From the NCBI GenBank assembly GCA_963829155.1, contig CAWHIA010000006.1, forward strand, positions 107,812 to 171,811: 64,000 bases of DNA, given 5' to 3'. The notes under the pieces were generated by a model, which worked only from the letters and a program-made list of their open reading frames with translations, made no database searches and was not told the origin of the DNA. A program made the translations under genes and the position numbers. The stretch is from an uncultured Chloroflexia bacterium (GTDB lineage: Bacteria; Chloroflexota; Limnocylindria; Limnocylindrales; CSP1-4). Positions 1 to 64,000 of the stretch are shown here, piece after piece (positions within the stretch are counted from its first letter, which is position 1; each line of letters begins with the position of its first letter).

Positions 1-2
1 TC

Positions 3-662
3 GTGGCCCGGACCGGCCGCTACCGGTGGCTGGTGTTCGCGGCGCTGATCACGACGGCGGCCGGGTTGGCGATGCTGACCCAGCTCCGCTCGGACACGCC
101 GCTGCCGCTGCTGTGGCTGGCGATGCTCGTGACCGGGATCGGCGTCGGACCCACGTTCGCGGTGTTCCCGCTGGTCGTCCAGAACAGCGTGCCGGTTCGC
201 CAGATCGGCTCCGCGGTCAGCAACCTGTCGTTCTTCCAGCAGATCGGGGGCACGGTGGGTCTCGCGATCACGGGCACGGTGTTCGCGACGTCGCTGACGC
301 GCGAGATCCCGTCCGCGCTCGTGTCGGCGGGGGTGCCGCCGCAGGTCGGCGGCGCACTCGCCGCGGGCGGCGGCGGAGCCCAGAACCTCACCGGCGTCGG
401 CGACATGGGGGCGGCGATCCTGGCCTCCCTGCCCGCGGAGGCGCAGGCCGCCGTGGCGCCGTTCATCCCGGCGATCGTCGGGGCCATCCACCAGGCGTTC
501 TCGATCGCGACGGCCTCCACGTTCGCCATCGGGATCGCGACCAGCCTCGGAGCGGCCGCCCTCGTGCTGCTGTTCCGCGAGGCACCCGCAACGGCGGAAG
601 CCGCCGTGCCGGCAGAGGCCGAGAAGGCCGCCGCCGACGATCGAGGCCGCGCCGCGGCCTGA
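3..662 (+). CDS. MFS drug:H+ antiporter (DHA2/EmrB-QacA-like), C-terminal part; 5' end is outside the window
   Basis: Hydrophobic helices, 'GRYR' loop, GIGVG motif and 'FFQQIGGTVGLAI' typical of the C-terminal half of 14-TM MFS exporters; TGA at 660-662. Confidence 0.85.
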   Translation: MARTGRYRWLVFAALITTAAGLAMLTQLRSDTPLPLLWLAMLVTGIGVGPTFAVFPLVVQNSVPVRQIGSAVSNLSFFQQIGGTVGLAITGTVFATSLTREIPSALVSAGVPPQVGGALAAGGGGAQNLTGVGDMGAAILASLPAEAQAAVAPFIPAIVGAIHQAFSIATASTFAIGIATSLGAAALVLLFREAPATAEAAVPAEAEKAAADDRGRAAA

Positions 663-699
663 CGGCCAATGTCACCTCCCCGCGGGGTTTCGGGGATCC

Positions 700-731
700 G
701 GCGCCGGGTGTCCCTCGGGATGCCCGGCGCC
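700..731 (+). terminator. Probable intrinsic terminator hairpin after the MFS gene
   Basis: GGCGCCGGGTGTCCC-TC-GGGATGCCCGGCGCC (15-bp stem with G-U pairs), followed by TCCGTTTCATT. Confidence 0.5.
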
Positions 732-924
732 TCCGTTTCATTGTGCGGTCGCCGTCTGCGAGGGGTCGACGGGGCAGGATTGGGAGCCGAAGCAGGTGTT
801 CGCGGCAATCGCCGACGACTTCGGCAGCCGACGCCCGGGCTAGGGCGCACCATACGGACAGGTGGGCCCGAACCCCGCGCGCCGCCGGTGGCACGACGGG
901 CCTGATCGCGGAGGGTGACGCGGC

Positions 925-1308
925 ATGCTCAGTGACTATCCGGTGTTCCCGATCCTGCTCTCCCTGGACCTCGACGCGACCCGCGACTTCTACCATGGCG
1001 TGCTCGGGCTCGAGATCGCCCGCGAGGACGAGGGCGACCGGATCGTCTTCCGATCCGGCGGCGGGACCCAGCTCGCGGTCACACTGAGCACCGTGGGGAC
1101 CTCCGACACGCAGACCCAGATGGCCTGGCGCGTGCCCGACATCCACGCCGCGCTCACCGACCTCCGGGCGCGCGGCGTCCGCATCGAGGAGTACACCGCG
1201 CCAGACCCGGTGACCACCGACGGCGTCGCCGACATGGGTCATTCATGGGCGGCCTGGTTCATCGACCCGAGCGGCAACGTGCTCGCGGTCGTGCAGCCAA
1301 AAGGCTGA
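925..1308 (+). CDS. VOC/glyoxalase family protein
   Basis: 127 aa; 'DLDATRDFYHGVLGL', 'DIHAALTDLRARGVRI', 'AWFIDPSGNVLAV'; GGAGG RBS upstream. Confidence 0.85.
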   Translation: MLSDYPVFPILLSLDLDATRDFYHGVLGLEIAREDEGDRIVFRSGGGTQLAVTLSTVGTSDTQTQMAWRVPDIHAALTDLRARGVRIEEYTAPDPVTTDGVADMGHSWAAWFIDPSGNVLAVVQPKG

Positions 1309-1313
1309 GTGTT

Positions 1314-2489
1314 CTAGTCGATCAACACTAGCGGGGCGAGGCCGGCGAGCGGTCCGTCCGGTCGCGGCGCGGCGAGCTCGGGCTCCGATGCGCCGCCTTC
1401 GGACCGCGCGGCCAGGCGCTCCTCGAGCTGCGCGACCAGGCTGGGGACGCCGGACTCGAGCGCTGCCCCGTACGCGGGCCCGATGTGGGCCATCTGCTCC
1501 CGTTCGCGCTTCGTCTTCGCCGCCCCGAAGCGCATGTGGATCGTCGTGCCCGACGTCGTCGGCTCGAACTCGATCGTGTGCAGCACCTTCACGGGTCCCT
1601 GCGGCGTGTCGAGGATCGTCCGGTCCGTGACGTAGTCGTAGGGCCGCCAGTCGAGGATCTCCTCGACGGCCGCGTCCTTGCCGTGGCGGCAATGGTTGGC
1701 CGAGCCCGCGCCGCGCCGGCCGCCCGTCGCGCCCTCCACCCTCACCTCCGTCACCCAAGGTTGCCAGCTCATCCGTTGCCCGGGCGTCGTCAAGAACTCC
1801 CAGGCCACCTGGGGCGGGACGGTCGTCGGCACCGAGACCGTGAGGGTCGACTCCGCGGGCGTCACGAAGACCCGCGCGCGGGCCTCCTCTTCCTGCCACC
1901 GCCGCTCGAGGTCGAGCACCCAGGCCTGGACGTCGCCGATCCGCTCGTAGGTCTCGACGTGCGGGCGCAGGCCGAGGGCGGCGCCGTCGAGGCCCGCGGC
2001 GTCGAGGCTGGCCTGGCTCAGCAGGGCGTAGGCCTCGATCCCGGTCCGTTCGACGACATCGTTCTTGAGCAGCCGATGGACGATTATCACGTCCGAGCCC
2101 AGCAGCTCCTGCCGGCCGGCGACCTTCTGGACGATGGCCTCCCCGTGGTGGGCGACGAACTTGAGGTCGAGGTCAGGGATCCGGCTGCAGGCGTTGCACT
2201 CGCACGACGTGGCCTGCCGGACGTCGCGCCGCCTGCGGCGGAAGCCGAAGTAGCAGCGCTCGATGGTGTCGAGCAGCATGGACCCGTCGATGGTCTCGCC
2301 GATGGCGTACGTGAACGCCGCATCGCCCTCGAGCTTGGCAAGCCGGAAGCCGGGACGGAGGGCGGTGACCACGGCGCCGATGAGGTCCGCGAGGATGTCC
2401 TGAGCGTGGTCGAGCTCGACGTCCGCCAGGTACCCGGTGTACCCGGAGATGTCGGCGATGAGGAAGGTGGCGGGCTGGGTGGGAGCCAT
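1314..2489 (-). CDS. DUF2652-like (class III nucleotidyl-cyclase fold) domain fused to an SRPBCC/START domain
   Basis: 'IADISGYTGY', 'KLEGDA', 'CECNAC', 'LKFVAHHGE', 'DVIIVHRLLKN', followed by a START-like domain ('VPPQVAWEFLT', 'EEILDWRPYDYVT'). Start placed at MAPTQ (ATG 2489). Confidence 0.8.
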   Translation of the reverse strand: MAPTQPATFLIADISGYTGYLADVELDHAQDILADLIGAVVTALRPGFRLAKLEGDAAFTYAIGETIDGSMLLDTIERCYFGFRRRRRDVRQATSCECNACSRIPDLDLKFVAHHGEAIVQKVAGRQELLGSDVIIVHRLLKNDVVERTGIEAYALLSQASLDAAGLDGAALGLRPHVETYERIGDVQAWVLDLERRWQEEEARARVFVTPAESTLTVSVPTTVPPQVAWEFLTTPGQRMSWQPWVTEVRVEGATGGRRGAGSANHCRHGKDAAVEEILDWRPYDYVTDRTILDTPQGPVKVLHTIEFEPTTSGTTIHMRFGAAKTKREREQMAHIGPAYGAALESGVPSLVAQLEERLAARSEGGASEPELAAPRPDGPLAGLAPLVLID

Positions 2490-2496
2490 CGGCACC

Positions 2497-2526
2497 ACTG
2501 TACGGCCGCGCCGTCTCGCGATTGAA
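2497..2526 (-). promoter_or_regulatory. Candidate sigma70 promoter for a leaderless DUF2652 transcript
   Basis: Minus strand TTCAAT-N18-TACAGT; the -10 box lies 7 nt before the ATG at 2489; no SD sequence. Confidence 0.4.
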
Positions 2527-2548
2527 GCCCGATGATGAGCACGTGCAG

Positions 2549-5500
2549 ATGCCCGCCACCGGAACCCTCACCTTCCTGTTCACCGACCTGGAGGGCAGCA
2601 CGCGCCTGTGGGAGCAGTACCCGGACGGCATGCAGGTCGCCCTCCGCGGGCACGACGCGATCCTGCGCGACGCCATCGAGGGATCCGGCGGCACGGTGAT
2701 CAAGACGACCGGCGACGGGATGATGGCGGTCTTCCCCGGCGCGCTCGACGCGGTCACGGCGAGCCTCGCGGCGCAGCGCGGCCTGATCGCCGAGCCGTGG
2801 GGCGAGACCGGTCCGCTGCGGGTGCGGATGGGGATCCACTGCGGGCAGGCCGAGCAGCGGGGCGGTGACTACTTCGGCACCACCGTGAACCGCGCCGCCC
2901 GAATCATGGCGGCCGGTCACGGCGGCCAGGTGCTGCTCTCGGCGTCTGCCGGGGCGCTCGCCACGGAGCGACTCCCGGACGGTGCCGGCCTCCTCGACCT
3001 CGGTGAGCACCACCTGCGCGACCTCGGGCGCCCGGAGCACCTGTACCAGCTCGTCCACCCGGACCTGCCATCCCAGTTCCCCGCGCTGGTCACCGCCCGG
3101 AGTGCGGGCACCGACCTGCCGTCGAGGGTGGCCGCGCTCATCGGCAGGACCGACGAGATCGGGCAGATCACCGATCGCCTGGCCACGGGGTCCGTCCGCC
3201 TGCTGACGCTCACGGGACCAGGCGGCACGGGCAAGACGACGCTCGCCATCCGCGTGGCCGGCGACCTCGCGGGTCGGTTCCGGGACGGCGTGTCCTTCGT
3301 CGACCTGTCCAGCGTCCGGGACACGAATGCCGTCCTCGTGGCGATCGCGCGCGCCGTCGGGCTGGGCGAGATCATCGAGCGCGATCTCCAGGACGAGCTC
3401 ACCGACCACCTCCGCGAGCGCCGGATGCTGATCGTCCTCGACAACCTCGAGCAGGTCACCGAAGCGGCGTCCATCGTCGCCGGCCTGCTGAGCGCCTGCC
3501 CGGAGCTGACGGTCCTCGCCACGAGTCGAGAGGCGCTCCACGTCCGAGCTGAGCAGGTCTTCGCCGTTCCCCCGCTCGCGCTCCCGCCGCCCAACCGCGG
3601 TCAGGCCACGGCGCAGGCCATCGGCGAGTTCGAGGCCGTGGCTCTGTTCGTCGACCGCGCGCGCGTCGTCGACCCGGATTTCGCGCTGACCGACGACAAC
3701 GCCCCCGCCGTCGCGGAGATCTGCCGCCGGCTCGATGGCTTGCCGCTCGCGATCGAGCTCGCGGCCGCCCGCCTCGCCCTGTTCTCGCCAGACGTGCTCC
3801 GCGACCGGCTCGACGACCGGCTCGGACTGCTGCGCAGCGGTCCCCGCGATCTCCCCGAGCGCCAGCAGACCCTTCGGGCGACCGTGGACTGGAGCTACGA
3901 GCTCCTCGAGCCCGCGGAGCAACACCTGTTCGAGCTGGTGTCGGTGTTCGCCGATGCGGAAGTCTCAGCCGTCGAGGCCGTGGCCGACGACGTGGGAGCG
4001 ATCGACGGCGTGGTGGTCGACGTGCTCGATGGCCTGGCCGGGCTCGTCGAGAAGAGCCTCCTCCGCAGGGTGGACGTTCCAGGCGCCGAGCCGCGCGTCG
4101 CGATGCTCCAGACGATCCGGGCCTTCGCCACCGACCGGCTCGACCAGCGACCGGACGTCGCGTCGCGGGCGCGCCGGGCGCACGCGACCCACTACGCGGC
4201 GCTCGCGGGCCGGCTCCGAGGGGACCTGGGCGGGGCCGGGCGCGAGGTCGCCCTCGACCGATTGGCCGCCGACGTCGCGAACCTGCGCATCGCGTGGGCC
4301 TTCTGGGTGGCCGCGGGCGACTTCGAGCAGCTGGACAGGCTGGCCAAGGCGCTGCTCGTCCTCGACGACGCCCACGGGTGGTACCTCGACACCGTCGGGC
4401 TGGCCTCGGACATGCTCGCCGTCCTCGACGCCGTCCCGACCTCGTCCGAGCGGATCAACCAGGAGATCGCGCTCCGGACGACACTTGCCCGGGCACTCAT
4501 GGCCACGAAGGGCTTCACGCCGGAGGTGGAAGCCGCCTTCTCGAGCGCCCTCGAGCGGTTCGAGCGCGGCGTCGACGTCGGGCTGCAGTTCTCCGTGCTC
4601 AGGGGCCTCGCCAGCCTGTACCTGTTCCGCGCGCAGCTCGACAAGTCGGCCGAGATCGGCCAGCAGATCCTCGCCCTCGGCGAATTGGAGGGCGACTCGA
4701 GCATGTTGATCGATGGCCATCTGCTCGTGGGCACGACGCTTATGAGCTTCCACGACCTCAATCGCGGGCTCGAGCACTTCGACACGGCCATCGCCCTGTT
4801 CCCGACTCCGCTGAAAGGAAGCCGGACCGCACGCGTCGGCAACGACCCGCGTGTCGCGTGCCTGACGACCTCCGCCTTCACCCTGTGGATGCTGGGCCGG
4901 GCGGATCGCGCCGCCGAGCGCGCGGATGCCGCGTTGGCGCTCGCGGCGGCGCTCGACCACCCGTTCACCACCGCCTACGCCCGGTATCACGCGGGCCTGC
5001 TGCGTCTGTGGCGGCGCGAACCGGACGCGGCGCACTCCCTCGCGACCGAGCTCCTCGACCTCGCCGGCGAGCACGAGTTCCGCATCTGGAGCGCAGCCGG
5101 CACCGTGCTGCGCGGGGCTGCACGCGTCGGCCTCGGCCGGGTCGACGAAGGCCTGGCCGACGTCCGGAACGGGATCGGCCTCTACGGCGAGCTCCGGTCG
5201 CCGCCCATCTTCTGGCCGTTCCTGCTGTTCGTGCAGGCCCGCGCCTGCGCCGACGCTGGACGACCCGCAGAGGGGCTTTCGGCCGTCGAGCGCGCAATGG
5301 ACGTCCTCGGGGAAGGCTCCGATGCGACCCTCATGCCCGAGCTATGGATCGCGAAGGGCGACCTGGTCCGAGTCCTGGCGGCCGATGACGGCGGCGATGT
5401 CGCCGAGGCCGAGCCGTGGTATCGAAACGCACTCGACCGGGCGACCGAGCTCGGCGCCCTCACGGCGCGGCTCCGGGCCTCGACCCGGCTCGCCCGATTG

Positions 5501-5632
5501 CGGGTCGAGGCCGGCAATCCGGCCGCGGCGTCGGCCCTCCTCGGCCCGATCCTTGGATCGCTCACCGAGGGCTTCGAGACCGCCGATGTGCGCGAGGCGC
5601 GTGAGCTGCTCGAGGACGCCGCCACGGCCTGA
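2549..5632 (+). CDS. Adenylate/guanylate cyclase - STAND (NB-ARC-like) ATPase - TPR protein
   Basis: 'FLFTDLEGST', 'KTTGDG', 'RMGIHCG', 'DYFGTTVNRAAR' (cyclase); Walker A 'GPGGTGKT'; Walker B 'LIVLDNLEQ'; 'LDGLPLAIELAAAR'; helical repeat C-terminus. 1027 aa from ATG 2549. Confidence 0.9.
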   Translation: MPATGTLTFLFTDLEGSTRLWEQYPDGMQVALRGHDAILRDAIEGSGGTVIKTTGDGMMAVFPGALDAVTASLAAQRGLIAEPWGETGPLRVRMGIHCGQAEQRGGDYFGTTVNRAARIMAAGHGGQVLLSASAGALATERLPDGAGLLDLGEHHLRDLGRPEHLYQLVHPDLPSQFPALVTARSAGTDLPSRVAALIGRTDEIGQITDRLATGSVRLLTLTGPGGTGKTTLAIRVAGDLAGRFRDGVSFVDLSSVRDTNAVLVAIARAVGLGEIIERDLQDELTDHLRERRMLIVLDNLEQVTEAASIVAGLLSACPELTVLATSREALHVRAEQVFAVPPLALPPPNRGQATAQAIGEFEAVALFVDRARVVDPDFALTDDNAPAVAEICRRLDGLPLAIELAAARLALFSPDVLRDRLDDRLGLLRSGPRDLPERQQTLRATVDWSYELLEPAEQHLFELVSVFADAEVSAVEAVADDVGAIDGVVVDVLDGLAGLVEKSLLRRVDVPGAEPRVAMLQTIRAFATDRLDQRPDVASRARRAHATHYAALAGRLRGDLGGAGREVALDRLAADVANLRIAWAFWVAAGDFEQLDRLAKALLVLDDAHGWYLDTVGLASDMLAVLDAVPTSSERINQEIALRTTLARALMATKGFTPEVEAAFSSALERFERGVDVGLQFSVLRGLASLYLFRAQLDKSAEIGQQILALGELEGDSSMLIDGHLLVGTTLMSFHDLNRGLEHFDTAIALFPTPLKGSRTARVGNDPRVACLTTSAFTLWMLGRADRAAERADAALALAAALDHPFTTAYARYHAGLLRLWRREPDAAHSLATELLDLAGEHEFRIWSAAGTVLRGAARVGLGRVDEGLADVRNGIGLYGELRSPPIFWPFLLFVQARACADAGRPAEGLSAVERAMDVLGEGSDATLMPELWIAKGDLVRVLAADDGGDVAEAEPWYRNALDRATELGALTARLRASTRLARLRVEAGNPAAASALLGPILGSLTEGFETADVREARELLEDAATA

Positions 5633-5813
5633 CGCGCGTCGCCCGCCGGCGGGCCTCGAAGCTCGCGATCACCGGGGTTGTGCGACATCGGATAATCACC
5701 GTGCGCGTTGGCCTCCAGGCATCGCGCCGACATCGCTCCCGTGCTGCAGCCCGACCATCGCGTTCCATGACCGGGCACGGTTCGGGGGGACCGCGAAGCG
5801 ATGGTGCGCGCAC

Positions 5814-8800
5814 ATGTCCCTGTGGGATGACCTGCCCGCGACACTCCGGGATTCCGGATCGGCCGATGGCCTGCGCCCCCTGCTGGAGAACGTCGACACC
5901 CCGGCCTCCACGACGGAGTCGGACGGCGAGGGCACGTGGCGCGTCTATCGCGACTCGTTCGGCGGCAGTGATCCACTGTCCATCGACCCGGCGACGGGTT
6001 CGTTTACGCGGGGCCCGGTCGCCAATCGTGCAACCACGCCGCTCGAGTTTCCGGACCCGCGGGTCAATGTCGAGCTCGCGCTCCGGCTCGACGGCGCGGG
6101 AGATCCCGACGGCACGGTCCGGCTGACCGTTGCGACCCCGTCCGCGATCCTCCGCCTGCCGTTCCTTCGAGGTGCCCTGCTGGACGCGCAGGGCCAGCTC
6201 CGCCCAGACCCCGCCAACCCGGATGTCCGGTTCCTGCTGCCGGCCTTCCGGATCCGAGTCCGGCGAGAAGCGGCCGGCGGCGTCTCCGCATCGCTGCTGT
6301 CGGCCTCGACGGGTGCGCCTGTCGACCAGATCTACGACTTCGTTCGCATGGAGCCCGCGCATGCCCTGATCGGTCCCGGGAACACCGTGGGCTTCGCCTT
6401 CCGTGCGGCCGTCCTGGACCTCTCGGGCACGGCCGGTCCGTCCGGCGTGCCGCCGGAGGCACGAGCCATGCCGGGCGACTGGCAGGGGCTGTGGCTGCCG
6501 GAGGCGCGGCTGTTCGTGTCGCCCAACGGCCTCGAGGGGCTGGCCGTCAGCGCGGGCGTGCGTGACCTGTGGATCGGGATCGGCCGCCACGCCGGGGTGA
6601 CCGGTGTGTTCGAGGCCGAAGTCGTCAACCGCGGCGCCGCCCCGAAGGTCCGGCTGCGCTTCCAGACGCCGTCGGGCGAGTGGATCGGGGTCCCGGACAT
6701 CGACGGCGGAACGCCGATCGACGTGCCCGAGACGTCGACCGTGTACGTGGACGGGAACGGCGGGATCGCCCCGCTCGCCTACACGCTCAGGGTGGGTGGC
6801 GGCGCGTCCACCAGCACCGATCGCGCCGCCGTCACGGCACCTGGGGCCGGGACCGTGTCGATCGCGGCGACGGTGACGGACGGGGGCGGCCACACCGCGA
6901 CCAGGACGATCAGCGTTCGGCGGCGGACCGGTGGCCCGGGCGGCGGACCCGCTGCGCCCGGCGGCCAGGCCATTGCGGTGCGGATGACCAGTGCGACCCC
7001 GAGCCGGGTCGTCGTCACGGGGCAGACAGCGACCAGCGTGACGGTTGCGCTCGTGCCGGGCGACGGCGACATCACCTGGACCTGGCCGGGTGCCGCGCCG
7101 GTCACGGCGGCAACAGCGACCGTCCCCGTGGCGGCCGGCGCGCCGGTCGTCGTCACCGCGGTCCGAACGCACGCGGCGGCCGCGGTCCTGCCGATCGACG
7201 CGTACACGCTGTTCAACCGCCCGTCGGCGACCGAAGGCAACGCGTTCGCCGACAACCCGCTCAACGTGCACGCCGAGCCGGCCAGCGACCGAGACGGCTG
7301 GGGCCCGTCACCCGTCCTGATGGACCAGGCGTTCTGCGATCGGATCGCGGCCCTGCCGGCGGGCACCACCTGGTCAGTCCAGGGCTGGGCGAGCTACGAA
7401 GGCGACGACAGCGCAGGTCAACGGGGGCGCAACCAGGCGCTGAGCGAGCGGCGCCGGGACGCCCTCATCCGCATCCTCGAGTGCGCCGGGGCGACCGGCG
7501 TCTCCTCCGGGACAGCGCATGGCCACGACGCCGCGCGGGACGGCGTGTCGCCTGACCCGCCCGATCCGGCGCCGGCCCCGGGCGTCCCGAGCTGGTGGCA
7601 CGCGCGCGCGACGGCCTCCCTCGGCGCGGCCACGACCGAGACGGTCACGGCCGAGCTCACGCGCCCGCCGGCGCAGGCGCCGCTCGACCCCGACCCGCGG
7701 CCCACCGACCCTGGCCGTCCGGACTTCTTCCGCAAGATCGGCGTCCGGGTCGAGCTCATCCGCAGCACGTTCGTCCGCGCTGAGCTGTACGGCGAGTTCG
7801 ATATCCACACGGCGGCAGAGGAGCGGATCGAGGCCAACACCACCGCGACGCCCCCGCCCCGGACGAACCCGAACGACGGGATCTGCACGTTCCTCGTCCG
7901 ACTGCGAATCGCCGAAGACCGCTCATCGTGGCTCGTGAGCGCCGAGCTGCGCGCGATCGACGCTGACCTCGACGGCCTGGCGAAGCTCGAGCGCGGCGCC
8001 ACCGGCGACCAGACGGCGGTGGACATCATCGGCTCCGTCGCCGCCCTCGGGCCCCTGCTCGCCGCGGCAACGCCGCCCTCCCCGACCGCCGGCGAGCTGG
8101 TCCCCATGGTCATCCTCACGGGCGCGGCCGTCGGGATCGGGGCCAGCGGCGTGCTCCAGACGCGCTATGTGATCCTGCGCGGCGGCGAGCTCGTGATCTC
8201 GGACGGGATCGTGGATCCGGCGACCGGCAGCGGCCCGACGACGACCCAGGTGAGCGTCCTGCTCGACGTGGAGACCGCGTTCACGTTCGACCTCGGGTTC
8301 ATCAAGGTCCGTCCGGAGCAGCCCATCGTCACGCGCTACAAGTCGCTCGGCCTGCGGTCAACTTGGGACGCGCGACCGCAGCCGGACGGGACCATCGAGT
8401 ACGTCCCGCTGCCCGTCTTCGACCCATCGAAGGGCTACACGCTCGACGTGCCGGCCGGCTCGCTCGTCGCCGCGGATCCGCTCGGCGAGGTGCTGCGCGT
8501 CCTGGGCGTCCGGGTCAGCCGCGACAACCCGACCTACCTCGAGGTCGAGGTCGGCATGGGCGTCGACCTCGGGATCATCCGCGTCGACACCGTTCGCGTC
8601 CGGCTCAGGCTCGACCAGGCCGAGCTGCCACAGCTGACCAAGCTCGGCGCGAGCATCGACGTACCGGGCGTCCTCCACGGTGCCGGGTTCGTCGAGATCA
8701 CCCAGTTCGGGTTCAAGGGCGCGCTCGACCTGACGGTTCAGCCGCTGAACGTGCGTGTCGCCGCCGTGCTCGCCGTCGAGACGATCAACGGCGTCACCGG

Positions 8801-11800
8801 TGTGCTCGTCGGGGCCGAGGTCGAGTTCCCGGTGCCGATCCCGCTCGGCAACTCCGGCCTCGGGCTGTACGGATTCCTTGGCGGGGTCGGCGTCAACTAC
8901 GGGCGCAAGGAACCCGTCGGCGTCCAGGCGGCCGCGCTCAAGTGGCTCGAGCAGCAGCTGGGCCCGTCGCGCAACAACGTGATGCACCCCGACGGGTGGG
9001 AGCACCGGGCCGGCGCCTACGCGTTCGCGGCCGGCATCCTGCTGGGCACGGCAGAGGGCGGGTTCATCGTCCACCTCAAGGGCATCGTGATCATCGAGGT
9101 GCCCGGCCCGCGCCTGATGCTGGTGATGAAGGCGGACGTCCTCAAGATGCCGCCTGTCCTCAAGAGCCAGAGCAGCGCGACGTTCCTGGCCGTCCTGGAC
9201 ATCGACTTCGGGCGAGGGACGATCACGCTGGGCGTGGTCGCTGCCTACCAGATCCAGTCGGTGCTCAAGGTCCGGATCCCGGTCACGGCCTTCTTCGACA
9301 CCAACCACCCGGAGCAATGGTTCGTCGACCTGGGCTCGTACACCGAGCCGGTCACGGTCGAGGTGCTCGACGTCCTCACCGGCATGGGCTACCTGATGGT
9401 CCATGGCGCCGGCCTGACGATCCCATCCCTGTCGGTCACGACGACCGGGCTGACGATCGCCGTCGGCTTCCACATCTCCGCGGTGCTGATGGGCAGCAAG
9501 TCCGTCGGGCTGTACTTCGAGGTCGCGGCCGGCTTTGATGCGCTCGTCTCGTTCGAGCCGTTCCTGATCGCCGGCCGGATCTATGCGCGGGGCGAGCTGC
9601 GCCTGTTCATCGTGGGCATCTCGGCGAGTGCCGAGCTGGACGTGCTCGTCGGCCGCCAGCTGGTCAACGGGGCCGAGGTCGAGAAGAGCTGGATCCACGG
9701 CGAGGTCTGTGGCGAGGTTGACTTCTTCTTCTTCAGCGTCAGTGCTTGCCTGGACTTCACGCTCGGCACCAATGCACCGCCGCCCCCTGCCGCTCCGCTC
9801 CTGGTCAAGGGCGTCAGCCTCGTCAATCGATCGCCGGCGCTCGTCGAGGGCACGGCGACCGACCGTGCGGTGGACGGGAAGCTCGGCGACGCGTCCGAGC
9901 AGGACGCGTTCGCGCCCGTCGCCGGCGTCCCGGCCGCTCCGGTCCCGAGCGTCCCGCTCGACGCCATTCCGGTCGTGCTGTTCGACGTCGCGCCCGTCGT
10001 CGCCGGCGGCGGCATCGTCCTGGGCGGCGTGGCGGCGGGCGCAAGTGGGCTGCCAGCCAACCCGTGGACGCGACGGGGCGACCTGTGGTGGCGATACAAG
10101 CTCACTGGCGTCGAGCTCGTGGGCGCCGTACAGCCGGCACCGCCGGCCGGCAAGACGCCCGCTACGTGGTGGGCGCGCGGGCTGCCGGGCGATCCGCAGG
10201 TCGGTCCGGCGCTCGCCCTGCTCGACTGGCTGCCGACGCCGACCCCGCGAGCCGTTCCCTACGGCGAGCGCCTCGATACGACGATCCGCGACCGCTGGGG
10301 TCGCGTCTGTGACCCGGTCGCGGAGCCCGCCGCGGTCCTGTGGACCTTCGACGGCAAGCCGATCGGACCGAGCGTGGCGGGCTGGCGGCTGGCCGGCGTG
10401 CCGTGGCCGGACGATCCCGGATCGTTCCGGTCGTCCCCGGTCAGTGGGCGCCTCCGGGTGACGGAGCGTTGGCGTTCCGGCGACCCCTACACGGACGTCC
10501 TCCAGGGCACCGAGCCCGCCGTGGCCGTCGGCGATGTGGTCGCGTGCCCCAGGCCCGAGGGCGAACCCATCGTGTCGATCGACGCGTGGGCGAAGGGCCA
10601 GCCACTCACGTTCAGCCACGCTGCGCTGCCGATGACGGGCGGTTCGCTTCAGGGTGTGGCGGAGCTGATCGCCGACGGCACGTCGCTGCTGGACCTCGCC
10701 GCGCGATGGGCGGACGAGGGGTGGGACGGTCGCCTGAGCCGGCTGCCGCTCGACTGCGAGGGCCGGATCCTTCGCTCGCCATCCGGCGACGACGAAGAGC
10801 CCGCGCCCGACGGGGAGCCCGAGGACCAGCAGCTCGTGCTCGACTCCTGGGGCAGGACGGGGTTCAAGCCGTCGGACCTCGAGGACTCGCTCCTGCTCCG
10901 CGCGGACGGCGGGCTCTCGTCCCTCCGGTTGCTGCTGCTCATCCCGCGCCGGTTCATCGAGCAGGGCCTGCTGGTGCTGCGATCGCGCGACGACACGGGC
11001 AACGTCGTCGACGAGCGGCGGATCACCGGTGGCGACATCGTGGGCGCCGGCAACCCCGTCCCCGCACGCTGGACGGATCCCGCAGGTCCGTGGGCCGACC
11101 CCGTCGAGCGCGCCGGCCGGATCGCGGCACGCGTCGATGCCCAGGAGCGGTCCCTGCTCGCGGTGCTGGTCTCGACCGACCTGCCGACCGACGTGGCGGA
11201 GGTCGAGCTGGGTTGGGATCGCGAGGGCCTCCGCAAGCACGAGCAGTCGGCATCCGCGTTCTGGCTGGTGGCTGCCGAGGGCCTGGTCGCGGCCGAGCGG
11301 TACCGCCACGACTGGGACACCTCCGTGCTCGATGAGGAGCGCTCCGTGCTTGAGACGGTCCTCACGCAGGATCCGGACGACCATGCCCTGCTCATCCCCG
11401 GCACCGCCTACACCGTACGCATCCGATGGCAGGGCCAGTCGGTGGACCAGGACGGTCAGCCGGCGCCGAACCATCCCGAGGGCTACGGCCCGATCCAGAC
11501 CCAGGAGTTCCGGTTCGACGCCGACGCTGCCGCCGAGGCGCCGACAGACCTCGGGCCCTGGATCCTCGCCTCCGCCCCGTCCATGAACGAGACGGGGATC
11601 CTGTGCCGCGAGCCCGTGCGGATCGCCCTCGCGACCCAGAACGTGGCGGCGCTGTTCGCGGCGTACGGCGAGGAGCTGCGCGTGCTCGTCCGGTCGGCGT
11701 CGGGACGCCACCCCGAGCCGCCCGGCGGCGGACCGGCGGGTGCGGCCGTGGCGATCCCCGTGGGAGTGGGCGGGATCGTCAAGGCCTCGTCGCCCGCCCT

Positions 11801-12602
11801 CGCCGTCCTGACACCGTTCGAACAGGCGGTGGGCGAGCTCGTCGGAACCATGCCCTGCATCAACGTCGTCGGGGACCGCACCCAGCACCACGTGATCGAG
11901 ATCGCGTACGCCTTCGAGCCGCTGACGGACTACCTGATCGACGTCGTCGCCGTCCCGTCCGGCGCGGCGGCATCGGCGACGGGCCGGCGAATCCACCGTA
12001 TCGGCTTCACCTCGTCGCGTTTCGGGACGATCGGCGAGCTCGCCGACCTCACGCGCCTGGCCGATGTCGAGCACCGGCTGTGCCCGACGCCCGCGGCGCT
12101 CATGGCGCTCCCCGTGGTTCCCGCGGGGAACCAACTGGACGACGCGTTCACGGCCGCCGGTCTCGGGGCACCGCAGGTCCCGCGCTACCCGAGGGTGCAG
12201 GTGCTCTGGTCGCCGGACGCGGTCCCGCAGCCCATCGCCGTCGTGGTCGAGGGCAGCGAGTCCATGTGGCGCACACGCCCGATGCCCAAGCAGGTGCCGG
12301 GGCCGCCGGATGCGTCCGATCCCGGGCACAAGTGGTGGGCGGCCGTTCGCGGCGACTGGCTCTCGCTGGCCACGTCGACCGCCGTCGTTGCCGCGGGCGA
12401 GCCGGCCCGGGCCGGGATCACCCGGATTGTGCCCGGCCCCGGCGGGACGCGGGCGGTGGTGCTGCTCGCCGCCGGTGCCCGCGGATCAGAGGTCAGGCTG
12501 GACCTCGTCGTGGCGGGCGATGCGCTCGCTGGAAGCGCGGAGCAGCGGTCGGAAGCGGTACGGCTGCTGCTCGACCGGGCGCCCTGGGAGGTTGTGGACT
12601 GA
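5814..12602 (+). CDS. Giant hypothetical protein (2262 aa): Ig/PKD-like modules, OmpA-like domain, DUF6603-like beta-rich region
   Basis: Open frame with strong GC3 bias from ATG 5814 (MSLWDD). OmpA-like 'VQGWASYEG...NQALSERRRDALIRIL' at ~7370-7490; 'EVEFPVPIPLGNSGLGLYGFLGGVGVNYG' at ~8815-8900. No N-terminal signal peptide. The ORF track's upstream 296 aa are a shadow extension. Confidence 0.8.
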   Translation: MSLWDDLPATLRDSGSADGLRPLLENVDTPASTTESDGEGTWRVYRDSFGGSDPLSIDPATGSFTRGPVANRATTPLEFPDPRVNVELALRLDGAGDPDGTVRLTVATPSAILRLPFLRGALLDAQGQLRPDPANPDVRFLLPAFRIRVRREAAGGVSASLLSASTGAPVDQIYDFVRMEPAHALIGPGNTVGFAFRAAVLDLSGTAGPSGVPPEARAMPGDWQGLWLPEARLFVSPNGLEGLAVSAGVRDLWIGIGRHAGVTGVFEAEVVNRGAAPKVRLRFQTPSGEWIGVPDIDGGTPIDVPETSTVYVDGNGGIAPLAYTLRVGGGASTSTDRAAVTAPGAGTVSIAATVTDGGGHTATRTISVRRRTGGPGGGPAAPGGQAIAVRMTSATPSRVVVTGQTATSVTVALVPGDGDITWTWPGAAPVTAATATVPVAAGAPVVVTAVRTHAAAAVLPIDAYTLFNRPSATEGNAFADNPLNVHAEPASDRDGWGPSPVLMDQAFCDRIAALPAGTTWSVQGWASYEGDDSAGQRGRNQALSERRRDALIRILECAGATGVSSGTAHGHDAARDGVSPDPPDPAPAPGVPSWWHARATASLGAATTETVTAELTRPPAQAPLDPDPRPTDPGRPDFFRKIGVRVELIRSTFVRAELYGEFDIHTAAEERIEANTTATPPPRTNPNDGICTFLVRLRIAEDRSSWLVSAELRAIDADLDGLAKLERGATGDQTAVDIIGSVAALGPLLAAATPPSPTAGELVPMVILTGAAVGIGASGVLQTRYVILRGGELVISDGIVDPATGSGPTTTQVSVLLDVETAFTFDLGFIKVRPEQPIVTRYKSLGLRSTWDARPQPDGTIEYVPLPVFDPSKGYTLDVPAGSLVAADPLGEVLRVLGVRVSRDNPTYLEVEVGMGVDLGIIRVDTVRVRLRLDQAELPQLTKLGASIDVPGVLHGAGFVEITQFGFKGALDLTVQPLNVRVAAVLAVETINGVTGVLVGAEVEFPVPIPLGNSGLGLYGFLGGVGVNYGRKEPVGVQAAALKWLEQQLGPSRNNVMHPDGWEHRAGAYAFAAGILLGTAEGGFIVHLKGIVIIEVPGPRLMLVMKADVLKMPPVLKSQSSATFLAVLDIDFGRGTITLGVVAAYQIQSVLKVRIPVTAFFDTNHPEQWFVDLGSYTEPVTVEVLDVLTGMGYLMVHGAGLTIPSLSVTTTGLTIAVGFHISAVLMGSKSVGLYFEVAAGFDALVSFEPFLIAGRIYARGELRLFIVGISASAELDVLVGRQLVNGAEVEKSWIHGEVCGEVDFFFFSVSACLDFTLGTNAPPPPAAPLLVKGVSLVNRSPALVEGTATDRAVDGKLGDASEQDAFAPVAGVPAAPVPSVPLDAIPVVLFDVAPVVAGGGIVLGGVAAGASGLPANPWTRRGDLWWRYKLTGVELVGAVQPAPPAGKTPATWWARGLPGDPQVGPALALLDWLPTPTPRAVPYGERLDTTIRDRWGRVCDPVAEPAAVLWTFDGKPIGPSVAGWRLAGVPWPDDPGSFRSSPVSGRLRVTERWRSGDPYTDVLQGTEPAVAVGDVVACPRPEGEPIVSIDAWAKGQPLTFSHAALPMTGGSLQGVAELIADGTSLLDLAARWADEGWDGRLSRLPLDCEGRILRSPSGDDEEPAPDGEPEDQQLVLDSWGRTGFKPSDLEDSLLLRADGGLSSLRLLLLIPRRFIEQGLLVLRSRDDTGNVVDERRITGGDIVGAGNPVPARWTDPAGPWADPVERAGRIAARVDAQERSLLAVLVSTDLPTDVAEVELGWDREGLRKHEQSASAFWLVAAEGLVAAERYRHDWDTSVLDEERSVLETVLTQDPDDHALLIPGTAYTVRIRWQGQSVDQDGQPAPNHPEGYGPIQTQEFRFDADAAAEAPTDLGPWILASAPSMNETGILCREPVRIALATQNVAALFAAYGEELRVLVRSASGRHPEPPGGGPAGAAVAIPVGVGGIVKASSPALAVLTPFEQAVGELVGTMPCINVVGDRTQHHVIEIAYAFEPLTDYLIDVVAVPSGAAASATGRRIHRIGFTSSRFGTIGELADLTRLADVEHRLCPTPAALMALPVVPAGNQLDDAFTAAGLGAPQVPRYPRVQVLWSPDAVPQPIAVVVEGSESMWRTRPMPKQVPGPPDASDPGHKWWAAVRGDWLSLATSTAVVAAGEPARAGITRIVPGPGGTRAVVLLAAGARGSEVRLDLVVAGDALAGSAEQRSEAVRLLLDRAPWEVVD

Positions 12603-15600
12603 TGGCCGGGCTGCGCATCGCCTCGGCGTACTGGTTCCGCGCCGAGGGCGCCGTCATCCCATGGTCGGAGGTCTTCGAGCGTGAGCTCGAACGGCTCCGT
12701 GGCGCCGAGGTCGACGAGCGTCTCCTCGCCCGGCGCAAGGAGGCGATCGGCAAGACCCCGGTCCAGGTCGCGCTGCGCTGGTCGTGCGCGGACCGCCTGG
12801 GCGTGCCGATCGAGCCGTTCACCGTGTGGGTACGGCTCCCGCACGACGAGGCGAAGCAGGTGGATGTCCAGGAGAGCACCGTCGACGGCGGTACCCGCCT
12901 GTCTTGGAGGGGCGCGGCCGCGATCATCCAGGTGAGCTGCGACGTCGTCGACCCGTCGCGCGCGGTGGGCCTGTTCGCGAGCCGCGGCGGCCTGTCGCTG
13001 CGCGAGACGGTCGGCGCGGTGTCGGTCCGCCAGCCGAACGGCGGCCGGGTCTCCCTCGATGTGCGCACGCCGGGCGCCACCCGGGCGTTGCTCGTGAACG
13101 GCACCAACCCGCAAGTCGGCATCCGGCTCCTTCAGGACGTCCTCGACGATCCGGGTTGGCGCGAGCTCGAGCGCGTCGGCCTGCCTGCCGACGACCCGTG
13201 GGCCGGCACGGCCTACCGCCCCACGCCGCAGGGCCTCGTGACGGCCCTCACGGATCCGGTCACGGCCGCGCTCGAGCGACTCGACCGCGGCAGCCCGCCG
13301 ATCGGCTGGGAGGTTGCGACCGAGACCGGACGGCTCGCCCCGACCTGGGCTGCGCCCGACCCCACGCGACTCGTGGAGGAGATCCGCAAGACGGTGCTGC
13401 CGGTCGTCGAGCCGATCCTCGCGCCTGGCATCCTGCCGCCCGACCAGGCGGCCGTTCCGCCGTGGACGCCGACGGTTGCCGGTCCCCAACGCGGGACCCG
13501 CGCTGGGACGCTGCCCGCGAGTGCGAAGATGGCCGCCCTGTCGCTGTTGACGTTGCCGGCGGCGTCCGAGCCGTTCCTGGCCCTCGGCCTCGGGTTCGGG
13601 ACGGCGTACCGCCTCGAGGACGGGCACGACGTCGGCATCGACGGTCCGCTGTCGCGCGCCGAGTTCCTGGTCACGGGCGAGTACGACGAGACGCCACGCC
13701 GCACCGGCCCGGCGACGGTCTGCGCGTACGTGCCCTCGCCGGCCGTCCATGGCCGAATGACCCGGCCGACGAACCTCGTCGCGGACCGGGCAGGGCTCGT
13801 GGCCCCGGACGCGACCGACGAACCGTGGCGCGAGTCCGTGCGCGTGACCTGGGATCGGCTCCCGTCCGCGGCCGCCCTCGGGCGCCCATCCGGCGCGCTG
13901 GTCGCCCGCTTCGACCCTGCCGGTGCGCCGGTCGCCGAGGCGCTCGTCGAACGCCGGCCCGCGGGCGACCTCCGTCCCCTTATCCCCGTGCCGGATGGAC
14001 CACCCGATACGCCTGGCCACGCCCGGACATCGCTCGTCGACCGGGCCGCCGAGATCCCGCTGGGCAGCGGCGGTCGAAGCGCCGGCTACGCCGTAGCAGT
14101 CGAAGACGTGTTCGGCGTCTGGTCGACGTGGGAGGACGTGACGTACTCGGGGCTGGAACCCGGACCTCCGCTGCCTCGGGTCCTGGCGCTCTCGCTCTCG
14201 AGCACGTACTCCGGGGCCGCCGTCTGTCCGGCCACGCTCGAGGTCGAGCTGTCGGTCGACTGGGCGGACCGCACGCCGACGGGTGTCGACCTGGCCGCCT
14301 CCTTCTTCCCGATGTCCGGGCCGAACGCCGGGCCGCCCCCGGGCATCGACCCGGACTTGCCGGCACCGCCGGGCTGCTTCCGGCGAGACGTCGCGATCCC
14401 GTTCACCGGCGCAAGCCTCGGCCCCGCGAGTGGTCTCACGATCGATCATCTCGACTCGGCCGGCCAGGAGCTCGTGGCTCCGGGAAACCTGCAGGGCATC
14501 CAGGGCCGCCGGTACCGCGTCCGACTCCCGATCCCCACGCTCGACTTCGGGTCGACGCCGCGCTGGGGCGTCCAGGTCTGGCTGCGGACCTCCCTCCTGG
14601 CGCTTCCCGGCGTGATGCCGTGGTCGCCCGATCCGGGCCATCCGGCCCTGACTGCCGCGGCGAGCCCAGTCCCGGCCGCGCCGCTCCCGGCGCCCCTGCC
14701 GCCGGGCGTCCCCCTCGGGTCCACGCCGGACGCCCAGGGGCAGAGCCATGCTCGCGTTCTGTGGTCGATCCCGGCCGGCTCCGACGTCGCGACGGTCGTC
14801 GTGTGGGAGGCGTCGGAGTCGGCAATCCGATCGGCCGCGTCGGAGGCGCCGCGCGCGCCCGATGGCCAGCTCCCGGGCTGGCGGCTGGCCGACCTCCGGG
14901 TGGCGTACGACGGCCTGACGCCCGCACGACGTCGCAGCGCGTTCCGGAAGCTCCGCGAGCTCCCGGGGACCGCCCGCGACACAGACATTGCGCTCCCGAA
15001 GGGGTCCACGGACATCCACCTGTTTGCGGTCACGACCATCACGTCGACGGGGGTCGAGTCGCCGTGGCCGGCCGGTACCCCCGCGCATGAGCAGCTTCAG
15101 GCGGTCATGGCGCCGCGACTCCGGCAGCCCGCAGCACCCACCTTGCGCACCACCGTCGCCGCGGACGGCACGGTCACCATGCGGGCCGCCAGCGCGAGCC
15201 GGATTCCTGTCCAATGGTTCCGCCTGTTCCGCACGCGGTCGGCGGTTGCGGCGCGATCGGCCGAGACGATGGGCCCGCCGTTCGCGGTGGTGGGGGCGGT
15301 CGCGCCCGCTCCCGGCACGCTCCCCGACCCGGGCACCGGCGAGCTGACCTACACGGCGACGTGGAGCGGTTCGTTCGACCCGTCGTGGGACGAGTGGCTC
15401 GTCCGGGCTGTCGCCGTGCCAGTGGACGGCGTGCCGCCGGAGGCCGTGCGCGGCATTCCGTCGCCAGCCTGCGACGTGGTCGGTCTGGTGGTCCTGCCCC
15501 CGGGGCCGCCCGACCTCGCGCTCCTCGTCGGCGACATCTGGGGCGCGGCGCACGATGGCGTCGTCGTCCGGGCCTCGACATCCGCGCCCGTCCGCACCGT

Positions 15601-16258
15601 CGCGCTCGGGAGCCACCGGATCGGCGGCAACGCCGGCGCCGACACCATCGCGCTGGTGTCGCTCGAGTCGCTCGCCGAGGACCTGGCCGAGCCGCCCGCC
15701 GGCGCGACGCCCGGCCCCGCGCTCGTGCGCGGGGAGCGGGCGACCGGTCGAACGCCGCTGACGGTTTGGTTCACGCGCCCTGTCGCGGCCGATCCCGTCG
15801 CCGTCACGCTGCGCGTGGTGGATCCGCTTGGTCGGATCACCGAGCAGGCGCTGACGGTGCCAGGCTGGGTCCCACCCGCGCCGCCGACGCTCGACTTGCT
15901 CGACGTCGTCACGCTCGTTGGACGCGGCACGGTGGTCACCATCCGCTCCGACGCCCCGATCGACGCCAGTCCGCCGTTCGTGATGGACGTCGTTGCCCGT
16001 CGTTCAGGTGGCCGCAGGCCGACGCCGTTCCCGCCACTGGGTATTCCCCAGGTCCTCACCCGGTCGTTCCCGTTGGATACGATCCCCGAACGCCCAGGCC
16101 CGTTCCCGCTTGCCCGGCCGATTCAAGCGATCCGAACCACCGGAGGCGTTCCCTTCGAATACGAAGTCCTGATCCGCATGGAGCCACCATTCGCGGCGCG
16201 GGTCACCATCGTGGCGCCCGACGGCGCCCGTGCATCGATCGATGTGGCGGTCCCGTAG
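12602..16258 (+). CDS. Large hypothetical protein (1218 aa) with probable tandem FnIII/Ig-like beta-sandwich modules
   Basis: TGATG overlap with the upstream giant gene. Pro/Trp-rich beta-strand patterns such as 'VRVTWDR', 'YAVAVEDVFGVWSTW', 'FAVTTITSTGVESPW'. No signal peptide. Confidence 0.75.
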   Translation: MAGLRIASAYWFRAEGAVIPWSEVFERELERLRGAEVDERLLARRKEAIGKTPVQVALRWSCADRLGVPIEPFTVWVRLPHDEAKQVDVQESTVDGGTRLSWRGAAAIIQVSCDVVDPSRAVGLFASRGGLSLRETVGAVSVRQPNGGRVSLDVRTPGATRALLVNGTNPQVGIRLLQDVLDDPGWRELERVGLPADDPWAGTAYRPTPQGLVTALTDPVTAALERLDRGSPPIGWEVATETGRLAPTWAAPDPTRLVEEIRKTVLPVVEPILAPGILPPDQAAVPPWTPTVAGPQRGTRAGTLPASAKMAALSLLTLPAASEPFLALGLGFGTAYRLEDGHDVGIDGPLSRAEFLVTGEYDETPRRTGPATVCAYVPSPAVHGRMTRPTNLVADRAGLVAPDATDEPWRESVRVTWDRLPSAAALGRPSGALVARFDPAGAPVAEALVERRPAGDLRPLIPVPDGPPDTPGHARTSLVDRAAEIPLGSGGRSAGYAVAVEDVFGVWSTWEDVTYSGLEPGPPLPRVLALSLSSTYSGAAVCPATLEVELSVDWADRTPTGVDLAASFFPMSGPNAGPPPGIDPDLPAPPGCFRRDVAIPFTGASLGPASGLTIDHLDSAGQELVAPGNLQGIQGRRYRVRLPIPTLDFGSTPRWGVQVWLRTSLLALPGVMPWSPDPGHPALTAAASPVPAAPLPAPLPPGVPLGSTPDAQGQSHARVLWSIPAGSDVATVVVWEASESAIRSAASEAPRAPDGQLPGWRLADLRVAYDGLTPARRRSAFRKLRELPGTARDTDIALPKGSTDIHLFAVTTITSTGVESPWPAGTPAHEQLQAVMAPRLRQPAAPTLRTTVAADGTVTMRAASASRIPVQWFRLFRTRSAVAARSAETMGPPFAVVGAVAPAPGTLPDPGTGELTYTATWSGSFDPSWDEWLVRAVAVPVDGVPPEAVRGIPSPACDVVGLVVLPPGPPDLALLVGDIWGAAHDGVVVRASTSAPVRTVALGSHRIGGNAGADTIALVSLESLAEDLAEPPAGATPGPALVRGERATGRTPLTVWFTRPVAADPVAVTLRVVDPLGRITEQALTVPGWVPPAPPTLDLLDVVTLVGRGTVVTIRSDAPIDASPPFVMDVVARRSGGRRPTPFPPLGIPQVLTRSFPLDTIPERPGPFPLARPIQAIRTTGGVPFEYEVLIRMEPPFAARVTIVAPDGARASIDVAVP

Positions 16259-16261
16259 CGG

Positions 16262-16507
16262 TTACTGCTGGTAGCGCTCCACGACCTCCGCCGGGCGGAG
16301 CTGCGCCTCCTCGGGGTCGAGGCCGGCGTCGCGGCGCGCCTGGCGCTGGTGGAGCAGGTCGTAGCACCGGTCGAGCTCGACCTTGATCGTGTCCAGGCGC
16401 TCCTGGTCGGCGGTGCCGAGCCCCCCACCCGCCGAGGCGCGCTCCCAGAGCTGCGCCTCCTCGTTGGCGAGGGCGTTGATGTGGTCCAGGATCGGGCGGT
16501 CCGTCAT
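16262..16507 (-). CDS. DUF2630 family small protein
   Basis: 81 aa; 'ILDHINALANEEAQLW', 'LDRCYDLLHQRQARRDAGLDP...RPAEVVERYQQ'. Confidence 0.8.
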   Translation of the reverse strand: MTDRPILDHINALANEEAQLWERASAGGGLGTADQERLDTIKVELDRCYDLLHQRQARRDAGLDPEEAQLRPAEVVERYQQ

Positions 16508-16599
16508 GGGTGAAGCTCCGGTGCGGTGACTCGAGACGAGCCTACCGCGCCATCGCCTGTGGCGGCGGCTGGCGCGGTTCGTCTACCTGGGTTCCTCGG

Positions 16600-17127
16600 C
16601 TACCGGGCGGTCGCGTGCGTCCGCGACGCGAGCCGCGACTCGAGGCCGGGGACGGCGAGCGTCGCCAGCCCAACGACGATGCCGGCGACCAGCAGGAGCG
16701 CCCGAATCGTCGGGTCGACCGAGAGGCCGAGCGCCGCGTCGATCCCGATGGCACCCGGACCGGCCAGGCCGACGGCGGCCGCGCCGACGCCGAGGACGAG
16801 CGGGAACTCGATCCCGGACTTGCTGTTGAAGAAGCCGTGCGGCAGGTGGACCTTGCCGATGATCACGGTGGTCTGCGCAACGAGGATCGCGGCCACGAGC
16901 GGGGTCAGGAAGCCGACCGCGAGCAGCAGGCCGCCGACGAGCTCGACCAGGGCCGAGACGGTCCCGAACAGCTTGGCGGGCCGGAAGCCCATGTGCTCGA
17001 TGATGCCCGTCCAGGCGTTCAGCCCGGGGCCGCCCCACCAGCCGAAGACCTTCTGCGCGCCGTGCGCGGCGAACGTGAGCCCCACCGCGAGCTGGAGGAT
17101 GAAGAGAGAGAGTTCGTTTGCGTCCAT
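16600..17127 (-). CDS. DoxX family membrane protein
   Basis: 'GLTFAAHGAQKVFGWWGGPGL', 'ELVGGLLLAVGFLTP', 'GIEFPLVL'. Confidence 0.9.
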   Translation of the reverse strand: MDANELSLFILQLAVGLTFAAHGAQKVFGWWGGPGLNAWTGIIEHMGFRPAKLFGTVSALVELVGGLLLAVGFLTPLVAAILVAQTTVIIGKVHLPHGFFNSKSGIEFPLVLGVGAAAVGLAGPGAIGIDAALGLSVDPTIRALLLVAGIVVGLATLAVPGLESRLASRTHATAR

Positions 17128-17184
17128 GTTCGTTCCGTAGCCTCGATGTGTGTTGATGGCAACACCACTTGTCCGACACCAAGA

Positions 17185-17217
17185 ACGCTACGCCTAGATA
17201 GTTGCAATGTCAACGAT
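17185..17217 (-). promoter_or_regulatory. doxX promoter overlapped by an inverted-repeat operator (MarR-like)
   Basis: Minus strand TTGACA (17213-17208)-N17-TAGCGT (17190-17185). The imperfect palindrome ATAGTTG-CAATGT-CAACGAT (17198-17217) covers the -35 box within an AT-rich patch. Confidence 0.6.
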
Positions 17218-17273
17218 ATTCTGGGACATGCGGCTCTCGACCGCCGATCGGCCGAGATGCGATCCTCCGCGTC

Positions 17274-17843
17274 ATGGGCGAGCCGGGTCGGGTCGAGGTG
17301 GTCTGCGGGCCGATGTTCGCGGGCAAGACCGAGGAGCTGCTGCGGCGCGTCCGGCGCGCGACGATCGCGGGCCGCCGGGTCGTCGTGTTCAACCACGCGC
17401 TCGACACGCGGCACGGCGCCGACCGCCTCGCCTCGCACGCGGGCACCGACTTCCCGTCGCTGGCCGCGTCGAGCCCAAACGAGATCGAGGCGGCCGTTCC
17501 GGACGGCACGGACGTGGTGGCGATCGACGAGGCGCAATTCTTCGGGCCCTCGATCGTCCCGGTGGTCGGCCGGCTCGCCGATCGTGGCATCGTCGTCATC
17601 GTCGCGGGGCTCGACGTCACCTTCGACGGCCGCCCGTTCGAGCCGCTCCCCTCCCTCATGGCGCTGGCGGAGCGGGTCGACAAGCTGACCGCGATCTGCA
17701 CCGTGTGCGGTGAGGAGGCGGTCTTCCACGTCAAGCTCGCGGCGACCGCGGCCGGCCCCGATGACCTCGTCGCGGCCAACGTGGGCGGGACGGACCTCTA
17801 CCAGGCGCGCTGCCGGCGCCACTTCACGATGGCAGCCCCCTGA
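17274..17843 (+). CDS. tdk: Thymidine kinase
   Basis: 'GPMFAGKTEEL', 'AIDEAQF', 'AGLDVTFDGRPF', zinc-site residues 'CTVCG' and 'YQARCRRH'. Confidence 0.95.
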   Translation: MGEPGRVEVVCGPMFAGKTEELLRRVRRATIAGRRVVVFNHALDTRHGADRLASHAGTDFPSLAASSPNEIEAAVPDGTDVVAIDEAQFFGPSIVPVVGRLADRGIVVIVAGLDVTFDGRPFEPLPSLMALAERVDKLTAICTVCGEEAVFHVKLAATAAGPDDLVAANVGGTDLYQARCRRHFTMAAP

Positions 17844-17902
17844 GCTACGTCCCGCGCCAGGACCGGTGACCCTCGCGAGCGCGGGCTGGTCGCAGCGCGG
17901 CC

Positions 17903-18598
17903 TTAGGTTTCCTCGGCGGGGGTCGCCTTCGCTCCTTGGCGGCGGCGAGTCGGTGTCGGCGGCGCCTCCGCCTTGGGCGTTCGCACCCGCCGGCGTTGCG
18001 ACGTCGGCGTCGCTTCGACCGCAGGCTGAGGCACCCGGAGGGCCATCCGTTGTGCCGCGATCGCTTCGAACAGCGCCTCCAGCGCGATCGGTTCCTCCTC
18101 CACGGCGGGGGCATCGAGCTCGATCGCGACAGGTGGCTCCGGGACTTGCTCGACCAGCGCGGCCGACACGGCGACGAGCGTCATGCTCGGGACCCAGCCG
18201 ACCAGATTGTCCGGCGTGCGGACCTGGGTCCAGATCTCGGCACACTCGAGCACGTTGACCTCGTCTCCCCCGTCCAGCTCCTGCATCAGCCGGCCCAGGA
18301 CGTCGTCCGGACGATCGAGGAGCGGCACGCCGTCGTAGCGAACGTGATGGAGCCCGGCGAGGTCCTCGCCGGGCGTGACGAACACCATGGGAGCACGGGC
18401 GCGCGCGATGGGCGCACGGGCGCCCGGCGCGACCGCCGGCGATCGATCCGGCCTGCGGGCGGCCGCCAGGGCGGGATCAAGCCAGCGGGGAACGCTTCGA
18501 TCGCGGCCCCCGGGATCGACAGCCGACTGCAGACCCGCGGACGACCCTTCGATCTCGGATGCATCCGACGGCCGACGGCGCCCGAGGATGTGGAACAT
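17903..18598 (-). CDS. SH3b-like domain protein with disordered flanks
   Basis: Central 'QELDGGDEVNVLECAEIWTQVRTPDNLVGWVP' matches the bacterial SH3 pattern; no signal peptide. Confidence 0.65.
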   Translation of the reverse strand: MFHILGRRRPSDASEIEGSSAGLQSAVDPGGRDRSVPRWLDPALAAARRPDRSPAVAPGARAPIARARAPMVFVTPGEDLAGLHHVRYDGVPLLDRPDDVLGRLMQELDGGDEVNVLECAEIWTQVRTPDNLVGWVPSMTLVAVSAALVEQVPEPPVAIELDAPAVEEEPIALEALFEAIAAQRMALRVPQPAVEATPTSQRRRVRTPKAEAPPTPTRRRQGAKATPAEET

Positions 18599-18854
18599 GC
18601 GCCCGGCAACGCCCGCGGGGCCACTCATGTGTCCCGACCGTCCGATGGCGTCGCCCGCATGCCGAAGGGTGCCGCGGTCGCATCAAGCGTGAGCAAAGTA
18701 CCCAGCGTCCAGAGCCTCGTTCTCCCCGGTACCAGCACCGCTAGGATCGCCCCAGAGACGGCCCGCGTCATTGGCCCTTCCGTCAGCGGTCGGCCATCCA
18801 ACGGTCCAACGACAGTCCCAATCGCGCCCGACAACCGCACGTGAATGGAGCGCC

Positions 18855-19226
18855 ATGCATACAGAAGCCGAGGTCCTCGCCGTCTCGGCATCCTGGGATG
18901 CCGCTCTGGTCGCCAACGACCCCGTGGGGTTCGCCGGCTTCGTGACCAACGACTGGGTCTACGTCGGCCCCGCCGGGGCAACCTCGAAGGGCGACATCGT
19001 CAATGCCATCACGGCAGGGCGGCTGGCGCATCACACCATGCGCACGATCGGGGTGCCACGAGTCGCGGTCTACCGCGACACCGCCATCGTGACAGCGCGC
19101 AAGGCCAGTACGGGAGCCTGGAACGGCGTGCCCTACGACGCCGACGAGTGGATCTCAGAGGTCTATGTACGGCAAGGCGGTCGATGGCTGTGTGCCCTCA
19201 GCCAGAAGTGCCCGGCAGAGCCCTGA
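18855..19226 (+). CDS. NTF2-like / DUF4440 protein
   Basis: 123 aa; 'WDAALVAND', 'VAVYRDTAIVT', 'SEVYVRQGGRW'; GGAG RBS. Confidence 0.85.
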   Translation: MHTEAEVLAVSASWDAALVANDPVGFAGFVTNDWVYVGPAGATSKGDIVNAITAGRLAHHTMRTIGVPRVAVYRDTAIVTARKASTGAWNGVPYDADEWISEVYVRQGGRWLCALSQKCPAEP

Positions 19227-19357
19227 GCCAATGAGCGCCGCTTCGAAGGGAGAACGGCCTCGCGTACCATGGCCTTGACACGCAGACCGGATCCGGTGGC
19301 GCGACGCGTCTCGCTTGTTTCCAGGATCGGGCCCGGGACATGCGAGTGGCCCAACGC

Positions 19358-19433
19358 TGGCGAGTGGCCAAATTGGTAAGGCACCTGACTCTGGATCAGG
19401 AAATTGAAGGTTCGAGTCCTTCCTCGCCAGCCA
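19358..19433 (+). tRNA. tRNA-Gln (anticodon CTG) with encoded CCA
   Basis: TGGCGAG/CTCGCCA acceptor stem (U1-A72, Gln-type), D arm, CCTGA-CTCTGGA-TCAGG anticodon arm, GAAGG-TTCGAGT-CCTTC T arm, G-CCA end; 76 nt. Confidence 0.98.
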
Positions 19434-19434
19434 A
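19391..19434 (+). repeat. attL-like core (within tRNA-Gln), copy 1 of a 44-bp direct repeat
   Basis: CTGGATCAGGAAATTGAAGGTTCGAGTCCTTCCTCGCCAGCCAA, identical to 28765-28808. Confidence 0.95.
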
Positions 19435-19560
19435 CTCCCCAAATCGTGCGCGCCAACCCCGCTCGAATCGCCCGTCCGGCAGGGACCGGCGGTAGAGGAC
19501 GGCTGACGCTGGATAAGCTCGACAGGCGGGTCGAATCCTTCCTCACCAGGCAGCTCCCGA

Positions 19561-20490
19561 TCAGAATCCGTCGACTTCAATCACAGCGTCGGCGAACGCT
19601 CGAGGCGCTTCCTGCGGCAGGTTGTGCCCCACGCCACCGGTGAAGACATGGTGCGCGTACGGCCCGGTGAACTTCTCGCGATACGAACCGGCCTCCGGGT
19701 GGGGCGCTCCATTCGCGTCGCCTTCCAGCGTGATCGTGGGGACGGTGATCACCGGCCCCTGCGCCAGCCGCTCTTCGAGGTCGTCGTACTGCGGCTCGCC
19801 GTCGGCGACTGCCGATCCGCCAACGGTAGTTGTGGATGACGATGTCGACGTGATCCGGGTTGTCGAACGAGGCCGCGCTCCGATCGAAGGTGCTCGTCGT
19901 CGAAGTCCCAACGCGGCGACGCGGTCTGCCAGATCAGCCGGTCGAAATCGTGTCGTGTATCGCTCGTAGCCCGGCCCGCCCGCGTTCGGTCGCGAAGTAG
20001 AACTGGTACCACCAGGCGAGCTCCGCTCTCGGCGGCAGGGGCCTCCTGTTGGCTTCGCGACTGCCGATCAGGTAGCCGCTGACGGAGACGAGCGCCTTGC
20101 AGCGCTCGGGCCACATTGCGGCGACGATGCCGGCCGACCGGGCTCCCCAGTCGAAGCCGGCGACGATCGCCTTCTCGATCGTCGAGCGCATCCATCAGGG
20201 AGATCACGTCGAGGGCGAGCGCGGCCTGTTCGCCGTTGCGAAACGTCTCCTCCGAGAGGAAACGCGTCGTGCCGAAGCCGCGGAGATGCGGGACGATCAC
20301 GCGGTATCCAGCGGCCGTCAGCAGGGGCGTCACCTCCGCGTAGCTGTGGATGTCGTACGGCCAGCCGTGCAGCAGCACGACGGCCGGTCCGTCCGGCCGG
20401 GCCTGCGTCCACGTAGCCGACGTTGAGGACGCCGGCGTCGATCTGGCGGATCGGCCCGAACGCGGTCGCCGGCGCCTCCGCGACGCTCAT
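19561..20490 (-). pseudogene. Alpha/beta hydrolase (epoxide hydrolase-like), broken by several frameshifts
   Basis: Segments in different frames: 'IRQIDAGVLNVGY', 'LLHGWPYDIHSY', 'AGFDWGARSA', 'WWYQFYFATERG', 'GVGHNLPQEAP'. Real decay versus sequencing error is unresolved. Confidence 0.8.
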
Positions 20491-21237
20491 CCGCACGGCG
20501 ACGGCCGACGTCGCCTCGACCGCCTGGACGATCACCTCGGTCACGGCCTCGGGCTGGGAGACCATGACCACGTGCGAGCCCTCGACCTCGGTGATCGTGG
20601 CGCCCGCGCGCTGCGCCATCGAGCGCGTCAGATCGGCGCCGGCAGCCCGATCGCCGGTCGCGACGACTGCCCACGACGGCCGGTCCTTCCAGGCGGGCGC
20701 CGTGGCGGGATCGGAGAACGCCGCGTCGGCGACCGGTCGCTGCGTGGCCGCCATGACCGCGGCCGTCTGGGGCGGCAGGTCGCCCGCAAACGCGTCGCGG
20801 AACTTCGCCGGATCGACCACGAACTCGACAGCCGATGCGCCCGCGCCGGTCGGGTACTCGTGCGGGACGAGTGCCGGCATCAGGATGCTGTCCTTCGAGG
20901 TCGGCGTGACCTGACCGAGGATCTCGCCCTCATCCGGCACGAAGGCGGCGACGAAGACGAGGCCCACGACGTTCGAGAAGCGCTTCGCGGCGTTGCTGAT
21001 CACGGCCCCGCCGTACGAATGACCGACCAGGACGACAGGCCCGTCGAGCTGGCCGAGAACGCCCTCGAGATACGCGGAGTCGGCCGAAAGCCCGCGCAGC
21101 GGGTTCGCCGGAGCCGTCACGCTGATGCCCTTCGCCTGGAGGCGCTCGATCACGCCGTTCCAGCTCGAACCGTCGGCGAAGGCACCGTGGACGAGCACGA
21201 CCGTGGGTCGGCCCGGGATCTCGGTCACGTGACTCAT
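20487..21237 (-). CDS. Alpha/beta hydrolase (esterase-like); reads through into the next gene because of an apparent +1 base
   Basis: 'VVLVHGAFADGSSW', nucleophile 'GHSYGG', 'GSHVVMVSQP'. The span to the TGA of an ATGA overlap at 20487-20490 is 3n+1. Confidence 0.85.
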
Positions 21238-21313
21238 GACGCCCTCCTTTCGGCGCCGGAACGGGCCGGCGGCGGACCGTTCGTCCGCCGCCGGCCAAGG
21301 TCCACGTTCGCGG

Positions 21314-22564
21314 TCAGCGCACCGACCGGAACGAGTTGCGCAGCTCTTCGGAGAAGATCTGCGGCTCCTCCCACGCGGCGAAGTGGCCGCCCTTCGGTGC
21401 CTCGTTGAAGTACGTGAGGTTCGGATAGACCTTGTCGGCCCAGCTCTTCGGGGCCTTGAAGAGCTCCTGCGGGAACACGGTGAACCCGGTCGACACCTTG
21501 ATATCCGGCGCCTTCGCCCCGGACGCGAGGGCGGCCACGATGTTCTGGAAGTTCTCCCAGTAGAGCCGCGCCGCCGACGTCGACGTGTTGGTCAGCCAGT
21601 AGAGGGTGATGTTGTCGAGGACGTGGTCCCGGCTGAGGCCACCGGTCGGCTGGCCGTCGAGGAACGCCTTCGAGATCTTCGCGTAGCTGTCGGGGTCGTG
21701 GTCGAGTATCCAGGCAGCGGTCGCGAGTGGATCCATCGAGCCGTAGCCGATCGTCTGCGGCTTGGTGTTCATCTCCGCGATGTACCCGGCCCGGAAGGTT
21801 TGCTCGATCCCGGCGAGCGCCTCTGGCTCCTTCTCGGCTCGCGAGGCGATGACGCCGACGATCGCGCGCTTGACGAGCCCCATCGCGAACGTGTCACCGA
21901 AGAGCGCTGCGCCGACCGAGGTCGGGAACGCGCTGAGGAAGTTGAGGTGGATCCCGATCAGCCCCGCGGGCGCCTGGCGCGCCATCGCGTCGGTGACGGT
22001 CGCACCCTGGTCGCCGCCCTGTGCGACGTACCGGGTGTAGCCGAGGCGGGTCATCAGCTCGTCCCAGGCCTGGGCGATCTTGTTGCCGCTCCAGCCGAGC
22101 TCGGTCGGCTGGTCCGAGAACCCAAAGCCGGGCATGGACGGGATCACGACGTGGAACGCGTCTGCCTCGGTCCCGCCATACGCGGTCGGGTCGGTCAGGG
22201 GGCCGATGACGTCGAGCATCTCGATCACCGAGCCCGGCCAGCCGTGGGTGATGATCAGCGGCAGCGCATTCTCGTGGCGTGACTTGACGTGGATGAAGTG
22301 GATGTCGAGGCCGTCGATGTTCGTCTTGAACTGCGGAAGCCCGTTCAGCCTCGACTCGACTTTGCGCCAGTCGTAGTCGGTGGCCCAATACTTCGCGACC
22401 GCCTGGAGCGTCGCCAGCTGTACGCCCTGCGAGGCATCGCCGACGAGCTCCTTGGTCGGATAGCGAGCGGCATTCAGGCGCCGCCGTAGATCAGCGAGGT
22501 CTTCCTCGGGTGTGTCGATCTTGAAGGGGCGGACGTCAACGCCCGCCTCGATCGTCATGGTCAT
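21314..22564 (-). CDS. Epoxide hydrolase (microsomal-type, EHN domain), intact
   Basis: 'LIITHGWPGSVIE', 'PSMPGFGFS', 'QGGDQG', 'LDNITLYWLT', 'GGHFAAWEEP'. Confidence 0.92.
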   Translation of the reverse strand: MTMTIEAGVDVRPFKIDTPEEDLADLRRRLNAARYPTKELVGDASQGVQLATLQAVAKYWATDYDWRKVESRLNGLPQFKTNIDGLDIHFIHVKSRHENALPLIITHGWPGSVIEMLDVIGPLTDPTAYGGTEADAFHVVIPSMPGFGFSDQPTELGWSGNKIAQAWDELMTRLGYTRYVAQGGDQGATVTDAMARQAPAGLIGIHLNFLSAFPTSVGAALFGDTFAMGLVKRAIVGVIASRAEKEPEALAGIEQTFRAGYIAEMNTKPQTIGYGSMDPLATAAWILDHDPDSYAKISKAFLDGQPTGGLSRDHVLDNITLYWLTNTSTSAARLYWENFQNIVAALASGAKAPDIKVSTGFTVFPQELFKAPKSWADKVYPNLTYFNEAPKGGHFAAWEEPQIFSEELRNSFRSVR

Positions 22565-22612
22565 TTGCGAACTCCTCTCTTCCCTGTCTGTCCAGGTCCA
22601 TCGCTCCTGCGC

Positions 22613-23833
22613 TCAGCGCAGCGATCGGAAGGCAGTGCGCACCTCCTTCGCAAGCAGCTCCGGCTGCTCCCAGGCGGCGAAATGTCCGCCCCGATCGACG
22701 ACGTTGAAGTGGATGAGCTTCGGATAGGCCTGCTCCGCCCAGCTCCGCGGAGCCGGATAGAGCTCGTCCGGAAACACGGTCACCCCGACCGGGATGTCGA
22801 CGCCCTTGACGTCGAAGAAGCCGAGATGGCTCTCCCAGTAGAGGCGTGATGCGGAGATCGCCGCTGTTCGTCAGCCAGTAGTGGGTGACGTTGTCGAGGA
22901 CGTCGTCTCGCGAGAGTCCACCCGGGCCTGCCCGCGAAGGCCCGATCGATCAGCTCGTAGCTCTTCTCGTCGTGGTCGAGCATCCAGGCGGCCAGACCGA
23001 CCGGCGAGTCCGCGATCCCGTACAGCGTCTGCGGCCGAAGGCCCATCTCCTGGGCATACGCGGTCCCGGTCGCGAAGAAGTGGACCAGGATGTCGTAGGC
23101 CTTCTGCTCATCGACTGACAGACCCGCCGGCGCCGCGGCCCCCGACCGAACACCCTGCGAGATCTCGGGCGAGAGCGTCGCCGGCATGTTCGTGTGGATG
23201 CCGAGCAGTCCCTCGGGCTTGAGCAGCGCCAGCTGCTCGGTGACGGCATTGCCCCAGTCACCGCCCTGAGCCACGTAGCGCTCGTACCCGAGGCGCTTGC
23301 ATCAGCACGACCCAAGCGCGCGCGATGCGGATCGGGTCCCAGCCGGTCTCGGTCGGCTTGCCCGAGAAGCCGTGGCCTGGCAGGGACGGGATGACCAGAT
23401 GGAAGGCGTCGGCCGCGCTCGGCGCCGTGGGCCGTCGGATCGGTCAGCGGCTCGATGATCTTGAGCTGCTCGATCGTGGAGCCGGGCCAGCCGTGGGTGA
23501 CGATCAGGGGGAGCGCGTCGTCGTGCTTCGAGCGGACGTGGATGAAGTGGATGTCGACGCCGTCGATCTCGGTGATGAAGTGGGGCAGGGCCGCGAAGCG
23601 CGCCTCGAACCTGCGCCAGTCGTAGTCGGTCGGCCCAGTAGCTGGGCCAGCGCCTGGATCGTCGCGAGCCGCACGCCCTGGGATCGATCCGTCTCCCGGT
23701 CGGGCCACCTGGTCGCGCCGATCCGACGCCGCAGGTCGGCGAGCTCCTCGTCCGAAACGACGAACGTGAAGGGGCGGATCGCCTCCGGGTCGGCTGCGGC
23801 AGCGCGGCCGGGATCGGGCAGTGTGATCGACAT
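22613..23833 (-). pseudogene. Second epoxide hydrolase paralogue, multiply frameshifted
   Basis: Fragments 'IRPFTF...LADLRRRI', 'THGWPGS', 'QGGDWG', 'DSPVGLAAWMLDHD', 'GGHFAAWEQP' in different frames; stop at 22613. Confidence 0.8.
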
Positions 23834-24054
23834 CAGGCGACTCCTTCCCCGTTGGGCCGCGCTCAGTCACTCCGCGGCGGTTTGAGGTCATACCATCGCG
23901 CCCATCAGCACCCCGGTCGCGCCCGTCACATCACTGGTCATGTCCCCGGTCAGGCGTTCGGAGGAGTGCCTTCAATGGCCCGAACGCACCGATCCGATCT
24001 GCCTCGGGAGTAAGATTCCGATCCAAGCCACGGCCTCGAGGGAGGGCGGGGGTC

Positions 24055-26826
24055 GTGCGATCCACGACAGACGCGGGACAGGTGCTGGTCGGAAGGCGCA
24101 ACGAATGCGCCCGGCTGGATCGGCTGATCGCAGACGCGCGACGCGGCACGAGCGCTGCGGTCGCGGTGCGGGGCGCGGCAGGCATCGGCAAGACTGCTTT
24201 GCTCGACTACGTCCTCGGGCACGCGGCCGGCTGTCGCGTCGTTCGCTCGTCCGGGGTCGAGTCCGAGATGGAGCTGCCCTTCGCCGGGCTTCATCAGCTG
24301 TGCGTGCCGTTCCTCGACGGGCTCGAACGCTTGCCGGGCCCCCAGAGCGACGCACTCGCGACGGCATTTGGGATGCGCGCCGGCCCCCCACCAGATCGGT
24401 TCCTCGTCGGGCTCGCCGTTCTCACACTCCTCGGCGACGTCGCCGAAGCCCAACCGTTGATCTGCCTGGTCGATGACGGACAGTGGCTCGATCGAGCGTC
24501 GGCCCAGGTCCTCGGCTTCGTGGCGCGGCGGCTGGCGGCGGAGTCGATCGTGATGCTCTTTGCCCTGCGCGAACCCGACGACATCGCCGAGTTCGCAGGC
24601 CTTCCGGATCTGACGCTTGGACCCCTCGCCGAGCCTCAGGCACGGACGGTCCTCGTCTCTGCCGTCCCCGGCCCTATCGACGAGCCGGTTCGGGAGCGGA
24701 TCCTCGCGGAGGCGGCGGGCAACCCGCTCGCTCTCCTCGAATTGCCGCGAGGTTGGACGCCTGCCGCATTCGCCGGCGGTTTCGGCTTGCCGGACAGCGT
24801 CTCTGTCTCGGCCAAGGTCGAGGAGAGCTTCCGTCGACGCCTCTCCCCGCTCCCACCTGACACACGCAGCCTGCTGCTGGTGGCGGCCGCCGAGCCGCTC
24901 GGTGACCCCGTCCTGGTCCTTGCTGCCGCGGCGCGGGTCGGTATCTCCCCTGACGCAGCCGACGCTGCGGCCAGATCGGGCCTGCTCGAGATCAAGACCA
25001 GGGTTCGCTTCCGTCATCCGTTGGTCCGCACGGTGGTGTATCGGGAAGCATCGGCCGCTGAGCGTCGCCTGGCGCATGCAGCCCTTGCCGAGGCGACGGA
25101 CCCGGTCCTTGATCCAGACCGCCGGGCATGGCACCTCGCCGCGGCGGCGGCCGGCCCGGACGAAGAGGTCGCCATCGAGCTCGAGCGTTCGGCCGGTCGT
25201 GCCCAGGCTCGGGGCGGGGTGGCGGCTGCGGCCGCATTCCTCGAGCGCAGCGTCGAGCTGACACCGGACTCCTCTCGTCGTGTGGAGCGAGGCCTGGCCG
25301 CCGCCGATGCGGCATTCCTTTCCGGAGCATTCGACTCGGTGGAGCGGCTCCTTGCGGACGCGGAGACCCACCCGCTCGATGGGTTCCAGCGCGCCAGAGC
25401 AGCGCTGCTCCGTGGCCACGTTGCCGTCGTGCGCGGGTACGGGAACGATGCGCCGCCCTTGCTCCTGGACGCCGCGAGGCAGCTCGAGCCCTTCGACCGC
25501 GAACTTGCCCGGGGTGCTTATCTGACGGCCTACGGTGCGGGGATGTCCGCCGGGCATCTAGGCGACACGGGGGTATTCCTCGAGATTTGCCGGTCGGCCG
25601 AGGGATTCCACGCGGCGACGGGCACGGAGGGTCCGCTCGATCTCCTGCTCGAAGGCTTGGCCAGGATGCACACCGACGGTCGTGCCGTCGCCATCCCCAT
25701 CTTCCAGCGCGCGGCGAAGGCCCTGGGCCAGATTCCCGCTGAGGATGTCGTGCGTTGGGGTTGGACGGCACCGATGGCCAGCAACGTCATTTGGGACTCC
25801 GACGGCAGCACCGCGATCTTCGAGCGGCAGGCACGGATCGTCCGCGAGGTGGGTGCCCTCGCCGAACTACCCGTGTTCATCTCCTCGGTCGCGCTCGACA
25901 GGGTGTGGACCGGGGACCTGGCTGGTGCTGAAGCGCTCGTCGCCGAGAGTGAAAGCGTTGCAGGGGTGATCGGCAGCCAGCTCCCGCCCTTCGCGGGACT
26001 TCGGCTGCGCTGTTCGCAGGGCCGCGAAGCGGAAGCGTCCGCTCTTATCGACGGCACACTCGCGAGAGCGGAGGAGGTCGGGGCTGGTCTTTTCGTGAGG
26101 GTGGCTCAATGGGCCGCCGCGGTCCTCTACAACGGCCTCGCCCGCTACGCCGAGGCGGCATCCGTTGCTCGTCAGGTGACGTCCAACGACACCGATCCGT
26201 ATCCGGCGATGTGGGCCCTGCCCGAGCTCGTCGAGGCGTCCACACGGACCGGCGAGAGCGACCTTGCACGCGGAGCGCTCAAGCGGCTGGCCGAGATGAC
26301 GCTGCCCGCTGGCACCGACTTCGGACTCGGGATCCTGGCACGTTCACGTGCGCTCTTGGAAGATGGCGCCGCCGCGGAGGCGCTCTACCGCGAGGCGATC
26401 AAACGGCTGAGCCGCACGCAGGTCCGCCCTGAGCTCGCCCGTGCTCATCTGCTGTATGGGGAGTTCCTGCGTCGCGAGGGGCGACGTGTCGACGCGCGCG
26501 AGCAGCTTCGGACCGCATACGACGCCTTCGTCGCGATCGGCATGGAGGCTTTCGCGGAGCGCGCCCGTCGCGAGCTCCTGGCGACCGGCGAGACCGTCCG
26601 TCGGAGAAACGTCGAGACGCGCGATCGACTCACCCCGCAGGAAATGCAGATCGCGCGCCTCGCCAGCGAAGGGCACACGAACCCGGAGATCGGCGCACAG
26701 CTGTACTTGAGCCGGCGCACCGTGGAGTGGCACCTGCGGAAGGTGTTCGACAAGCTCGAGATCCGTTCCCGCCGGGAACTCCCTGCAGCACTCGTGCGAA
26801 CAGCGCGGGATCACCTTTCGGACTAG
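24055..26826 (+). CDS. Large AAA-ATPase + LuxR-HTH transcriptional regulator (LAL/MalT-like)
   Basis: Walker A 'GAAGIGKT', 'LVDDGQWLD', 'GNPLALLEL', C-terminal 'LTPQEMQIARLASEGHTNPEIGAQLYLSRRTVEWHLRKVFDKL'. Confidence 0.92.
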   Translation: MRSTTDAGQVLVGRRNECARLDRLIADARRGTSAAVAVRGAAGIGKTALLDYVLGHAAGCRVVRSSGVESEMELPFAGLHQLCVPFLDGLERLPGPQSDALATAFGMRAGPPPDRFLVGLAVLTLLGDVAEAQPLICLVDDGQWLDRASAQVLGFVARRLAAESIVMLFALREPDDIAEFAGLPDLTLGPLAEPQARTVLVSAVPGPIDEPVRERILAEAAGNPLALLELPRGWTPAAFAGGFGLPDSVSVSAKVEESFRRRLSPLPPDTRSLLLVAAAEPLGDPVLVLAAAARVGISPDAADAAARSGLLEIKTRVRFRHPLVRTVVYREASAAERRLAHAALAEATDPVLDPDRRAWHLAAAAAGPDEEVAIELERSAGRAQARGGVAAAAAFLERSVELTPDSSRRVERGLAAADAAFLSGAFDSVERLLADAETHPLDGFQRARAALLRGHVAVVRGYGNDAPPLLLDAARQLEPFDRELARGAYLTAYGAGMSAGHLGDTGVFLEICRSAEGFHAATGTEGPLDLLLEGLARMHTDGRAVAIPIFQRAAKALGQIPAEDVVRWGWTAPMASNVIWDSDGSTAIFERQARIVREVGALAELPVFISSVALDRVWTGDLAGAEALVAESESVAGVIGSQLPPFAGLRLRCSQGREAEASALIDGTLARAEEVGAGLFVRVAQWAAAVLYNGLARYAEAASVARQVTSNDTDPYPAMWALPELVEASTRTGESDLARGALKRLAEMTLPAGTDFGLGILARSRALLEDGAAAEALYREAIKRLSRTQVRPELARAHLLYGEFLRREGRRVDAREQLRTAYDAFVAIGMEAFAERARRELLATGETVRRRNVETRDRLTPQEMQIARLASEGHTNPEIGAQLYLSRRTVEWHLRKVFDKLEIRSRRELPAALVRTARDHLSD

Positions 26827-26957
26827 CTGCCGCGGACCCCACTGGTCGCTGGCGGGTGGGGCCCAACCAGTGACTCTCACGGGCGCGAATACGGCCCGCA
26901 GCGCATCACAGTGTCCGGGCGCGTTGTCGCGCGGAATGGCGAACCGGAGTCGGGCCT

Positions 26958-27401
26958 GTGGACATGAAGCTCGAGGTCGTCGTGCTGCCCGTCTCGGATG
27001 TCGATGGCACTAAGGCCTTTTATCTGTCCGCGGGGTTTCGGGAGGATTTCGACTACTCCTCTGGCGACGACTTCAGGGTCGTGCAATTCACTCCGCCCGG
27101 TTCGGGCGCTTCGATCGTCTTCGGCACGGGAGTCACGGGTGCCCCTTCGGGATCGGTCGAGGGGCTTCAGCTGGTGGTGGCCGACATCGAGGCCGCACGG
27201 ATGGCGTTGATCGAGCGTGGGGTCCAGGTAACCGACGTCTTTCACGACATGGGCGGTGTCTTCTACCATCGGTCGCCCGCGCACGAGATCCCCGGCGTCG
27301 ACCCGGACCGGCGGTCGTACGTCTCGTTCGCCCGCTTCTTCGACCCGGATGGGAACGAGTGGGTCCTCCAAGAGGTCAGCCAACGCGCACCCAGGCGATG
27401 A
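26958..27401 (+). CDS. VOC/glyoxalase family protein
   Basis: 'KLEVVVLPVSDVD', 'VQFTPPGS', 'LQLVVADIEAAR', 'FFDPDGNEWVLQE'. Confidence 0.88.
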   Translation: MDMKLEVVVLPVSDVDGTKAFYLSAGFREDFDYSSGDDFRVVQFTPPGSGASIVFGTGVTGAPSGSVEGLQLVVADIEAARMALIERGVQVTDVFHDMGGVFYHRSPAHEIPGVDPDRRSYVSFARFFDPDGNEWVLQEVSQRAPRR

Positions 27402-27563
27402 CGGTCTCCACCCGCTTGCCCCCGTCGCGTGTCCCAGTACATGAACCCGTGACCTGACGGGCGCGACCCACCTGAACCGCAATCACCGTAGGGGTCCGGT
27501 CATCTCCGTGAGCGGCGACGCCTGATTCCGGATGGCACGTCATCGGCAGCGAAGGAGAGAGTC

Positions 27564-28385
27564 ATGAACGGTCTGACCCACAGCAGCATCGTGGCTCGAA
27601 GGGCCGGCGTTTTCCGGCTCGGCGCCCTCATCGCGGCCGCCTTGTTGCTCTCGATCTCGGTCTTCTCGACCAGCGCCCGAGCGGCCGAGTCAGACCCGAC
27701 GATCGTCTTCGTGCACGGCGCGTTCGCAGCGCCTGCCGGATGGGACGGTGTGGTTGACGCGTTGCATAAGGACGGCTACCAGACGGCTACTCCCACGCTC
27801 GGCCTCGAGTCCGTGGCGGACGACGTGGCCATCGTGCGGTCGACGCTGGATTCGATCCCGGGAGACAAGATCCTGGTGGGACATTCCTACGGCGGGTTCG
27901 TGATCACCAACGCCGCCAGCGGGCGAACCGACGTCCGCGGTCTGGTCTACACGGCGGCGTACGTGCCGGACAGCGGCGAGACGATCACCGATCTGAGCGT
28001 CGGCTACGCGCCAGGGACGTTCCTGGATCATCTGGTGTTCAACCCGTACCCCATCGCCATCGTCGACCCGCAGTTCTTTCCCGAGGACTTCGCCCAGGAC
28101 TTGAATCCCCAGCTGGGCGCCGAGATCGCAGCCGAGCAGATCCCGACGAGCCTGGCTCTCTTCCTCACGCCATCCGGCCCCGCCGCCTGGCACGCGCTCC
28201 CGTCGTGGTACGCAGTCTCGGGCCACGACCGCGCCATCGACCCTGCCCTGCAGCGGTTCATGGCCGAGCGCGCTGGATCGACGACCGTCGAGTTCGAGGC
28301 GGCGAGCCACGTCGGGGGCCTCACACACTACACGGCGCGCTTCGTGAAGCTGATCGAACAAGCGATCGACGCGACCGCAACGTGA
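27564..28385 (+). CDS. Secreted alpha/beta hydrolase
   Basis: Sec-type signal ending in 'SARA|AES'; 'VFVHGAFA', 'GHSYGG'; GAAGGAG RBS. Confidence 0.85.
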   Translation: MNGLTHSSIVARRAGVFRLGALIAAALLLSISVFSTSARAAESDPTIVFVHGAFAAPAGWDGVVDALHKDGYQTATPTLGLESVADDVAIVRSTLDSIPGDKILVGHSYGGFVITNAASGRTDVRGLVYTAAYVPDSGETITDLSVGYAPGTFLDHLVFNPYPIAIVDPQFFPEDFAQDLNPQLGAEIAAEQIPTSLALFLTPSGPAAWHALPSWYAVSGHDRAIDPALQRFMAERAGSTTVEFEAASHVGGLTHYTARFVKLIEQAIDATAT

Positions 28386-28506
28386 TCTGACAACTCCGCA
28401 GACTTGCACCGGGCTGCGCGGATGGCGTTCTTCTCCCGTCCGCGCAGCGCCGCAGGTGCTACCTGCACTGTCCTCGACCATTCGGTACCGTCGCAAGGGA
28501 AACGCG

Positions 28507-28704
28507 ATGACCATCGCCGTGATCGGCGCGACGGGCCACGTCGGCCGCGAGATCGTCCGCGGCCTTCTCGCGCGCGGCGATGAGGTCTCCGCGCTGGTTC
28601 GCGACGCCGACGAAGGCAGACGCAATCCTCGCAGGGCTCGCCTAGACGCCTTGTTCACCTGGTCCCGGTCGAGCCAGAGGGCCAGACATTCTTGGGTGTC
28701 CTAA
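28507..28704 (+). pseudogene. Truncated NAD(P)-binding (NmrA/SDR-like) gene remnant at the island's right end
   Basis: Rossmann start 'MTIAVIGATGHVGREIVRGLLARGDEVSALVRD'; similarity is lost after ~38 codons; stop lies 60 bp before the att copy. Confidence 0.75.
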
Positions 28705-28709
28705 CTGCC

Positions 28710-28730
28710 GCGGCTTTGGTGGCGGCTTTG
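28710..28730 (+). repeat. Tandem GCGGCTTTG direct repeats; candidate integrase arm-type sites
   Basis: GCGGCTTTG at 28710-28718 and 28722-28730, 35 bp upstream of the att core copy. Confidence 0.5.
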
Positions 28731-28764
28731 CTCCGGGGAGCACGTCGGTAAGTGCCGGCTGACC

Positions 28765-28808
28765 CTGGATCAGGAAATTGAAGGTTCGAGTCCTTCCTCG
28801 CCAGCCAA
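28765..28808 (+). repeat. attR-like core: 3' half of tRNA-Gln (copy 2)
   Basis: Exact 44-bp match to 19391-19434; extends 6 nt leftward (CTGACC vs CTGACT) with one mismatch. The 5' tRNA half is absent, so it is not a functional tRNA. Confidence 0.93.
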
Positions 28809-28993
28809 ATCTCCCGGATCGTGCGTGCCAAGGGCTCTAACTACGGCGCGCATCACCCGCAAGGGCGGCAACGTCCGTCGCGGTGGCCGCCGGTTGCGTT
28901 GCAACCGGCGGCACGGACTCGATGGTGGTACCGCTGCACCTGTGCCGGCCAGGGCCAGCGCGATTGCACAGGCAACTGCTGTTCGCTAGACGA

Positions 28994-30382
28994 TCATTGA
29001 CCGATCGGGGTCCAGGTGCGGCCACCGTCGCTCGTGGTCAGCAGCATGGACTTCAGCCCGGTGCCATCGCACAGGGCGTCCGGCGCAGGACTGACCCAGC
29101 TTCGGCGCGGACCACAGGTGTGCAACGCCCAGCCGTGATCCGGTGAGATGAAGCTCGTGGAGATCCCGACGTTGGCTACGGTCGCTCCAGTGATCTCGCG
29201 CCAGGTGCTGCCGCCGTCGACCGTTGACCAGATCGCCGAACCGTCGGCCGCCACGACGACTGCGGTGGTCGAGGACAAGACCTGCGCATCCCACCCGTGG
29301 TCGGTGTACGGCAGCACCTTCATCAGGCGCCACGAGTGGCCGTTGTCATCGCTGGCATACAGGGTTTCATGGTCGCGGTCGCTGATCGGTACGACGAGCG
29401 TGCCGTCATCCTGTACCCACGGGGTCCCGAAAACATCCTTCAGGGCGCCTGCGGGCATGGTGGCGTCGGTTGGGAACGAGCGTGCCGGCCACGTCGCGCC
29501 CCCGTCCGTCGACAACCAGAGGCGATCGTCGAACGGCTTGTTGTCAGCCTTGCCCACGGAGAATGAGAGGACACTAGTTCCGAGGACCGGGCTCAGCTTC
29601 CCCCCGCCGTCCGGCAAGGTCGAGACGACGGGGCCTGTCCACGTCCGTCCGCCGTCGGTCGTCTGATAGATGCGGAGCCGTCCGAGCGTGGCATCAGTGA
29701 CGTCGTAGAAGGTGGCATTGCCGACGGCGGGGGTGCGGAACGTAAGAACGGGGTAGGCACCGAGCGGGTCATCGATCGAAGCCTCGACCCATGAGGAGCC
29801 GGCGTCATGGGTGATCGCGATCGTGACCGGAGACGTGCCGTACGCAAAGACCACGGTATCGGCGTCCAGCATGAGGACGGCGGCGTCCGGCTTGACGCCC
29901 GTCGGCGGCGGGATATCGCTCCAGGTATGGCCAGCATCGTTGGTGCGATACAAAGCCGAGTCTGTCGCCACCCACCCGACCGTGTCCGAGACGAGCCGGA
30001 ACCGGTAGCTGCCGAGGTCGCCGAACATGCCCTCGTGGCCCGGCAACTGGTTGCTCGGGTTGGGCGTGGAGGACGCCGTCGCCCGTGCGGATGGGCTCGC
30101 TGACACGGAAGCCCCGACCACCGGGCCTGGGTTGGTGGACGGACCCGCTTCCCGCAGCCGACCGGTCTGCGGGATGAGCAGTGCCAGGAGGGCCACGATG
30201 CCCGCCAGCGCCAGCAAGCGGCCAGGGACCAGCCATTGACGGGGTCGCGGTCGCGCCAGCTCGTTGAGCCCCACGCGGATGCTCGTGGCCAGCGTTGGAT
30301 CGGCTTCACGCGGCACCACGTCGGCGAATGCCGCCCGGATCTCACGCTCCAGTTCAGTCGACATCACAGTGCTCCCGGTCAC
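28994..30382 (-). CDS. Putative anti-sigma factor with an extracytoplasmic BNR/Asp-box repeat beta-propeller
   Basis: Short N-terminal region, one TM helix, S/P-rich linker, seven Asp-box motifs (RTNDAGHTW, ITHDAGSSW, QTTDGGRTW, LSTDGGATW, ASDDNGHSW, STVDGGSTW, TTSDGGRTW); GTGA overlap with the sigma gene. Confidence 0.75.
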   Translation of the reverse strand: MTGSTVMSTELEREIRAAFADVVPREADPTLATSIRVGLNELARPRPRQWLVPGRLLALAGIVALLALLIPQTGRLREAGPSTNPGPVVGASVSASPSARATASSTPNPSNQLPGHEGMFGDLGSYRFRLVSDTVGWVATDSALYRTNDAGHTWSDIPPPTGVKPDAAVLMLDADTVVFAYGTSPVTIAITHDAGSSWVEASIDDPLGAYPVLTFRTPAVGNATFYDVTDATLGRLRIYQTTDGGRTWTGPVVSTLPDGGGKLSPVLGTSVLSFSVGKADNKPFDDRLWLSTDGGATWPARSFPTDATMPAGALKDVFGTPWVQDDGTLVVPISDRDHETLYASDDNGHSWRLMKVLPYTDHGWDAQVLSSTTAVVVAADGSAIWSTVDGGSTWREITGATVANVGISTSFISPDHGWALHTCGPRRSWVSPAPDALCDGTGLKSMLLTTSDGGRTWTPIGQ

Positions 30383-30900
30383 GCTTCATACGCTTCGCGG
30401 AGTCGTTCGAGCCCGTAGTGCAGACGGGACTTGACGGTCCCCTGCCGGATGCCGATCCGCTCGGCGATCTGTTCGACGGTGAGGTCCTCGTAGAATCGTA
30501 GGAAGAGGACCACCCGATGCTCAGGCTTAAGCTGCCAGAGGGCGGTCCGCAGGGACTCACGGTGGACGAAGCCGTCATCGACGCCTCCGCCATCGCCGGC
30601 GGCGAACCGCAGCGCTCCCGCCATGGTCCGGTCTCGCGTCCGCTTCCGCAGGCGCGAGATCGACGTGTTGACGGTGATGCGACGCAGCCAGGACGCGGCC
30701 TTGGCCGGGTCCCGCAGGCGCGGCAACTGGCGCCATGCCGCGATGAACGCCTCCTGGGTCGCGTCACGCGCCTCGTCTGTGTCGCCCAGGATCGCGACAG
30801 CCACCCTGAAGGACTCGTCGAGGTGGCCCGCCATCAGGTCCTCGAACGCCGCGCTCTCGCGATGGACGGTCGACACCGGGTCTCGTGCGATTTCCTTCAC
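30379..30900 (-). CDS. ECF (sigma-70 family) RNA polymerase sigma factor
   Basis: Region 2 'DEARDATQEAFIAAWRQLPRLRDP...SWLRRITVN' and region 4 'LKPEHRVVLFLRFYEDLTVEQIAERIGIRQGTVKSRLHYGL'. Confidence 0.93.
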   Translation of the reverse strand: MKEIARDPVSTVHRESAAFEDLMAGHLDESFRVAVAILGDTDEARDATQEAFIAAWRQLPRLRDPAKAASWLRRITVNTSISRLRKRTRDRTMAGALRFAAGDGGGVDDGFVHRESLRTALWQLKPEHRVVLFLRFYEDLTVEQIAERIGIRQGTVKSRLHYGLERLREAYEA

Positions 30901-31062
30901 ATCTCACCTGCCTCCGACACAAGACGCGTGTCGTTGGGCGAAACGTTCACGGTCCCCGCGGTCCGCGACCGCCGAGCGCGACGCGCTCGCCAGTTGACGA
31001 CCAAGTTACTGTCGCGTCCTCGGGGCCGGGCCCAGATCGTTCCCCCTTCTGTCAGGAGCACC

Positions 31063-31689
31063 ATGTCGATCCAGGACGACGAGATCCGATCCCTGGGGCC
31101 GGTCCCTCGCAGCTCCCGGCGGCCGGGGCGCTCGTGGCTCATCGTGGGCCTGCCGCTCGCCGCGTTGTTCGCTCTTGTCGCCTTCGCGATGTTCGGGAGG
31201 TCGGCTCAACCGCCCAGCGTCGCGCCTGCGCTGGCCGTCCTCACCACATCGCCCTCGCCACCCGAGGCCGTCCTCACCCCGGTCATCGTCGAACCGAGCC
31301 CGGCGATCGCAGAGGAATGCGTGCCGGATCCAAGGACGTTCACGCCCGGCGCGCCGCTCGACCTGACGGGCCTCTGGGCCGGCGACGACGGCGGCATCTA
31401 CTACGTGCGTCAACTCGGCAGCGTGATCTGGTGGAGTGGCATGTCGGACCGAGACCAGCCGCCCGCGTCGCTCGGCCGCGGCTGGAACAACGTGGGCCGC
31501 GGTGAGCTCGGAAAGAATCTCACCATCGTTTCCGATTGGGCGGACGTCCCACGTGGGGGAATCCAGGGCTATGGCACGGTGATCTTCAAGATCGGTCCCG
31601 ATGCCAATGGCAACCTGCAGATCACCAAGCAGAGCGAGACGGGGACCGGCCGCGGCGACACGCTGTGGACACCCTGCGTTGGGGGGTAA
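31063..31689 (+). CDS. Membrane-anchored hypothetical protein with a small beta-barrel-like extracellular domain
   Basis: AGGAG RBS; one N-terminal TM helix; Pro-rich linker; 'LTGLWAGDDGGIYYVRQLG...WADVPRG'. Confidence 0.75.
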   Translation: MSIQDDEIRSLGPVPRSSRRPGRSWLIVGLPLAALFALVAFAMFGRSAQPPSVAPALAVLTTSPSPPEAVLTPVIVEPSPAIAEECVPDPRTFTPGAPLDLTGLWAGDDGGIYYVRQLGSVIWWSGMSDRDQPPASLGRGWNNVGRGELGKNLTIVSDWADVPRGGIQGYGTVIFKIGPDANGNLQITKQSETGTGRGDTLWTPCVGG

Positions 31690-32013
31690 GGGTCGCTCCT
31701 GGTGCCCTCCCGCGTGTCGAAGGCGTACTGCTCCCACGCCCGACGGCGCTCGACGTAGGTGGGGCGGGCCTGGGACCTTCCGCCCAACCTTCCGCGAGAT
31801 CGTCGGCGAGACGCCGTGCGGCCACCGCTATAGCAGTGGGGGCGATCGTCGCGCCATCTGCGGTCGGCTCGCGGCAATGCGGCCGCGCAGGGCGAGAAAT
31901 TGACATGCGATCCAGCAGTTTTGGAGAAGGCCTGCGGCTGGTCCCGTCGTAGGGTGAGTGACAACCCCACCGACACCAGGGCATGAACCGACACCCACGG
32001 AAGGAGACCCGAG

Positions 32014-32496
32014 ATGCCCACCAAGCAGGCAGCGAAGCCTAACGAACAGACGAGCGACGCCGACAGCGTCTGGACCGACGAAGAGAAGGCCGCGGCCCGG
32101 GCGGCCGCCGCAGAGCGGAAGGCCGCGTCGAAGCGCAGCCCCGCCGACGAGCGCGCCGCGGGCTTGCAGGACCTCAAGGACAGCATCGCCAGGATGCCGG
32201 CCGACGACCGGGCGATGGCGGAGCGGGTCCACGCCGTCGTCACGGCCGCCGCGCCATCCCTCTGGCCGAAGACGTACTACGGCATGCCCTCGTACGCGAG
32301 GGAGGGCAAGGATGGCAAGGTGATCGCCTTCTTCAAGCCCAAGTCGAAGTTCAAGGTTCGCTATTCGACCTTCGGCTTCCAGCCCGACGCGAGCCTCGAC
32401 GATGGCGACATGTGGCCGACCGAGTTCGCGGTGATCAAGCTCACCCCACGCACGGAGGCGCAGATCGCCGACCTCGTCAAGAAGGCAGCGGGCTGA
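32014..32496 (+). CDS. DUF1801 (YdhG-like) protein
   Basis: 'AERVHAVVTAAAPSLWPKTYYGMPSYA', 'FFKPKSKFKVRYSTFGF', 'MWPTEFAV'; GGAAGGAG RBS. Confidence 0.85.
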   Translation: MPTKQAAKPNEQTSDADSVWTDEEKAAARAAAAERKAASKRSPADERAAGLQDLKDSIARMPADDRAMAERVHAVVTAAAPSLWPKTYYGMPSYAREGKDGKVIAFFKPKSKFKVRYSTFGFQPDASLDDGDMWPTEFAVIKLTPRTEAQIADLVKKAAG

Positions 32497-32570
32497 GGCC
32501 TCACCTAACTCGCGGACCGATGGCGCACACTCGAGCCCGCGAGGCATTCGCCGTTCGCTCTTAAGTTGAT

Positions 32571-32602
32571 TGGCCCCTTCGGCGATCCGAAGGGGCCATT
32601 TT
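32571..32602 (+). terminator. Intrinsic terminator between convergent genes
   Basis: Perfect 12-bp stem TGGCCCCTTCGG-CGAT-CCGAAGGGGCCA followed by TTTT. Confidence 0.8.
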
Positions 32603-32620
32603 GTCGAGAGCGAGGGGTGG

Positions 32621-33529
32621 CTATTTCGAATGCTTCGGCGAACCGTGAGCAGGATCCGCCTGGTGCGATTTCTTGTCCTTGGCGCCGTGGCCCTTGGCCC
32701 CGTGCTGGCCGGTCGCGTTGCCGTGATGCACGGTCGCGTCCTGGCCGGTCGCCTTGTCGTGGTGCACCGTCCGGTGCTTGACCGGCGAGCTGGCCGAGTC
32801 AGCGTCTGAGGCCGCGCTGGGGCTGGCTGCGGTTGCCGGCAGCGCCCCCGGGTTCTTGCCCTTGGTGGCGAAGTAGCTGACGCAGTCGCCCTGGTTCTTG
32901 AAGTGGTTGCCGGCACCGTCGATCATCGTCCGCCAGCCACCGTGCTTGCAGTCGTCCTTGGTGGGCACGATCTCGGTCACAACGACGTTATCGATGGCCG
33001 GGCCGTATTGGAACTGGGTCGTGCTGGTGAAGGTGAGCTTGGTGCTCGCGCTCGTCGCAAGGAACGCGTACGTCTCCTGCGTCCAGTTCATGTTGGAGAG
33101 CGTGTTGCCGCTGGCGTCGAAGGAATAGCTGCTCACCGTTCCGCCTGTCGCGCTGAGGTCGAGTGTCTTTATCGCGGGAGGACCGGCCGGATTGCCGGAC
33201 ATGTAGAAGGACACGGTGTAGTTGCTGCCGATCGTGGTCGCGAACGTCTGGCTGAGCGTGCCCGAATCCAGGCCACTCATGTCGATGCTCATCGATCCAT
33301 CCTGGGCGGGCCAGTAGGTGCCGACCCAGTCGACGCTTCCCGCCTCGACGGTCCAGCCGTCCAGGCTGGTGTCACCGGCGTTCAGCTGTTCGAAGCCGAA
33401 GCCGTTGTCGACGTAGGTGCCCGTCTCGAAGCTGGCGTTGGTCGGCCCACTGAAGGCCAGCGCGGCTCCCGAGAGCGCGACTGCAGCCAACCCGCCGATC
33501 GCAATGCCAAGGCCAGATCGTCTCTTCAC
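32621..33529 (-). CDS. Secreted choice-of-anchor C / DUF642-like protein with a His-rich C-terminal tail
   Basis: AGGGAGG RBS, GTG start, signal peptide; 'NASFE', 'GWTVEAGSVDWV...W', 'SIDMSG', 'GPAIDNV'; then 'PTKDDCKHGGW...FKNQGDCVSY'. 302 aa. Confidence 0.8.
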   Translation of the reverse strand: MKRRSGLGIAIGGLAAVALSGAALAFSGPTNASFETGTYVDNGFGFEQLNAGDTSLDGWTVEAGSVDWVGTYWPAQDGSMSIDMSGLDSGTLSQTFATTIGSNYTVSFYMSGNPAGPPAIKTLDLSATGGTVSSYSFDASGNTLSNMNWTQETYAFLATSASTKLTFTSTTQFQYGPAIDNVVVTEIVPTKDDCKHGGWRTMIDGAGNHFKNQGDCVSYFATKGKNPGALPATAASPSAASDADSASSPVKHRTVHHDKATGQDATVHHGNATGQHGAKGHGAKDKKSHQADPAHGSPKHSK

Positions 33530-33773
33530 GAGGGAACCCTCCCTGCCGTTGGCAGTTGTGCCAGGACGAGCCTGTTCGTCGATCGGAATGCCCGCCCCCG
33601 GGAGAGCAACCGCGACCCTCGCGGCGCCACCCGACGGCTCTACCGTAGGTGCGGAGGCGCCGCCGTAAAGCGGGTCTTTGGTCCCGCCGTCGTGAGGATG
33701 ATGTCCGGTGCGGCGCACCACTCCGGCGCCCCAACCCCGACCAGGCGCCACAACAACCTGCGGCGATCCTTCG

Positions 33774-33950
33774 TTAACACGCCGGACGGGGCGGCTGATC
33801 GGCGCTCGGGCGCACGCACATGCAAGCGTGATGGGACAACCGCCGACCCGGCCTGCCAGGAGGGCTGCAATGCGACGGACACATCCTCGCCTGCCGTTGG
33901 CGTCGGTGCTGGCACTGGTGACCGCCCTGGTGCGACGTGACAACGCGCAC
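33774..33950 (-). CDS. Possible 58-aa Cys/His-rich small protein
   Basis: AGGAGGAG 6 nt before a GTG; 6 Cys and several His; no recognisable family. Confidence 0.25.
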   Translation of the reverse strand: MRVVTSHQGGHQCQHRRQRQARMCPSHCSPPGRPGRRLSHHACMCVRPSADQPPRPAC

Positions 33951-34290
33951 GTGAAGCTCCTCCTGGCGGTTGGCTGCCTCGCGCTCGTCGCCTGCGGCGC
34001 CGACACGCTGACCCCGTCGGCGGTGCTCCCGGCAGGATTGGGTGTTGGGATCGCTGGATTGCCGCGGTAAGATTCGCGTGACTCGAGTGGTCGTCTTCCG
34101 GCGGTGACCGATGCGCCGGAACCTGCGCCCCCATTGCCGGGCCGTTTGCCACCGTCGGTGACGCGCATGCGCGGCTCGCCCGGCAAGATCCCCGGGGACG
34201 AGATCCGAACCGAGCCAGGGTTGCCCGCACCCTTGCGCCGTTGAAGGCATGCCCGCGGGCGGTACCGGTCAATCGGGAAGGAGACCCGTC

Positions 34291-34722
34291 ATGGCCTTGT
34301 CGGACAGCCTCCGGAAGCTCGCGGATCGGGCGAAGACCGCGGAGGATCACGCCGCCGCAGCGCAGAAGGAGGCGCGGGCGAACGTCCAGATCGCCGTGAA
34401 CCAGGCCCAGGTGGCGGCCGACGCTGGGGCGAAGAAGCTGCAGACGCAGGCACAGGCGGTCAGCGGCGACGCCCAGGCGACGTGGGACGACGCTCAGAGC
34501 AACTGGTCCGCGCACGTCGCCAAGGTTCGGTCGGACATCAAGAAGCGGAAGGCACAGATGGACGCCTCGAGCGCCCAGCGACACTCCCAGGACGCCGACG
34601 CGGACGCGGCGCTGGCGATCCAGTACGCCTACGCGGCCATCGAGGAGGCGGAGTACGCCGTCCTCGAGGCCGTCCTCGCGCAGAAGGAAGCCGAAGAGGC
34701 GCAGATGGCTGCCGCCCGCTAG
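34291..34722 (+). CDS. Conserved Ala-rich helical hypothetical protein (143 aa)
   Basis: GGAAGGAG RBS; coiled-coil character; C-terminal 'AIQYAYAAIEEAEYAVLEAVLA' resembles actinobacterial hypothetical proteins. Confidence 0.8.
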   Translation: MALSDSLRKLADRAKTAEDHAAAAQKEARANVQIAVNQAQVAADAGAKKLQTQAQAVSGDAQATWDDAQSNWSAHVAKVRSDIKKRKAQMDASSAQRHSQDADADAALAIQYAYAAIEEAEYAVLEAVLAQKEAEEAQMAAAR

Positions 34723-34933
34723 CCGTCGGCAGCTCAGTCACCGCGGTCGCGGCCGGAGCCATCAGGGCCCGGCCGCCCGTTTTCGTGGCAGGCGCTCGCG
34801 GGCAGCGGGTGCACCTCGCGGCGGTGCGCGACGTGCGGCGGAACTTGACCGATCGCGCGCGTGAGGGCATGGTCGCCCAGGAACACCGTCGCCGCGACGA
34901 CCGACGCCCAAGTCGTCGGCACCGAACCTTCGG

Positions 34934-36155
34934 ATGCCCAACCAACACGCGCGAGCCCACGACCGCCGTTCGACAAGGACCATCGCGTCGTGTGTGGTCG
35001 CGGCCGTCGCCCTGGTCGTGACGCTCCTCGATGTCGTGCCGGTGGCCGCGATCCCGCCGCCCTCCGCGCCCGCGCCCCGGGCGATCGTCGCGGCCGACGA
35101 CCTCTTCGTCGACCTGTCCCAATCGGCCGTCAGCTACGACCCGACGACGAACCGGTCGCTCGTCTCGGTCACCGTGATCCCGAGTGGCGCCACCGCACCA
35201 TGGACCTGGATCGTCGCCGTCCGCGGCAGCGTGGTCGCCTCGGGCTCGACGTCGGACGCCGACCATCACGACCACGGTCACGAACGACTGCTCGATCACG
35301 ACGATGAGCGTGACCACGATGGTCACGGACAGCCTCGGACAATCGGGCCGAGCCGCGGCGATCCTCGACCCGTCGTCGTGTCCGCCGCCCCCGGCGCACG
35401 GCTATGCCGGGGACCGGATCCTCGCCCGGCCGACGCTGAGCGAGGCCTCGTTCGTCGATCGGCTCCGCGCGGTCGGGTCCCCGACACTTGCGTCGGGTCC
35501 GGCGATCTACCGGAGGCTCATCCGGGCCGGGGTGAACCCGGGCTTCGCGTTGGGCATGTTCCATGCCGAGAGCGAGTCCGGAACGCGCGGCTATGCGGTC
35601 ATCACGAAGAACTGGGCCAACATCCTGTACTACCACTGGACCAAGCAATACGGGGCGACCCGGTATGCGCCGGGGAACGGCTACACGTACGCGAAGTTCC
35701 CGACCTGGCGCGCGGGGGTTCGGGCCTACACGGCGTTGCTGGCGCGCTACTGGCGGCACGGCTACCGGAGCGTCAGCGTGGTCTCGGCGCGCTGGCTGGG
35801 GACCCACACCGGCAGCAAGCGACACCTGCGCTACCTGACCAACATCGTCGAGGCGATGACCATCCTCCCCGACGACGCCCGGCCGGTCATGACCCGGCTC
35901 TCGGTTCCACGCTCGAGTCCCGCGCCCGTCACGGTCGGCTGGCGGGGGACGGACAACCGGGGCGTCACCGGCTACCAGGTCAAGCACCGCAAGCGGTCAC
36001 ACCCATGGTCCTCGCGGCAGGATGTGACGGGTCGCACGAAGGTGTTCACGTTGGCGACGGGGACCTGGACGATCGCCGTGCGCGCGAAGGACGCCGCGGG
36101 CAACTGGTCGGCGTGGCGGAAGGACACCGTCAGGGTGACGTCGGGATCCGGGTGA
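34934..36155 (+). CDS. Secreted glucosaminidase/lysozyme-like peptidoglycan hydrolase with Ig and FnIII domains; one +1 frameshift near 35257
   Basis: Signal peptide in one frame; 'GSTS' joins 'TPTITTT' after removing one G; 'ALGMFHAESESG', 'YAKFPTWRAGVRAY'; FnIII 'WTIAVRAKDAAGNWSAW'. Span is 3n+1. Confidence 0.7.
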
Positions 36156-36165
36156 TGGGCACCGG

Positions 36166-36675
36166 TTGGCGGACTGCGCGCCGACACGGCACCCTGATCG
36201 GGTGCAACCCCGGGTCGCCGTCGCGCAGCTGAGCGTTTCCGCGCCCGACGGGACGTTCTCGATCGGCCGCGAGCTGTTTCCCCAGTTCGAGGAGATGCGC
36301 GCCCGCGGCGTGCACGTGCAATCCGACCGCGTCCGCGCCGCGTTCCCGCCCGAGGCGTACGTCGAGACGGCGCTGTCGGCGCTCAGCGAGGCGTGCGTCG
36401 AGCTCGCGGTCCCGGAGGCATTCGTGGCCTTCGTCGAGACCGTCGACAGCCCGCCGCGATTCGGGCTTCGCTACGGGTTCCAGGGTGGATTCACCACGGA
36501 TGTTCCGGACCGGATCTGGATCTTCGTGAACTGGACCTCGATGGCCGAGCTTCGCCGGGTCGTGCGTCACGAGGCCGCGCACCTGGCGTTCGCCCGGACC
36601 CACACCACCGAGGAATCCGCGGGTCACTCGGGTCCGTCGGAAGACTTCGCGCTGGCCTTCGAAGCCGCGTCCTGA
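36166..36675 (+). CDS. Small putative zincin metalloprotein (HEXXH)
   Basis: 'RIWIFVN...LRRVVRHEAAH...GHSGPSEDFA'; start codon uncertain. Confidence 0.6.
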   Translation: MADCAPTRHPDRVQPRVAVAQLSVSAPDGTFSIGRELFPQFEEMRARGVHVQSDRVRAAFPPEAYVETALSALSEACVELAVPEAFVAFVETVDSPPRFGLRYGFQGGFTTDVPDRIWIFVNWTSMAELRRVVRHEAAHLAFARTHTTEESAGHSGPSEDFALAFEAAS

Positions 36676-36678
36676 CTG

Positions 36679-37493
36679 TCAGGCGCTGGGCAGCGGCTGC
36701 AGTTGCGGGCTGGTCGACCTGCCAAGCGTGCCGCGGGAAGCCACGATCAGCCCGACAGCGATCACCCATGTGACGATCGCGGTCAGGGAGAAGGCCATCA
36801 GCGGCATGCCGGTCTCGACGAGCGGGGCCATGCCAATCGCCACCGTGTCATACATCGCATGCATCAGCGCCACGACCGGCACGGACTCACGGGATCCGTT
36901 GAAGACGAACGTCAGGATCACGCTGACGGCGACGAGCTGGAGCGTGCTCACAGCAATGTAGGCGAGCGGCGCGTCGGCATTGGCGGCGAGGGCGACCCAA
37001 TGAAACGCGCCCCAGATCACGCCCAGGAGGAGCGCGGCGCCAACCGGGCTCATCCGATCCTCGAGCTTGGGGAGCGCATAGCCGCGCCAGCCGATCTCCT
37101 CACCGAAGTTGGTGAGCAGGAAGATCGGAAGGAGCGCAAGCGCCTGGAGATGGAAGGGGAAGGCGCCCCCGGCCGCCGTGGCGATGCCCAGCCCGCAAAG
37201 GTAGGCAAGCGGCAGTGCCAGCAGCGCGACCGCATACCAACGCCAACCGACTCGCACGCGCGTCAGGCGCCGACGCCATGCGCAGTCGCTCGTCCGCGGT
37301 GCCAGCGATCCGCAGCACGAGCCACGCCATCGACGGCCGGGACGAAGCTGACCGGGATGGCGATCAAGGGCAGGAGGACGGGGTTCGAGGACAGCGCGGC
37401 CGCCGCGATCGTCAGCAGCCACCCGAAACCGAGCGTGGCCGCGAAGAAAGTCGGCAATGGGTGTCGTTCGACCTGCGACCGGACCGTGCTCAT
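36679..37493 (-). CDS. CPBP (Abi/CAAX) intramembrane glutamic protease; frameshifted near 37290-37330
   Basis: 'FGEEIGWRGYALPKL', 'WGAFHW', 'HAMYD'; N-terminus 'MSTVRSQVERHPL' in another frame, with AAGGAG RBS. Confidence 0.8.
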
Positions 37494-37780
37494 CGATGGC
37501 TCCTTTCGACTCGAGTGGGACCGCGAGCTCACAGGCGCTGTCATCACTCACGGGGCGAGCCTGCGGCTGCGCGCCGGGACACGCGTCGGGGAGCGCCCGC
37601 AACCGCTTGCAGGGTCTGCACGGATCTTTGTGACGAGCCCGTGCCTCCTCGACGTTGGGGCGTCGATTCGGTCGCTCTGGCACTGGCGAGCGGCCGGGAG
37701 GTTGGTGCAGCGTTGTGGATAGCGACTCCGCCCGGCGTAGCGTGACGACGGGCGCGGCATTGTCAGAGGAGGTCAGCGCG

Positions 37781-38699
37781 ATGGCACAGGCGATCGCGAG
37801 GCGTCTTCGGACGCCGCTCGTCCGCCACCGGGCGCGATCGACGACGATGACGATCCGGGGTGTGTCGCTGTTCGTCGATGTGGTCGGACACGGCGACCCG
37901 GTCGTGCTGATGCACGGCGGCCCCGGGGCTGACCACTGGACGATGCTGCCCTTGCGACCGCTGGCCGGTCAGAACACGCTCGTCTCGTACGACCATCGGT
38001 GCAACGGGCGCTCGAGCGGCGCCGCGCTGTCGTCGATGACCTGGGACAACCTGACGGCCGACGCCGATGCGCTGCGCGCGGCGCTCGGGTTCGAGCGCTG
38101 GGCCGTGGTCGGCCATTCGTTCGGCGGCAACGTCGCCCTCGAATACGCGCTCCGGTACCCGAACAGCGTGTCGCGCCTCGTCCTGCTCGACACCGGCGGC
38201 GACAGTCGCTGGGCGCAGGAGAACGCGCCGCGGATTCTCGCCGGCCGGGGCTTCAGCCCCAGGACCGTCAGGCTCGCGAGCCGCTTCCTCAACGGGCGGA
38301 TCCGGCCACGCGAGTTCCTCCCGGCCCTGATCCGGCTTGGCGGCGCCTACAACCCCCACACGGGCCTGTTCGCGGCGATCCGGCAGATGGTCGCGGAGCG
38401 ACACGTGCGGATGCGGCCCGAGGCGCTGATCTACGCGGGCCCGCGCATGCTCAGGCGACTGGACCGTCATGGACCGGCTCGGCGAGATCCGCGCGCCGAC
38501 GCTCGTGCTGGCGGGGCGTGACGACTTCCTGTTCCCGCCCGAGCACCAGGCTCAGCTCGCGGCCGGGATCCCGAACGCGCGCCTGCGGATCATCGAACGC
38601 GCCGGCCACAACCCGCACGCGGAGCGGCCTGGGGAGGTCATCGACGCGATCCGGGATTTCCTGTCATCGCCCGCGGTCGGCGCCGGGCCGGCAGGGTGA
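37781..38699 (+). CDS. Alpha/beta hydrolase (proline iminopeptidase-like); +1 frameshift near 38447
   Basis: 'HGGPG', 'YDHRCNGRS', 'GHSFGG', and in the next frame 'PTLVLAGRDD...GHNPH'; GAGGAGG RBS; span is 3n+1. Confidence 0.85.
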
Positions 38700-39178
38700 C
38701 CGTGGTACGGACGGTCGGCCCGGCTGCCGACCGCGAGGCTGCGCCGATTCCGGCGTCGCATCGGGACCTCGTCGAGTGTCCGCCCGTCGCCGCGCTGACG
38801 ACGGTCGCCTCCGACGGCTACCCCCAGACGTCGGTCGTCTGGTGCGACTTCGACGGCCAGTGCGTCCGCGTCAACACCATGCGCGACTTCGCCAAGGCGC
38901 GGAACATGCGGCGCAACCACCGCGTCACGCTGCTCTGCTACGACCCTCGCCAGCCCCTGCGCTATCTCGAGGTCCGCGGCACGGTCGTCGAGATGACAGT
39001 AGCTGGCGCCGGCCGGCATCTCGACGAACTGGCCTCGAAGTACGCGGGGCGGCCCGTCCGGTACTTCGGCGATGTCATTCCGGCCCGCTTCGCCGCCACC
39101 GAGACGCCGGTCCTGTGCCGGATCCGCCCGTCCCACGTCGTTGCCCTCGACGCCACCGCGCCGGGAGTCGCGCGATGA
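38696..39178 (+). CDS. PPOX-class (FMN/F420-binding split-barrel) oxidoreductase
   Basis: 'ALTTVASDGYPQTSVVW', 'KARNMRRNHRVTL', 'YLEVRGTV'; GTGA overlap with the upstream gene. Confidence 0.85.
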   Translation: MTVVRTVGPAADREAAPIPASHRDLVECPPVAALTTVASDGYPQTSVVWCDFDGQCVRVNTMRDFAKARNMRRNHRVTLLCYDPRQPLRYLEVRGTVVEMTVAGAGRHLDELASKYAGRPVRYFGDVIPARFAATETPVLCRIRPSHVVALDATAPGVAR

Positions 39179-39618
39179 GCACCGCCGTCGCCCTCGACAC
39201 GCTGCAGATCCCCGAGTCGCACCTGGACCTCCTGACCCGGCCGATCTGCGGCGTGTTCACGACGATGGGCGCCGATGGTCACCCACAGTCAAGCCTGGTG
39301 TGGACGGACCACGACGGCCTGTGTGCGCGGGTGAACACCACGCTCGAACGCCAGAAGGGCCGCAACCTGCTCGCCTGCACGAAGGTCAGCCTGCTCGTTG
39401 TCGATCCCGAGAACACCGGCCGCTTCATCCAGATCCGCGGCGACGTCGAGCTCGTGACGGACGGCGCGCTGGAGCACCTGGACGCGTTGACCCGCCGCTA
39501 CACCGGGCATCCCACCTTCTACGGGTGCATCTATCCGGTCGAGCAACGAGAGCACGAGACCCGGGTCATCTGCCGGATCCACACAAGACGGATCACGCTG
39601 GACGCGATCCACGCGTAA
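39175..39618 (+). CDS. PPOX-class (FMN/F420-binding split-barrel) oxidoreductase, paralogue 2
   Basis: 'FTTMGADGHPQSSLVW', 'RQKGRNL', 'FIQIRGDV', 'LTRRYTG'; ATGA overlap. Confidence 0.85.
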   Translation: MSTAVALDTLQIPESHLDLLTRPICGVFTTMGADGHPQSSLVWTDHDGLCARVNTTLERQKGRNLLACTKVSLLVVDPENTGRFIQIRGDVELVTDGALEHLDALTRRYTGHPTFYGCIYPVEQREHETRVICRIHTRRITLDAIHA

Positions 39619-39624
39619 ATCGGT

Positions 39625-41142
39625 GTGGTGCCCATATGCCGATACGCCATCATCACCGACGTGGAGCAGTTTCCGGGCCAGCCACCTGCGCCGCCCAAGG
39701 TGTCATGGGTGGCGCCGGCGCCAGGTGCATTCACGCGGCAGCTGCGGTTCGGGGAGTGGATCTCGGAGCCGGTCACGCCGCTCTTCGAGTCGTGGCTCCT
39801 GAGCCGCATGGAGGATCGCCTCCACGCGCAGCTCCAGCAGTGGACGGGTCAGGGTGCGCCGCGGCCGCATCACGTCGTCGTCAACGGCTGGTACTTCTAC
39901 TCGATCAACTGGCTCAGCCTCGGCGCGTCGATCCGGAACGGGCCTTCGTTGGCCTGGCACATCATTCGCGAGCCCCGGCGCGTCGCCGCGATGATCCCGC
40001 CGACCGTCCGCCATGGCATCTCGCTCTTCGAGCGCGAGTGGCGCGAGGAGCTCCAGCCTCGCTACCGAGCGGCGATCGCCGCGGCCGAGGCAAGCGTCGA
40101 GACCACGCCACCCTCGCAACTACCGGTGCTGGTCGACGAGCTGGCCGACCTTGCCGGGGAGTATTTCGCATCAGTCGCGGCACTGTCGGGCGCGGCCTAC
40201 AAGATGGAGATGAACCTCGCGATCTTCTACAGGCGCCACATCGCGAGGACGATCGGCGGCAGTCACCTGCCGCTCGTGGCGGGCTTTGAGATCCCGTCGG
40301 GGACAGCACACCCGGCGATCGCGTCCATGGATTGGTGGTTCGAGCCGACGCCCTCGCGGGCGGCTCATCTGGCGCCGGCGCCCGATCACGACCGCGTCCT
40401 CGAGGCCAGGCTCAAGGCCGAAGAAGCCGCCGCGGGCGCGCTCGCCGCGTCGCCGCGCCGCCTGCGCGAGTTTCGACGGCTGTTGACCGAGACGCAGCGC
40501 CTGGTCCCGATCCGGGAGGAGCAGGTCGCGGAACTGACCATCGCGTGGCCGGTCATGCGCCGGGCTGTCGTCCGCATCGGCGAGGAGCTCGCCTCGCGCG
40601 GCGTCCTGAAAAGGGACGATGAGGTCTTCTTCCTCACCCGCGGCGAGGTCGTGACCGCCCTCCGGTCGCCGTCAGGCGCGGCCATCGATGTGGGACCGCG
40701 GCGAGCGGCACGTGACGAGCAGGCGACGCTCGTGCCACCGCTCCTCGTCGGCCGGCTGAGTCCGATCTTGCGACGTGTCTGGGAGACATTTCCAAAGCTC
40801 GTTGGGGCGGTTCGCTCTGAGGGAGCGATCGTGTCCGGATCGCCCGCATCGCCAGGGCGGGCCACCGGCCTCGTCCGGGTGATCCGCGGCCCCAGTGAGT
40901 TCGACACGCTCCAACATGGCGAGATCCTCGTCGCACCGCTGACCGCTCCTGCGTGGACGCCGCTGTTCGAGCGAGCCGCGGCCGTGGTGACCGACGTGGG
41001 AAGCGCCGCGGCCCACGCGTCGATCATGGCCCGCGAGTACGGCATCCCCGCGGTCGTCGGTTGCGGCGACGCGACCGCGAGGCTCCGGACGGGCATGCGG
41101 GTGAGCGTGGATGGCACGACCGGCAACATTGAGCCGGCCTAG
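39625..41142 (+). CDS. PEP-utilising phosphohistidine (swivel) domain protein resembling the C-terminal part of rifampicin phosphotransferase; no ATP-grasp domain
   Basis: C-terminal 'ASPGRATG', 'GEILVAPLTAPAWTPLF', 'TDVGSAAAHASIMAREYGIPAVVG'; N-terminal helical region; no GGKG/ATP-grasp motif. Confidence 0.8.
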   Translation: MVPICRYAIITDVEQFPGQPPAPPKVSWVAPAPGAFTRQLRFGEWISEPVTPLFESWLLSRMEDRLHAQLQQWTGQGAPRPHHVVVNGWYFYSINWLSLGASIRNGPSLAWHIIREPRRVAAMIPPTVRHGISLFEREWREELQPRYRAAIAAAEASVETTPPSQLPVLVDELADLAGEYFASVAALSGAAYKMEMNLAIFYRRHIARTIGGSHLPLVAGFEIPSGTAHPAIASMDWWFEPTPSRAAHLAPAPDHDRVLEARLKAEEAAAGALAASPRRLREFRRLLTETQRLVPIREEQVAELTIAWPVMRRAVVRIGEELASRGVLKRDDEVFFLTRGEVVTALRSPSGAAIDVGPRRAARDEQATLVPPLLVGRLSPILRRVWETFPKLVGAVRSEGAIVSGSPASPGRATGLVRVIRGPSEFDTLQHGEILVAPLTAPAWTPLFERAAAVVTDVGSAAAHASIMAREYGIPAVVGCGDATARLRTGMRVSVDGTTGNIEPA

Positions 41143-41167
41143 CCCGGATGTCGCGGTGCTCGGAGCG

Positions 41168-41701
41168 TCAGGCCAGGAGCGGGCGACGGAAGGCGAGCGT
41201 CGCGAGGACCAGCGTGGCCAGGGTCATCCCGGCATATGTCAGGCACCAGCTGCACCAGGCCCCGATCACGAACGCCTCGATTGCCGTGAAGTAGCCCAGC
41301 ACCACGACGCTGGCGAGCGTGACAACGAACACGGCCTCCAGGCCGCGGCGCTCACGCCACCGCCACCACGCAAGTGCGCCGACGATGGCAGTCGCCGACA
41401 CGCCAAGGCCCGGAAGCGCCACCGGGATCCCGGCGACGCCCGAGTAGATGGAATCCTGCACCGCGTCGCAGCCGCCCAGCGGCCCGCACTCTAGCGCGGC
41501 ACCGGTCAGGTGCTCGAAGACCAGGTAGCCGGCGACGGCGACGGCCGCCAGCGCCGTCAGGACCATCGGCAGCCCGAGCGTGCCGCGGCCCGTCGGCTGC
41601 TGGACGGGCGCGGCGTGCGTGATGGGCGCACCGGCTTCGGCGGGCGCGGCGCCCCGTGCCTGTCGCCGTTGGCGACGGCGGGCTGTTCGGCTCGCGCTCA
41701 C
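41168..41701 (-). CDS. Vitamin K epoxide reductase (VKOR) family membrane protein
   Basis: 'CGPLGGCDAVQDSIYS..GIPV', redox motif 'WCSWC'; GTGA overlap with the DsbA stop. Confidence 0.9.
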   Translation of the reverse strand: MSASRTARRRQRRQARGAAPAEAGAPITHAAPVQQPTGRGTLGLPMVLTALAAVAVAGYLVFEHLTGAALECGPLGGCDAVQDSIYSGVAGIPVALPGLGVSATAIVGALAWWRWRERRGLEAVFVVTLASVVVLGYFTAIEAFVIGAWCSWCLTYAGMTLATLVLATLAFRRPLLA

Positions 41702-42405
41702 TGACTCGCTTCCTCGGCTTCCACGGCCGCGATCAACGTCTCCCAGTCGGGCACCCCGCGGAGCTGCTGGGACCCGACGATGATCGTCGGTGTTGCCTGG
41801 ATCCCGAGCCCGACCCCGACCTCGGTCTCCGCCGCGACCTGCCGGGCCAACTCGGGTCCGGCGAGACAGGCCTCGAACGTTGCGGTGTCGAGGCCGGCCA
41901 GACCGGCGATGGCGACGATCCGATCCGTCGCGAAAGCGCCCTGGTTTTCGCCGTGCTGATTGGCGAACACGATCTCGTGGTACGCCTCGAAGCGGCCGTC
42001 GCGAGCGGCACATCGCGCGCCGACTGCGGCCCCCATCGACTCCGGGCCGATGAAGGCGTAGTCGTGGTAGACGACCCTGACCCGCCCAGTGTCGACGAGA
42101 TCCGAGATGATTCGCGGCAACAGGAGCGTCGCAAAGGCGCGGCATGCCGGGCACTGGTAGTCCGACCACACCTCGATCGCCACCGGGGCGGCCGGCGAGC
42201 CGATGACCCGGCCGTCCGTTTCCGCCGGGCCTGGGGCCGCGAGCGTCGGCCGCGAGTCGATCTCCGACGGCACGACGAGAGCCCCGTCGGCCGGCGGCCG
42301 TTGGAGCACCACCAGGCCGGCGACCGCAAAGAGTCCGGCCGTCAGCCCGATCGTGGCCAGCCGCAGGAGGCCCGGCGGCCGCGACGTCTGGCGGGTTCGA
42401 GCCAC
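41698..42405 (-). CDS. DsbA-family thioredoxin-fold protein, membrane-anchored
   Basis: N-terminal TM helix, 'GSPAAPV..WSDYQCPAC', cis-Pro motif 'GIQATPT'. Confidence 0.88.
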   Translation of the reverse strand: MARTRQTSRPPGLLRLATIGLTAGLFAVAGLVVLQRPPADGALVVPSEIDSRPTLAAPGPAETDGRVIGSPAAPVAIEVWSDYQCPACRAFATLLLPRIISDLVDTGRVRVVYHDYAFIGPESMGAAVGARCAARDGRFEAYHEIVFANQHGENQGAFATDRIVAIAGLAGLDTATFEACLAGPELARQVAAETEVGVGLGIQATPTIIVGSQQLRGVPDWETLIAAVEAEEASQ

Positions 42406-42409
42406 CCGC

Positions 42410-44110
42410 TCAGGCCTTTGTGCCTGGGACGCTGAGGCCGGCGAGCTCCTGGAGCGTGTGCCAGTTCGCGAGCCGGTCGGCCTGCGTGGCCGCGATCTCC
42501 GGGCTCGGTGCGCCGTCGGCGTCGAAGTGAGCAGCGAACCGGCCCTCGGTGCGGGCGAAGGCGAGGAAGTCGACGATGTTCCCGTCGGGGCCAGCCGCCC
42601 AGTCCTCGCGGAGGGCGGGGTTCCCCTGCAGGGACCAGCGCTCGGACAGCCGCTCGCCGCGCCGGGGGTCGTAGGTGAACAGGGGGAAGGCACGCGACTC
42701 GACCGCCAGCTTGGCCTGGGCGCTCGACGCGTCGTCGGCGATCCCGTGCTCGGGCTGGCATGGCGCGTAGGCGATCACGATCGCCGGTCCCGGAAAGGCG
42801 TTGGCCTCCATGACCGCCCGGTAGAAGTGGTTGATGTGGGCGGGGGTCGTCTGCGCCACGTACGCGTTCCCATGGGCCGCGAGGATCCGGCCGAGCTCCT
42901 TGCGCGGCTCCGGCCGGCCGTGGACCGCCTTGCCGAACGCCGACAGCTTGGTGACCTGCCCACCGAACGACGCGGTGGACGCCTGTCCACCGGTGTTCGA
43001 GTAGACCTGCGTGTCGAGCACGAGGACCTTGATGTCGGCGCCGGAGGCGACCATGCGCGACAGGGCCTGGAAGCCGATGTCGTACATCGCCCCGTCGCCG
43101 CCCATCACCCACAGCTTCCGCTCCGGGTGGCCGTCCTGGTCCCATCGCGCCCGGACGCCGAGAGCGACAGCCGGCGCGTTCTCGAACAGGGAGTTCGTCC
43201 ACGGCACCAGGTACGGGTTGAACGGGTAGGTGCTGCCGAACACGGTGTTGCACCCGGTGGCCGCCACGATGCCCATCGAGTCGGGTCCGTGCACCTGGCG
43301 GGTCGCCGCCACGAGCATCCGGATCGCCGTTGCCTCGCCGCAGCCGGAGCACGACCCGGCGCCGCCGACGTACCCGATGGCGTGCTCGCCGAGCATCAGG
43401 TCGGCCAGCGCCTTGTCGTTGCGGTACTCGGCTGGTGTCGGCCCCAGGGTGCGCATGAAGCGCAGGTCGCGGGCGTAGCGCTCGACCGTGCTGTCGCCGT
43501 CAGGCTCCACGGGGACCTTGTCGATCATCCGCAGGGCGTCGTAGCCCAACGCGTGGCAGACCTCGACGCACTCCGCGCAGCCCTTGCAGTGCACCGGGTC
43601 GACGAAGATCCCGAACTGGGCGGGCTCGAGGCCGCGCCGGCTCGGCACGTCCGCGTACTTCGTCGTGTGCGCGAAGTGGCTCCGCACGGTGCGCCCCGCG
43701 ACGGCCGGCTCGGGCTGGCCGGCGACGAACGCCGCGACCGCCCCGTCGATGACCGACCCCGGCTGCGCCACGCCGAGGATCGCGGTATCCGGGCAGGCGT
43801 TGACGCAGGCCATGCACCCGACGCAGGCATCGAACATGAACTCCGGGATCCGCGGCGCCAGCCCGCTGAAGTCGCGCGTGGCGGCGGTCCCGGGCGGGAT
43901 CACGCTTCGTGCGACACCTGGCTCGCTCGGCAGCTCGACATCGGCAACCCCGCTCCGATAGGCATCGACCACGCCGTTGAAGTCGTCGACGTACGTGTGC
44001 ACGTCGAGCACCGTCGACGCCGCCTCGAGGCGGCTCTCGTGCAGCTCCTTGGCCTCGCCCATCCCCTTCCGGACCGGCGCGGCGAGCTCGTGGACGCCCA
44101 GCTCGTCCAT
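42410..44110 (-). CDS. Pyruvate:ferredoxin oxidoreductase, 2x[4Fe-4S] + TPP-binding (delta/beta) half of a split NifJ-type enzyme
   Basis: 'CVGCMACVNACP', 'CKGCAECVEVC', 'CSGCGE', 'GGDGAMYDIG', 'LDTQVYSNTGGQ'; TGATG overlap with the CBS gene. Confidence 0.9.
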   Translation of the reverse strand: MDELGVHELAAPVRKGMGEAKELHESRLEAASTVLDVHTYVDDFNGVVDAYRSGVADVELPSEPGVARSVIPPGTAATRDFSGLAPRIPEFMFDACVGCMACVNACPDTAILGVAQPGSVIDGAVAAFVAGQPEPAVAGRTVRSHFAHTTKYADVPSRRGLEPAQFGIFVDPVHCKGCAECVEVCHALGYDALRMIDKVPVEPDGDSTVERYARDLRFMRTLGPTPAEYRNDKALADLMLGEHAIGYVGGAGSCSGCGEATAIRMLVAATRQVHGPDSMGIVAATGCNTVFGSTYPFNPYLVPWTNSLFENAPAVALGVRARWDQDGHPERKLWVMGGDGAMYDIGFQALSRMVASGADIKVLVLDTQVYSNTGGQASTASFGGQVTKLSAFGKAVHGRPEPRKELGRILAAHGNAYVAQTTPAHINHFYRAVMEANAFPGPAIVIAYAPCQPEHGIADDASSAQAKLAVESRAFPLFTYDPRRGERLSERWSLQGNPALREDWAAGPDGNIVDFLAFARTEGRFAAHFDADGAPSPEIAATQADRLANWHTLQELAGLSVPGTKA

Positions 44111-44523
44111 CACTCGCTCCACGCGGCCATCGAGCGAACGAGGTCGCTCACCGATAGGACGCCGATGGGGGTTTCGCCGTCGGCCGCGGTGATGACCAGC
44201 CGATGGATGCCGTGCTCCTCCATCAGCCGGGCGGCCTCCGTCACGGACACGTTGGCGTTCACGGTGACGGCCGGCGACGTCATGACATGGCGGACCGCGA
44301 GCCCGACCCAGACGGTCCACAGCTGCTCGGTGGCGCGGGCGTGCAGGATGTCGGTCTGGCTGATCACGCCGATCAGGGCCCCGTGCACGTCGACGACGGG
44401 CAGGCCGCTGACCCGGTAGAACTCCATCATCGCTGCCGCATCCGGGAGTGGCATCTCGGCCGGCACGGTCACCGGGTCGTGGGTCATCAGCTCGCCGACC
44501 GTCGGCTCTGTCTTCGTGTCCAT
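44110..44523 (-). CDS. Stand-alone CBS-pair protein
   Basis: Two CBS repeats: 'VGELMTHDPVTV...SGLPVVD...GVISQTD' and 'VMTSPAVTV...HRLVI...GVLSVSDL'. Confidence 0.92.
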   Translation of the reverse strand: MDTKTEPTVGELMTHDPVTVPAEMPLPDAAAMMEFYRVSGLPVVDVHGALIGVISQTDILHARATEQLWTVWVGLAVRHVMTSPAVTVNANVSVTEAARLMEEHGIHRLVITAADGETPIGVLSVSDLVRSMAAWSE

Positions 44524-44527
44524 CTGC

Positions 44528-46510
44528 TTACCCTCGTTCCGTCACGGCGACCGTCGCCAGCTCGTGGCGCGGCGCCGCGACCAGGGCCGTGATCGACGCG
44601 GTGACGTCGACCACCCCGTCATAGGCGTCGGCGATCAGCGCCAGGTTGGCGTCGACCACGCGGCTGCCGCGCTTGCCGAAGAAGCGTTGGAGGCCCGGGC
44701 GGACCGCCGTGAGCAGCTCGTCGCGGCCGATGCCCGCCCGCTCGGCGAACGGCGTCAGGCGCAGGAACGCGCCGACGAGGGCGATCCCCTGCAGGCGCTG
44801 GACGAGGTCCGCCCGCGGGGCATGCCTGCGGGCGAGGCCCGCGGTGTCGAGGGCGGCCAGCCGGATGCGTCGGTCGAGCATCGACCGGCGCGCATCCGAC
44901 GGGATCGACGCCCAGATCGCCGACGGGTCCGTCAGCGGCGACTGGACGAAGACCGTGCCACCGTCGGCCAGGCCGCGGAGCGGATCGCCCTGGCGGAACG
45001 CCGCCACGTCGTGGAGCGGCACGAAGTCGACGTGCTCGAGCTCCCCGTGCTGGCGGATCCGCTCCGAGGCCAAGGTCAGGTAGTAGGTCGTGGGCAGGCC
45101 CTTCTTCTCCGAGCCGTAGCGCGGGTACGCCTGGACGTAGAGCCCGAACAGGTCCCCGACCAGCGTGGCGACGAGCTTGTTGGTCGTGACCGACCCGAAG
45201 CCGCCGATCGAGTGGCCCCGCAGGCTGAAGGCGCCGGCCGGTCGCAGGTCGAGCGCGTGGCTCTCGAGGGCCAGCGGGTGACGGATTCCGAGGGTCGCGT
45301 AGCGCCGTTCGGCCGGGGCGCGGTGGTCGGCCAGCCAGTCGAAGACCGCCGCCAGGTCACCGGGGCCCACGTCGCGCGACCCGAGGCCCGCCGAGACGGA
45401 GCGAACGCGCGGGACCAGCTCGCCTTCGGCGGCGTGATCGAAGAGCGCCGCCTTGACCTCGCGGGTCAGCGGGTTGTCGTGGGCGGCCGGTTCGTCGGTC
45501 CGCTCGATCACCGCGACCACGCGGGCGTTGCCGATCGCCCGTCGCAGCGCGTCGGCCGGGAACGGCCGGAAGCTCGTGATGGCGATGGAGCCAACGGGGC
45601 GGCCGAGCCCGCGCAGGTGATCGACCACGGCGGTGGCCGTGTCGGCCATCGTCCCCATTGAGACCACGATCTCCGCGGCGTCCTCGCAGCGATACGGCTG
45701 CACGGCGGCATAGCGGCGGCCGGTCAGGCGCGCCCAGTCCTCGAACGCGGCGTCCAGCTCGCCCGGCAGCCGGTCGTAGAACGCTCGCTGGCCGAGGCGG
45801 CCCTTCATGTAGCTGTCCTGGTTCTGGACGACGCCGGTCATCAGCGGCCGCTGCGGGTCGAACCACGCGCGAAGGTGATCCCGTGGGTTGCCGACGAACT
45901 CGCGCAGGAGCTCGTCCTCGGGCAGCACCATCGTCTCGAGCGTGTGCGTGGTCAGGAACCCGTCCTGGACGACGAAAAAGGGCACCTCGGTCGCCTCGGC
46001 GACGCGCCGGGCGATCGGCGCGAGGTCGGCGACCTCCTGGGCGTTGCGTGCGAACAGGATCCCCCACCCCGTGTCGGCGACACCCATGACGTCGTCGTGA
46101 CCCGCGTGGATGTTGAGGGCCTGGCTGGTCAGGGCGCGAGCGCCGATGTGGAACACGACCGGGAGGCGCTTGCCCGCGATGACGTACAGGACCTCCTTCA
46201 TCAGGATCAGGCCTTGGCCGGCGGTGAAGTTGGTGACCCGAGCGCCGGCCAGCGCCGCGCCCTCGGCCGCGGAGGCCGACGAGTGCTCGGACTCCGGCTC
46301 GATGAACCGCAGGGGCGTCCCCCACAGGTCGGTCCGCCCGTCGGCCACGGCCGCCTGGTAGATGGCGGCCATCGTCGTCGACGGGGTGATCGGATAGGCG
46401 CAGGCGACCTCGGACAGCCGCGTCTCGATCGAGGCGACTGCCTCGGAGCCGTCGATGATCGCCGGGATGCCGGGGTAGCGCGTGGCGGTGACCGGATCGG
46501 TGGGCATCAT
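44528..46510 (-). CDS. Pyruvate:ferredoxin oxidoreductase, alpha + gamma half of a split NifJ-type enzyme
   Basis: 'IIDGSEAVA', 'AYPITPST', 'ESEHSSAS', 'FTAGQGL', 'QDGFLTTH', 'HSIGGFGSVT', 'YGSEKKG'; start MMPTD at 46510. Confidence 0.9.
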   Translation of the reverse strand: MMPTDPVTATRYPGIPAIIDGSEAVASIETRLSEVACAYPITPSTTMAAIYQAAVADGRTDLWGTPLRFIEPESEHSSASAAEGAALAGARVTNFTAGQGLILMKEVLYVIAGKRLPVVFHIGARALTSQALNIHAGHDDVMGVADTGWGILFARNAQEVADLAPIARRVAEATEVPFFVVQDGFLTTHTLETMVLPEDELLREFVGNPRDHLRAWFDPQRPLMTGVVQNQDSYMKGRLGQRAFYDRLPGELDAAFEDWARLTGRRYAAVQPYRCEDAAEIVVSMGTMADTATAVVDHLRGLGRPVGSIAITSFRPFPADALRRAIGNARVVAVIERTDEPAAHDNPLTREVKAALFDHAAEGELVPRVRSVSAGLGSRDVGPGDLAAVFDWLADHRAPAERRYATLGIRHPLALESHALDLRPAGAFSLRGHSIGGFGSVTTNKLVATLVGDLFGLYVQAYPRYGSEKKGLPTTYYLTLASERIRQHGELEHVDFVPLHDVAAFRQGDPLRGLADGGTVFVQSPLTDPSAIWASIPSDARRSMLDRRIRLAALDTAGLARRHAPRADLVQRLQGIALVGAFLRLTPFAERAGIGRDELLTAVRPGLQRFFGKRGSRVVDANLALIADAYDGVVDVTASITALVAAPRHELATVAVTERG

Positions 46511-46965
46511 CAGATCCACGAAGACGGCCGCGGGCCGCGGAAGTGGCCAGATCGCCGGAGCCAAGCGAGGGCGACCACGCCCTCGGCCGCGCCGATGGCG
46601 AACATGACGGGCTGCAGGGGGTTGAACGGCATCATCGCCACCTGGACCGCGATCCAGATCATCAGGCCGACGCCGAGCGCACCCGTCAACCAGGGTGCCA
46701 GCGGATGGCGGCCGACGATCAGCGCCGCAGCGACGAGCTGGCCGGCCCCGTTCATCGTCAGCAGGACAAGCCCAGGCACCATCCACGATCCGAACGGCGT
46801 GGCGTCGATCCACGCCTGCGGCAGGCCCAGCGGCGCACCCTCCGCGTTGGCCATCAGCTGCAGGCCCACGGGGATGGCCATCAGCGCCGTGAACAGCTGG
46901 AGCCCGACGGCGATCCATGCATAGCCCGGCCGCTCCAGGCGGCGCGTCCCGACGATCGCATCCAT
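46510..46965 (-). CDS. Conserved 4-TM membrane protein of unknown function
   Basis: Four hydrophobic helices, 'LGLPQAWIDATPFGSWMVPGL'; TGATG overlap with the PFOR alpha gene. Confidence 0.8.
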   Translation of the reverse strand: MDAIVGTRRLERPGYAWIAVGLQLFTALMAIPVGLQLMANAEGAPLGLPQAWIDATPFGSWMVPGLVLLTMNGAGQLVAAALIVGRHPLAPWLTGALGVGLMIWIAVQVAMMPFNPLQPVMFAIGAAEGVVALAWLRRSGHFRGPRPSSWI

Positions 46966-47234
46966 CTCGCGTACCTCGTGCCGGCCGTGCCCTCACGGCC
47001 GTCCATCGCCAGTGAACCCGTACGGGGCGGGGTCCGGCAGTGCCATCGGCCCCGCAATCGACCGGCCATTCGGACTCCTCGACGAGCGGTCCGCCGAGAC
47101 AGGGCGAGGACGTGGCGTTCGGCCCGCGGCCTGATGGCCTCCGGCACTGGACCGACGAGCCGTGCATCGCTGGAATGGCTTCGGGAGGCGCCGGCGAGTC
47201 GTCGTGTCGCCTGACCCGACTTGGAGGTGCCGCC

Positions 47235-47675
47235 ATGACGGCGGTGACCCGCCCTACCAGCGCCGAGGTCAAGGATCGTGAGCCCACCGAGGCGCCGGCG
47301 GGATGTCTGTGTTTGGCTCACGACACGCCGTGTCACCGCGCGCGCAGGCGGAACCGGCGGTACTGCTCACCGTGCATCGAGCTCTGTGATCCCGCGCGTT
47401 CATCGAACGCGGTGGGGCAAGGCGGGCGAGCAGACCCCGGAGAATCCGCATGCCGGCACCCGCTCCCCGCGAGACGGCCTCTGCTTGTCCGACGCCGTGG
47501 AGCAGGGTCGGCCGACCTCTCTCGACCTACCATGCGCTGGACATGGGAGCGAAACAGACCGGCAAGCGTTCGACGTCGGCGGCCCCGGCCGAGCCGCACG
47601 AGGCGGCGGCCCGTGACCACGACGACGGGCGCCTCGCCGCGGCCGAGGTCGCGGCCGAGCGGATGGCCGCCGTGA
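47235..47675 (+). CDS. Possible small Cys-rich metal-binding protein; true 3' end uncertain
   Basis: GGAGG RBS before ATG 47235; 'CLCLAHDTPCH...YCSPCIELC'. As sequenced it overlaps the next gene by ~130 bp. Confidence 0.35.
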   Translation: MTAVTRPTSAEVKDREPTEAPAGCLCLAHDTPCHRARRRNRRYCSPCIELCDPARSSNAVGQGGRADPGESACRHPLPARRPLLVRRRGAGSADLSRPTMRWTWERNRPASVRRRRPRPSRTRRRPVTTTTGASPRPRSRPSGWPP

Positions 47676-48397
47676 CCAGGCGCCTCGCCGGGCGGGCCGC
47701 CGACGCCGCCGGAGCCGTGGTCGACGCTGCGGACGGCGTCGTCGAGGCGCTCGTCCCCGCCGCAGAGCACCTGGCGGCCACCACCCGCGACGCCGCCGTC
47801 GAGGGCGCCCGACACCTCCCCCACTCGACGCGACGCCGGTCCGTGCCGCTTCCCAACCTATTCGACGTGCATCCCGAGGCGCGGGACGCGCCGTTGCGCG
47901 AGCTCGGGCTCGTGTCGATCCCGATCGACGAGATCGTCGGCACCGCGGTAAGGGGTCCGGCCCAGCGGGGCCTGGACTTCCAGCCGCTGCCGCCGTTTCG
48001 CTCGAAGAACTGGGAGGCGCGCTGGCAGCGGATCCGTCGCGCGACGCAGGAGATGCGCTCGCTGCCGCCCATCGACGTCCTGCGCACGAACGACGGCTAC
48101 TGGGTGACCGACGGCCACAACCGTGTGGCCGCAGCCAAGGCGGTGGGCCAAGTGGAGCTCGACGCCGACGTCAAGGGCGTCGTGCTGCCCGGTCAGCCGA
48201 TCATGCGCCCGTCGGGGTCGTTGGCGCCCGTGCTCGCGGAGTCGTCCCAGATCGAAGCGGCCGCCCGCGGCCAGCTGTCGCGCGGCACGACGCTGGGTCG
48301 GACGGTCCAGGAGCGGGACCTCCGGCCGCCGCCCGGAGACACCGATGACGCGGCACCGGCGTCCGGACACGACAAGGATCCCGAGGCGGGACGATGA
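47543..48397 (+). CDS. ParB/Sulfiredoxin-like domain protein
   Basis: 'SIPIDEIVG', 'RWQRI', 'LPPIDV...YWVTDGHNRVAAA...ADV'. Confidence 0.75.
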   Translation: MGAKQTGKRSTSAAPAEPHEAAARDHDDGRLAAAEVAAERMAAVTRRLAGRAADAAGAVVDAADGVVEALVPAAEHLAATTRDAAVEGARHLPHSTRRRSVPLPNLFDVHPEARDAPLRELGLVSIPIDEIVGTAVRGPAQRGLDFQPLPPFRSKNWEARWQRIRRATQEMRSLPPIDVLRTNDGYWVTDGHNRVAAAKAVGQVELDADVKGVVLPGQPIMRPSGSLAPVLAESSQIEAAARGQLSRGTTLGRTVQERDLRPPPGDTDDAAPASGHDKDPEAGR

Positions 48398-49095
48398 CGC
48401 GGCGCCTGTCCATCGACTGGCCCGACGCGCGCCCGTTCGCCGGCCGCGAGGGTCGCCCGATCCGCATCCTGGCGGCGTCCGACGAGCCCGACCGCGCGCT
48501 CGAAGGGTCGATCAACCGCGACGCGCTCGGGCCGATCGACCTGGTCATCGGCTGCGGCGACCTGTCGCCCGACTGGCTGTGCTTCCTCGGCGATGCCTTC
48601 CGGGCGCCGCTGGTCTACGTGCGCGGCAACCACGACCGCCAGGGGCCGTGGCCGACGCCGGACGACCTGCCGCCGCCCGCGGCCGGCGCCGAGGACCGCG
48701 TGCTCGATGGCCTCCCGGTGGTCGCGTTGCCCTGGCCCAGCTTCCGCAAGGACGCGGCGCCGCGCGATGAGAAGGATGCCTGGCTGCAGGTCACGCGGCT
48801 CGCGCCGGGACTCGCGCTGCATCGGCGGCCGCCGGTCCTCGTGGTCAGCCACGCCCCGCCGCGCGACGCCGGCGACACGCCGACCGATGCGTACCACGTG
48901 GGATTCGCCGGGTACCGGGTCATCGCTGATCGCCTTCGGCCGCCGCTGTGGCTCCACGGCCACACCAACCCGGCGGCCCAGGCGGACTGGCGGACCACGA
49001 TAGGACCGACCACGGTCGTCAACGTGACCGGTTCCGTGTTGGTGGAACTACGGCCTCCCGGCGGCGCGTCGGAGGAGGCCCGCGGGATCGGCTGA
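48394..49095 (+). CDS. Calcineurin-like metallophosphoesterase
   Basis: 'ILAASD', 'GCGDL', 'VRGNHD', 'VSHAPP', 'LHGHTN'; ATGA overlap. Confidence 0.9.
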   Translation: MTRRLSIDWPDARPFAGREGRPIRILAASDEPDRALEGSINRDALGPIDLVIGCGDLSPDWLCFLGDAFRAPLVYVRGNHDRQGPWPTPDDLPPPAAGAEDRVLDGLPVVALPWPSFRKDAAPRDEKDAWLQVTRLAPGLALHRRPPVLVVSHAPPRDAGDTPTDAYHVGFAGYRVIADRLRPPLWLHGHTNPAAQADWRTTIGPTTVVNVTGSVLVELRPPGGASEEARGIG

Positions 49096-49150
49096 CCGAG
49101 GGATCGATGGCGGGCGAACGCGTCCAGTTCAGGGGTCGAGTCCGGCGCGC

Positions 49151-50902
49151 CTAGGACGCCTCGGCGACCCGATCGTGCCGCGCCGTACTCACGGTCGATC
49201 CCTCGGCCCTCGGAGTGGCCTCGGCGGCGATCGCTCGGACCTCGGCAACGGACGAGGCCGCTAGTGCGCGGACGGCGAGCTCACGGCACTGCGCCAGATC
49301 CAGCTCGGTCATCCTTGCGCGCGCGTTCGGGATCGATGCGGGCGCAACGCTCAGCTCCTCGACCCCCAAGCCGATCAGGAGCGGCATGAGGACGGGATCG
49401 GCGGCGGCCTCGCCGCAGACCGCGACATGGCGGCCATTCGCAAGAGCCGCGCGAACCACCAGGTCGATGAGCCGCAGGATCGACGGCTGGGCGGCCGTCG
49501 CCAGGTCCGCGAGCTCCGGGTTGGTCCGATCCGCCGCGAGCGCGTACTGCACGAGGTCGTTGGTCCCGATCGAGAAGAAGTCGGCGGAGCCGGCCAGGAC
49601 GTCGGCCATGATGGCCGCGGACGGGACTTCGATCATGATCCCCAGGGCGACCCGGGTCGGGACGGGCCGTCCGTGCGCGACCAGATCGGCCTGCACGAGC
49701 TCGAGCCGCTCGCGGGCCTGGTCGAGCTCCTCGCGCGTCGCGACCATCGGCAGCATCACCCGCAGCTCGTCGCCGCCCGCGGCTTCGAGAAGGGAGGTGA
49801 GCTGGTCGTCCAGCAGGGCGGTCCGTCGCAGGCCCAACCGGATCCCGCGAACGCCGAGCGCCGGATTGGCCTCGGACCCGGGCTGCCAGGCGGCGGGCTT
49901 GTCGCCGCCGACGTCGAGGGTGCGGAACACGATGGGCCGGCCGGGCATGGCGGCACGGATCCGGCGATAGGCCGCCCGCTGTTCGGCGATCGTGGGAGGC
50001 GTATGGCGGCCGAGGAACAGCAGCTCGGTCCGCACCAGTCCGATGCCGTCGGCTCCGGCGAGCGCCGCGGCCTCCGCCTCGTGCGCCGACCCGACGTTGG
50101 CCACGAGGGCGACGGCCAGCGGCCGGTCGCCGGCCTGGACGACCGGTGGGACGGGCCGCGGCGTCGCCCGTAGGGCGGCGAGCTCTTCGGCGCTCGGCGA
50201 GATCAGGAGGCGACCGGTCGAGCCGTCGACGGCGCCATCCGTGCCGCCGACGAGGTCGTCGATTGCGCGACCCAGACCGAGCACGAGCGGGATGCCGAGC
50301 GCGCGGGCGACGATCGCGGCGTGCCCGGTCGGCGCGCCGCCCGCGAGCGCGATGCCGCCGACCAGCTCCCGCCGCAGCGTGGCCACGGCCGATGGGTCCA
50401 GGTCGCCGGCGAGCACGATGGCCGGATAGCCGTCGCGGTGCCATAGCTCGGGCGGTGACTCGCCCCGCAGGAGCGCAGCGACGCGTCGACCCACGTCGCG
50501 CACGTCCGCGGCCCGCTCCCGGAAGTAGTCATCGTCGACGGACGCAAGCCGCTCAGCCTGCACGTCTGTCGCGCGCAGGATCGCCTCGTCCGCTGCCAGG
50601 CCCTCGTCTACCAGCGCCAGCGCGGGATCGACGATCCCCGGATCGCGTGCGAACAGGGCCTGCGCCTCGAAGATCGAGCCGACCTCCTCGCCGACCCGCT
50701 CGGACAGCTGATCGGCGAGCGCCGCCAGCTCCGACGCCGCGCTGCTGAGGGCACGCGTGAGGCGGTCGCGTTCGCCGCCTGGGGTGGCCACGGCACCGGC
50801 ATCGGAGGCGCTTGTGGTCGGGTCGGCGGTCCGAACGCGCAGCAGCCTGCCCGTGCCGACGCCGGGCGAGCCGGCGCGCCCGATCAGGATCGCCTGCGCC
50901 AT
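49151..50902 (-). CDS. ptsI: PEP:protein phosphotransferase (PTS enzyme I)
   Basis: 'GGAPTGHAAIVARALGIP', 'GIGLVRTE', 'RTLDVGGDK', 'NPALGVRGIR', 'MIEVP', 'SIGTNDLVQY', 'CGE'. Confidence 0.95.
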   Translation of the reverse strand: MAQAILIGRAGSPGVGTGRLLRVRTADPTTSASDAGAVATPGGERDRLTRALSSAASELAALADQLSERVGEEVGSIFEAQALFARDPGIVDPALALVDEGLAADEAILRATDVQAERLASVDDDYFRERAADVRDVGRRVAALLRGESPPELWHRDGYPAIVLAGDLDPSAVATLRRELVGGIALAGGAPTGHAAIVARALGIPLVLGLGRAIDDLVGGTDGAVDGSTGRLLISPSAEELAALRATPRPVPPVVQAGDRPLAVALVANVGSAHEAEAAALAGADGIGLVRTELLFLGRHTPPTIAEQRAAYRRIRAAMPGRPIVFRTLDVGGDKPAAWQPGSEANPALGVRGIRLGLRRTALLDDQLTSLLEAAGGDELRVMLPMVATREELDQARERLELVQADLVAHGRPVPTRVALGIMIEVPSAAIMADVLAGSADFFSIGTNDLVQYALAADRTNPELADLATAAQPSILRLIDLVVRAALANGRHVAVCGEAAADPVLMPLLIGLGVEELSVAPASIPNARARMTELDLAQCRELAVRALAASSVAEVRAIAAEATPRAEGSTVSTARHDRVAEAS

Positions 50903-50912
50903 CGTGGTCCCC

Positions 50913-51560
50913 TCAGGCGCTCGCGGCGTCCGCGAGCGCTCGGAGGAGGAGCGCCGACGACGTCGCGCCCGGATCCTGGTGTCCGATGGACCGCTCACCG
51001 AGGTAGGACGCGCGCCCCTTGGTCGCGAGCATCGGGATCGTTGCGGCCACGCCCGCCGCTGCGGCATCGGCCATCGCCAAGGACACCGCGGCGGCGTCGG
51101 CGCCCAATGCGGCGGCCTCGCGGCCGGCGGTCACGGCGGGGACGAGCGCATCGAGCATCGTCTTCTCGCCGGTGGTGGCCTTGCCGAGCGACTCGATGCC
51201 GCCGATCGCCGCCTCCAGCGCGACGACGAGCACGCCGGCCGCGGCCTGGGCCGGGTCGGCCGCGGCCACCGCTCCCGACGCTCGCAGGAACGCCGTGCCA
51301 TAGAGCGGCCCCGAGGCGCCGCCAACCGTGCTGATGAGGGTCCGGCCCGTCACTCGGAGGATGGCCCCGGCCACCGCGTACTCGCCGTCGCCCTCGGCCC
51401 GGTCACCATCGAGCGTGGCCGCCACCTTCGTGAACCCGCGGTCCATGTTGGTGCCATGGTCGCCATCGCCGATCGCCTGGTCGAGCGCGGTGAGGGTCGC
51501 TGCCTGCTCGTGCAGGCGCGTGGCGGCGAGGCGCAACCAGGCCTCGATGACGTCGATCAT
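50913..51560 (-). CDS. dhaL: Dihydroxyacetone kinase ADP-binding subunit
   Basis: 'LDQAIGDGDHGTNM', 'GGASGPLYG', 'KTMLDAL', 'KGRASYLGERSIGHQDPGATS'. Confidence 0.95.
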   Translation of the reverse strand: MIDVIEAWLRLAATRLHEQAATLTALDQAIGDGDHGTNMDRGFTKVAATLDGDRAEGDGEYAVAGAILRVTGRTLISTVGGASGPLYGTAFLRASGAVAAADPAQAAAGVLVVALEAAIGGIESLGKATTGEKTMLDALVPAVTAGREAAALGADAAAVSLAMADAAAAGVAATIPMLATKGRASYLGERSIGHQDPGATSSALLLRALADAASA

Positions 51561-51697
51561 GGATCCGCTCCTCGACTCGCCAGGCGTCGAGCCGCGCCGG
51601 AGGATCAGGCTGCGGCTCGGGCGCGGTGACGAGTCTAGGGGGTGGTTGCCGCGCCCGAGGGAGCTGGGCGCGGCGGCCATCCCTGTGGTTCCCGCGC

Positions 51698-52720
51698 TCA
51701 GACGCCCCAGCGGAGCGCCGGCGTGTGGACCGGTGCGTCCCACAGGCGGATCAGCTCATCGTCGAGCCGGAGCAGCGTGACCGAGAAGCCGGCCATCTCG
51801 AGGCTCGTGATGTAGTTGCCGACCAGGGACCGACCGATCGAGATGCCCTTGCCGCCCAGGATCTTGGCCACGCTGTTGTAGGCGACGTAGAGCTCGATCA
51901 ATGGGCTGCCGCCCATGCCGTTGACGAAGGCGAGGACGTTGTCGCCCCTCGTCAGGCCAAGATCCGAGACGATGGGGCCCACCAGCCACTCCGCCATGTC
52001 GTCGACCGGCGCGAGCTTCTCCCGCCGCCGGCCGGGCTCGCCATGGATGCCGATGCCGACCTCCACCTCATCGTCCGGGAGGTCGAAGGTCGGGGTCCCG
52101 GCGGCCGGCACCACGCACGAGGTCAGGGCGAGGCCCATCGACCGGCCCTGCGCGTTCACCCTGGTCGCCGTCGCGGCCACCTCGACGAGCGAGCCGCCCG
52201 CCTCCGCGTGCGCGCCGGCGATCTTCTCCAACAGCACGGTGACGCCGACGCCGCGCCGGCCGGCCGTGTAGAGCGAGTCCTTGACGGCGACGTCGTCGTT
52301 GGTGACGACCGTCGCAACCTCGATCTCGCCCTGGACGAGCTCGGCCGCGAGCTGGAAGTTCAGCACGTCACCCGTGTAGTTCTTGACGATGTGCAGCACG
52401 CCTGCACCGCCGTCGACGGCACGGGTCGCGGCCTCCATCTGATCCGGCACGGGTGACGTGAACACGTTGCCCGCTGCGGCCGCATCGAGCATGCCAAGGC
52501 CCACGAACCCGCCGTGGAGCGGCTCGTGGCCCGAGCCGCCGCCCGACACGAGGCCGACCTTGCCCGGCTTCGGGCCGCCAGCCCGCAGGACGAGGTTCTG
52601 TGCCGTGTCGATCGTGACGAGGTCAGGATGGGCCGCCTGGAGGCCCGCCAGGCTCTCGGGAACGATGTCGTCGACGTCGTTGATGAGCTTCTTCACTCGG
52701 CTGGGCGCAGTCGTCGCCAT
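51698..52720 (-). CDS. dhaK: Dihydroxyacetone kinase DHA-binding subunit
   Basis: 'KKLIND', 'SGGGSGHEP', 'VKNYTGD', 'GRRGV', 'GIGIHGEPG', 'TSLEM'. Confidence 0.97.
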   Translation of the reverse strand: MATTAPSRVKKLINDVDDIVPESLAGLQAAHPDLVTIDTAQNLVLRAGGPKPGKVGLVSGGGSGHEPLHGGFVGLGMLDAAAAGNVFTSPVPDQMEAATRAVDGGAGVLHIVKNYTGDVLNFQLAAELVQGEIEVATVVTNDDVAVKDSLYTAGRRGVGVTVLLEKIAGAHAEAGGSLVEVAATATRVNAQGRSMGLALTSCVVPAAGTPTFDLPDDEVEVGIGIHGEPGRRREKLAPVDDMAEWLVGPIVSDLGLTRGDNVLAFVNGMGGSPLIELYVAYNSVAKILGGKGISIGRSLVGNYITSLEMAGFSVTLLRLDDELIRLWDAPVHTPALRWGV

Positions 52721-52772
52721 GAGGATCTCCTTTGGGTGGTCGGTGACGGTGGGATCAGCGGCCGGTCGGCGC

Positions 52773-53558
52773 CTAGGCGTCGGCGCCGGCGGTGTCGCGG
52801 ACGGAGGACGGCGCAGGGGCCGTTTCCTTGGCCTCGCGCCCGATGAACTCGTACAGGAAGGCGCCGATCACGCCGCCGATCGTCGAGCCGAAGATGTAGA
52901 CGACGATGAGCTGATCGACCGGGACGGGCGCCGCGCCGATGGCCTGGCCGAGGATGGCGGGCGCGAGCTCGCGGGCCGGGTTCAGCGAGGCGCCGGTGAT
53001 CGGGCCGACGAGGATGATGATCCCGTAGACGATGAACCCGATGATCAAGCCTGCGAAGCCCGACGGCGCCTTGCCCGAGACGGCGGCGCCGAAGACCGTG
53101 AACACGAGGATGGCGGTCCCGATCACCTCGGCCGCGAAGCCGATCGCCAGGCCGGCCTTGGCGTTGACAGAGACCGCGCCGAGGCCCAGGGCGGCAGGGT
53201 CGTTGCCCTGCAGGATGATCAGGGTCAGGGCGGCGCCCAGAAACGCGCCGACCAGCTGGGCGCCGATGTAGCCGCCCGCGGTCCGCGGGTCGATCTTGCG
53301 GGTCGCGAGCAGGGAGATCGTCACGGCCGGGTTGATGTGGCAGCCGCTGATGTGACCGATCGAGTACACAGCGGCGAAGATCGCGAATGCGAACGAGAAC
53401 GAGATCGTCGACAGGCCGGCCGTCCCGGCGATGCCGGTGCCCCCCGCGCCCGCGGTCAGGAACACCGTCAGCGGGACGGAGCCCGCGCCGATGAAGACGA
53501 GGATGGCGGTGCCGAAGGCCTCGGCTGTCAGCTTCTGCGCCATGGTCGGGGTCGACAT
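52773..53558 (-). CDS. MIP family channel (aquaglyceroporin-like), probable DHA/glycerol facilitator
   Basis: Two NPA motifs ('GCHINPAVT', 'GASLNPAR'); six TM helices; located within the dha operon. Confidence 0.92.
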   Translation of the reverse strand: MSTPTMAQKLTAEAFGTAILVFIGAGSVPLTVFLTAGAGGTGIAGTAGLSTISFSFAFAIFAAVYSIGHISGCHINPAVTISLLATRKIDPRTAGGYIGAQLVGAFLGAALTLIILQGNDPAALGLGAVSVNAKAGLAIGFAAEVIGTAILVFTVFGAAVSGKAPSGFAGLIIGFIVYGIIILVGPITGASLNPARELAPAILGQAIGAAPVPVDQLIVVYIFGSTIGGVIGAFLYEFIGREAKETAPAPSSVRDTAGADA

Positions 53559-53592
53559 TTGGGATCCTCCGTTGTTCGTGGGTCGGGCCGGT

Positions 53593-53868
53593 TCAGCCGG
53601 CCGGGCTGACATAGGGGGCGAGCTCCGCTGCGAGCGCCGCGACCGCCTCGTCCGCGTCGGGCCCATCGGCGGCGAGTGTGATCTCGGACGACGGGCGGAT
53701 CGTCAGGCCGAGGAGGGCGATGAGGCTCTTGGCGTCGGCCTCTCGGCCGTTCTCGCGGATCACGATGCGGCTCGAGAACCGGCTCGCGGCCTGGACGAAC
53801 CGGGCCGCCGGCCGGGCATGGAGCCCGGACGGGTCGATGACCAGGAGCTGGATCTCGGCCACGGTCAC
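53593..53868 (-). CDS. ptsH: HPr phosphocarrier
   Basis: 'GLHARPA', 'ADAKSLIALLGL'. Confidence 0.93.
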   Translation of the reverse strand: MTVAEIQLLVIDPSGLHARPAARFVQAASRFSSRIVIRENGREADAKSLIALLGLTIRPSSEITLAADGPDADEAVAALAAELAPYVSPAG

Positions 53869-54272
53869 GCCCGCGGCAGCTTGGGCATCGTCGCGGCGCC
53901 CTCCGCCGCGGCGACAACGTCATCGATGGCGGCGCCGACGCTCGCCTGGACCGCGGCCAGGACCGCACCTTCGACAAGCGGCGCCTCGCTGATCCGGAGC
54001 CGGGCCCGGTCGGCCGGGTCTAGCTCCTCGGTCGCGAGCTCGAGGCTGAGCGCCGCGCTGCCCAGATCGAGGAGCACGAGCACCTCGCTCGCTCCGGCAT
54101 CGAGCGCGGACCGGAGCGCGGCGGCGATTCGCGGCGCGCTCGTCCCGAGGCGCCCGTCGTCCGTCCCTCCAGCCGTAGCGATCGGGATCTCCTCGCCGGC
54201 GACCTGGGCGACCATGTCGCGCAGGCCCTCGACGAGGGTGGCGCTGTGGGACACCAGGACCAGGCCCACCAA
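53865..54272 (-). CDS. dhaM: Dihydroxyacetone kinase phosphoryl-donor subunit (stand-alone EIIA-mannose-like)
   Basis: 'GLVLVSHS', 'AGGTDDGRLGTS', 'DLGSAAL', 'EAPLVEGAV'. Confidence 0.93.
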   Translation of the reverse strand: MVGLVLVSHSATLVEGLRDMVAQVAGEEIPIATAGGTDDGRLGTSAPRIAAALRSALDAGASEVLVLLDLGSAALSLELATEELDPADRARLRISEAPLVEGAVLAAVQASVGAAIDDVVAAAEGAATMPKLPRA

Positions 54273-54333
54273 CCGCTCCTCCTTTCACTGTCCCCGTCCG
54301 TCGGGTTGACCGCGATGCTCCGCCCGGACTCGT

Positions 54334-54360
54334 CAAGAACCAAGCAAGAGCTCGACAAGA
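54334..54360. promoter_or_regulatory. Three CAAGA direct repeats with 11-bp period; candidate OmpR/PhoB-type binding site
   Basis: CAAGA at 54334, 54345 and 54356, between the dha operon and the divergent two-component operon. Confidence 0.6.
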
Positions 54361-54407
54361 CGCGGGTAAAAGGGATGCGAAGCGGGCGCACCGCCGACCC
54401 TGGACCG

Positions 54408-54437
54408 TTGCCGGACGGTGGCGCGCACTTCTACACT
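54408..54437 (+). promoter_or_regulatory. Candidate sigma70 promoter for a leaderless dhaL2-HK-RR transcript
   Basis: TTGCCG-N18-TACACT, 9 nt before the GTG at 54447; no SD sequence. Confidence 0.5.
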
Positions 54438-54446
54438 CGCGCGACT

Positions 54447-55112
54447 GTGACAGCGCCTTCGCCCGTTCCCGCCGTTCCGTCGGACGTGATCGTCGACGCC
54501 GCGACGGTCCGGGCTGCGCTCGGGCGCTGCAGCCGGATCGTCGAGCGCCACGCCGCGTACCTCACCCGGCTCGACGTCGTGCTCGGCGACGGAGATCACG
54601 GCGACAACCTCATGATCGGCTTCCGCGCGGTCGACCGGCTGCTGGCGGAGCTGCCGGCCGAGACGCCGCCGGGCGAGCTGCTGCGCGCCGTCGGCCATCG
54701 TCTGGTCGCGACAGTGGGCGGGGCATCCGGGCCCCTGTACGGGACGGCGTTCCTGGAGGCCGGCGCCACGATCGGCGACGCCCCATCGGTCGGAGCCCGC
54801 GAGCTCGCGGCGATGCTCGGTGCGGCCGCCGCCGGCGTGGCCCGGCGGGGACGGTGCGCGGTCGGCGACAAGACGATCCTGGACGCCCTGGCCCCGGCGG
54901 CCGAAGCCCTCGAGCGCGAGCTCCGCCTCGGAGGTGGTCCCGGGGCGGCTTACGCAACGGCGCTCCGGGCCGCGGCGCATGGCATGCGTTCCACGCGCCC
55001 GCTCATCGCTCGTCGGGGCCTCGCGATGCGCCTCGGTGACCGGGCGATCGGTCATCTCGATCCTGGCGCCGTCTCCTGCCTCCTGTTGTTGCGCGCCGTG
55101 GGCGGTGGCTGA
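54447..55112 (+). CDS. DhaL-like (DAK2 domain) paralogue with a degenerate GRASY motif
   Basis: 'LDVVLGDGDHGDNL', 'GGASGPLYG', 'KTILDAL', but 'RGLAMRLGDRAIGHLDPGA'. Confidence 0.88.
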   Translation: MTAPSPVPAVPSDVIVDAATVRAALGRCSRIVERHAAYLTRLDVVLGDGDHGDNLMIGFRAVDRLLAELPAETPPGELLRAVGHRLVATVGGASGPLYGTAFLEAGATIGDAPSVGARELAAMLGAAAAGVARRGRCAVGDKTILDALAPAAEALERELRLGGGPGAAYATALRAAAHGMRSTRPLIARRGLAMRLGDRAIGHLDPGAVSCLLLLRAVGGG

Positions 55113-56637
55113 CGCCCCCGTGACCGATCGCGAGGCGCTGCTGGCACGGGTCGACGCGCTTGAGCGCGAGCGTCGCCGCTCGTTCGACGAGGCCCAGCGC
55201 GAAGCCGACGCGTTGTTCGCGCAGTACCAGCTGAGCCAGCTCATCGCGTCGGGCGGGCGCCTCGCCGATCTCGCCGCGGCCGTGCTGTCCGAGCTCGTCC
55301 GGTTGGCCGAAGCCGCCGCCGGAGCGCTGTGGCTCGGCGCGCCCGATGGCGACCGGCTGGACTGCGTCGCCGCCGTGGGCTCCGCGACCACCGGCGGACG
55401 TGCCCTGGTGCTCTCCGATGAGCCGCCGCAGACCGTGCTGGTCGTGTGGCCGATCGAGGACCGCGTCCTCGACGAGGACGGCCTCCGGGTTGCCCAGCTC
55501 GCGCGCCATGAGCTCGCGGTCGCCTTCGCCGGGGCGCGCCTGCGGGAAGCGCTCGAGCAGGAGCGACACGAGCTGGAGGCCATCGTCGACGGTGCGACCG
55601 ATCTGATCGTCCAGGTGGACGCAGACGGCCTGGTGGTGCGGCTGAACCCGGCCGGCGAGCGACTCCTGGGGACCTCAGCGGCGGCGGCCGTCGGTCGGAC
55701 GTGTGCCGATGTGCTCGGCTGCGAGGTCGCCGGAGCGCACGCGCCACGCGCCTGCCCGCTGGCGGAGGTACGCCTGAGCGGCGTCCCCATCGCCTACCGC
55801 GAGGCGTCGGTCGTCGGCGCCGACGGGCATCCGCTACGGGTCGCCGGCAGCTACGCGGCGGCGCCGGGTGGCGTGACCGCCAGGGCGACCGCGATATTGC
55901 GCGACATGAGCGCGGTCCGAGCGCTCGAGGAGCTCCGCGAAGGGTTCGTGGCCACGGTCAGCCACGAGCTGCGGACGCCGCTGGCCCTGATCCGCGGCTA
56001 CGCGGAAACGCTGCTCCACTTCGACCTCGACTCGGGCGAGCAGCGGGCGTACGTCGAGCGCATCGACGAGGCGTCACGCCGTCTCGCATCGCTCGTCGAC
56101 CAGGTGCTGGACGTCACCCACCTCCAGGCCGATCCACTGATCCTGGACCGTTCGACGACAACGTTCGCGGCGCTCGTCGCGCGCCTGCGCGGTGACCTCG
56201 CGATCTCCGGCGGCGCAGATCGCCTCGTGCAGTCGGCGCCGGCCGACCTGCCGCCCGTGGACGTCGACGTCGCGCGGGTCGGGCAGATCCTGACGAACCT
56301 CGTCGGCAACGCGCTCAAATACGCGCCGGACGGCTCGCCGGTCGTCGTCAGCGCCGAGACCGACGGACCGTGGCTCGTCGTGGCGGTCGTCGACGAAGGC
56401 GTCGGCGTCCCCGAGGACGATCGCCCGTTGGTGACCGAGCCGTTCCACCGAGCCTGGAACGTCCGGGAGTCGCGGATCCCCGGGACGGGCCTCGGCCTGT
56501 TCATCTGCCGGCGCCTGGTCGAGGCGCACGGCGGTCACCTGTCGCTGGGCGACCGGCTCGATGGCCGACCGGGGACACGGGTGACCTTCACGATTCCCCT
56601 GGCAACCGACCCGGTCGGAGCGCCGGCGGGTGGCTGA
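55105..56637 (+). CDS. Cytoplasmic sensor histidine kinase (coiled coil, GAF-like, PAS, HisKA, HATPase)
   Basis: 'VSHELRTPL', 'NLVGNALKY', 'DEGVGV', 'GTGLGL'; no TM segment; 8-bp GTGGCTGA overlap with dhaL2. Confidence 0.92.
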   Translation: MADAPVTDREALLARVDALERERRRSFDEAQREADALFAQYQLSQLIASGGRLADLAAAVLSELVRLAEAAAGALWLGAPDGDRLDCVAAVGSATTGGRALVLSDEPPQTVLVVWPIEDRVLDEDGLRVAQLARHELAVAFAGARLREALEQERHELEAIVDGATDLIVQVDADGLVVRLNPAGERLLGTSAAAAVGRTCADVLGCEVAGAHAPRACPLAEVRLSGVPIAYREASVVGADGHPLRVAGSYAAAPGGVTARATAILRDMSAVRALEELREGFVATVSHELRTPLALIRGYAETLLHFDLDSGEQRAYVERIDEASRRLASLVDQVLDVTHLQADPLILDRSTTTFAALVARLRGDLAISGGADRLVQSAPADLPPVDVDVARVGQILTNLVGNALKYAPDGSPVVVSAETDGPWLVVAVVDEGVGVPEDDRPLVTEPFHRAWNVRESRIPGTGLGLFICRRLVEAHGGHLSLGDRLDGRPGTRVTFTIPLATDPVGAPAGG

Positions 56638-57346
56638 GTCGATCCTGATCGTCGAGGACGAGCCGGAATTCGCCGCGCTCGTGGAGCTGTGGATGATCCG
56701 TGCCGGCTACCGGGTCGTGACCGCCCGGACCGGCCCTGATGGGCTGCGCCGCTTCTATGACGAGCGACCCGACCTCGTGATCCTCGACGTCGCGGTCCCC
56801 GGCCTCGATGGCTGGCAGCTCATCGAGCGCTTCCGGGAGTTCAGCCGGGTACCGATCCTCATGGTGACCGCGCACGGTTCGGAGGCCGAGAAGGTGCGCG
56901 GCCTGAAGCTCGGGGCCGACGACTACATCACCAAGCCGCTCAGCCTGCCCGAGCTGACCGCCCGCGTGGAGGCGGCCCTGCGACGCGCCGCGACGAGCGC
57001 TCCCGAGCGGCCGCGGCGGCTGCGGCATCGCGACCTGGTCGTCGATCTCGACGAGCACCAGGCCCACCTGCGGGGCACCGAGGTTCGCCTGACGCCGACG
57101 GAGTTCAGGCTCCTCGCCTACCTGGTGGAGCATGCCGGCCAGCTCGCGACACACCGTCAGATCCTGGGCGCGGTGTGGGGCGCCGGGTACGACCGCGACG
57201 TCCACCTGCTGCGGATGACGATCCGCAACCTCCGGCTCCGCCTGGACGTGGCGGCTCCCGGAGAGTCGGTCATCACCACCGAGTACGGGCTGGGCTACAG
57301 GCTCACCGGCCCGTCCGAGTCCCGCGACGGCCCGCCGGTCAGCTGA
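56630..57346 (+). CDS. OmpR/PhoB-family response regulator
   Basis: 'ILIVEDE', 'DLVILDV', 'GADDYITKP', winged helix 'LTPTEFRLL...VWG...LRLRL...TEYGLGY'. Confidence 0.95.
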   Translation: MAESILIVEDEPEFAALVELWMIRAGYRVVTARTGPDGLRRFYDERPDLVILDVAVPGLDGWQLIERFREFSRVPILMVTAHGSEAEKVRGLKLGADDYITKPLSLPELTARVEAALRRAATSAPERPRRLRHRDLVVDLDEHQAHLRGTEVRLTPTEFRLLAYLVEHAGQLATHRQILGAVWGAGYDRDVHLLRMTIRNLRLRLDVAAPGESVITTEYGLGYRLTGPSESRDGPPVS

Positions 57347-57851
57347 CCGGCAGTCCCGCCAGCGCCGCGCCCCACGCCCGCGCGCGCTCGAGCTCGCCGT
57401 CGCGCAGCGGGCCGTAGCTGCCCTCGACGAGGAACCGCATCGGCTTCGCCGCCCGCCGGTAGCCCAGTCGCTTGAGCGCCGTGTCGATCGTGCCCTTGGC
57501 GCCGCCCGGCGACCAGTGCAGCGCGGTCTCGAACGCGGCCTCGGAGCGGTGCATCGGCCGGACCGGCTCGCCGGGCAGCCCGTCGAGCCACGTGCGCATC
57601 GTCGGATGGGACACGTCGCCCGGGCTGGGCGCCTTGGGGTCGTCGGCGACGTGCTTGAGCATCGCCTCGGTTGGCAGGCGAAACGCCATGGTCGGCGCGC
57701 CCGCGACGACGAGGTCGGCCTCCGCGAGGACCGCCGGCGTCGCGGCGTCGGTGGTCAGGACCGCGGTCTCCGGGCCGATCCCCTCGCCGATCGCCCGGGC
57801 GACGGCCTCCGTGTTGCCCCAGTGGGACTCGTACACCACGATCGCGCGCAT
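57339..57851 (-). CDS. Flavodoxin-like protein
   Basis: 'VVYESHWGNTEAVARAI', 'AGAPT', 'AAFET', 'GPLRDGELERARAWG'. Confidence 0.88.
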   Translation of the reverse strand: MRAIVVYESHWGNTEAVARAIGEGIGPETAVLTTDAATPAVLAEADLVVAGAPTMAFRLPTEAMLKHVADDPKAPSPGDVSHPTMRTWLDGLPGEPVRPMHRSEAAFETALHWSPGGAKGTIDTALKRLGYRRAAKPMRFLVEGSYGPLRDGELERARAWGAALAGLPVS

Positions 57852-57970
57852 CACACACCTCGGTGAGCCCCAACGGGCTCCTGCATGTCCCGAGGATCGC
57901 GAGACGGCCGACGCGAGCCAAGTGCCGATCGGACCGCCGAGGGAGGACCCTTCGGACCGGATCGGGGTGA

Positions 57971-59345
57971 TCAGCCCTCGCCCAGCAGCTCCGCCAGGCG
58001 CGCCCTGTCCCGGCCCTGGTGCCGGCCGATGACGTCGAGGGTCAGCGCCGCGGTCCAGCCGAAGCCGTCCGTGCCGAACGCCGTGCCGTCGAACGGGTCG
58101 AAGTACTCGTGGAAGCCGGAGCGCGCGACGAGCCGCAGGCTGCTGAGGAGGATCGCCTCGGCCTCGGCGTCCTGGCCGTGCTGGCGGAGGCCCATCCACA
58201 GCAGCCAGTTGGTGTTGATCCAGACCGGGCCCCGCCAGTAGCGCCGCTCGTCGAAGTCGCGCGGCCAGCAGGTCGTAGCTGGGCGCCACGAACGCGGTCG
58301 GGCGGTCCGGGTGGAAGTGCGCAGACCGGAGGTCGGCCATGATCGAGTCGAGCTGGGCCTTCGGCAGGTCCGGGTCGAGCAGCGGCGCGAACGAGATGAT
58401 CGTGTCCTCCACGCTCAGCTCGTGTTCGATCACGTCGAGCGCACCGAAGCGACTCGTTTCCGGGTCCCACAGGTCCGCGAGCATCGCGTCGTGGATCCGC
58501 CGCGCGTCCTCGCGGTGCGGGACGGGGTCGGCCCCGACGATCTCCGCGATCTCGGCCAGCGCGTGCGTCGACCACAGGTGGATCGCGTTGAACAGCGGCC
58601 CGGCGACGAGGAACGGCACCTGGTCGAGGAGCCGGTCGTCGTCGTACCCGGCGTCGCGATAGCGGGCGGCCAGGAACACGAACCGGTCGTAGGCCTCGTT
58701 GGTGGGCCGATCCTCGGCGTTCGCGTGGTCGAGGTCGTGGCGGACATAGGGCGGGATCGAACCCGGCGGGATGACCATGTCGACGAGGTCGCGGTCCCAG
58801 GCCGGCGAGTTGTCGAGGCCCGACTCCCACGGGTGCATGAACACCGGCAGCGAGCTCCCGCCGGGGCGCCGGCGGCCGTCGAGGTAGTCGTGCTCGGCGA
58901 CCAGGCGCGGATAGAGCCAGCGCAGGAACGCGGTCGACGCCTCGACGTCGGTCGCGTGCCGGTGCATCTCGAGGGCCGCCCGCGCATGGACCGGCGGCTG
59001 GGTGATGCCGGAGGTCTCGACGTCACGAGGCGCCTGCGCGGACCGCCGCGACGACTGCCAGAACGCCGGCCCGGGAAAGTACGCGTCCTCCCCGACCGAC
59101 GGGTTGAACACGATGTGCGGCACCCGGCCGTCGGCCCATTGGGCCCGGAACAGCGACCGCAGCTCCTGCTGCGCCCTCGGCTCGTCGGACCAGGAGCGGC
59201 CCATCGCGATGAACGCCGAGTCCCAGTTCCACTGGTGCGGGTAGAGGGTCCGCGACGGCAGGGTCGAGGCGCCCAGCCAGTTCGCGTCGAGGACCGCGCG
59301 CGCGTCCGCGGCGAGCCGGTCGAGGGTGTCGTCGTTGGTCGTCAT
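57971..59345 (-). CDS. GH63/MGH1-like glucosylglycerate/mannosylglycerate hydrolase; +1 frameshift near 58262
   Basis: 'LYPHQWNWDSAF', 'GRVPHIVF', 'SGITQPP', 'HPWESGLDNSP', then 'YWRGPVWINTNWL', 'GFHEYFDP', 'FGWTAA'; span is 3n+1. Confidence 0.85.
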
Positions 59346-59347
59346 CG

Positions 59348-60138
59348 TCAACCGAGCCTTCCGAGGATCAGGACGACGACCGTCGCGGTGCCGATCCCGT
59401 TGAGCAGCACGTGGACCGCCATGCCGAGGTACACGTTGTGCTTCCACCACACGCCGTACGCGAAGGGCGTGACCCCGGCGACGCGCGACAGGAACTGCCA
59501 CGGCGACCAGAAGTGGTACAGCGAGAACAGCGCCGCGTTGAGGAGCGGCGCCGCACGCCCGAAGCGCGCCATCCGCGGCAGCAGGTAGCCACGGAAGTAC
59601 AGCTCCTCGGTCATCGGACCGGCGAACACGTTCAGCGCGACGAACAGGACGAGGGTCACGATCCATGCCGTCCGGGTGAAGCTCGCGACATCGTCGACGG
59701 GCAGGGGCCGCACGTACCAATCGGGCAGGAAGCCGAACAGGCTCGTCTGGATCGACGGCTCGATGACGCCGACGAGCCCGAAGCCGAGGATCGAGACGAC
59801 CAGGAGCACCGGGACCAGCCACGCCCAGTCGAGGGCCCGCATCGGCCGGCGGTACGGCACGGACGCGAGCGCGCTCCCGCCAGGCGCCGCGTGTCGGCTC
59901 GCCCGGATCACCGTCCCGAGCTCGAACGGGATGATGACGAACGCGATCGCGACCAGCAGGCCCATCAGCGGCGGGAAGCCCAGCGCCGCGACCGGTCCCG
60001 AGGCGACGATGAACACCAGTGCCGCCAGCGCGCCGGGCAGCAGGAACAGCACCAGCAAGCGACCGGTCGGGATGTCGGCGACGGTCGGCGCGCCGGGCGT
60101 GGTGGCGGGCTCGAGCGCGATCGGGAGGTCGGCGGCGG

Positions 60139-60142
<4 letters not shown>
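59348..60142 (-). CDS. CPBP (Abi/CAAX) intramembrane glutamic protease
   Basis: 'TEELYFRGYLLPR', 'FSLYHFW', 'AVHVLLN'; ATGA overlap with the upstream glucosidase gene. Confidence 0.88.
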
Positions 60143-62946
<2,804 letters not shown>

Positions 62947-62950
<4 letters not shown>

Positions 62951-64000
62951 CCGCCCGGCCGCCGCGGCCGCGCCCGGCGTGCGGAGCGCCGCCAGCACGA
63001 CCACCGATCGCGGTCCGGCCGTGTACGTGCCGCCCTCGACGAGCGGTGCGTCGGCCGCCGCGGACAGGTCGTCCGGGCTGGCCAGGGTGGTGTCGACGAT
63101 CCGGTGCCAGGGTTCCATGCCGCCCTCCGCGGGCGGCACCGCGAAGTCGAGCGCCTCCCAGTACGCGTTGAGGATGATGTGCAGGTCGAGGTGCGCCGCC
63201 CGGATGCCGAGCGCGATGGACCGCGACGCGTCACTCGTGTCCGGCTCCCCGAGCCGCGTGCCGTGCCACTCGACCCGCGCGCCCGCCAGCAGCTCGGCCA
63301 GCGTGACGTCCGACGGCACGTCGAACAGCGCCTGCGCCGCGCGCCGCCCGGCGATCAGCCCGCCCGTGAAGCGCAGCAGCCCCGCCTCGCGCTCGACGAG
63401 GCCCCAGTCGAACCACGACAGCTCGCTGTCCTGGCAGTAGGCGTTGTTGTTGCCCAGCTGCGTCCGGCGCACCTCGTCGCCCATCGTCAGCATCGGGACG
63501 CCGACCGCCAGCAGCTCGAGCGCGAGCAGGTTCCGGACCTGGCGCGCGCGCAGCGCCTCGATCGCCGGGTCGTCGGTCGGCCCCTCGACGCCGCCGTTCC
63601 ACGACACGTTGTCGGAGTTGCCGTCGCGGTTGTCCTCGCCGTTCGCCTCGTTGTGCTTGCGGTCGTACGAGACGACGTCGTTGAGCGTGAACCCGTCGTG
63701 GCAGGTCACGAAGTTGATCGTCTTCTGGGGCTCGCGCCCGAGGTGTTCGTAGATGTCGGGCGAGCCCAGCAGGCGCTGGCCGACCGCCCACGCCTTGCCC
63801 GGATCGCTCTTGACGAACGACCGGACGTCGTCCCGGAATCGCCCGTTCCACTCGGTCCATCGGTCGCCGGCGAACGAGCCGACCTGGTACAGCCCGGCGG
63901 CGTCCCACGCCTCCGCGATGAGCTTCGTGCCGGCCAGGACCGGGTCCGTCTCGATGTCCCAGATGATCGGCGGCCGGGGAACGGGCGCCCCGTCCTCGTC
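62947..64000 (-). CDS. glgX: Glycogen debranching enzyme (isoamylase, GH13), 3' part; 5' end is outside the window
   Basis: 'KLIAEAWD', 'EWNGRFRDDVR', 'NFVTCHDGFTLND', 'HNEANGEDNRDG', 'GVPML..GDE..RTQ.GNNNAYCQD'. Confidence 0.93.

Follow-up and report, generated by a model that had tools for sequence, protein, structure and literature searches.

The closest described counterpart of the gene pair reported here is the family DUF6603 (PF20248), together with the unpublished A-B(-C) cassette built around it; the family is catalogued, but we found neither experimental work on it nor a paper mentioning either name. Further comparisons can be made with Tc (ABC) toxin complexes and with giant outer-membrane barrels. 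TcA is built as a helical shell and channel, and TcA, TcB and TcC have sizes similar to those of the A, B and C proteins of the cassette family discussed below, while Deinococcus SlpA joins a wall-binding module to a giant barrel.

The two genes, P1 and P2, lie within a window comprising the whole 64,000-nucleotide stretch of DNA that was analysed, and their features are collected in Table 1. The first-pass annotation described a two-gene unit with a TGATG junction, and this holds: both ORFs are intact, with no internal stops in either translation, and the junction, read directly, is GACTGATGGCC, a 1-base overlap in which the ATG of P2 shares a base with the TGA of P1. With high confidence, we identify P1 as subunit A and P2 as subunit B of an uncharacterised giant-protein cassette that is widespread but sporadic.

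Table 1 Features of the P1-P2 locus, in positions of the window.
Feature	Coordinates	Strand	Basis
P1, subunit A, DUF6603-containing giant protein, 2262 aa	5814-12602	+	intact ORF
P1 N-terminal conserved domain, ~residues 1-290	5814-6683	+	highly conserved block
Two probable Ig-like beta-sandwich modules, P1 ~residues 295-465	6696-7208	+	weak, profile matches
Putative OmpA-like (peptidoglycan-binding type) module, P1 ~residues 500-575	7311-7538	+	profile matches
DUF6603 core, P1 ~residues 636-1320, ~28 long amphipathic beta-strands (predicted)	7719-9773	+	Pfam, AF2
Hydrophobic Gly/Ala-rich helical hairpin (predicted), P1 residues 734-751 and 762-778, within core	8013-8153	+	hydropathy, AF2
P1 C-terminal region, residues 1331-2262, ending in invariant ...PWE	9804-12599	+	conserved throughout
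TGATG stop/start overlap, translational coupling	12600-12604	+	direct sequence reading
P2, subunit B, 1218 aa	12602-16258	+	intact ORF
P2 N-terminal alpha/beta part, ~residues 1-350: long-stranded beta domain and helical segment (predicted)	12602-13651	+	DSSP of AF2 model
P2 array of ~eight beta-sandwich (Ig/FN3/MG-like) domains (predicted)	13652-16255	+	DSSP of AF2 model, Foldseek

An obligate gene pair within a wider cassette family

At 72% G+C, the DNA of P1 and P2 is also covered by shadow ORFs on the antisense strand (1323 and 1143 aa), so ORF length alone is no proof that P1 and P2 are genes. The G+C content per codon position is 0.73/0.53/0.91 for P1 (GC3 0.91) and 0.75/0.59/0.88 for P2 (GC3 0.88), and this pattern is inverted in the antisense ORFs. 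Values of dN/dS for P1 and P2 fall between 0.11 and 0.44, with dN similar in both. Codon-position G+C, dN/dS and an abundance of full-length homologues together show that P1 and P2 are real genes. Conservation of the N-terminal sequence MS/T-L-W-D in 67 loci supports position 5814 as the start of P1.

Homologues of the two genes always occur together, a point that the first-pass annotation had left to be checked. P2 lies immediately 3' of P1 in 68/68 related loci with room for it, the one-base overlap is shared with 58 related loci, and the pairwise identities of P1 and P2 are correlated (r = 0.977). P1 and P2 are an obligate, translationally coupled pair. The fixed order, kept overlap and correlated identities fit the two-subunit complex that had been suggested earlier, and we infer that P1 and P2 form such a complex.

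In the cassette core, a gene A (~2250-2480 aa, with DUF6603) is followed by a stop/start-coupled gene B (~1080-1415 aa), an arrangement to which P1-P2 conforms, and B is followed in numerous lineages by one more gene, C (~1030-1090 aa). We see 176 homologues of P1, of ~2250 aa, and P1 is a full-length homologue of gene A of three-gene cassettes (31% identity). Such cassettes, with an A protein that aligns to P1 over its full length, are found in Micromonospora, in metagenomes and in Rhizobium tropici CIAT 899, where the cassette is on a megaplasmid. P2 is in turn homologous to the B proteins of three-gene cassettes, and its family profile reaches 802 representative clusters (50% identity), 382 of them at E <=1e-30 and nearly all 1000-1400 aa in length. 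Even the distant B genes are invariably preceded by an A gene, the two ends overlapping or abutting, in A-B-C or A-B-x cassettes. Accessory genes in related cassettes encode the binding-type folds TIG, hemopexin and NHL/YNCE. A tblastn search with two C proteins as queries found no gene C in the window or at any two-gene locus, and convergent genes of housekeeping type begin 4 nt past P2. P1-P2 is a reduced two-gene actinobacterial form of the cassette.

The distribution of the pair is patchy, with presence in 1/37 genomes of the source genus, 8/81 of Kribbella and 5/151 of Microbacterium. The closest relatives of the pair are in Jiangellaceae and Kribbellaceae, and it was probably acquired horizontally. 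Hosts of related loci are mostly monoderm Actinomycetota, without an outer membrane. Across 63 loci, no neighbouring gene family recurs more than 10 times, and no conserved, secretion or lysis genes are linked. With this patchy presence and no conserved neighbour, the cassette is self-contained and accessory.

Neither protein shows a Sec or Tat signal, in agreement with the first-pass annotation: a heuristic check for hydrophobic runs and the twin-arginine motif found no run of at least 7 hydrophobic residues and no such motif in the first 70 residues, and hydrophobicity first peaks at residue 432 of P1 and at residue 959 of P2. Searches of Pfam, NCBIfam, PADLOC and PHROGs (of Pfam for the homologues) likewise bore out the reported lack of an enzyme motif, returning no enzyme or NTPase domain. 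The same four resources gave P1 and P2 no family assignment beyond DUF6603, which upholds the earlier view that this architecture has no characterised function.

The lack of an export signal would suit a stand-alone intracellular abortive infection system, as would the self-contained nature of the cassette and its patchy accessory presence, which is typical of defence genes. Here the B array would sense a phage component in the cytoplasm, and A would then push its hairpin and sheet into the producer's own membrane from the inner side, so that the infected cell dies. Defence-type genes do lie near some copies, namely AbiEi (L001), NACHT (L077) and a caspase-like peptidase (L078), but these are neighbours at individual loci only. 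P1 and P2 have no PADLOC match, a peptidoglycan-binding module is hard to explain in the cytoplasm, and ~3500 aa of non-enzymatic protein is a high cost for a sensor and a pore. We consider abortive infection of this kind unlikely.

The upstream cyclase-STAND-TPR gene

The NLR-like gene upstream of the pair is real, and its cyclase, NB-ARC and TPR domains were confirmed at 2522-5632, in the same orientation as P1. That shared orientation, the 181-nt gap to P1, and a cyclase domain with weak PycC-like PADLOC matches could suggest that P1 and P2 are an effector pair under the control of this protein, and the first-pass annotation had offered a defence effector linked to a STAND sensor as one reading. 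However, a STAND gene is upstream of the pair in 0/75 related loci, full-length orthologues of the gene (72-73% identity) are present in four same-genus genomes without the pair, and the source genome has five copies of the paralogue family of which the gene is a member. With no recurrent neighbour at the related loci either, the suggested link is not supported. We regard control by the STAND protein as extremely improbable, indeed close to refuted, and P1 and P2 as having no functional tie to it. A misleading lead is thereby removed, since the STAND neighbour is shown to be incidental.

STAND/NLR-type defence with a linked effector (Avs-like) was also rejected as a class for this locus, there being no conserved co-occurrence and no PADLOC match for P1 or P2. 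At two Kribbella loci, an unrelated NB-ARC gene lies ~2 kb downstream of the pair.

Predicted architecture of the two proteins

The conserved N-terminal block of P1 contains the motifs WQGLxLPExRxF and GVRDLWIG, and can be aligned with distant A proteins from residue 114. For the Ig-like and OmpA-like regions that follow, the first-pass domain calls stand in weakened form. The Ig-like region gave no Pfam match, but its profile aligns with phage decoration proteins of Ig-like type (5lxk and 8zvi, E 0.0025-0.0045), which is suggestive of Ig-like modules. An OmpA-like module is suggested by family profiles that match the peptidoglycan-binding domains of RmpM, OprF, Pal and YfiB in the PDB (E 0.001-0.003), while the Pfam OmpA model (PF00691) is below threshold in P1 and matches in 1/22 homologues (6e-5). 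The module has the motif N-x2-L-S-x-R-R and the invariant residues S527, E529, N540, L543, S544, R546 and R547. Both the Ig-like and OmpA-like modules are missing from the variant L080.

The presence of DUF6603, recognised at first pass from the sequence, was verified by a match to PF20248 at residues 894-1131 (E 3.2e-14; profile positions 8-246 of 502), where the score of 52.8 bits is above the gathering cut-off of 27 bits; 16/22 homologues are matched also. The AF2 model of the core has a pLDDT of 68 and a pTM of 0.41, with residues 930-1320 mostly at pLDDT 72-88. Its strands have a mean length of 12.9 residues and two sharply different faces, with Kyte-Doolittle values of +2.36 vs -0.64. 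The top Foldseek matches are PapC/FimD, LptD, porins and SlpA, at E 7e-5 to 1e-2 and TM-scores <=0.3, and this likeness to giant beta-barrels may reflect only a generic up-down beta-meander. The hairpin within the core has Kyte-Doolittle peaks of 1.69 and 1.89 and is modelled as helices at low confidence (AF2 pLDDT ~46-70), and its hydrophobicity is retained in A proteins at 27-33% identity. Past the core, residues 1331-1665 are modelled poorly (pLDDT ~40-75), and W2258 and E2259 near the C-terminus are invariant in nine diverse A proteins.

A single strongly hydrophobic face across ~28 strands is also what might be expected of a lipid-binding or transfer assembly, in which the sheet would hold or shuttle lipids in the manner of apoB/vitellogenin or the LptD and AsmA/TamB grooves, as in the lipid bridge proposed at first pass. 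LptD (E 2.4e-4) and, with a low probability of 0.13-0.23, ApoB100 are indeed among the Foldseek matches. We nevertheless judge this very unlikely, as P1 and P2 have no N-terminal membrane anchor and no AsmA/TamB family match, the top Foldseek matches include nothing TamB-like, sporadic presence speaks against a core role in envelope biogenesis, and a second membrane to which a bridge could lead is lacking in most hosts.

The AF2 model of P2 is confident (pLDDT 90.6, pTM 0.62). DSSP places strands of up to 19 residues at 55-192 and helices at 219-342 in the N-terminal part. For the remainder, Foldseek returns mastigoneme, alpha-2-macroglobulin/complement and cytokine-receptor Ig/FN3 arrays (E ~1e-11, TM-score <=0.15), so that the string of beta-sandwiches foreseen by the first-pass annotation is borne out by both model and fold search. 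P2 is thus predicted to be a compact array of ~eight beta-sandwich domains, and not fibre-like. This compactness bears on the idea of a surface or wall structural protein, such as an adhesin, sheath or wall-anchored scaffold, that is exported non-classically and kills nothing. Such a role would draw on the Ig-like and OmpA-like modules, on the resemblance of the P2 array to fibrillar adhesins, mastigonemes and PrgB, and on the binding-type accessory domains of relatives, but P1 and P2 have neither a signal peptide nor a sortase motif, and no partner for secretion. It would also leave unaccounted for the hydrophobicity of the hairpin and of the very large sheet face, and we find it quite unlikely.

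Proposed activity and comparison with known systems

We tentatively propose that P1-P2 is an energy-independent complex that acts on envelopes or membranes in microbial conflict. The best explanation as a whole, combining the cassette identity with an envelope/membrane mechanism, is plausible, though it falls short of probable. In this scheme, TGATG coupling would provide A and B in fixed proportion for a complex without enzyme or NTPase. The Ig-like and OmpA-like modules of A would dock the complex onto peptidoglycan, and the DUF6603 core, with its Gly/Ala hairpin set within a ~28-strand sheet that has one strongly hydrophobic face, would insert into or wrap a lipid bilayer. B, as a compact body of ~eight sandwiches, could serve as scaffold, recognition part or gate. 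The result would be a loss of membrane integrity, or the capture of lipid, in a target cell or an infected producer, so that the cassette would serve in conflict, by antagonism or abortive defence, as an accessory and not a housekeeping function.

We infer wall binding, membrane insertion, the biological role and a route out of the cell. The envelope/membrane reading draws on the OmpA-like matches, the conserved hairpin, the 28 amphipathic strands, the barrel fold matches and the binding-type accessory folds. With no signal peptide and no linked secretion or lysis genes, the route to a wall or a foreign membrane is left unexplained. Monoderm hosts offer no outer membrane for a barrel, amphipathic strands are found in soluble sandwiches too, and the core model is moderate, points that all speak against the membrane reading. 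Against wall docking, the OmpA-like and Ig-like matches have E-values of ~1e-3 and the modules are dispensable in L080.

Taken further, A and B could possibly represent an unrecognised class of leaderless, NTPase-free giant machine that breaches or remodels membranes and has spread horizontally. A new combination of folds (wall-docking module, Gly-rich hairpin, ~28-strand sheet and eight-sandwich partner), with the two-gene form as its minimal working core, is a similarly speculative reading. Purifying selection maintains some 10 kb of coding capacity across hundreds of species, with no function, structure or paper found attached to it. If the complex is membrane-active, the DUF6603 family gains a function, and bacterial conflict and envelope biology gain a new kind of machine, free of ATP and secretion signals. 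The two-gene form delimits a minimal core for study, and among the carriers of the cassette are a model rhizobium and soil bacteria that can be cultivated.

Tc (ABC) complexes resemble the cassette in that very large, leaderless genes are coupled in a set order, the largest subunit carries Ig-like modules, a dedicated ATPase is absent, and spread is horizontal. A distant Tc analogue, with A as a TcA-like injector and B (with C) as the cargo-holding component, freed by lysis, would accommodate these features and the TcA/TcB/TcC-like sizes. However, the A core is a beta-meander, in place of the TcA shell and channel, B is a beta-sandwich array where Tc complexes have an RHS cocoon, a variable C-terminal toxin is lacking, and the two-gene form is left without cargo. 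The cassette and the Tc complexes are similar neither in sequence nor in fold, with no TcA shell, RHS/YD, VRP1 or toxin match in Pfam or NCBIfam, and no Tc chain in the top 50 PDB Foldseek matches of either model. Membership of the Tc complexes was accordingly rejected, and the analogy is highly improbable. Phage-tail-like or contractile injection systems were rejected for lack of a PHROGs match and of conserved neighbours; a tblastn search of 50,697 phage genomes gave no match, and a BFVD fold search gave nothing convincing.

Giant outer-membrane barrels (PapC/FimD, LptD, Deinococcus SlpA/SDBC, porins) share with the modelled core an antiparallel arrangement of over 24 long, amphipathic strands. 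P1 differs from these in its TM-score of <=0.3, its lack of signal peptide or sequence similarity, and its mostly monoderm hosts, and outer-membrane barrel membership was rejected on these grounds. AsmA/TamB-type lipid transporters were set aside too, as no N-terminal hydrophobic segment, AsmA/DUF490-type Pfam match or corresponding top Foldseek structure was found. With OmpA/Pal/MotB-type domains, the profile of P1 ~500-620 aligns to RmpM, OprF, Pal and YfiB and keeps N-x2-L-S-x2-R; the usual Asp appears to be Glu (E529) in P1, which scores below the Pfam threshold and carries the module inside a leaderless giant protein. P2, as a chain of ~eight beta-sandwiches, is like alpha-2-macroglobulin/complement MG, mastigoneme and FN3/Ig ectodomains, but with a TM-score <=0.15 and no signal peptide the match is one of domain type only. 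An alpha-2-macroglobulin or thioester protein was rejected, with no A2M Pfam match in P2 or 27 homologues, no thioester motif and a TM-score <0.1. Finally, P1-P2 differs from the three-gene A-B-C cassette in its lack of gene C, and is like the DUF6603 (PF20248) A-B(-C) family in that P1 passes the gathering score and aligns over its full length, and P2 corresponds to B.

Gene structure and conservation of the pair

P1 and P2 are very probably the A and B subunits of a widespread but sporadic and uncharacterised giant-protein cassette. The source genome is a MAG of 3.4 Mb, 72% complete, with the window on contig 6. At the window's G+C of ~72%, ORF length is cheap, and ORFs of 1323 and 1143 aa overlie P1 and P2 on the antisense strand. 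The real genes are told from these shadow ORFs by G+C at successive codon positions, which is 0.73/0.53/0.91 for P1 and 0.75/0.59/0.88 for P2, against 0.91/0.50/0.74 in the antisense frame. Full-length homologues are numerous for both proteins, and dN/dS was 0.11-0.44 in seven pairs of close relatives. Because the junction reads GAC-TGA-TGG, the ATG of P2 and the TGA of P1 have one A in common; this and the translations bear out the first-pass annotation of a TGATG-joined unit encoding 2262 and 1218 aa. The P1 start at 5814 agrees with an N-terminus, M-S/T-L-W-D, that is conserved in 67 loci. Neither a hydrophobic run nor a twin-arginine motif was found in the first 70 residues of P1 or of P2, in keeping with the earlier claim that both lack a Sec or Tat signal. 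A purine-rich ribosome-binding stretch is the only feature common to the upstream regions of related loci. Neither promoters nor terminators were found in scans of the pair's two ends, but such scans are uninformative at 72% G+C.

The pair was then followed across 73 loci, found by scanning a single genome for each species, plus two from look-ups. Of these, 68 have room after P1, and every one has a P2 homologue directly 3' of it, with a 1-base overlap in 58 loci, a 4-base overlap in two and a gap of 1-3 nt in four. Pairwise identities of P1 also track those of P2 closely (r = 0.977, 65 loci). The first-pass annotation had proposed an uncharacterised two-subunit system, possibly linked to a STAND sensor; the pairing stood, and the tie to the STAND gene was not supported.

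That tie would make P1/P2 the effector of the gene immediately upstream on the same strand, which encodes adenylate/guanylate cyclase, NB-ARC and MalT-like TPR domains. Among the flanking genes of 63 loci no family recurs in more than 10. Of the 75 related loci, two, both from Kribbella, have a STAND-like gene; it is downstream, and the match is confined to the NB-ARC part. The window's STAND gene is one of five paralogues in its genome. Four genomes of the genus that do not carry the pair have full-length orthologues of it with 72-73% identity, and the neighbours of these orthologues vary from genome to genome. Since the gene is absent upstream in related loci and its orthologues are present without the pair, a P1/P2-STAND link is unsupported. 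Its product resembles the ordinary run of actinobacterial signalling STAND proteins, and the gene seems unconnected with the pair.

Genomic surroundings, distribution and the wider cassette

A search of same-genus genomes for the uninterrupted site found the flanking genes 445-557 kb apart or otherwise ordered, and the comparison gave no clean insertion boundary. In one of these genomes (G029, locus L107), the DUF2630, DoxX, thymidine kinase and MFS genes that correspond to window positions 1-2567 and 16262-17843 are together in a different order, with the DUF2652 gene ~445 kb away. This arrangement puts the glyoxalase-DUF2652-STAND-P1-P2 block at a rearranged junction. Further downstream, at 17.9-34 kb, G+C falls from ~0.73 to 0.66-0.70, starting at ~18 kb; those of its genes that were checked encode hydrolases (alpha/beta hydrolase, epoxide hydrolase), with no integrase among the genes tested. 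Rfam returned one tRNA and nothing else over the whole window.

Within the window's genus, one of 37 genomes carries the pair. The figure is 5 of 151 for Microbacterium genomes and 8 of 81 for Kribbella genomes, where seven matches are close (54% identity) and one is distant (29%). When a tree is built from the P1 core, most families form a single clade, and the window copy is sister to a Jiangellaceae/Kribbellaceae clade, with a best identity of 69%. To judge from these sequence comparisons, the distribution is that of an accessory element, probably gained on occasion and then inherited, rather than of a core gene. None of the 50,697 phage genomes searched encodes a relative, and one plasmid record does: the megaplasmid pRtrCIAT899c (2.08 Mb) of Rhizobium tropici CIAT 899. 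Four close actinobacterial-type copies (L007, L031, L042 and L055; 52-58% identity to P1) come from MAGs that bear the labels Brevundimonas, Granulosicoccus, Alphaproteobacteria and Polaromonas. A 1.16-Mb contig carries one of the four, and the Brevundimonas copy is nested within Cellulomonas; either the contigs were mis-binned or the copies were recently transferred into Proteobacteria.

A P2 profile recovered 802 representative clusters (50% identity), 601 of them at E<=1e-10 and 382 at E<=1e-30, nearly all being 1000-1400 aa long and aligned end to end. In the loci that were looked up, the distant B members occupy the central position of A-B-C cassettes, with L080 as the one variant (see table). 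Alignments of P1 with distant A proteins cover almost all of its length, with identities of 27-33%, and each of the nine A proteins compared has ...PWE as its C-terminus. The A protein of the L080 variant is without exactly the Ig-Ig-OmpA block, which is therefore an optional insert. A relative of C was found neither in the window nor in the other two-gene loci, so the window holds the minimal A+B form.

Downstream of A-B-C in L078 and L079 (13.5-21.5 kb) are a caspase-like Peptidase_C14 gene and an FGE-sulfatase/Por_Secre_tail gene, and the B protein of these loci bears an additional NHL/YNCE-like propeller; all three are possible lineage-specific accessories. In L075, from a Haloechinothrix MAG, P1 homology ends at about residue 988 and P2 homology begins 9 nt earlier in a different frame, reflecting either a large internal deletion in gene A or an assembly artefact.

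Coordinates and protein lengths of the window's features and of related cassettes
Locus	Feature	Position	Strand	Details
Window	STAND gene	2522-5632	+	1036 aa
Window	P1 (A)	5814-12602	+	2262 residues, zero internal stops (translation)
Window	P2 (B)	12602-16258	+	1218 residues, zero internal stops (translation)
Window	tRNA	19358-19430	+	Rfam
L075	A/B homology	1914-8353		Haloechinothrix MAG
L076	A-B-C			2317+1082+1031 aa
L077	A-B-C			Micromonospora; 2402+1235+1081 aa
L078 and L079	A-B-C			2297+1415+1062 aa
L080	A-B variant	461-10501		A(1785)-B(1114), then 434-aa hemopexin-domain gene where C would be
L081	A-B-C			2279+1147+1059 aa
L111	A-B-C	~21.8-36.2 kb of pRtrCIAT899c record		R. tropici; 2480+1225+1087 aa

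Family assignments and predicted structures

The sole curated family match of the pair is DUF6603 (PF20248; P1 residues 894-1131, E 3e-14, 52.8 bits), confirming the DUF6603-like region recognised at first pass. P1 and P2 gave zero matches in NCBIfam, PADLOC and PHROGs, as did P2 and 27 homologues in Pfam and the C protein by sequence in the PDB; hhalign detected no domain in common between the A and B families. For the OmpA-like and Ig modules also proposed in P1, support is weak, because P1-family profiles match PDB OmpA-like peptidoglycan-binding domains (RmpM, OprF, Pal, YfiB) only at E 0.001-0.003; with distant relatives added, the profile also matches Ig-like phage decoration proteins (E 0.0025). 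Zero papers in the library searched mention DUF6603, PF20248 or IPR046538, and the R. tropici plasmid-c locus tags are mentioned neither in main texts nor in the supplements of one transcriptome paper. Together, the family searches and the literature agree with the earlier view that the architecture is uncharacterised.

The AF2 model of P1 residues 631-1665 is of moderate confidence (pLDDT 68.4; mostly 72-88 over 930-1320) and contains a run of 28 strands with a mean of 12.9 residues. The strands have one face of strong hydrophobicity (Kyte-Doolittle +2.36) opposite a mixed one (-0.64); the mean for the hydrophobic face of P2 strands is +1.58. Early in the core are two hydrophobic Gly/Ala-rich helices of low pLDDT (residues 734-751 and 762-778), a character retained in distant A proteins. 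The best PDB fold matches are large outer-membrane barrels (PapC/FimD, LptD, porins and Deinococcus SlpA), with Foldseek E values of 7e-5 to 1e-2 and TM-scores <=0.3; ApoB100 appears at low probability, and a viral structure library gave no convincing match. In this model, the core reads as a very large amphipathic beta-meander and not as a member of any of the matched families.

P2 is modelled confidently (residues 1-1200, pLDDT 90.6, pTM 0.62). Residues ~1-350 are predicted to be alpha/beta, with strands of up to 19 residues and a helical stretch, followed by about eight beta-sandwich domains. Foldseek found generic multi-sandwich proteins only (mastigoneme, alpha-2-macroglobulin/complement, cytokine receptors; E ~1e-11, TM-score <=0.15).

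Possible mechanism and comparison with known systems

Subunit A combines a weakly supported module of wall-binding type with a hydrophobic hairpin and a giant amphipathic sheet, and B is a compact sandwich array; no enzyme or NTPase domain was found in either. We tentatively suggest a complex acting on envelope and membrane, a possibility to which we give rather low odds. A and B would assemble and dock on peptidoglycan, with B as scaffold or recognition part, and the complex would insert into, or wrap, the bilayer in a role in microbial conflict. A giant amphipathic sheet could also serve lipid carriage, a less likely rival.

Topology is the main weakness of the envelope/membrane mechanism. 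The pair carries no export signal, and neither a secretion gene nor a lysis gene is linked to it. The target may therefore be another cell, to which the complex would gain access following lysis or by an unconventional export route, or it may be the membrane of the producer itself, as abortive defence would have it. The missing export signal fits the less likely rival of an intracellular abortive defence, and speaks against that of a surface structural protein, also less likely, to which the wall-binding-type module might otherwise point. A Tc-like toxin is a further and unlikely rival; the pair falls outside the Tc toxins when compared with them directly. R. tropici CIAT 899, a model rhizobium, and several cultivable Actinomycetota offer tractable hosts for functional study.

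Compared with known systems, the pair belongs to Pfam DUF6603 and to the unpublished A-B core. It likewise lies outside STAND-linked systems, phage-tail-like systems, outer-membrane barrels, AsmA/TamB proteins and alpha-2-macroglobulins. In short, the cassette is far from every characterised system with which it was compared.

Follow-up and report, generated by a model that had tools for sequence, protein, structure and literature searches.

Why should a second dhaL-like gene stand directly before the genes of a two-component system, divergent from an operon that already encodes a dhaL of its own? This question was raised by a locus in the 64,000-nt stretch of DNA analysed here (the window), which comes from a soil lineage of Chloroflexota and where the genes for DhaL2, a histidine kinase (HK) and a response regulator (RR) are divergent from dhaM-HPr-glpF-dhaK-dhaL-ptsI. 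The features of the locus are as follows.

49151..50899, minus strand: ptsI, Enzyme I (PEP-utilizers_C, PEP-utilisers_N and PEP-utilizers in Pfam), which closes the divergent dha/PTS operon
50913..51554, minus strand: dhaL1, canonical ADP-binding subunit, loop KGRASY (Dak2, E 8e-47; TIGR02365, 218.7 bits, cutoff 138.3)
51698..52720, minus strand: dhaK (Dak1, E 1e-123)
52773..53561, minus strand: glycerol facilitator of the MIP/GlpF type (Pfam MIP, E 2e-44); start codon uncertain, reading frame open to 53666
53593..53868, minus strand: HPr (PTS-HPr, E 5e-26)
53865..54272, minus strand: dhaM, one EIIA-man domain (E 1e-24), His9 within the motif VSHS
54334..54360, plus strand: three CAAGA direct repeats, a candidate operator for the OmpR-type regulator
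54408..54437, plus strand: promoter-like element, TTGCCG, an 18-nt spacer and TACACT, recognised by conservation alone
54447..55112, plus strand: DhaL2, Dak2/DhaL fold (Dak2, E 3.6e-44)
55014..55031, plus strand: RGLAMR loop of DhaL2 (residues 190-195)
55105..56637, plus strand: soluble histidine kinase, HK (PAS, HisKA and HATPase_c)
56630..57346, plus strand: OmpR/PhoB-type response regulator, RR (Response_reg, E 3e-27; Trans_reg_C, E 4e-19)

The gene calls and coordinates confirmed the layout described in the initial annotation, in which DhaL2, a kinase without transmembrane segments and a response regulator are coupled by 8-nt overlaps and lie divergent from the dha operon. The octamer GTGGCTGA is located at exactly 55105 and 56630, hence an 8-nt stop/start overlap is present at each of the two junctions. 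Its count in the window was 5 against 2.3 expected, a value reached by 10 of 100 shuffles and therefore not significant. The identity of the two overlaps was thus dropped as a signal in itself, and the conserved stop/start overlap is what matters. According to profile matches, the assembled genome contains a single HPr, two DhaL genes and a single Dak1 gene, namely dhaK; a profile search of the assembly for a second Dak1 gene found none.

DhaL2 was clearly recognised as a member of the DhaL family. It scored 180.3 bits against TIGR02365, above the cutoff of 138.3, matched E. coli DhaL (2BTD) with an E value of 4e-32, and is 44% identical to DhaL1. The top fold match of its AF2 model (pLDDT 86.6) was E. 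coli DhaL (3PNL_B, TM 0.83/0.87). The motifs GDGDHG (residues 47-52), GGASGPLYG (91-99) and GH.DPGA (202-208) are intact. In E. coli numbering, the DhaL2 clade and 132 canonical DhaLs have in common D30, D35, D37, H38, G77, G78, A79, G81, K128, T129, D132, H189 and D191-A194, and the Mg/nucleotide ligands (Asp30/35/37, the GGxSG loop, GDKT and GHxDPGA) are at least 90% conserved in 22 sequences of the DhaL2 clade.

The mobile loop is where DhaL2 departs from its relatives, as it reads RGLAMR where both DhaL1 and E. coli DhaL have KGRASY. Leu192 of DhaL2 occupies the position of Arg178 in E. coli and Arg543 in human TKFC, and the spacing from Gly-Arg to Asp agrees between the latter two (177/178 to 191 and 542/543 to 556, respectively). 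At position 178, Arg is found in 97% of the canonical sequences and Leu in 95% of the DhaL2 sequences, while none of the canonical sequences carries Leu. This Arg is reported to be required for kinase activity and phosphoryl transfer (PMC13663913, a 2026 review), in agreement with the role in catalysis that the initial annotation had given to it; the claim that DhaL2 keeps the ADP/Mg motifs and has lost the Arg of the GRASY loop (RGLAMR, 55014-55031) was likewise borne out by the residue comparison. DhaL2 therefore has the DhaL fold with all Mg/nucleotide ligands, with the mobile-loop Arg replaced across one old clade. We infer from the sequence that DhaL2 is a non-catalytic DhaL paralogue, bearing in mind that one lost Arg is not proof that all catalysis is gone.

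Two questions had been posed together with the initial annotation, namely whether the loss of the Arg defines a clade and whether the linkage between Dak2 genes and HK/RR pairs is conserved, and the answer to both was positive. In the tree, all sequences with a Leu or Ile loop and the 'GRC' motif fell into one clade of 24 rows with an SH-aLRT of 100 and with no canonical DhaL inside; the catalytic-loop Arg position is occupied by Leu or Ile throughout this clade. A kinase gene directly follows that of DhaL2 in all 21 relatives with enough contig. DhaL2-HK-RR was found at 16 Limnocylindria loci, and a 17th (L006) reads DhaL2-HK as far as the contig end. The DhaL2-kinase arrangement is also retained in the sister clade L022/L023 and in the long-branch locus L034. 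At 17 of the 23 loci, stop and start overlap by 4, 8 or 11 nt, and the overlaps with the kinase gene are still seen when DhaL2 identity falls from about 90% to about 50%. Translation of dhaL2 is coupled to that of the kinase and regulator genes. In public annotation the DhaL2 proteins are labelled as ordinary DhaL, and the signature RRGLA(L/M)RLG together with GRC would permit their re-annotation.

The conserved divergent neighbour of DhaL2 is DhaM, not the DHA kinase. A divergent dhaM (EIIA-man) lies beside DhaL2 at 19/23 loci, L034 among them, while L007 and L022 have no adjacent DhaM. At L034, the arrangement DhaM-DhaL2-HK-RR stands beside an amino-acid ABC transporter, and DhaK and DhaL1 are absent nearby; at L022, the dha operon and DhaM are both absent within its 5-kb contig. 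The original interpretation is supported in part, but its label of a regulatory system for DHA kinase is too narrow, as the conserved partner is DhaM, and L034 has no DhaK or DhaL1 nearby and L022 no dha operon within its contig.

HK and RR form a classical two-component system, consisting of a HisKA kinase and an OmpR/PhoB regulator. The catalytic motifs of HK are all recognisable (HELRTP at 287, NLVGNALKY at 398, DEGVG at 430 and GTGLG at 460), and RR displays the acidic pocket, the aspartate in LVILD and the T and K residues. HK contains no membrane segment, the peak Kyte-Doolittle mean over 19 residues being 1.33. It is composed of an N-terminal helix (6-48, invariant residues within 27-48), a GAF-like domain (53-132), a linker helix (134-163), a PAS domain (165-270) with invariant C200, C206 and C217, HisKA (H287) and HATPase_c (388-500). 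The model of HK showed the same order of helix, small beta domain, linker helix and PAS domain. In a sample of 401 genomes of the phylum, the full N-terminal profile matched only inside the class, and ten related kinases that matched only from residue 100-145 onward (linker/PAS) had no Dak2 neighbour. The presence of DhaL2 therefore tracks the N-terminal helix and GAF-like module of HK. The Cys-rich PAS motif was rejected as a DhaL2-specific feature, as a related motif occurs in kinase relatives without a DhaL neighbour. For the same reason, DhaL2 is probably not the sole input of HK, and the primary signal of the kinase could be something else.

Two further candidates concerning the kinase were not upheld. 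Apparent Dak2-HisKA fusions (P0260 and P0377) proved to be frameshift artefacts, and no natural DhaL-HK fusion was found among the 120 listed of 501 homologues of the kinase N-terminus. When folds were searched with the HK N-terminal region, DhaR(N) chains came only at ranks 14-24 (TM 0.35-0.39), in the midst of generic GAF/PAS folds. Specific homology to DhaR(N) was not supported: hmmsearch gave an E value of 0.024 for the PAS part only and hhalign a probability of 18% for the linker/PAS only. The modelled N-terminal region thus appears to resemble DhaR(N) in generic fold only.

Between the two operons, the CAAGA triple lies at 11-bp spacing inside the most conserved block of an alignment of 8 loci. 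The exact triple is present in the window, L002, L003 and L005, and near-matches occur in the other four loci. It was expected 0.03 times in the window, and 54334..54360 is the sole site with at most one mismatch in the 3.4-Mb assembly. The three boxes are therefore a candidate operator of the OmpR-type regulator. They were dismissed as a universal operator, since L006-L017, which are more distant, lack them. In the promoter-like region, GTTGC, CTA and TCG..CGAC.GTG are invariant in the 8 loci, while consensus scans for sigma-70 promoters and terminators gave no matches. As the promoter-like element ends 9 nt upstream of the GTG start of dhaL2, the dhaL2 mRNA may be leaderless or nearly so.

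How might these parts work together? At roughly even odds, DhaL2, as a paralogue of the ADP-carrying DhaL without catalytic activity, has turned into a protein co-sensor of the soluble two-component kinase. DhaM~P, fed via PEP, EI and HPr, would convert DhaL2-ADP to DhaL2-ATP, which DhaL2 without the Arg could not discharge onto DhaK-bound DHA; hence its ADP/ATP state would report the available DhaM~P. In this genome, the level of DhaM~P would be set by the supply of PEP and by the rate at which DhaL1/DhaK drain it in the presence of DHA. One nucleotide state of DhaL2 would then dock on the N-terminal helix or the GAF-like module of HK and shift its kinase/phosphatase balance. Phosphorylated RR would bind the CAAGA triple in the dhaM-dhaL2 intergenic region and thereby control its own operon as well as the dha/PTS operon. 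The gene arrangement and conserved residues thus suggest that the PTS phosphorylation state is linked to two-component signalling via DhaL2. Points against this reading are the missing adjacent DhaM at L007 and L022, the lack of CAAGA boxes at distant loci, the failure to find a DhaL-HK fusion among the listed kinase homologues, the want of specific homology between HK and DhaR(N), and the Cys motif of the PAS domain. The broader proposal falls somewhat short of an even chance: a four-protein relay of DhaM (EIIA), DhaL2, HK and RR from the PTS to two-component signalling, in which a pseudo-enzyme with tightly bound ADP or ATP serves as an exchangeable signal that connects PEP-dependent phosphotransfer with His-Asp signalling. 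Such a module would be portable to sites outside the dha operon, as at L034. In the most extreme version of this relay, HK would take the phosphoryl group for its autophosphorylation from DhaL2-bound ATP and the system would be PEP-driven, for which we see a very slim chance at best.

Although DhaL2 might well be an accessory sensor of HK, its input need not come from the PTS; it could be free ADP/ATP, a lipid or other small ligand, or redox via two clade-specific cysteines, with the adjacency of DhaM reflecting shared regulation only. Cys137 and Cys211 of DhaL2 are indeed clade-specific and nearly invariant, the HK PAS domain has a conserved Cys motif of its own, and the adjacent DhaM is missing in L022 and L007. 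Moreover, Dak2 domains occur in the fatty-acid kinase FakA too, and FakA structures are also among the fold matches of the DhaL2 model. Nevertheless, DhaM is the immediate divergent neighbour in most loci, including one without DHA kinase genes where the orphan EIIA has no other obvious partner, and the residues common to DhaM-charged canonical DhaLs are all kept. A non-PTS input is thus considered unlikely.

Other readings place DhaL2 apart from the kinase. As two DhaL genes are present for one DhaK and one DhaM, DhaL2 could act on the side of the PTS or DHA kinase without contacting HK, for example by serving as a DhaM~P buffer or sink or by inhibiting DhaL1 competitively at DhaK. Its gene would then simply head an operon autoregulated by the two-component system; the lack of DhaL-HK fusions among the listed kinase homologues is in line with this. 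We regard it as quite unlikely, because the stop/start overlaps with the kinase gene last over a wide range of DhaL2 identity, the module is kept where DhaK and DhaL1 are absent nearby (L034), and the HK N-terminal module co-occurs with DhaL2. Still more improbable is a working kinase subunit, i.e. a second isoform that pairs with DhaK or with another K-type partner for a different substrate, merely regulated by the neighbouring two-component system. The score above the DhaL equivalog cutoff, the public annotation as DhaL and the intact nucleotide ligands would all fit such a subunit, but the Arg reported as essential is replaced across the whole clade, the genome has no second Dak1 gene, and L034 has no K subunit nearby.

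The co-sensor reading was then compared with known systems. In the PII (GlnB)-NtrB pair, a soluble PAS histidine kinase has its kinase/phosphatase balance set by the docking of a small protein loaded with effectors. Unlike in DhaL2-HK, the signal there consists of 2-oxoglutarate, ATP and uridylylation, the PII gene is not coupled to the NtrB gene, and the folds are unrelated. In E. coli, DhaL activates DhaR through a receiver composed of GAF and PAS domains (PMC10084136). There, with DhaL as activator and DhaK as repressor, the ADP/ATP load of DhaL, set by DhaM and DHA, likewise signals to a regulator whose gene is divergent from the dha operon. The modelled HK has a similar GAF-like plus PAS layout, and DhaR(N) complexes were among its fold matches. 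However, the signal in E. coli is the catalytic DhaL and the receiver a one-component AAA+ transcription factor, whereas here a dedicated paralogue that lacks the Arg would signal to a histidine kinase, the OmpR-type regulator being a separate protein, and no specific sequence homology of the kinase to DhaR(N) was found.

In Lactococcus lactis, the DhaK paralogue DhaQ co-activates DhaS (PMC7590123), so that the sensor partner of a dha operon regulator is again a paralogue that derives from a DHA kinase subunit and is devoted to this task. DhaQ derives from the DHA-binding K subunit, senses DHA directly and works with a TetR regulator, whereas DhaL2 derives from the nucleotide-binding L subunit and would have a two-component output. 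PtsN (EIIA-Ntr) also conveys the phosphorylation state of its PTS branch to the histidine kinases KdpD and PhoR by direct binding, e.g. unphosphorylated PtsN of Sinorhizobium fredii binds KdpD via the GAF domain of the kinase (PMC9239096). EIIA itself binds the kinase in that case, whereas here a nucleotide-carrying Dak2 protein, its gene translationally coupled to that of HK, would stand between DhaM and HK. The DhaL2-HK-RR regulatory architecture was absent from the literature searched.

Gene control via DHA kinase subunits is known in two modes, DhaR with DhaL/DhaK and DhaS with DhaQ, and DhaL2-HK would be the third if the proposal is true. It would also be the first case of a Dak2 protein feeding a two-component system, and would provide a defined and testable route from the PTS phosphorylation state to a histidine kinase. 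Meanwhile, it would be a clean natural case of an enzyme subunit becoming a sensor by losing one catalytic residue with its cofactor site kept. As the Limnocylindria are abundant yet uncultured bacteria of soil and freshwater, such a compact, expressible four-protein module would offer a practical entry to their signalling.

The window has a G+C content of 71-76% and carries a complete PTS-dependent dihydroxyacetone (DHA) kinase operon on the minus strand, in the order dhaM, HPr, MIP/GlpF channel, dhaK, dhaL1 and ptsI. Its dhaM encodes a single EIIA-man domain. Beyond a 175-bp gap from the dhaM start, three genes run on the plus strand:

54447-55112, plus strand, DhaL2, the second DhaL-like protein of the window
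55105-56637, plus strand, histidine kinase of 510 residues
56630-57346, plus strand, OmpR-type response regulator

The DhaL2/kinase and kinase/regulator junctions both read GTGGCTGA. As this sequence contains the GTG start and the TGA stop, each junction is an 8-nt overlap; the 8-mer itself occurs five times in the window against 2.3 expected, which is statistically unremarkable. The initial annotation had described these genes and overlaps, a kinase without a membrane segment and an RGLAMR loop in DhaL2. Gene calls, junction positions and alignments bore out every detail, and a hydrophobic segment is absent from the kinase. In the assembled genome (72% complete), HPr and DhaK each occur once and free-standing DhaL twice. 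Another of its contigs carries a further Dak2 domain, the third (G000:C12:289234-289731), within a 762-residue open frame; this probably encodes a DAK2 fusion protein of the YloV/FakA type, unrelated to the DhaL2 module.

DhaL2 scored 180 bits against the curated DhaL equivalog cutoff of 138 and gave a full-length alignment with the E. coli protein (E 4e-32). Its AlphaFold model (pLDDT 86.6) was closest in fold to the E. coli DhaL chain of the DhaK-DhaL complex (TM 0.83/0.87); free E. coli DhaL (2BTD) and L. lactis DhaL complexed with DhaM came next; public records label DhaL2-type proteins plain DhaL. When 22 DhaL2-type sequences were compared with 132 canonical DhaLs, all Mg/nucleotide ligands were common to both (D30, D35, D37, H38, G77, G78, A79, G81, K128, T129, D132, H189 and D191-A194 in E. 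coli numbering). The ADP/Mg motifs are thus retained, as had been noticed before, and DhaL2 very probably binds nucleotide.

At residues 190-195 of DhaL2 (55014-55031), the KGRASY of DhaL1 and E. coli DhaL is replaced by RGLAMR. In E. coli numbering, R178 is replaced by Leu in the DhaL2-type sequences, while 97% of the 132 canonical ones carry Arg and none carries Leu. Y181, A123 and M130 are likewise fixed differently, as Arg, Cys and Ile, and position 197 is Cys. Human Arg543 belongs to a mobile loop closing over ATP, and its mutation was reported to abolish triokinase activity (PMC13663913), in agreement with the statement in the initial annotation that the GRASY Arg is needed for catalysis. 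Human Arg543 and E. coli Arg178 correspond, as the Gly-Arg pair and the Asp lie equally far apart in both proteins (542/543 to 556 in human, 177/178 to 191 in E. coli). If the Arg requirement applies here, DhaL2 would be unable to phosphorylate DHA, and we regard it as probably non-catalytic.

An exhaustive search of 1.84 billion representatives with a DhaL2 profile gave 7,502 matches at E up to 0.001. The best 150 of these fall into two groups, namely a small DhaL2-type group bearing both 'GRC..GDKT' and 'RRGLA(L/M/V)RLG' or 'RCGLAMQYG', and the rest, which are canonical KGRASY proteins. A maximum-likelihood tree built from 158 DhaLs grouped the Leu/Ile-loop sequences in one clade (24 rows, SH-aLRT 100) with no canonical member, so loss of the Arg does define a clade; the lineage's own DhaL1 copies were placed elsewhere. 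Therefore, DhaL2 is an old, separately maintained paralogue rather than a recent duplicate in decay.

Several further features of the family were observed. Two cysteines of DhaL2, Cys137 (54855-54857) and Cys211 (55077-55079), adjoin motifs that bind nucleotide (GRC..GDKT and DPGAxSC). Nearly every sequence of the DhaL2 clade has them, and canonical DhaL, with A123 and S/V197 as counterparts (E. coli numbering), hardly ever does. The loop Arg is also missing from the DhaL-like proteins P0292, P0295, P0296 and P0359 outside the clade, with loops such as RWGTAAYFG, KQGKARYLG and KKGKASYLG. Fusions are represented by P0323, P0261, P0290 and P0283: canonical DhaL occurs in natural DhaL-DhaM, DhaL-DhaM-HPr and DhaL-DhaM-HPr-EI (1059 aa) fusions, and one 648-aa sequence with the loop KGRASRLG is a Dak2-cytochrome P450 fusion, which may be a gene-call artefact.

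The DhaL2 query recovered 20 genome loci, 17 from Chloroflexota and three from elsewhere, the latter being ordinary dhaK-dhaL operons with KGRASY-type loops. The relatives of the window are MAGs of Chloroflexota that carry the label Candidatus Limnocylindrales/Limnocylindria or 'uncultured Chloroflexia'. DhaL2 is followed by the kinase in 17/17 Chloroflexota loci and by the regulator too in 16, L006 ending inside the kinase; the lowest identities are about 50% for DhaL2 and about 40% for the kinase. The same gene order was found in a sister clade (L022, 61% G+C, and L023) and in the long-branch locus L034, and the three-gene linkage is hence conserved. The DhaL2 stop and kinase start overlap by 4, 8 or 11 nt in 17 of 23 loci, and those lacking an overlap are mostly frameshifted assemblies.

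In 19/23 loci the immediate divergent neighbour of DhaL2 is an EIIA-man gene, two of the exceptions being contig ends. At L034, DhaL2-kinase-regulator is faced by an orphan EIIA-man gene of 112 residues with an amino-acid ABC transporter behind it, and there is no DhaK or DhaL1 near the module. DhaM and the three genes facing it thus make up the conserved core, which is the strongest genomic argument for DhaM as the partner of DhaL2. Of the proposal of a regulatory system for DHA kinase, the conserved module therefore stands, but its constant neighbour is DhaM and not the DHA kinase.

Two local variants were also seen. The 5-kb contig of L022 contains no DhaM or dha genes; DhaM's usual position, divergent from DhaL2, is taken by a protein of 166 residues (L022:1181-1681, minus strand) with no Pfam match and a TP_methylase gene behind it. 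Five distant Limnocylindria loci (L008, L009, L010, L012, L013) have a third, KGRASY-loop DhaL (e.g. L008:4764-5375, minus strand) in addition to the one following dhaK. It lies directly after dhaM in four of them and beyond the regulator in L009, and no HPr or EI gene was seen in the fetched stretches of the five.

The H, N, G1 and G2 boxes of the kinase are intact. Across 16 orthologues, an N-terminal helix with invariant F27, A30, Q31, A34, D35, F38, A39, Y41, L43, S44, Q45 and A48 precedes a variable, indel-rich middle, a conserved linker helix and a PAS domain with invariant C200, C206 and C217-P218 (55702-55758). The AlphaFold model (pLDDT 91) comprises a helix at 6-48, a small GAF-like alpha/beta domain, a long linker helix and the PAS domain; the L034 orthologue gave weak Pfam GAF matches across the GAF-like region. 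Foldseek matched tandem-sensor proteins, e.g. FixL and bacteriophytochromes, and placed three DhaR(N) complexes at ranks 14, 21 and 24 (E about 1e-6, TM only 0.35-0.39). Profile searches matched DhaR weakly and at the PAS level only. The modelled kinase resembles DhaR's DhaL-binding receiver in architecture, but these searches gave no specific homology to it.

In a 401-genome phylum sample, the full N-terminal profile matched only within the window's class; outside it only the linker/PAS part matched, barring a few weaker longer matches. For ten outgroup kinases the alignment began only at residue 100-145, and a Dak2 gene neighbours none of them (0/10). Since the N-terminal helix and GAF-like module co-occur with DhaL2, they would be the likeliest docking site. 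In the PAS domain, close relatives have the motif C-x5-C-x10-C-P and a His close by; distant ones have four Cys (CGxxCPF or CX5CX3CX3CP). A related C-x15-C-x3-C-P motif is present in the outgroup Chloroflexota kinases without a DhaL neighbour, so this feature is independent of DhaL2 and predates the association. It may be a metal, Fe-S or redox site and may provide a second kinase input.

OmpR/PhoB-family sites usually consist of direct repeats spaced by one helical turn. Between dhaM and dhaL2, eight close loci share a conserved A/T-rich block, which holds three such candidate boxes:

54334, CAAGA box, conserved in the 8-locus alignment
54345, CAAGA box, 11 bp further, conserved likewise
54356, CAAGA box, 11 bp further, conserved likewise

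The triple is exact in the window, L002, L003 and L005, with near-matches in the other four loci. By chance, 0.03 such triples would be expected in the window, and nowhere else in the 3.4-Mb assembly is there a site with one mismatch or none. Relative to the dhaM start, the boxes are about 60-90 bp upstream. They also precede a conserved element, TTGCCG and TACACT separated by an 18-nt spacer, which stops 9 nt short of the invariant dhaL2 GTG. The boxes are absent from the more distant loci, whose regulators share only about 52% identity with that of the window.

DhaL2 is very likely a functional part of a signalling module. We infer that DhaM would charge DhaL2, which, unable to discharge onto DhaK-DHA, would report the availability of DhaM~P; one nucleotide state would bind the kinase, and the regulator would act at the CAAGA boxes. 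To this whole chain we give an even chance. It is unlikely that the input of DhaL2 is instead a non-PTS ligand or redox, and rather improbable that DhaL2 acts on the PTS side with no kinase contact. A still-catalytic isoform is very unlikely.

The proposed signalling through DhaL2 would work like the DhaR/DhaL control of E. coli (PMC10084136). It shares the use of a dedicated paralogue with L. lactis DhaS/DhaQ (PMC7590123), and would share PTS-to-kinase coupling through a GAF domain with PtsN-KdpD (PMC9239096). It falls outside all three systems, however, in that its regulator is a two-component system, its proposed sensor descends from the L subunit and an extra protein would stand between EIIA and the kinase. 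A full-text literature search returned no paper tying DhaL or Dak2 to a histidine kinase. The module is real, conserved and coherent, and trigger-enzyme regulation by DhaL2 is the attractive mechanism that we infer for it.
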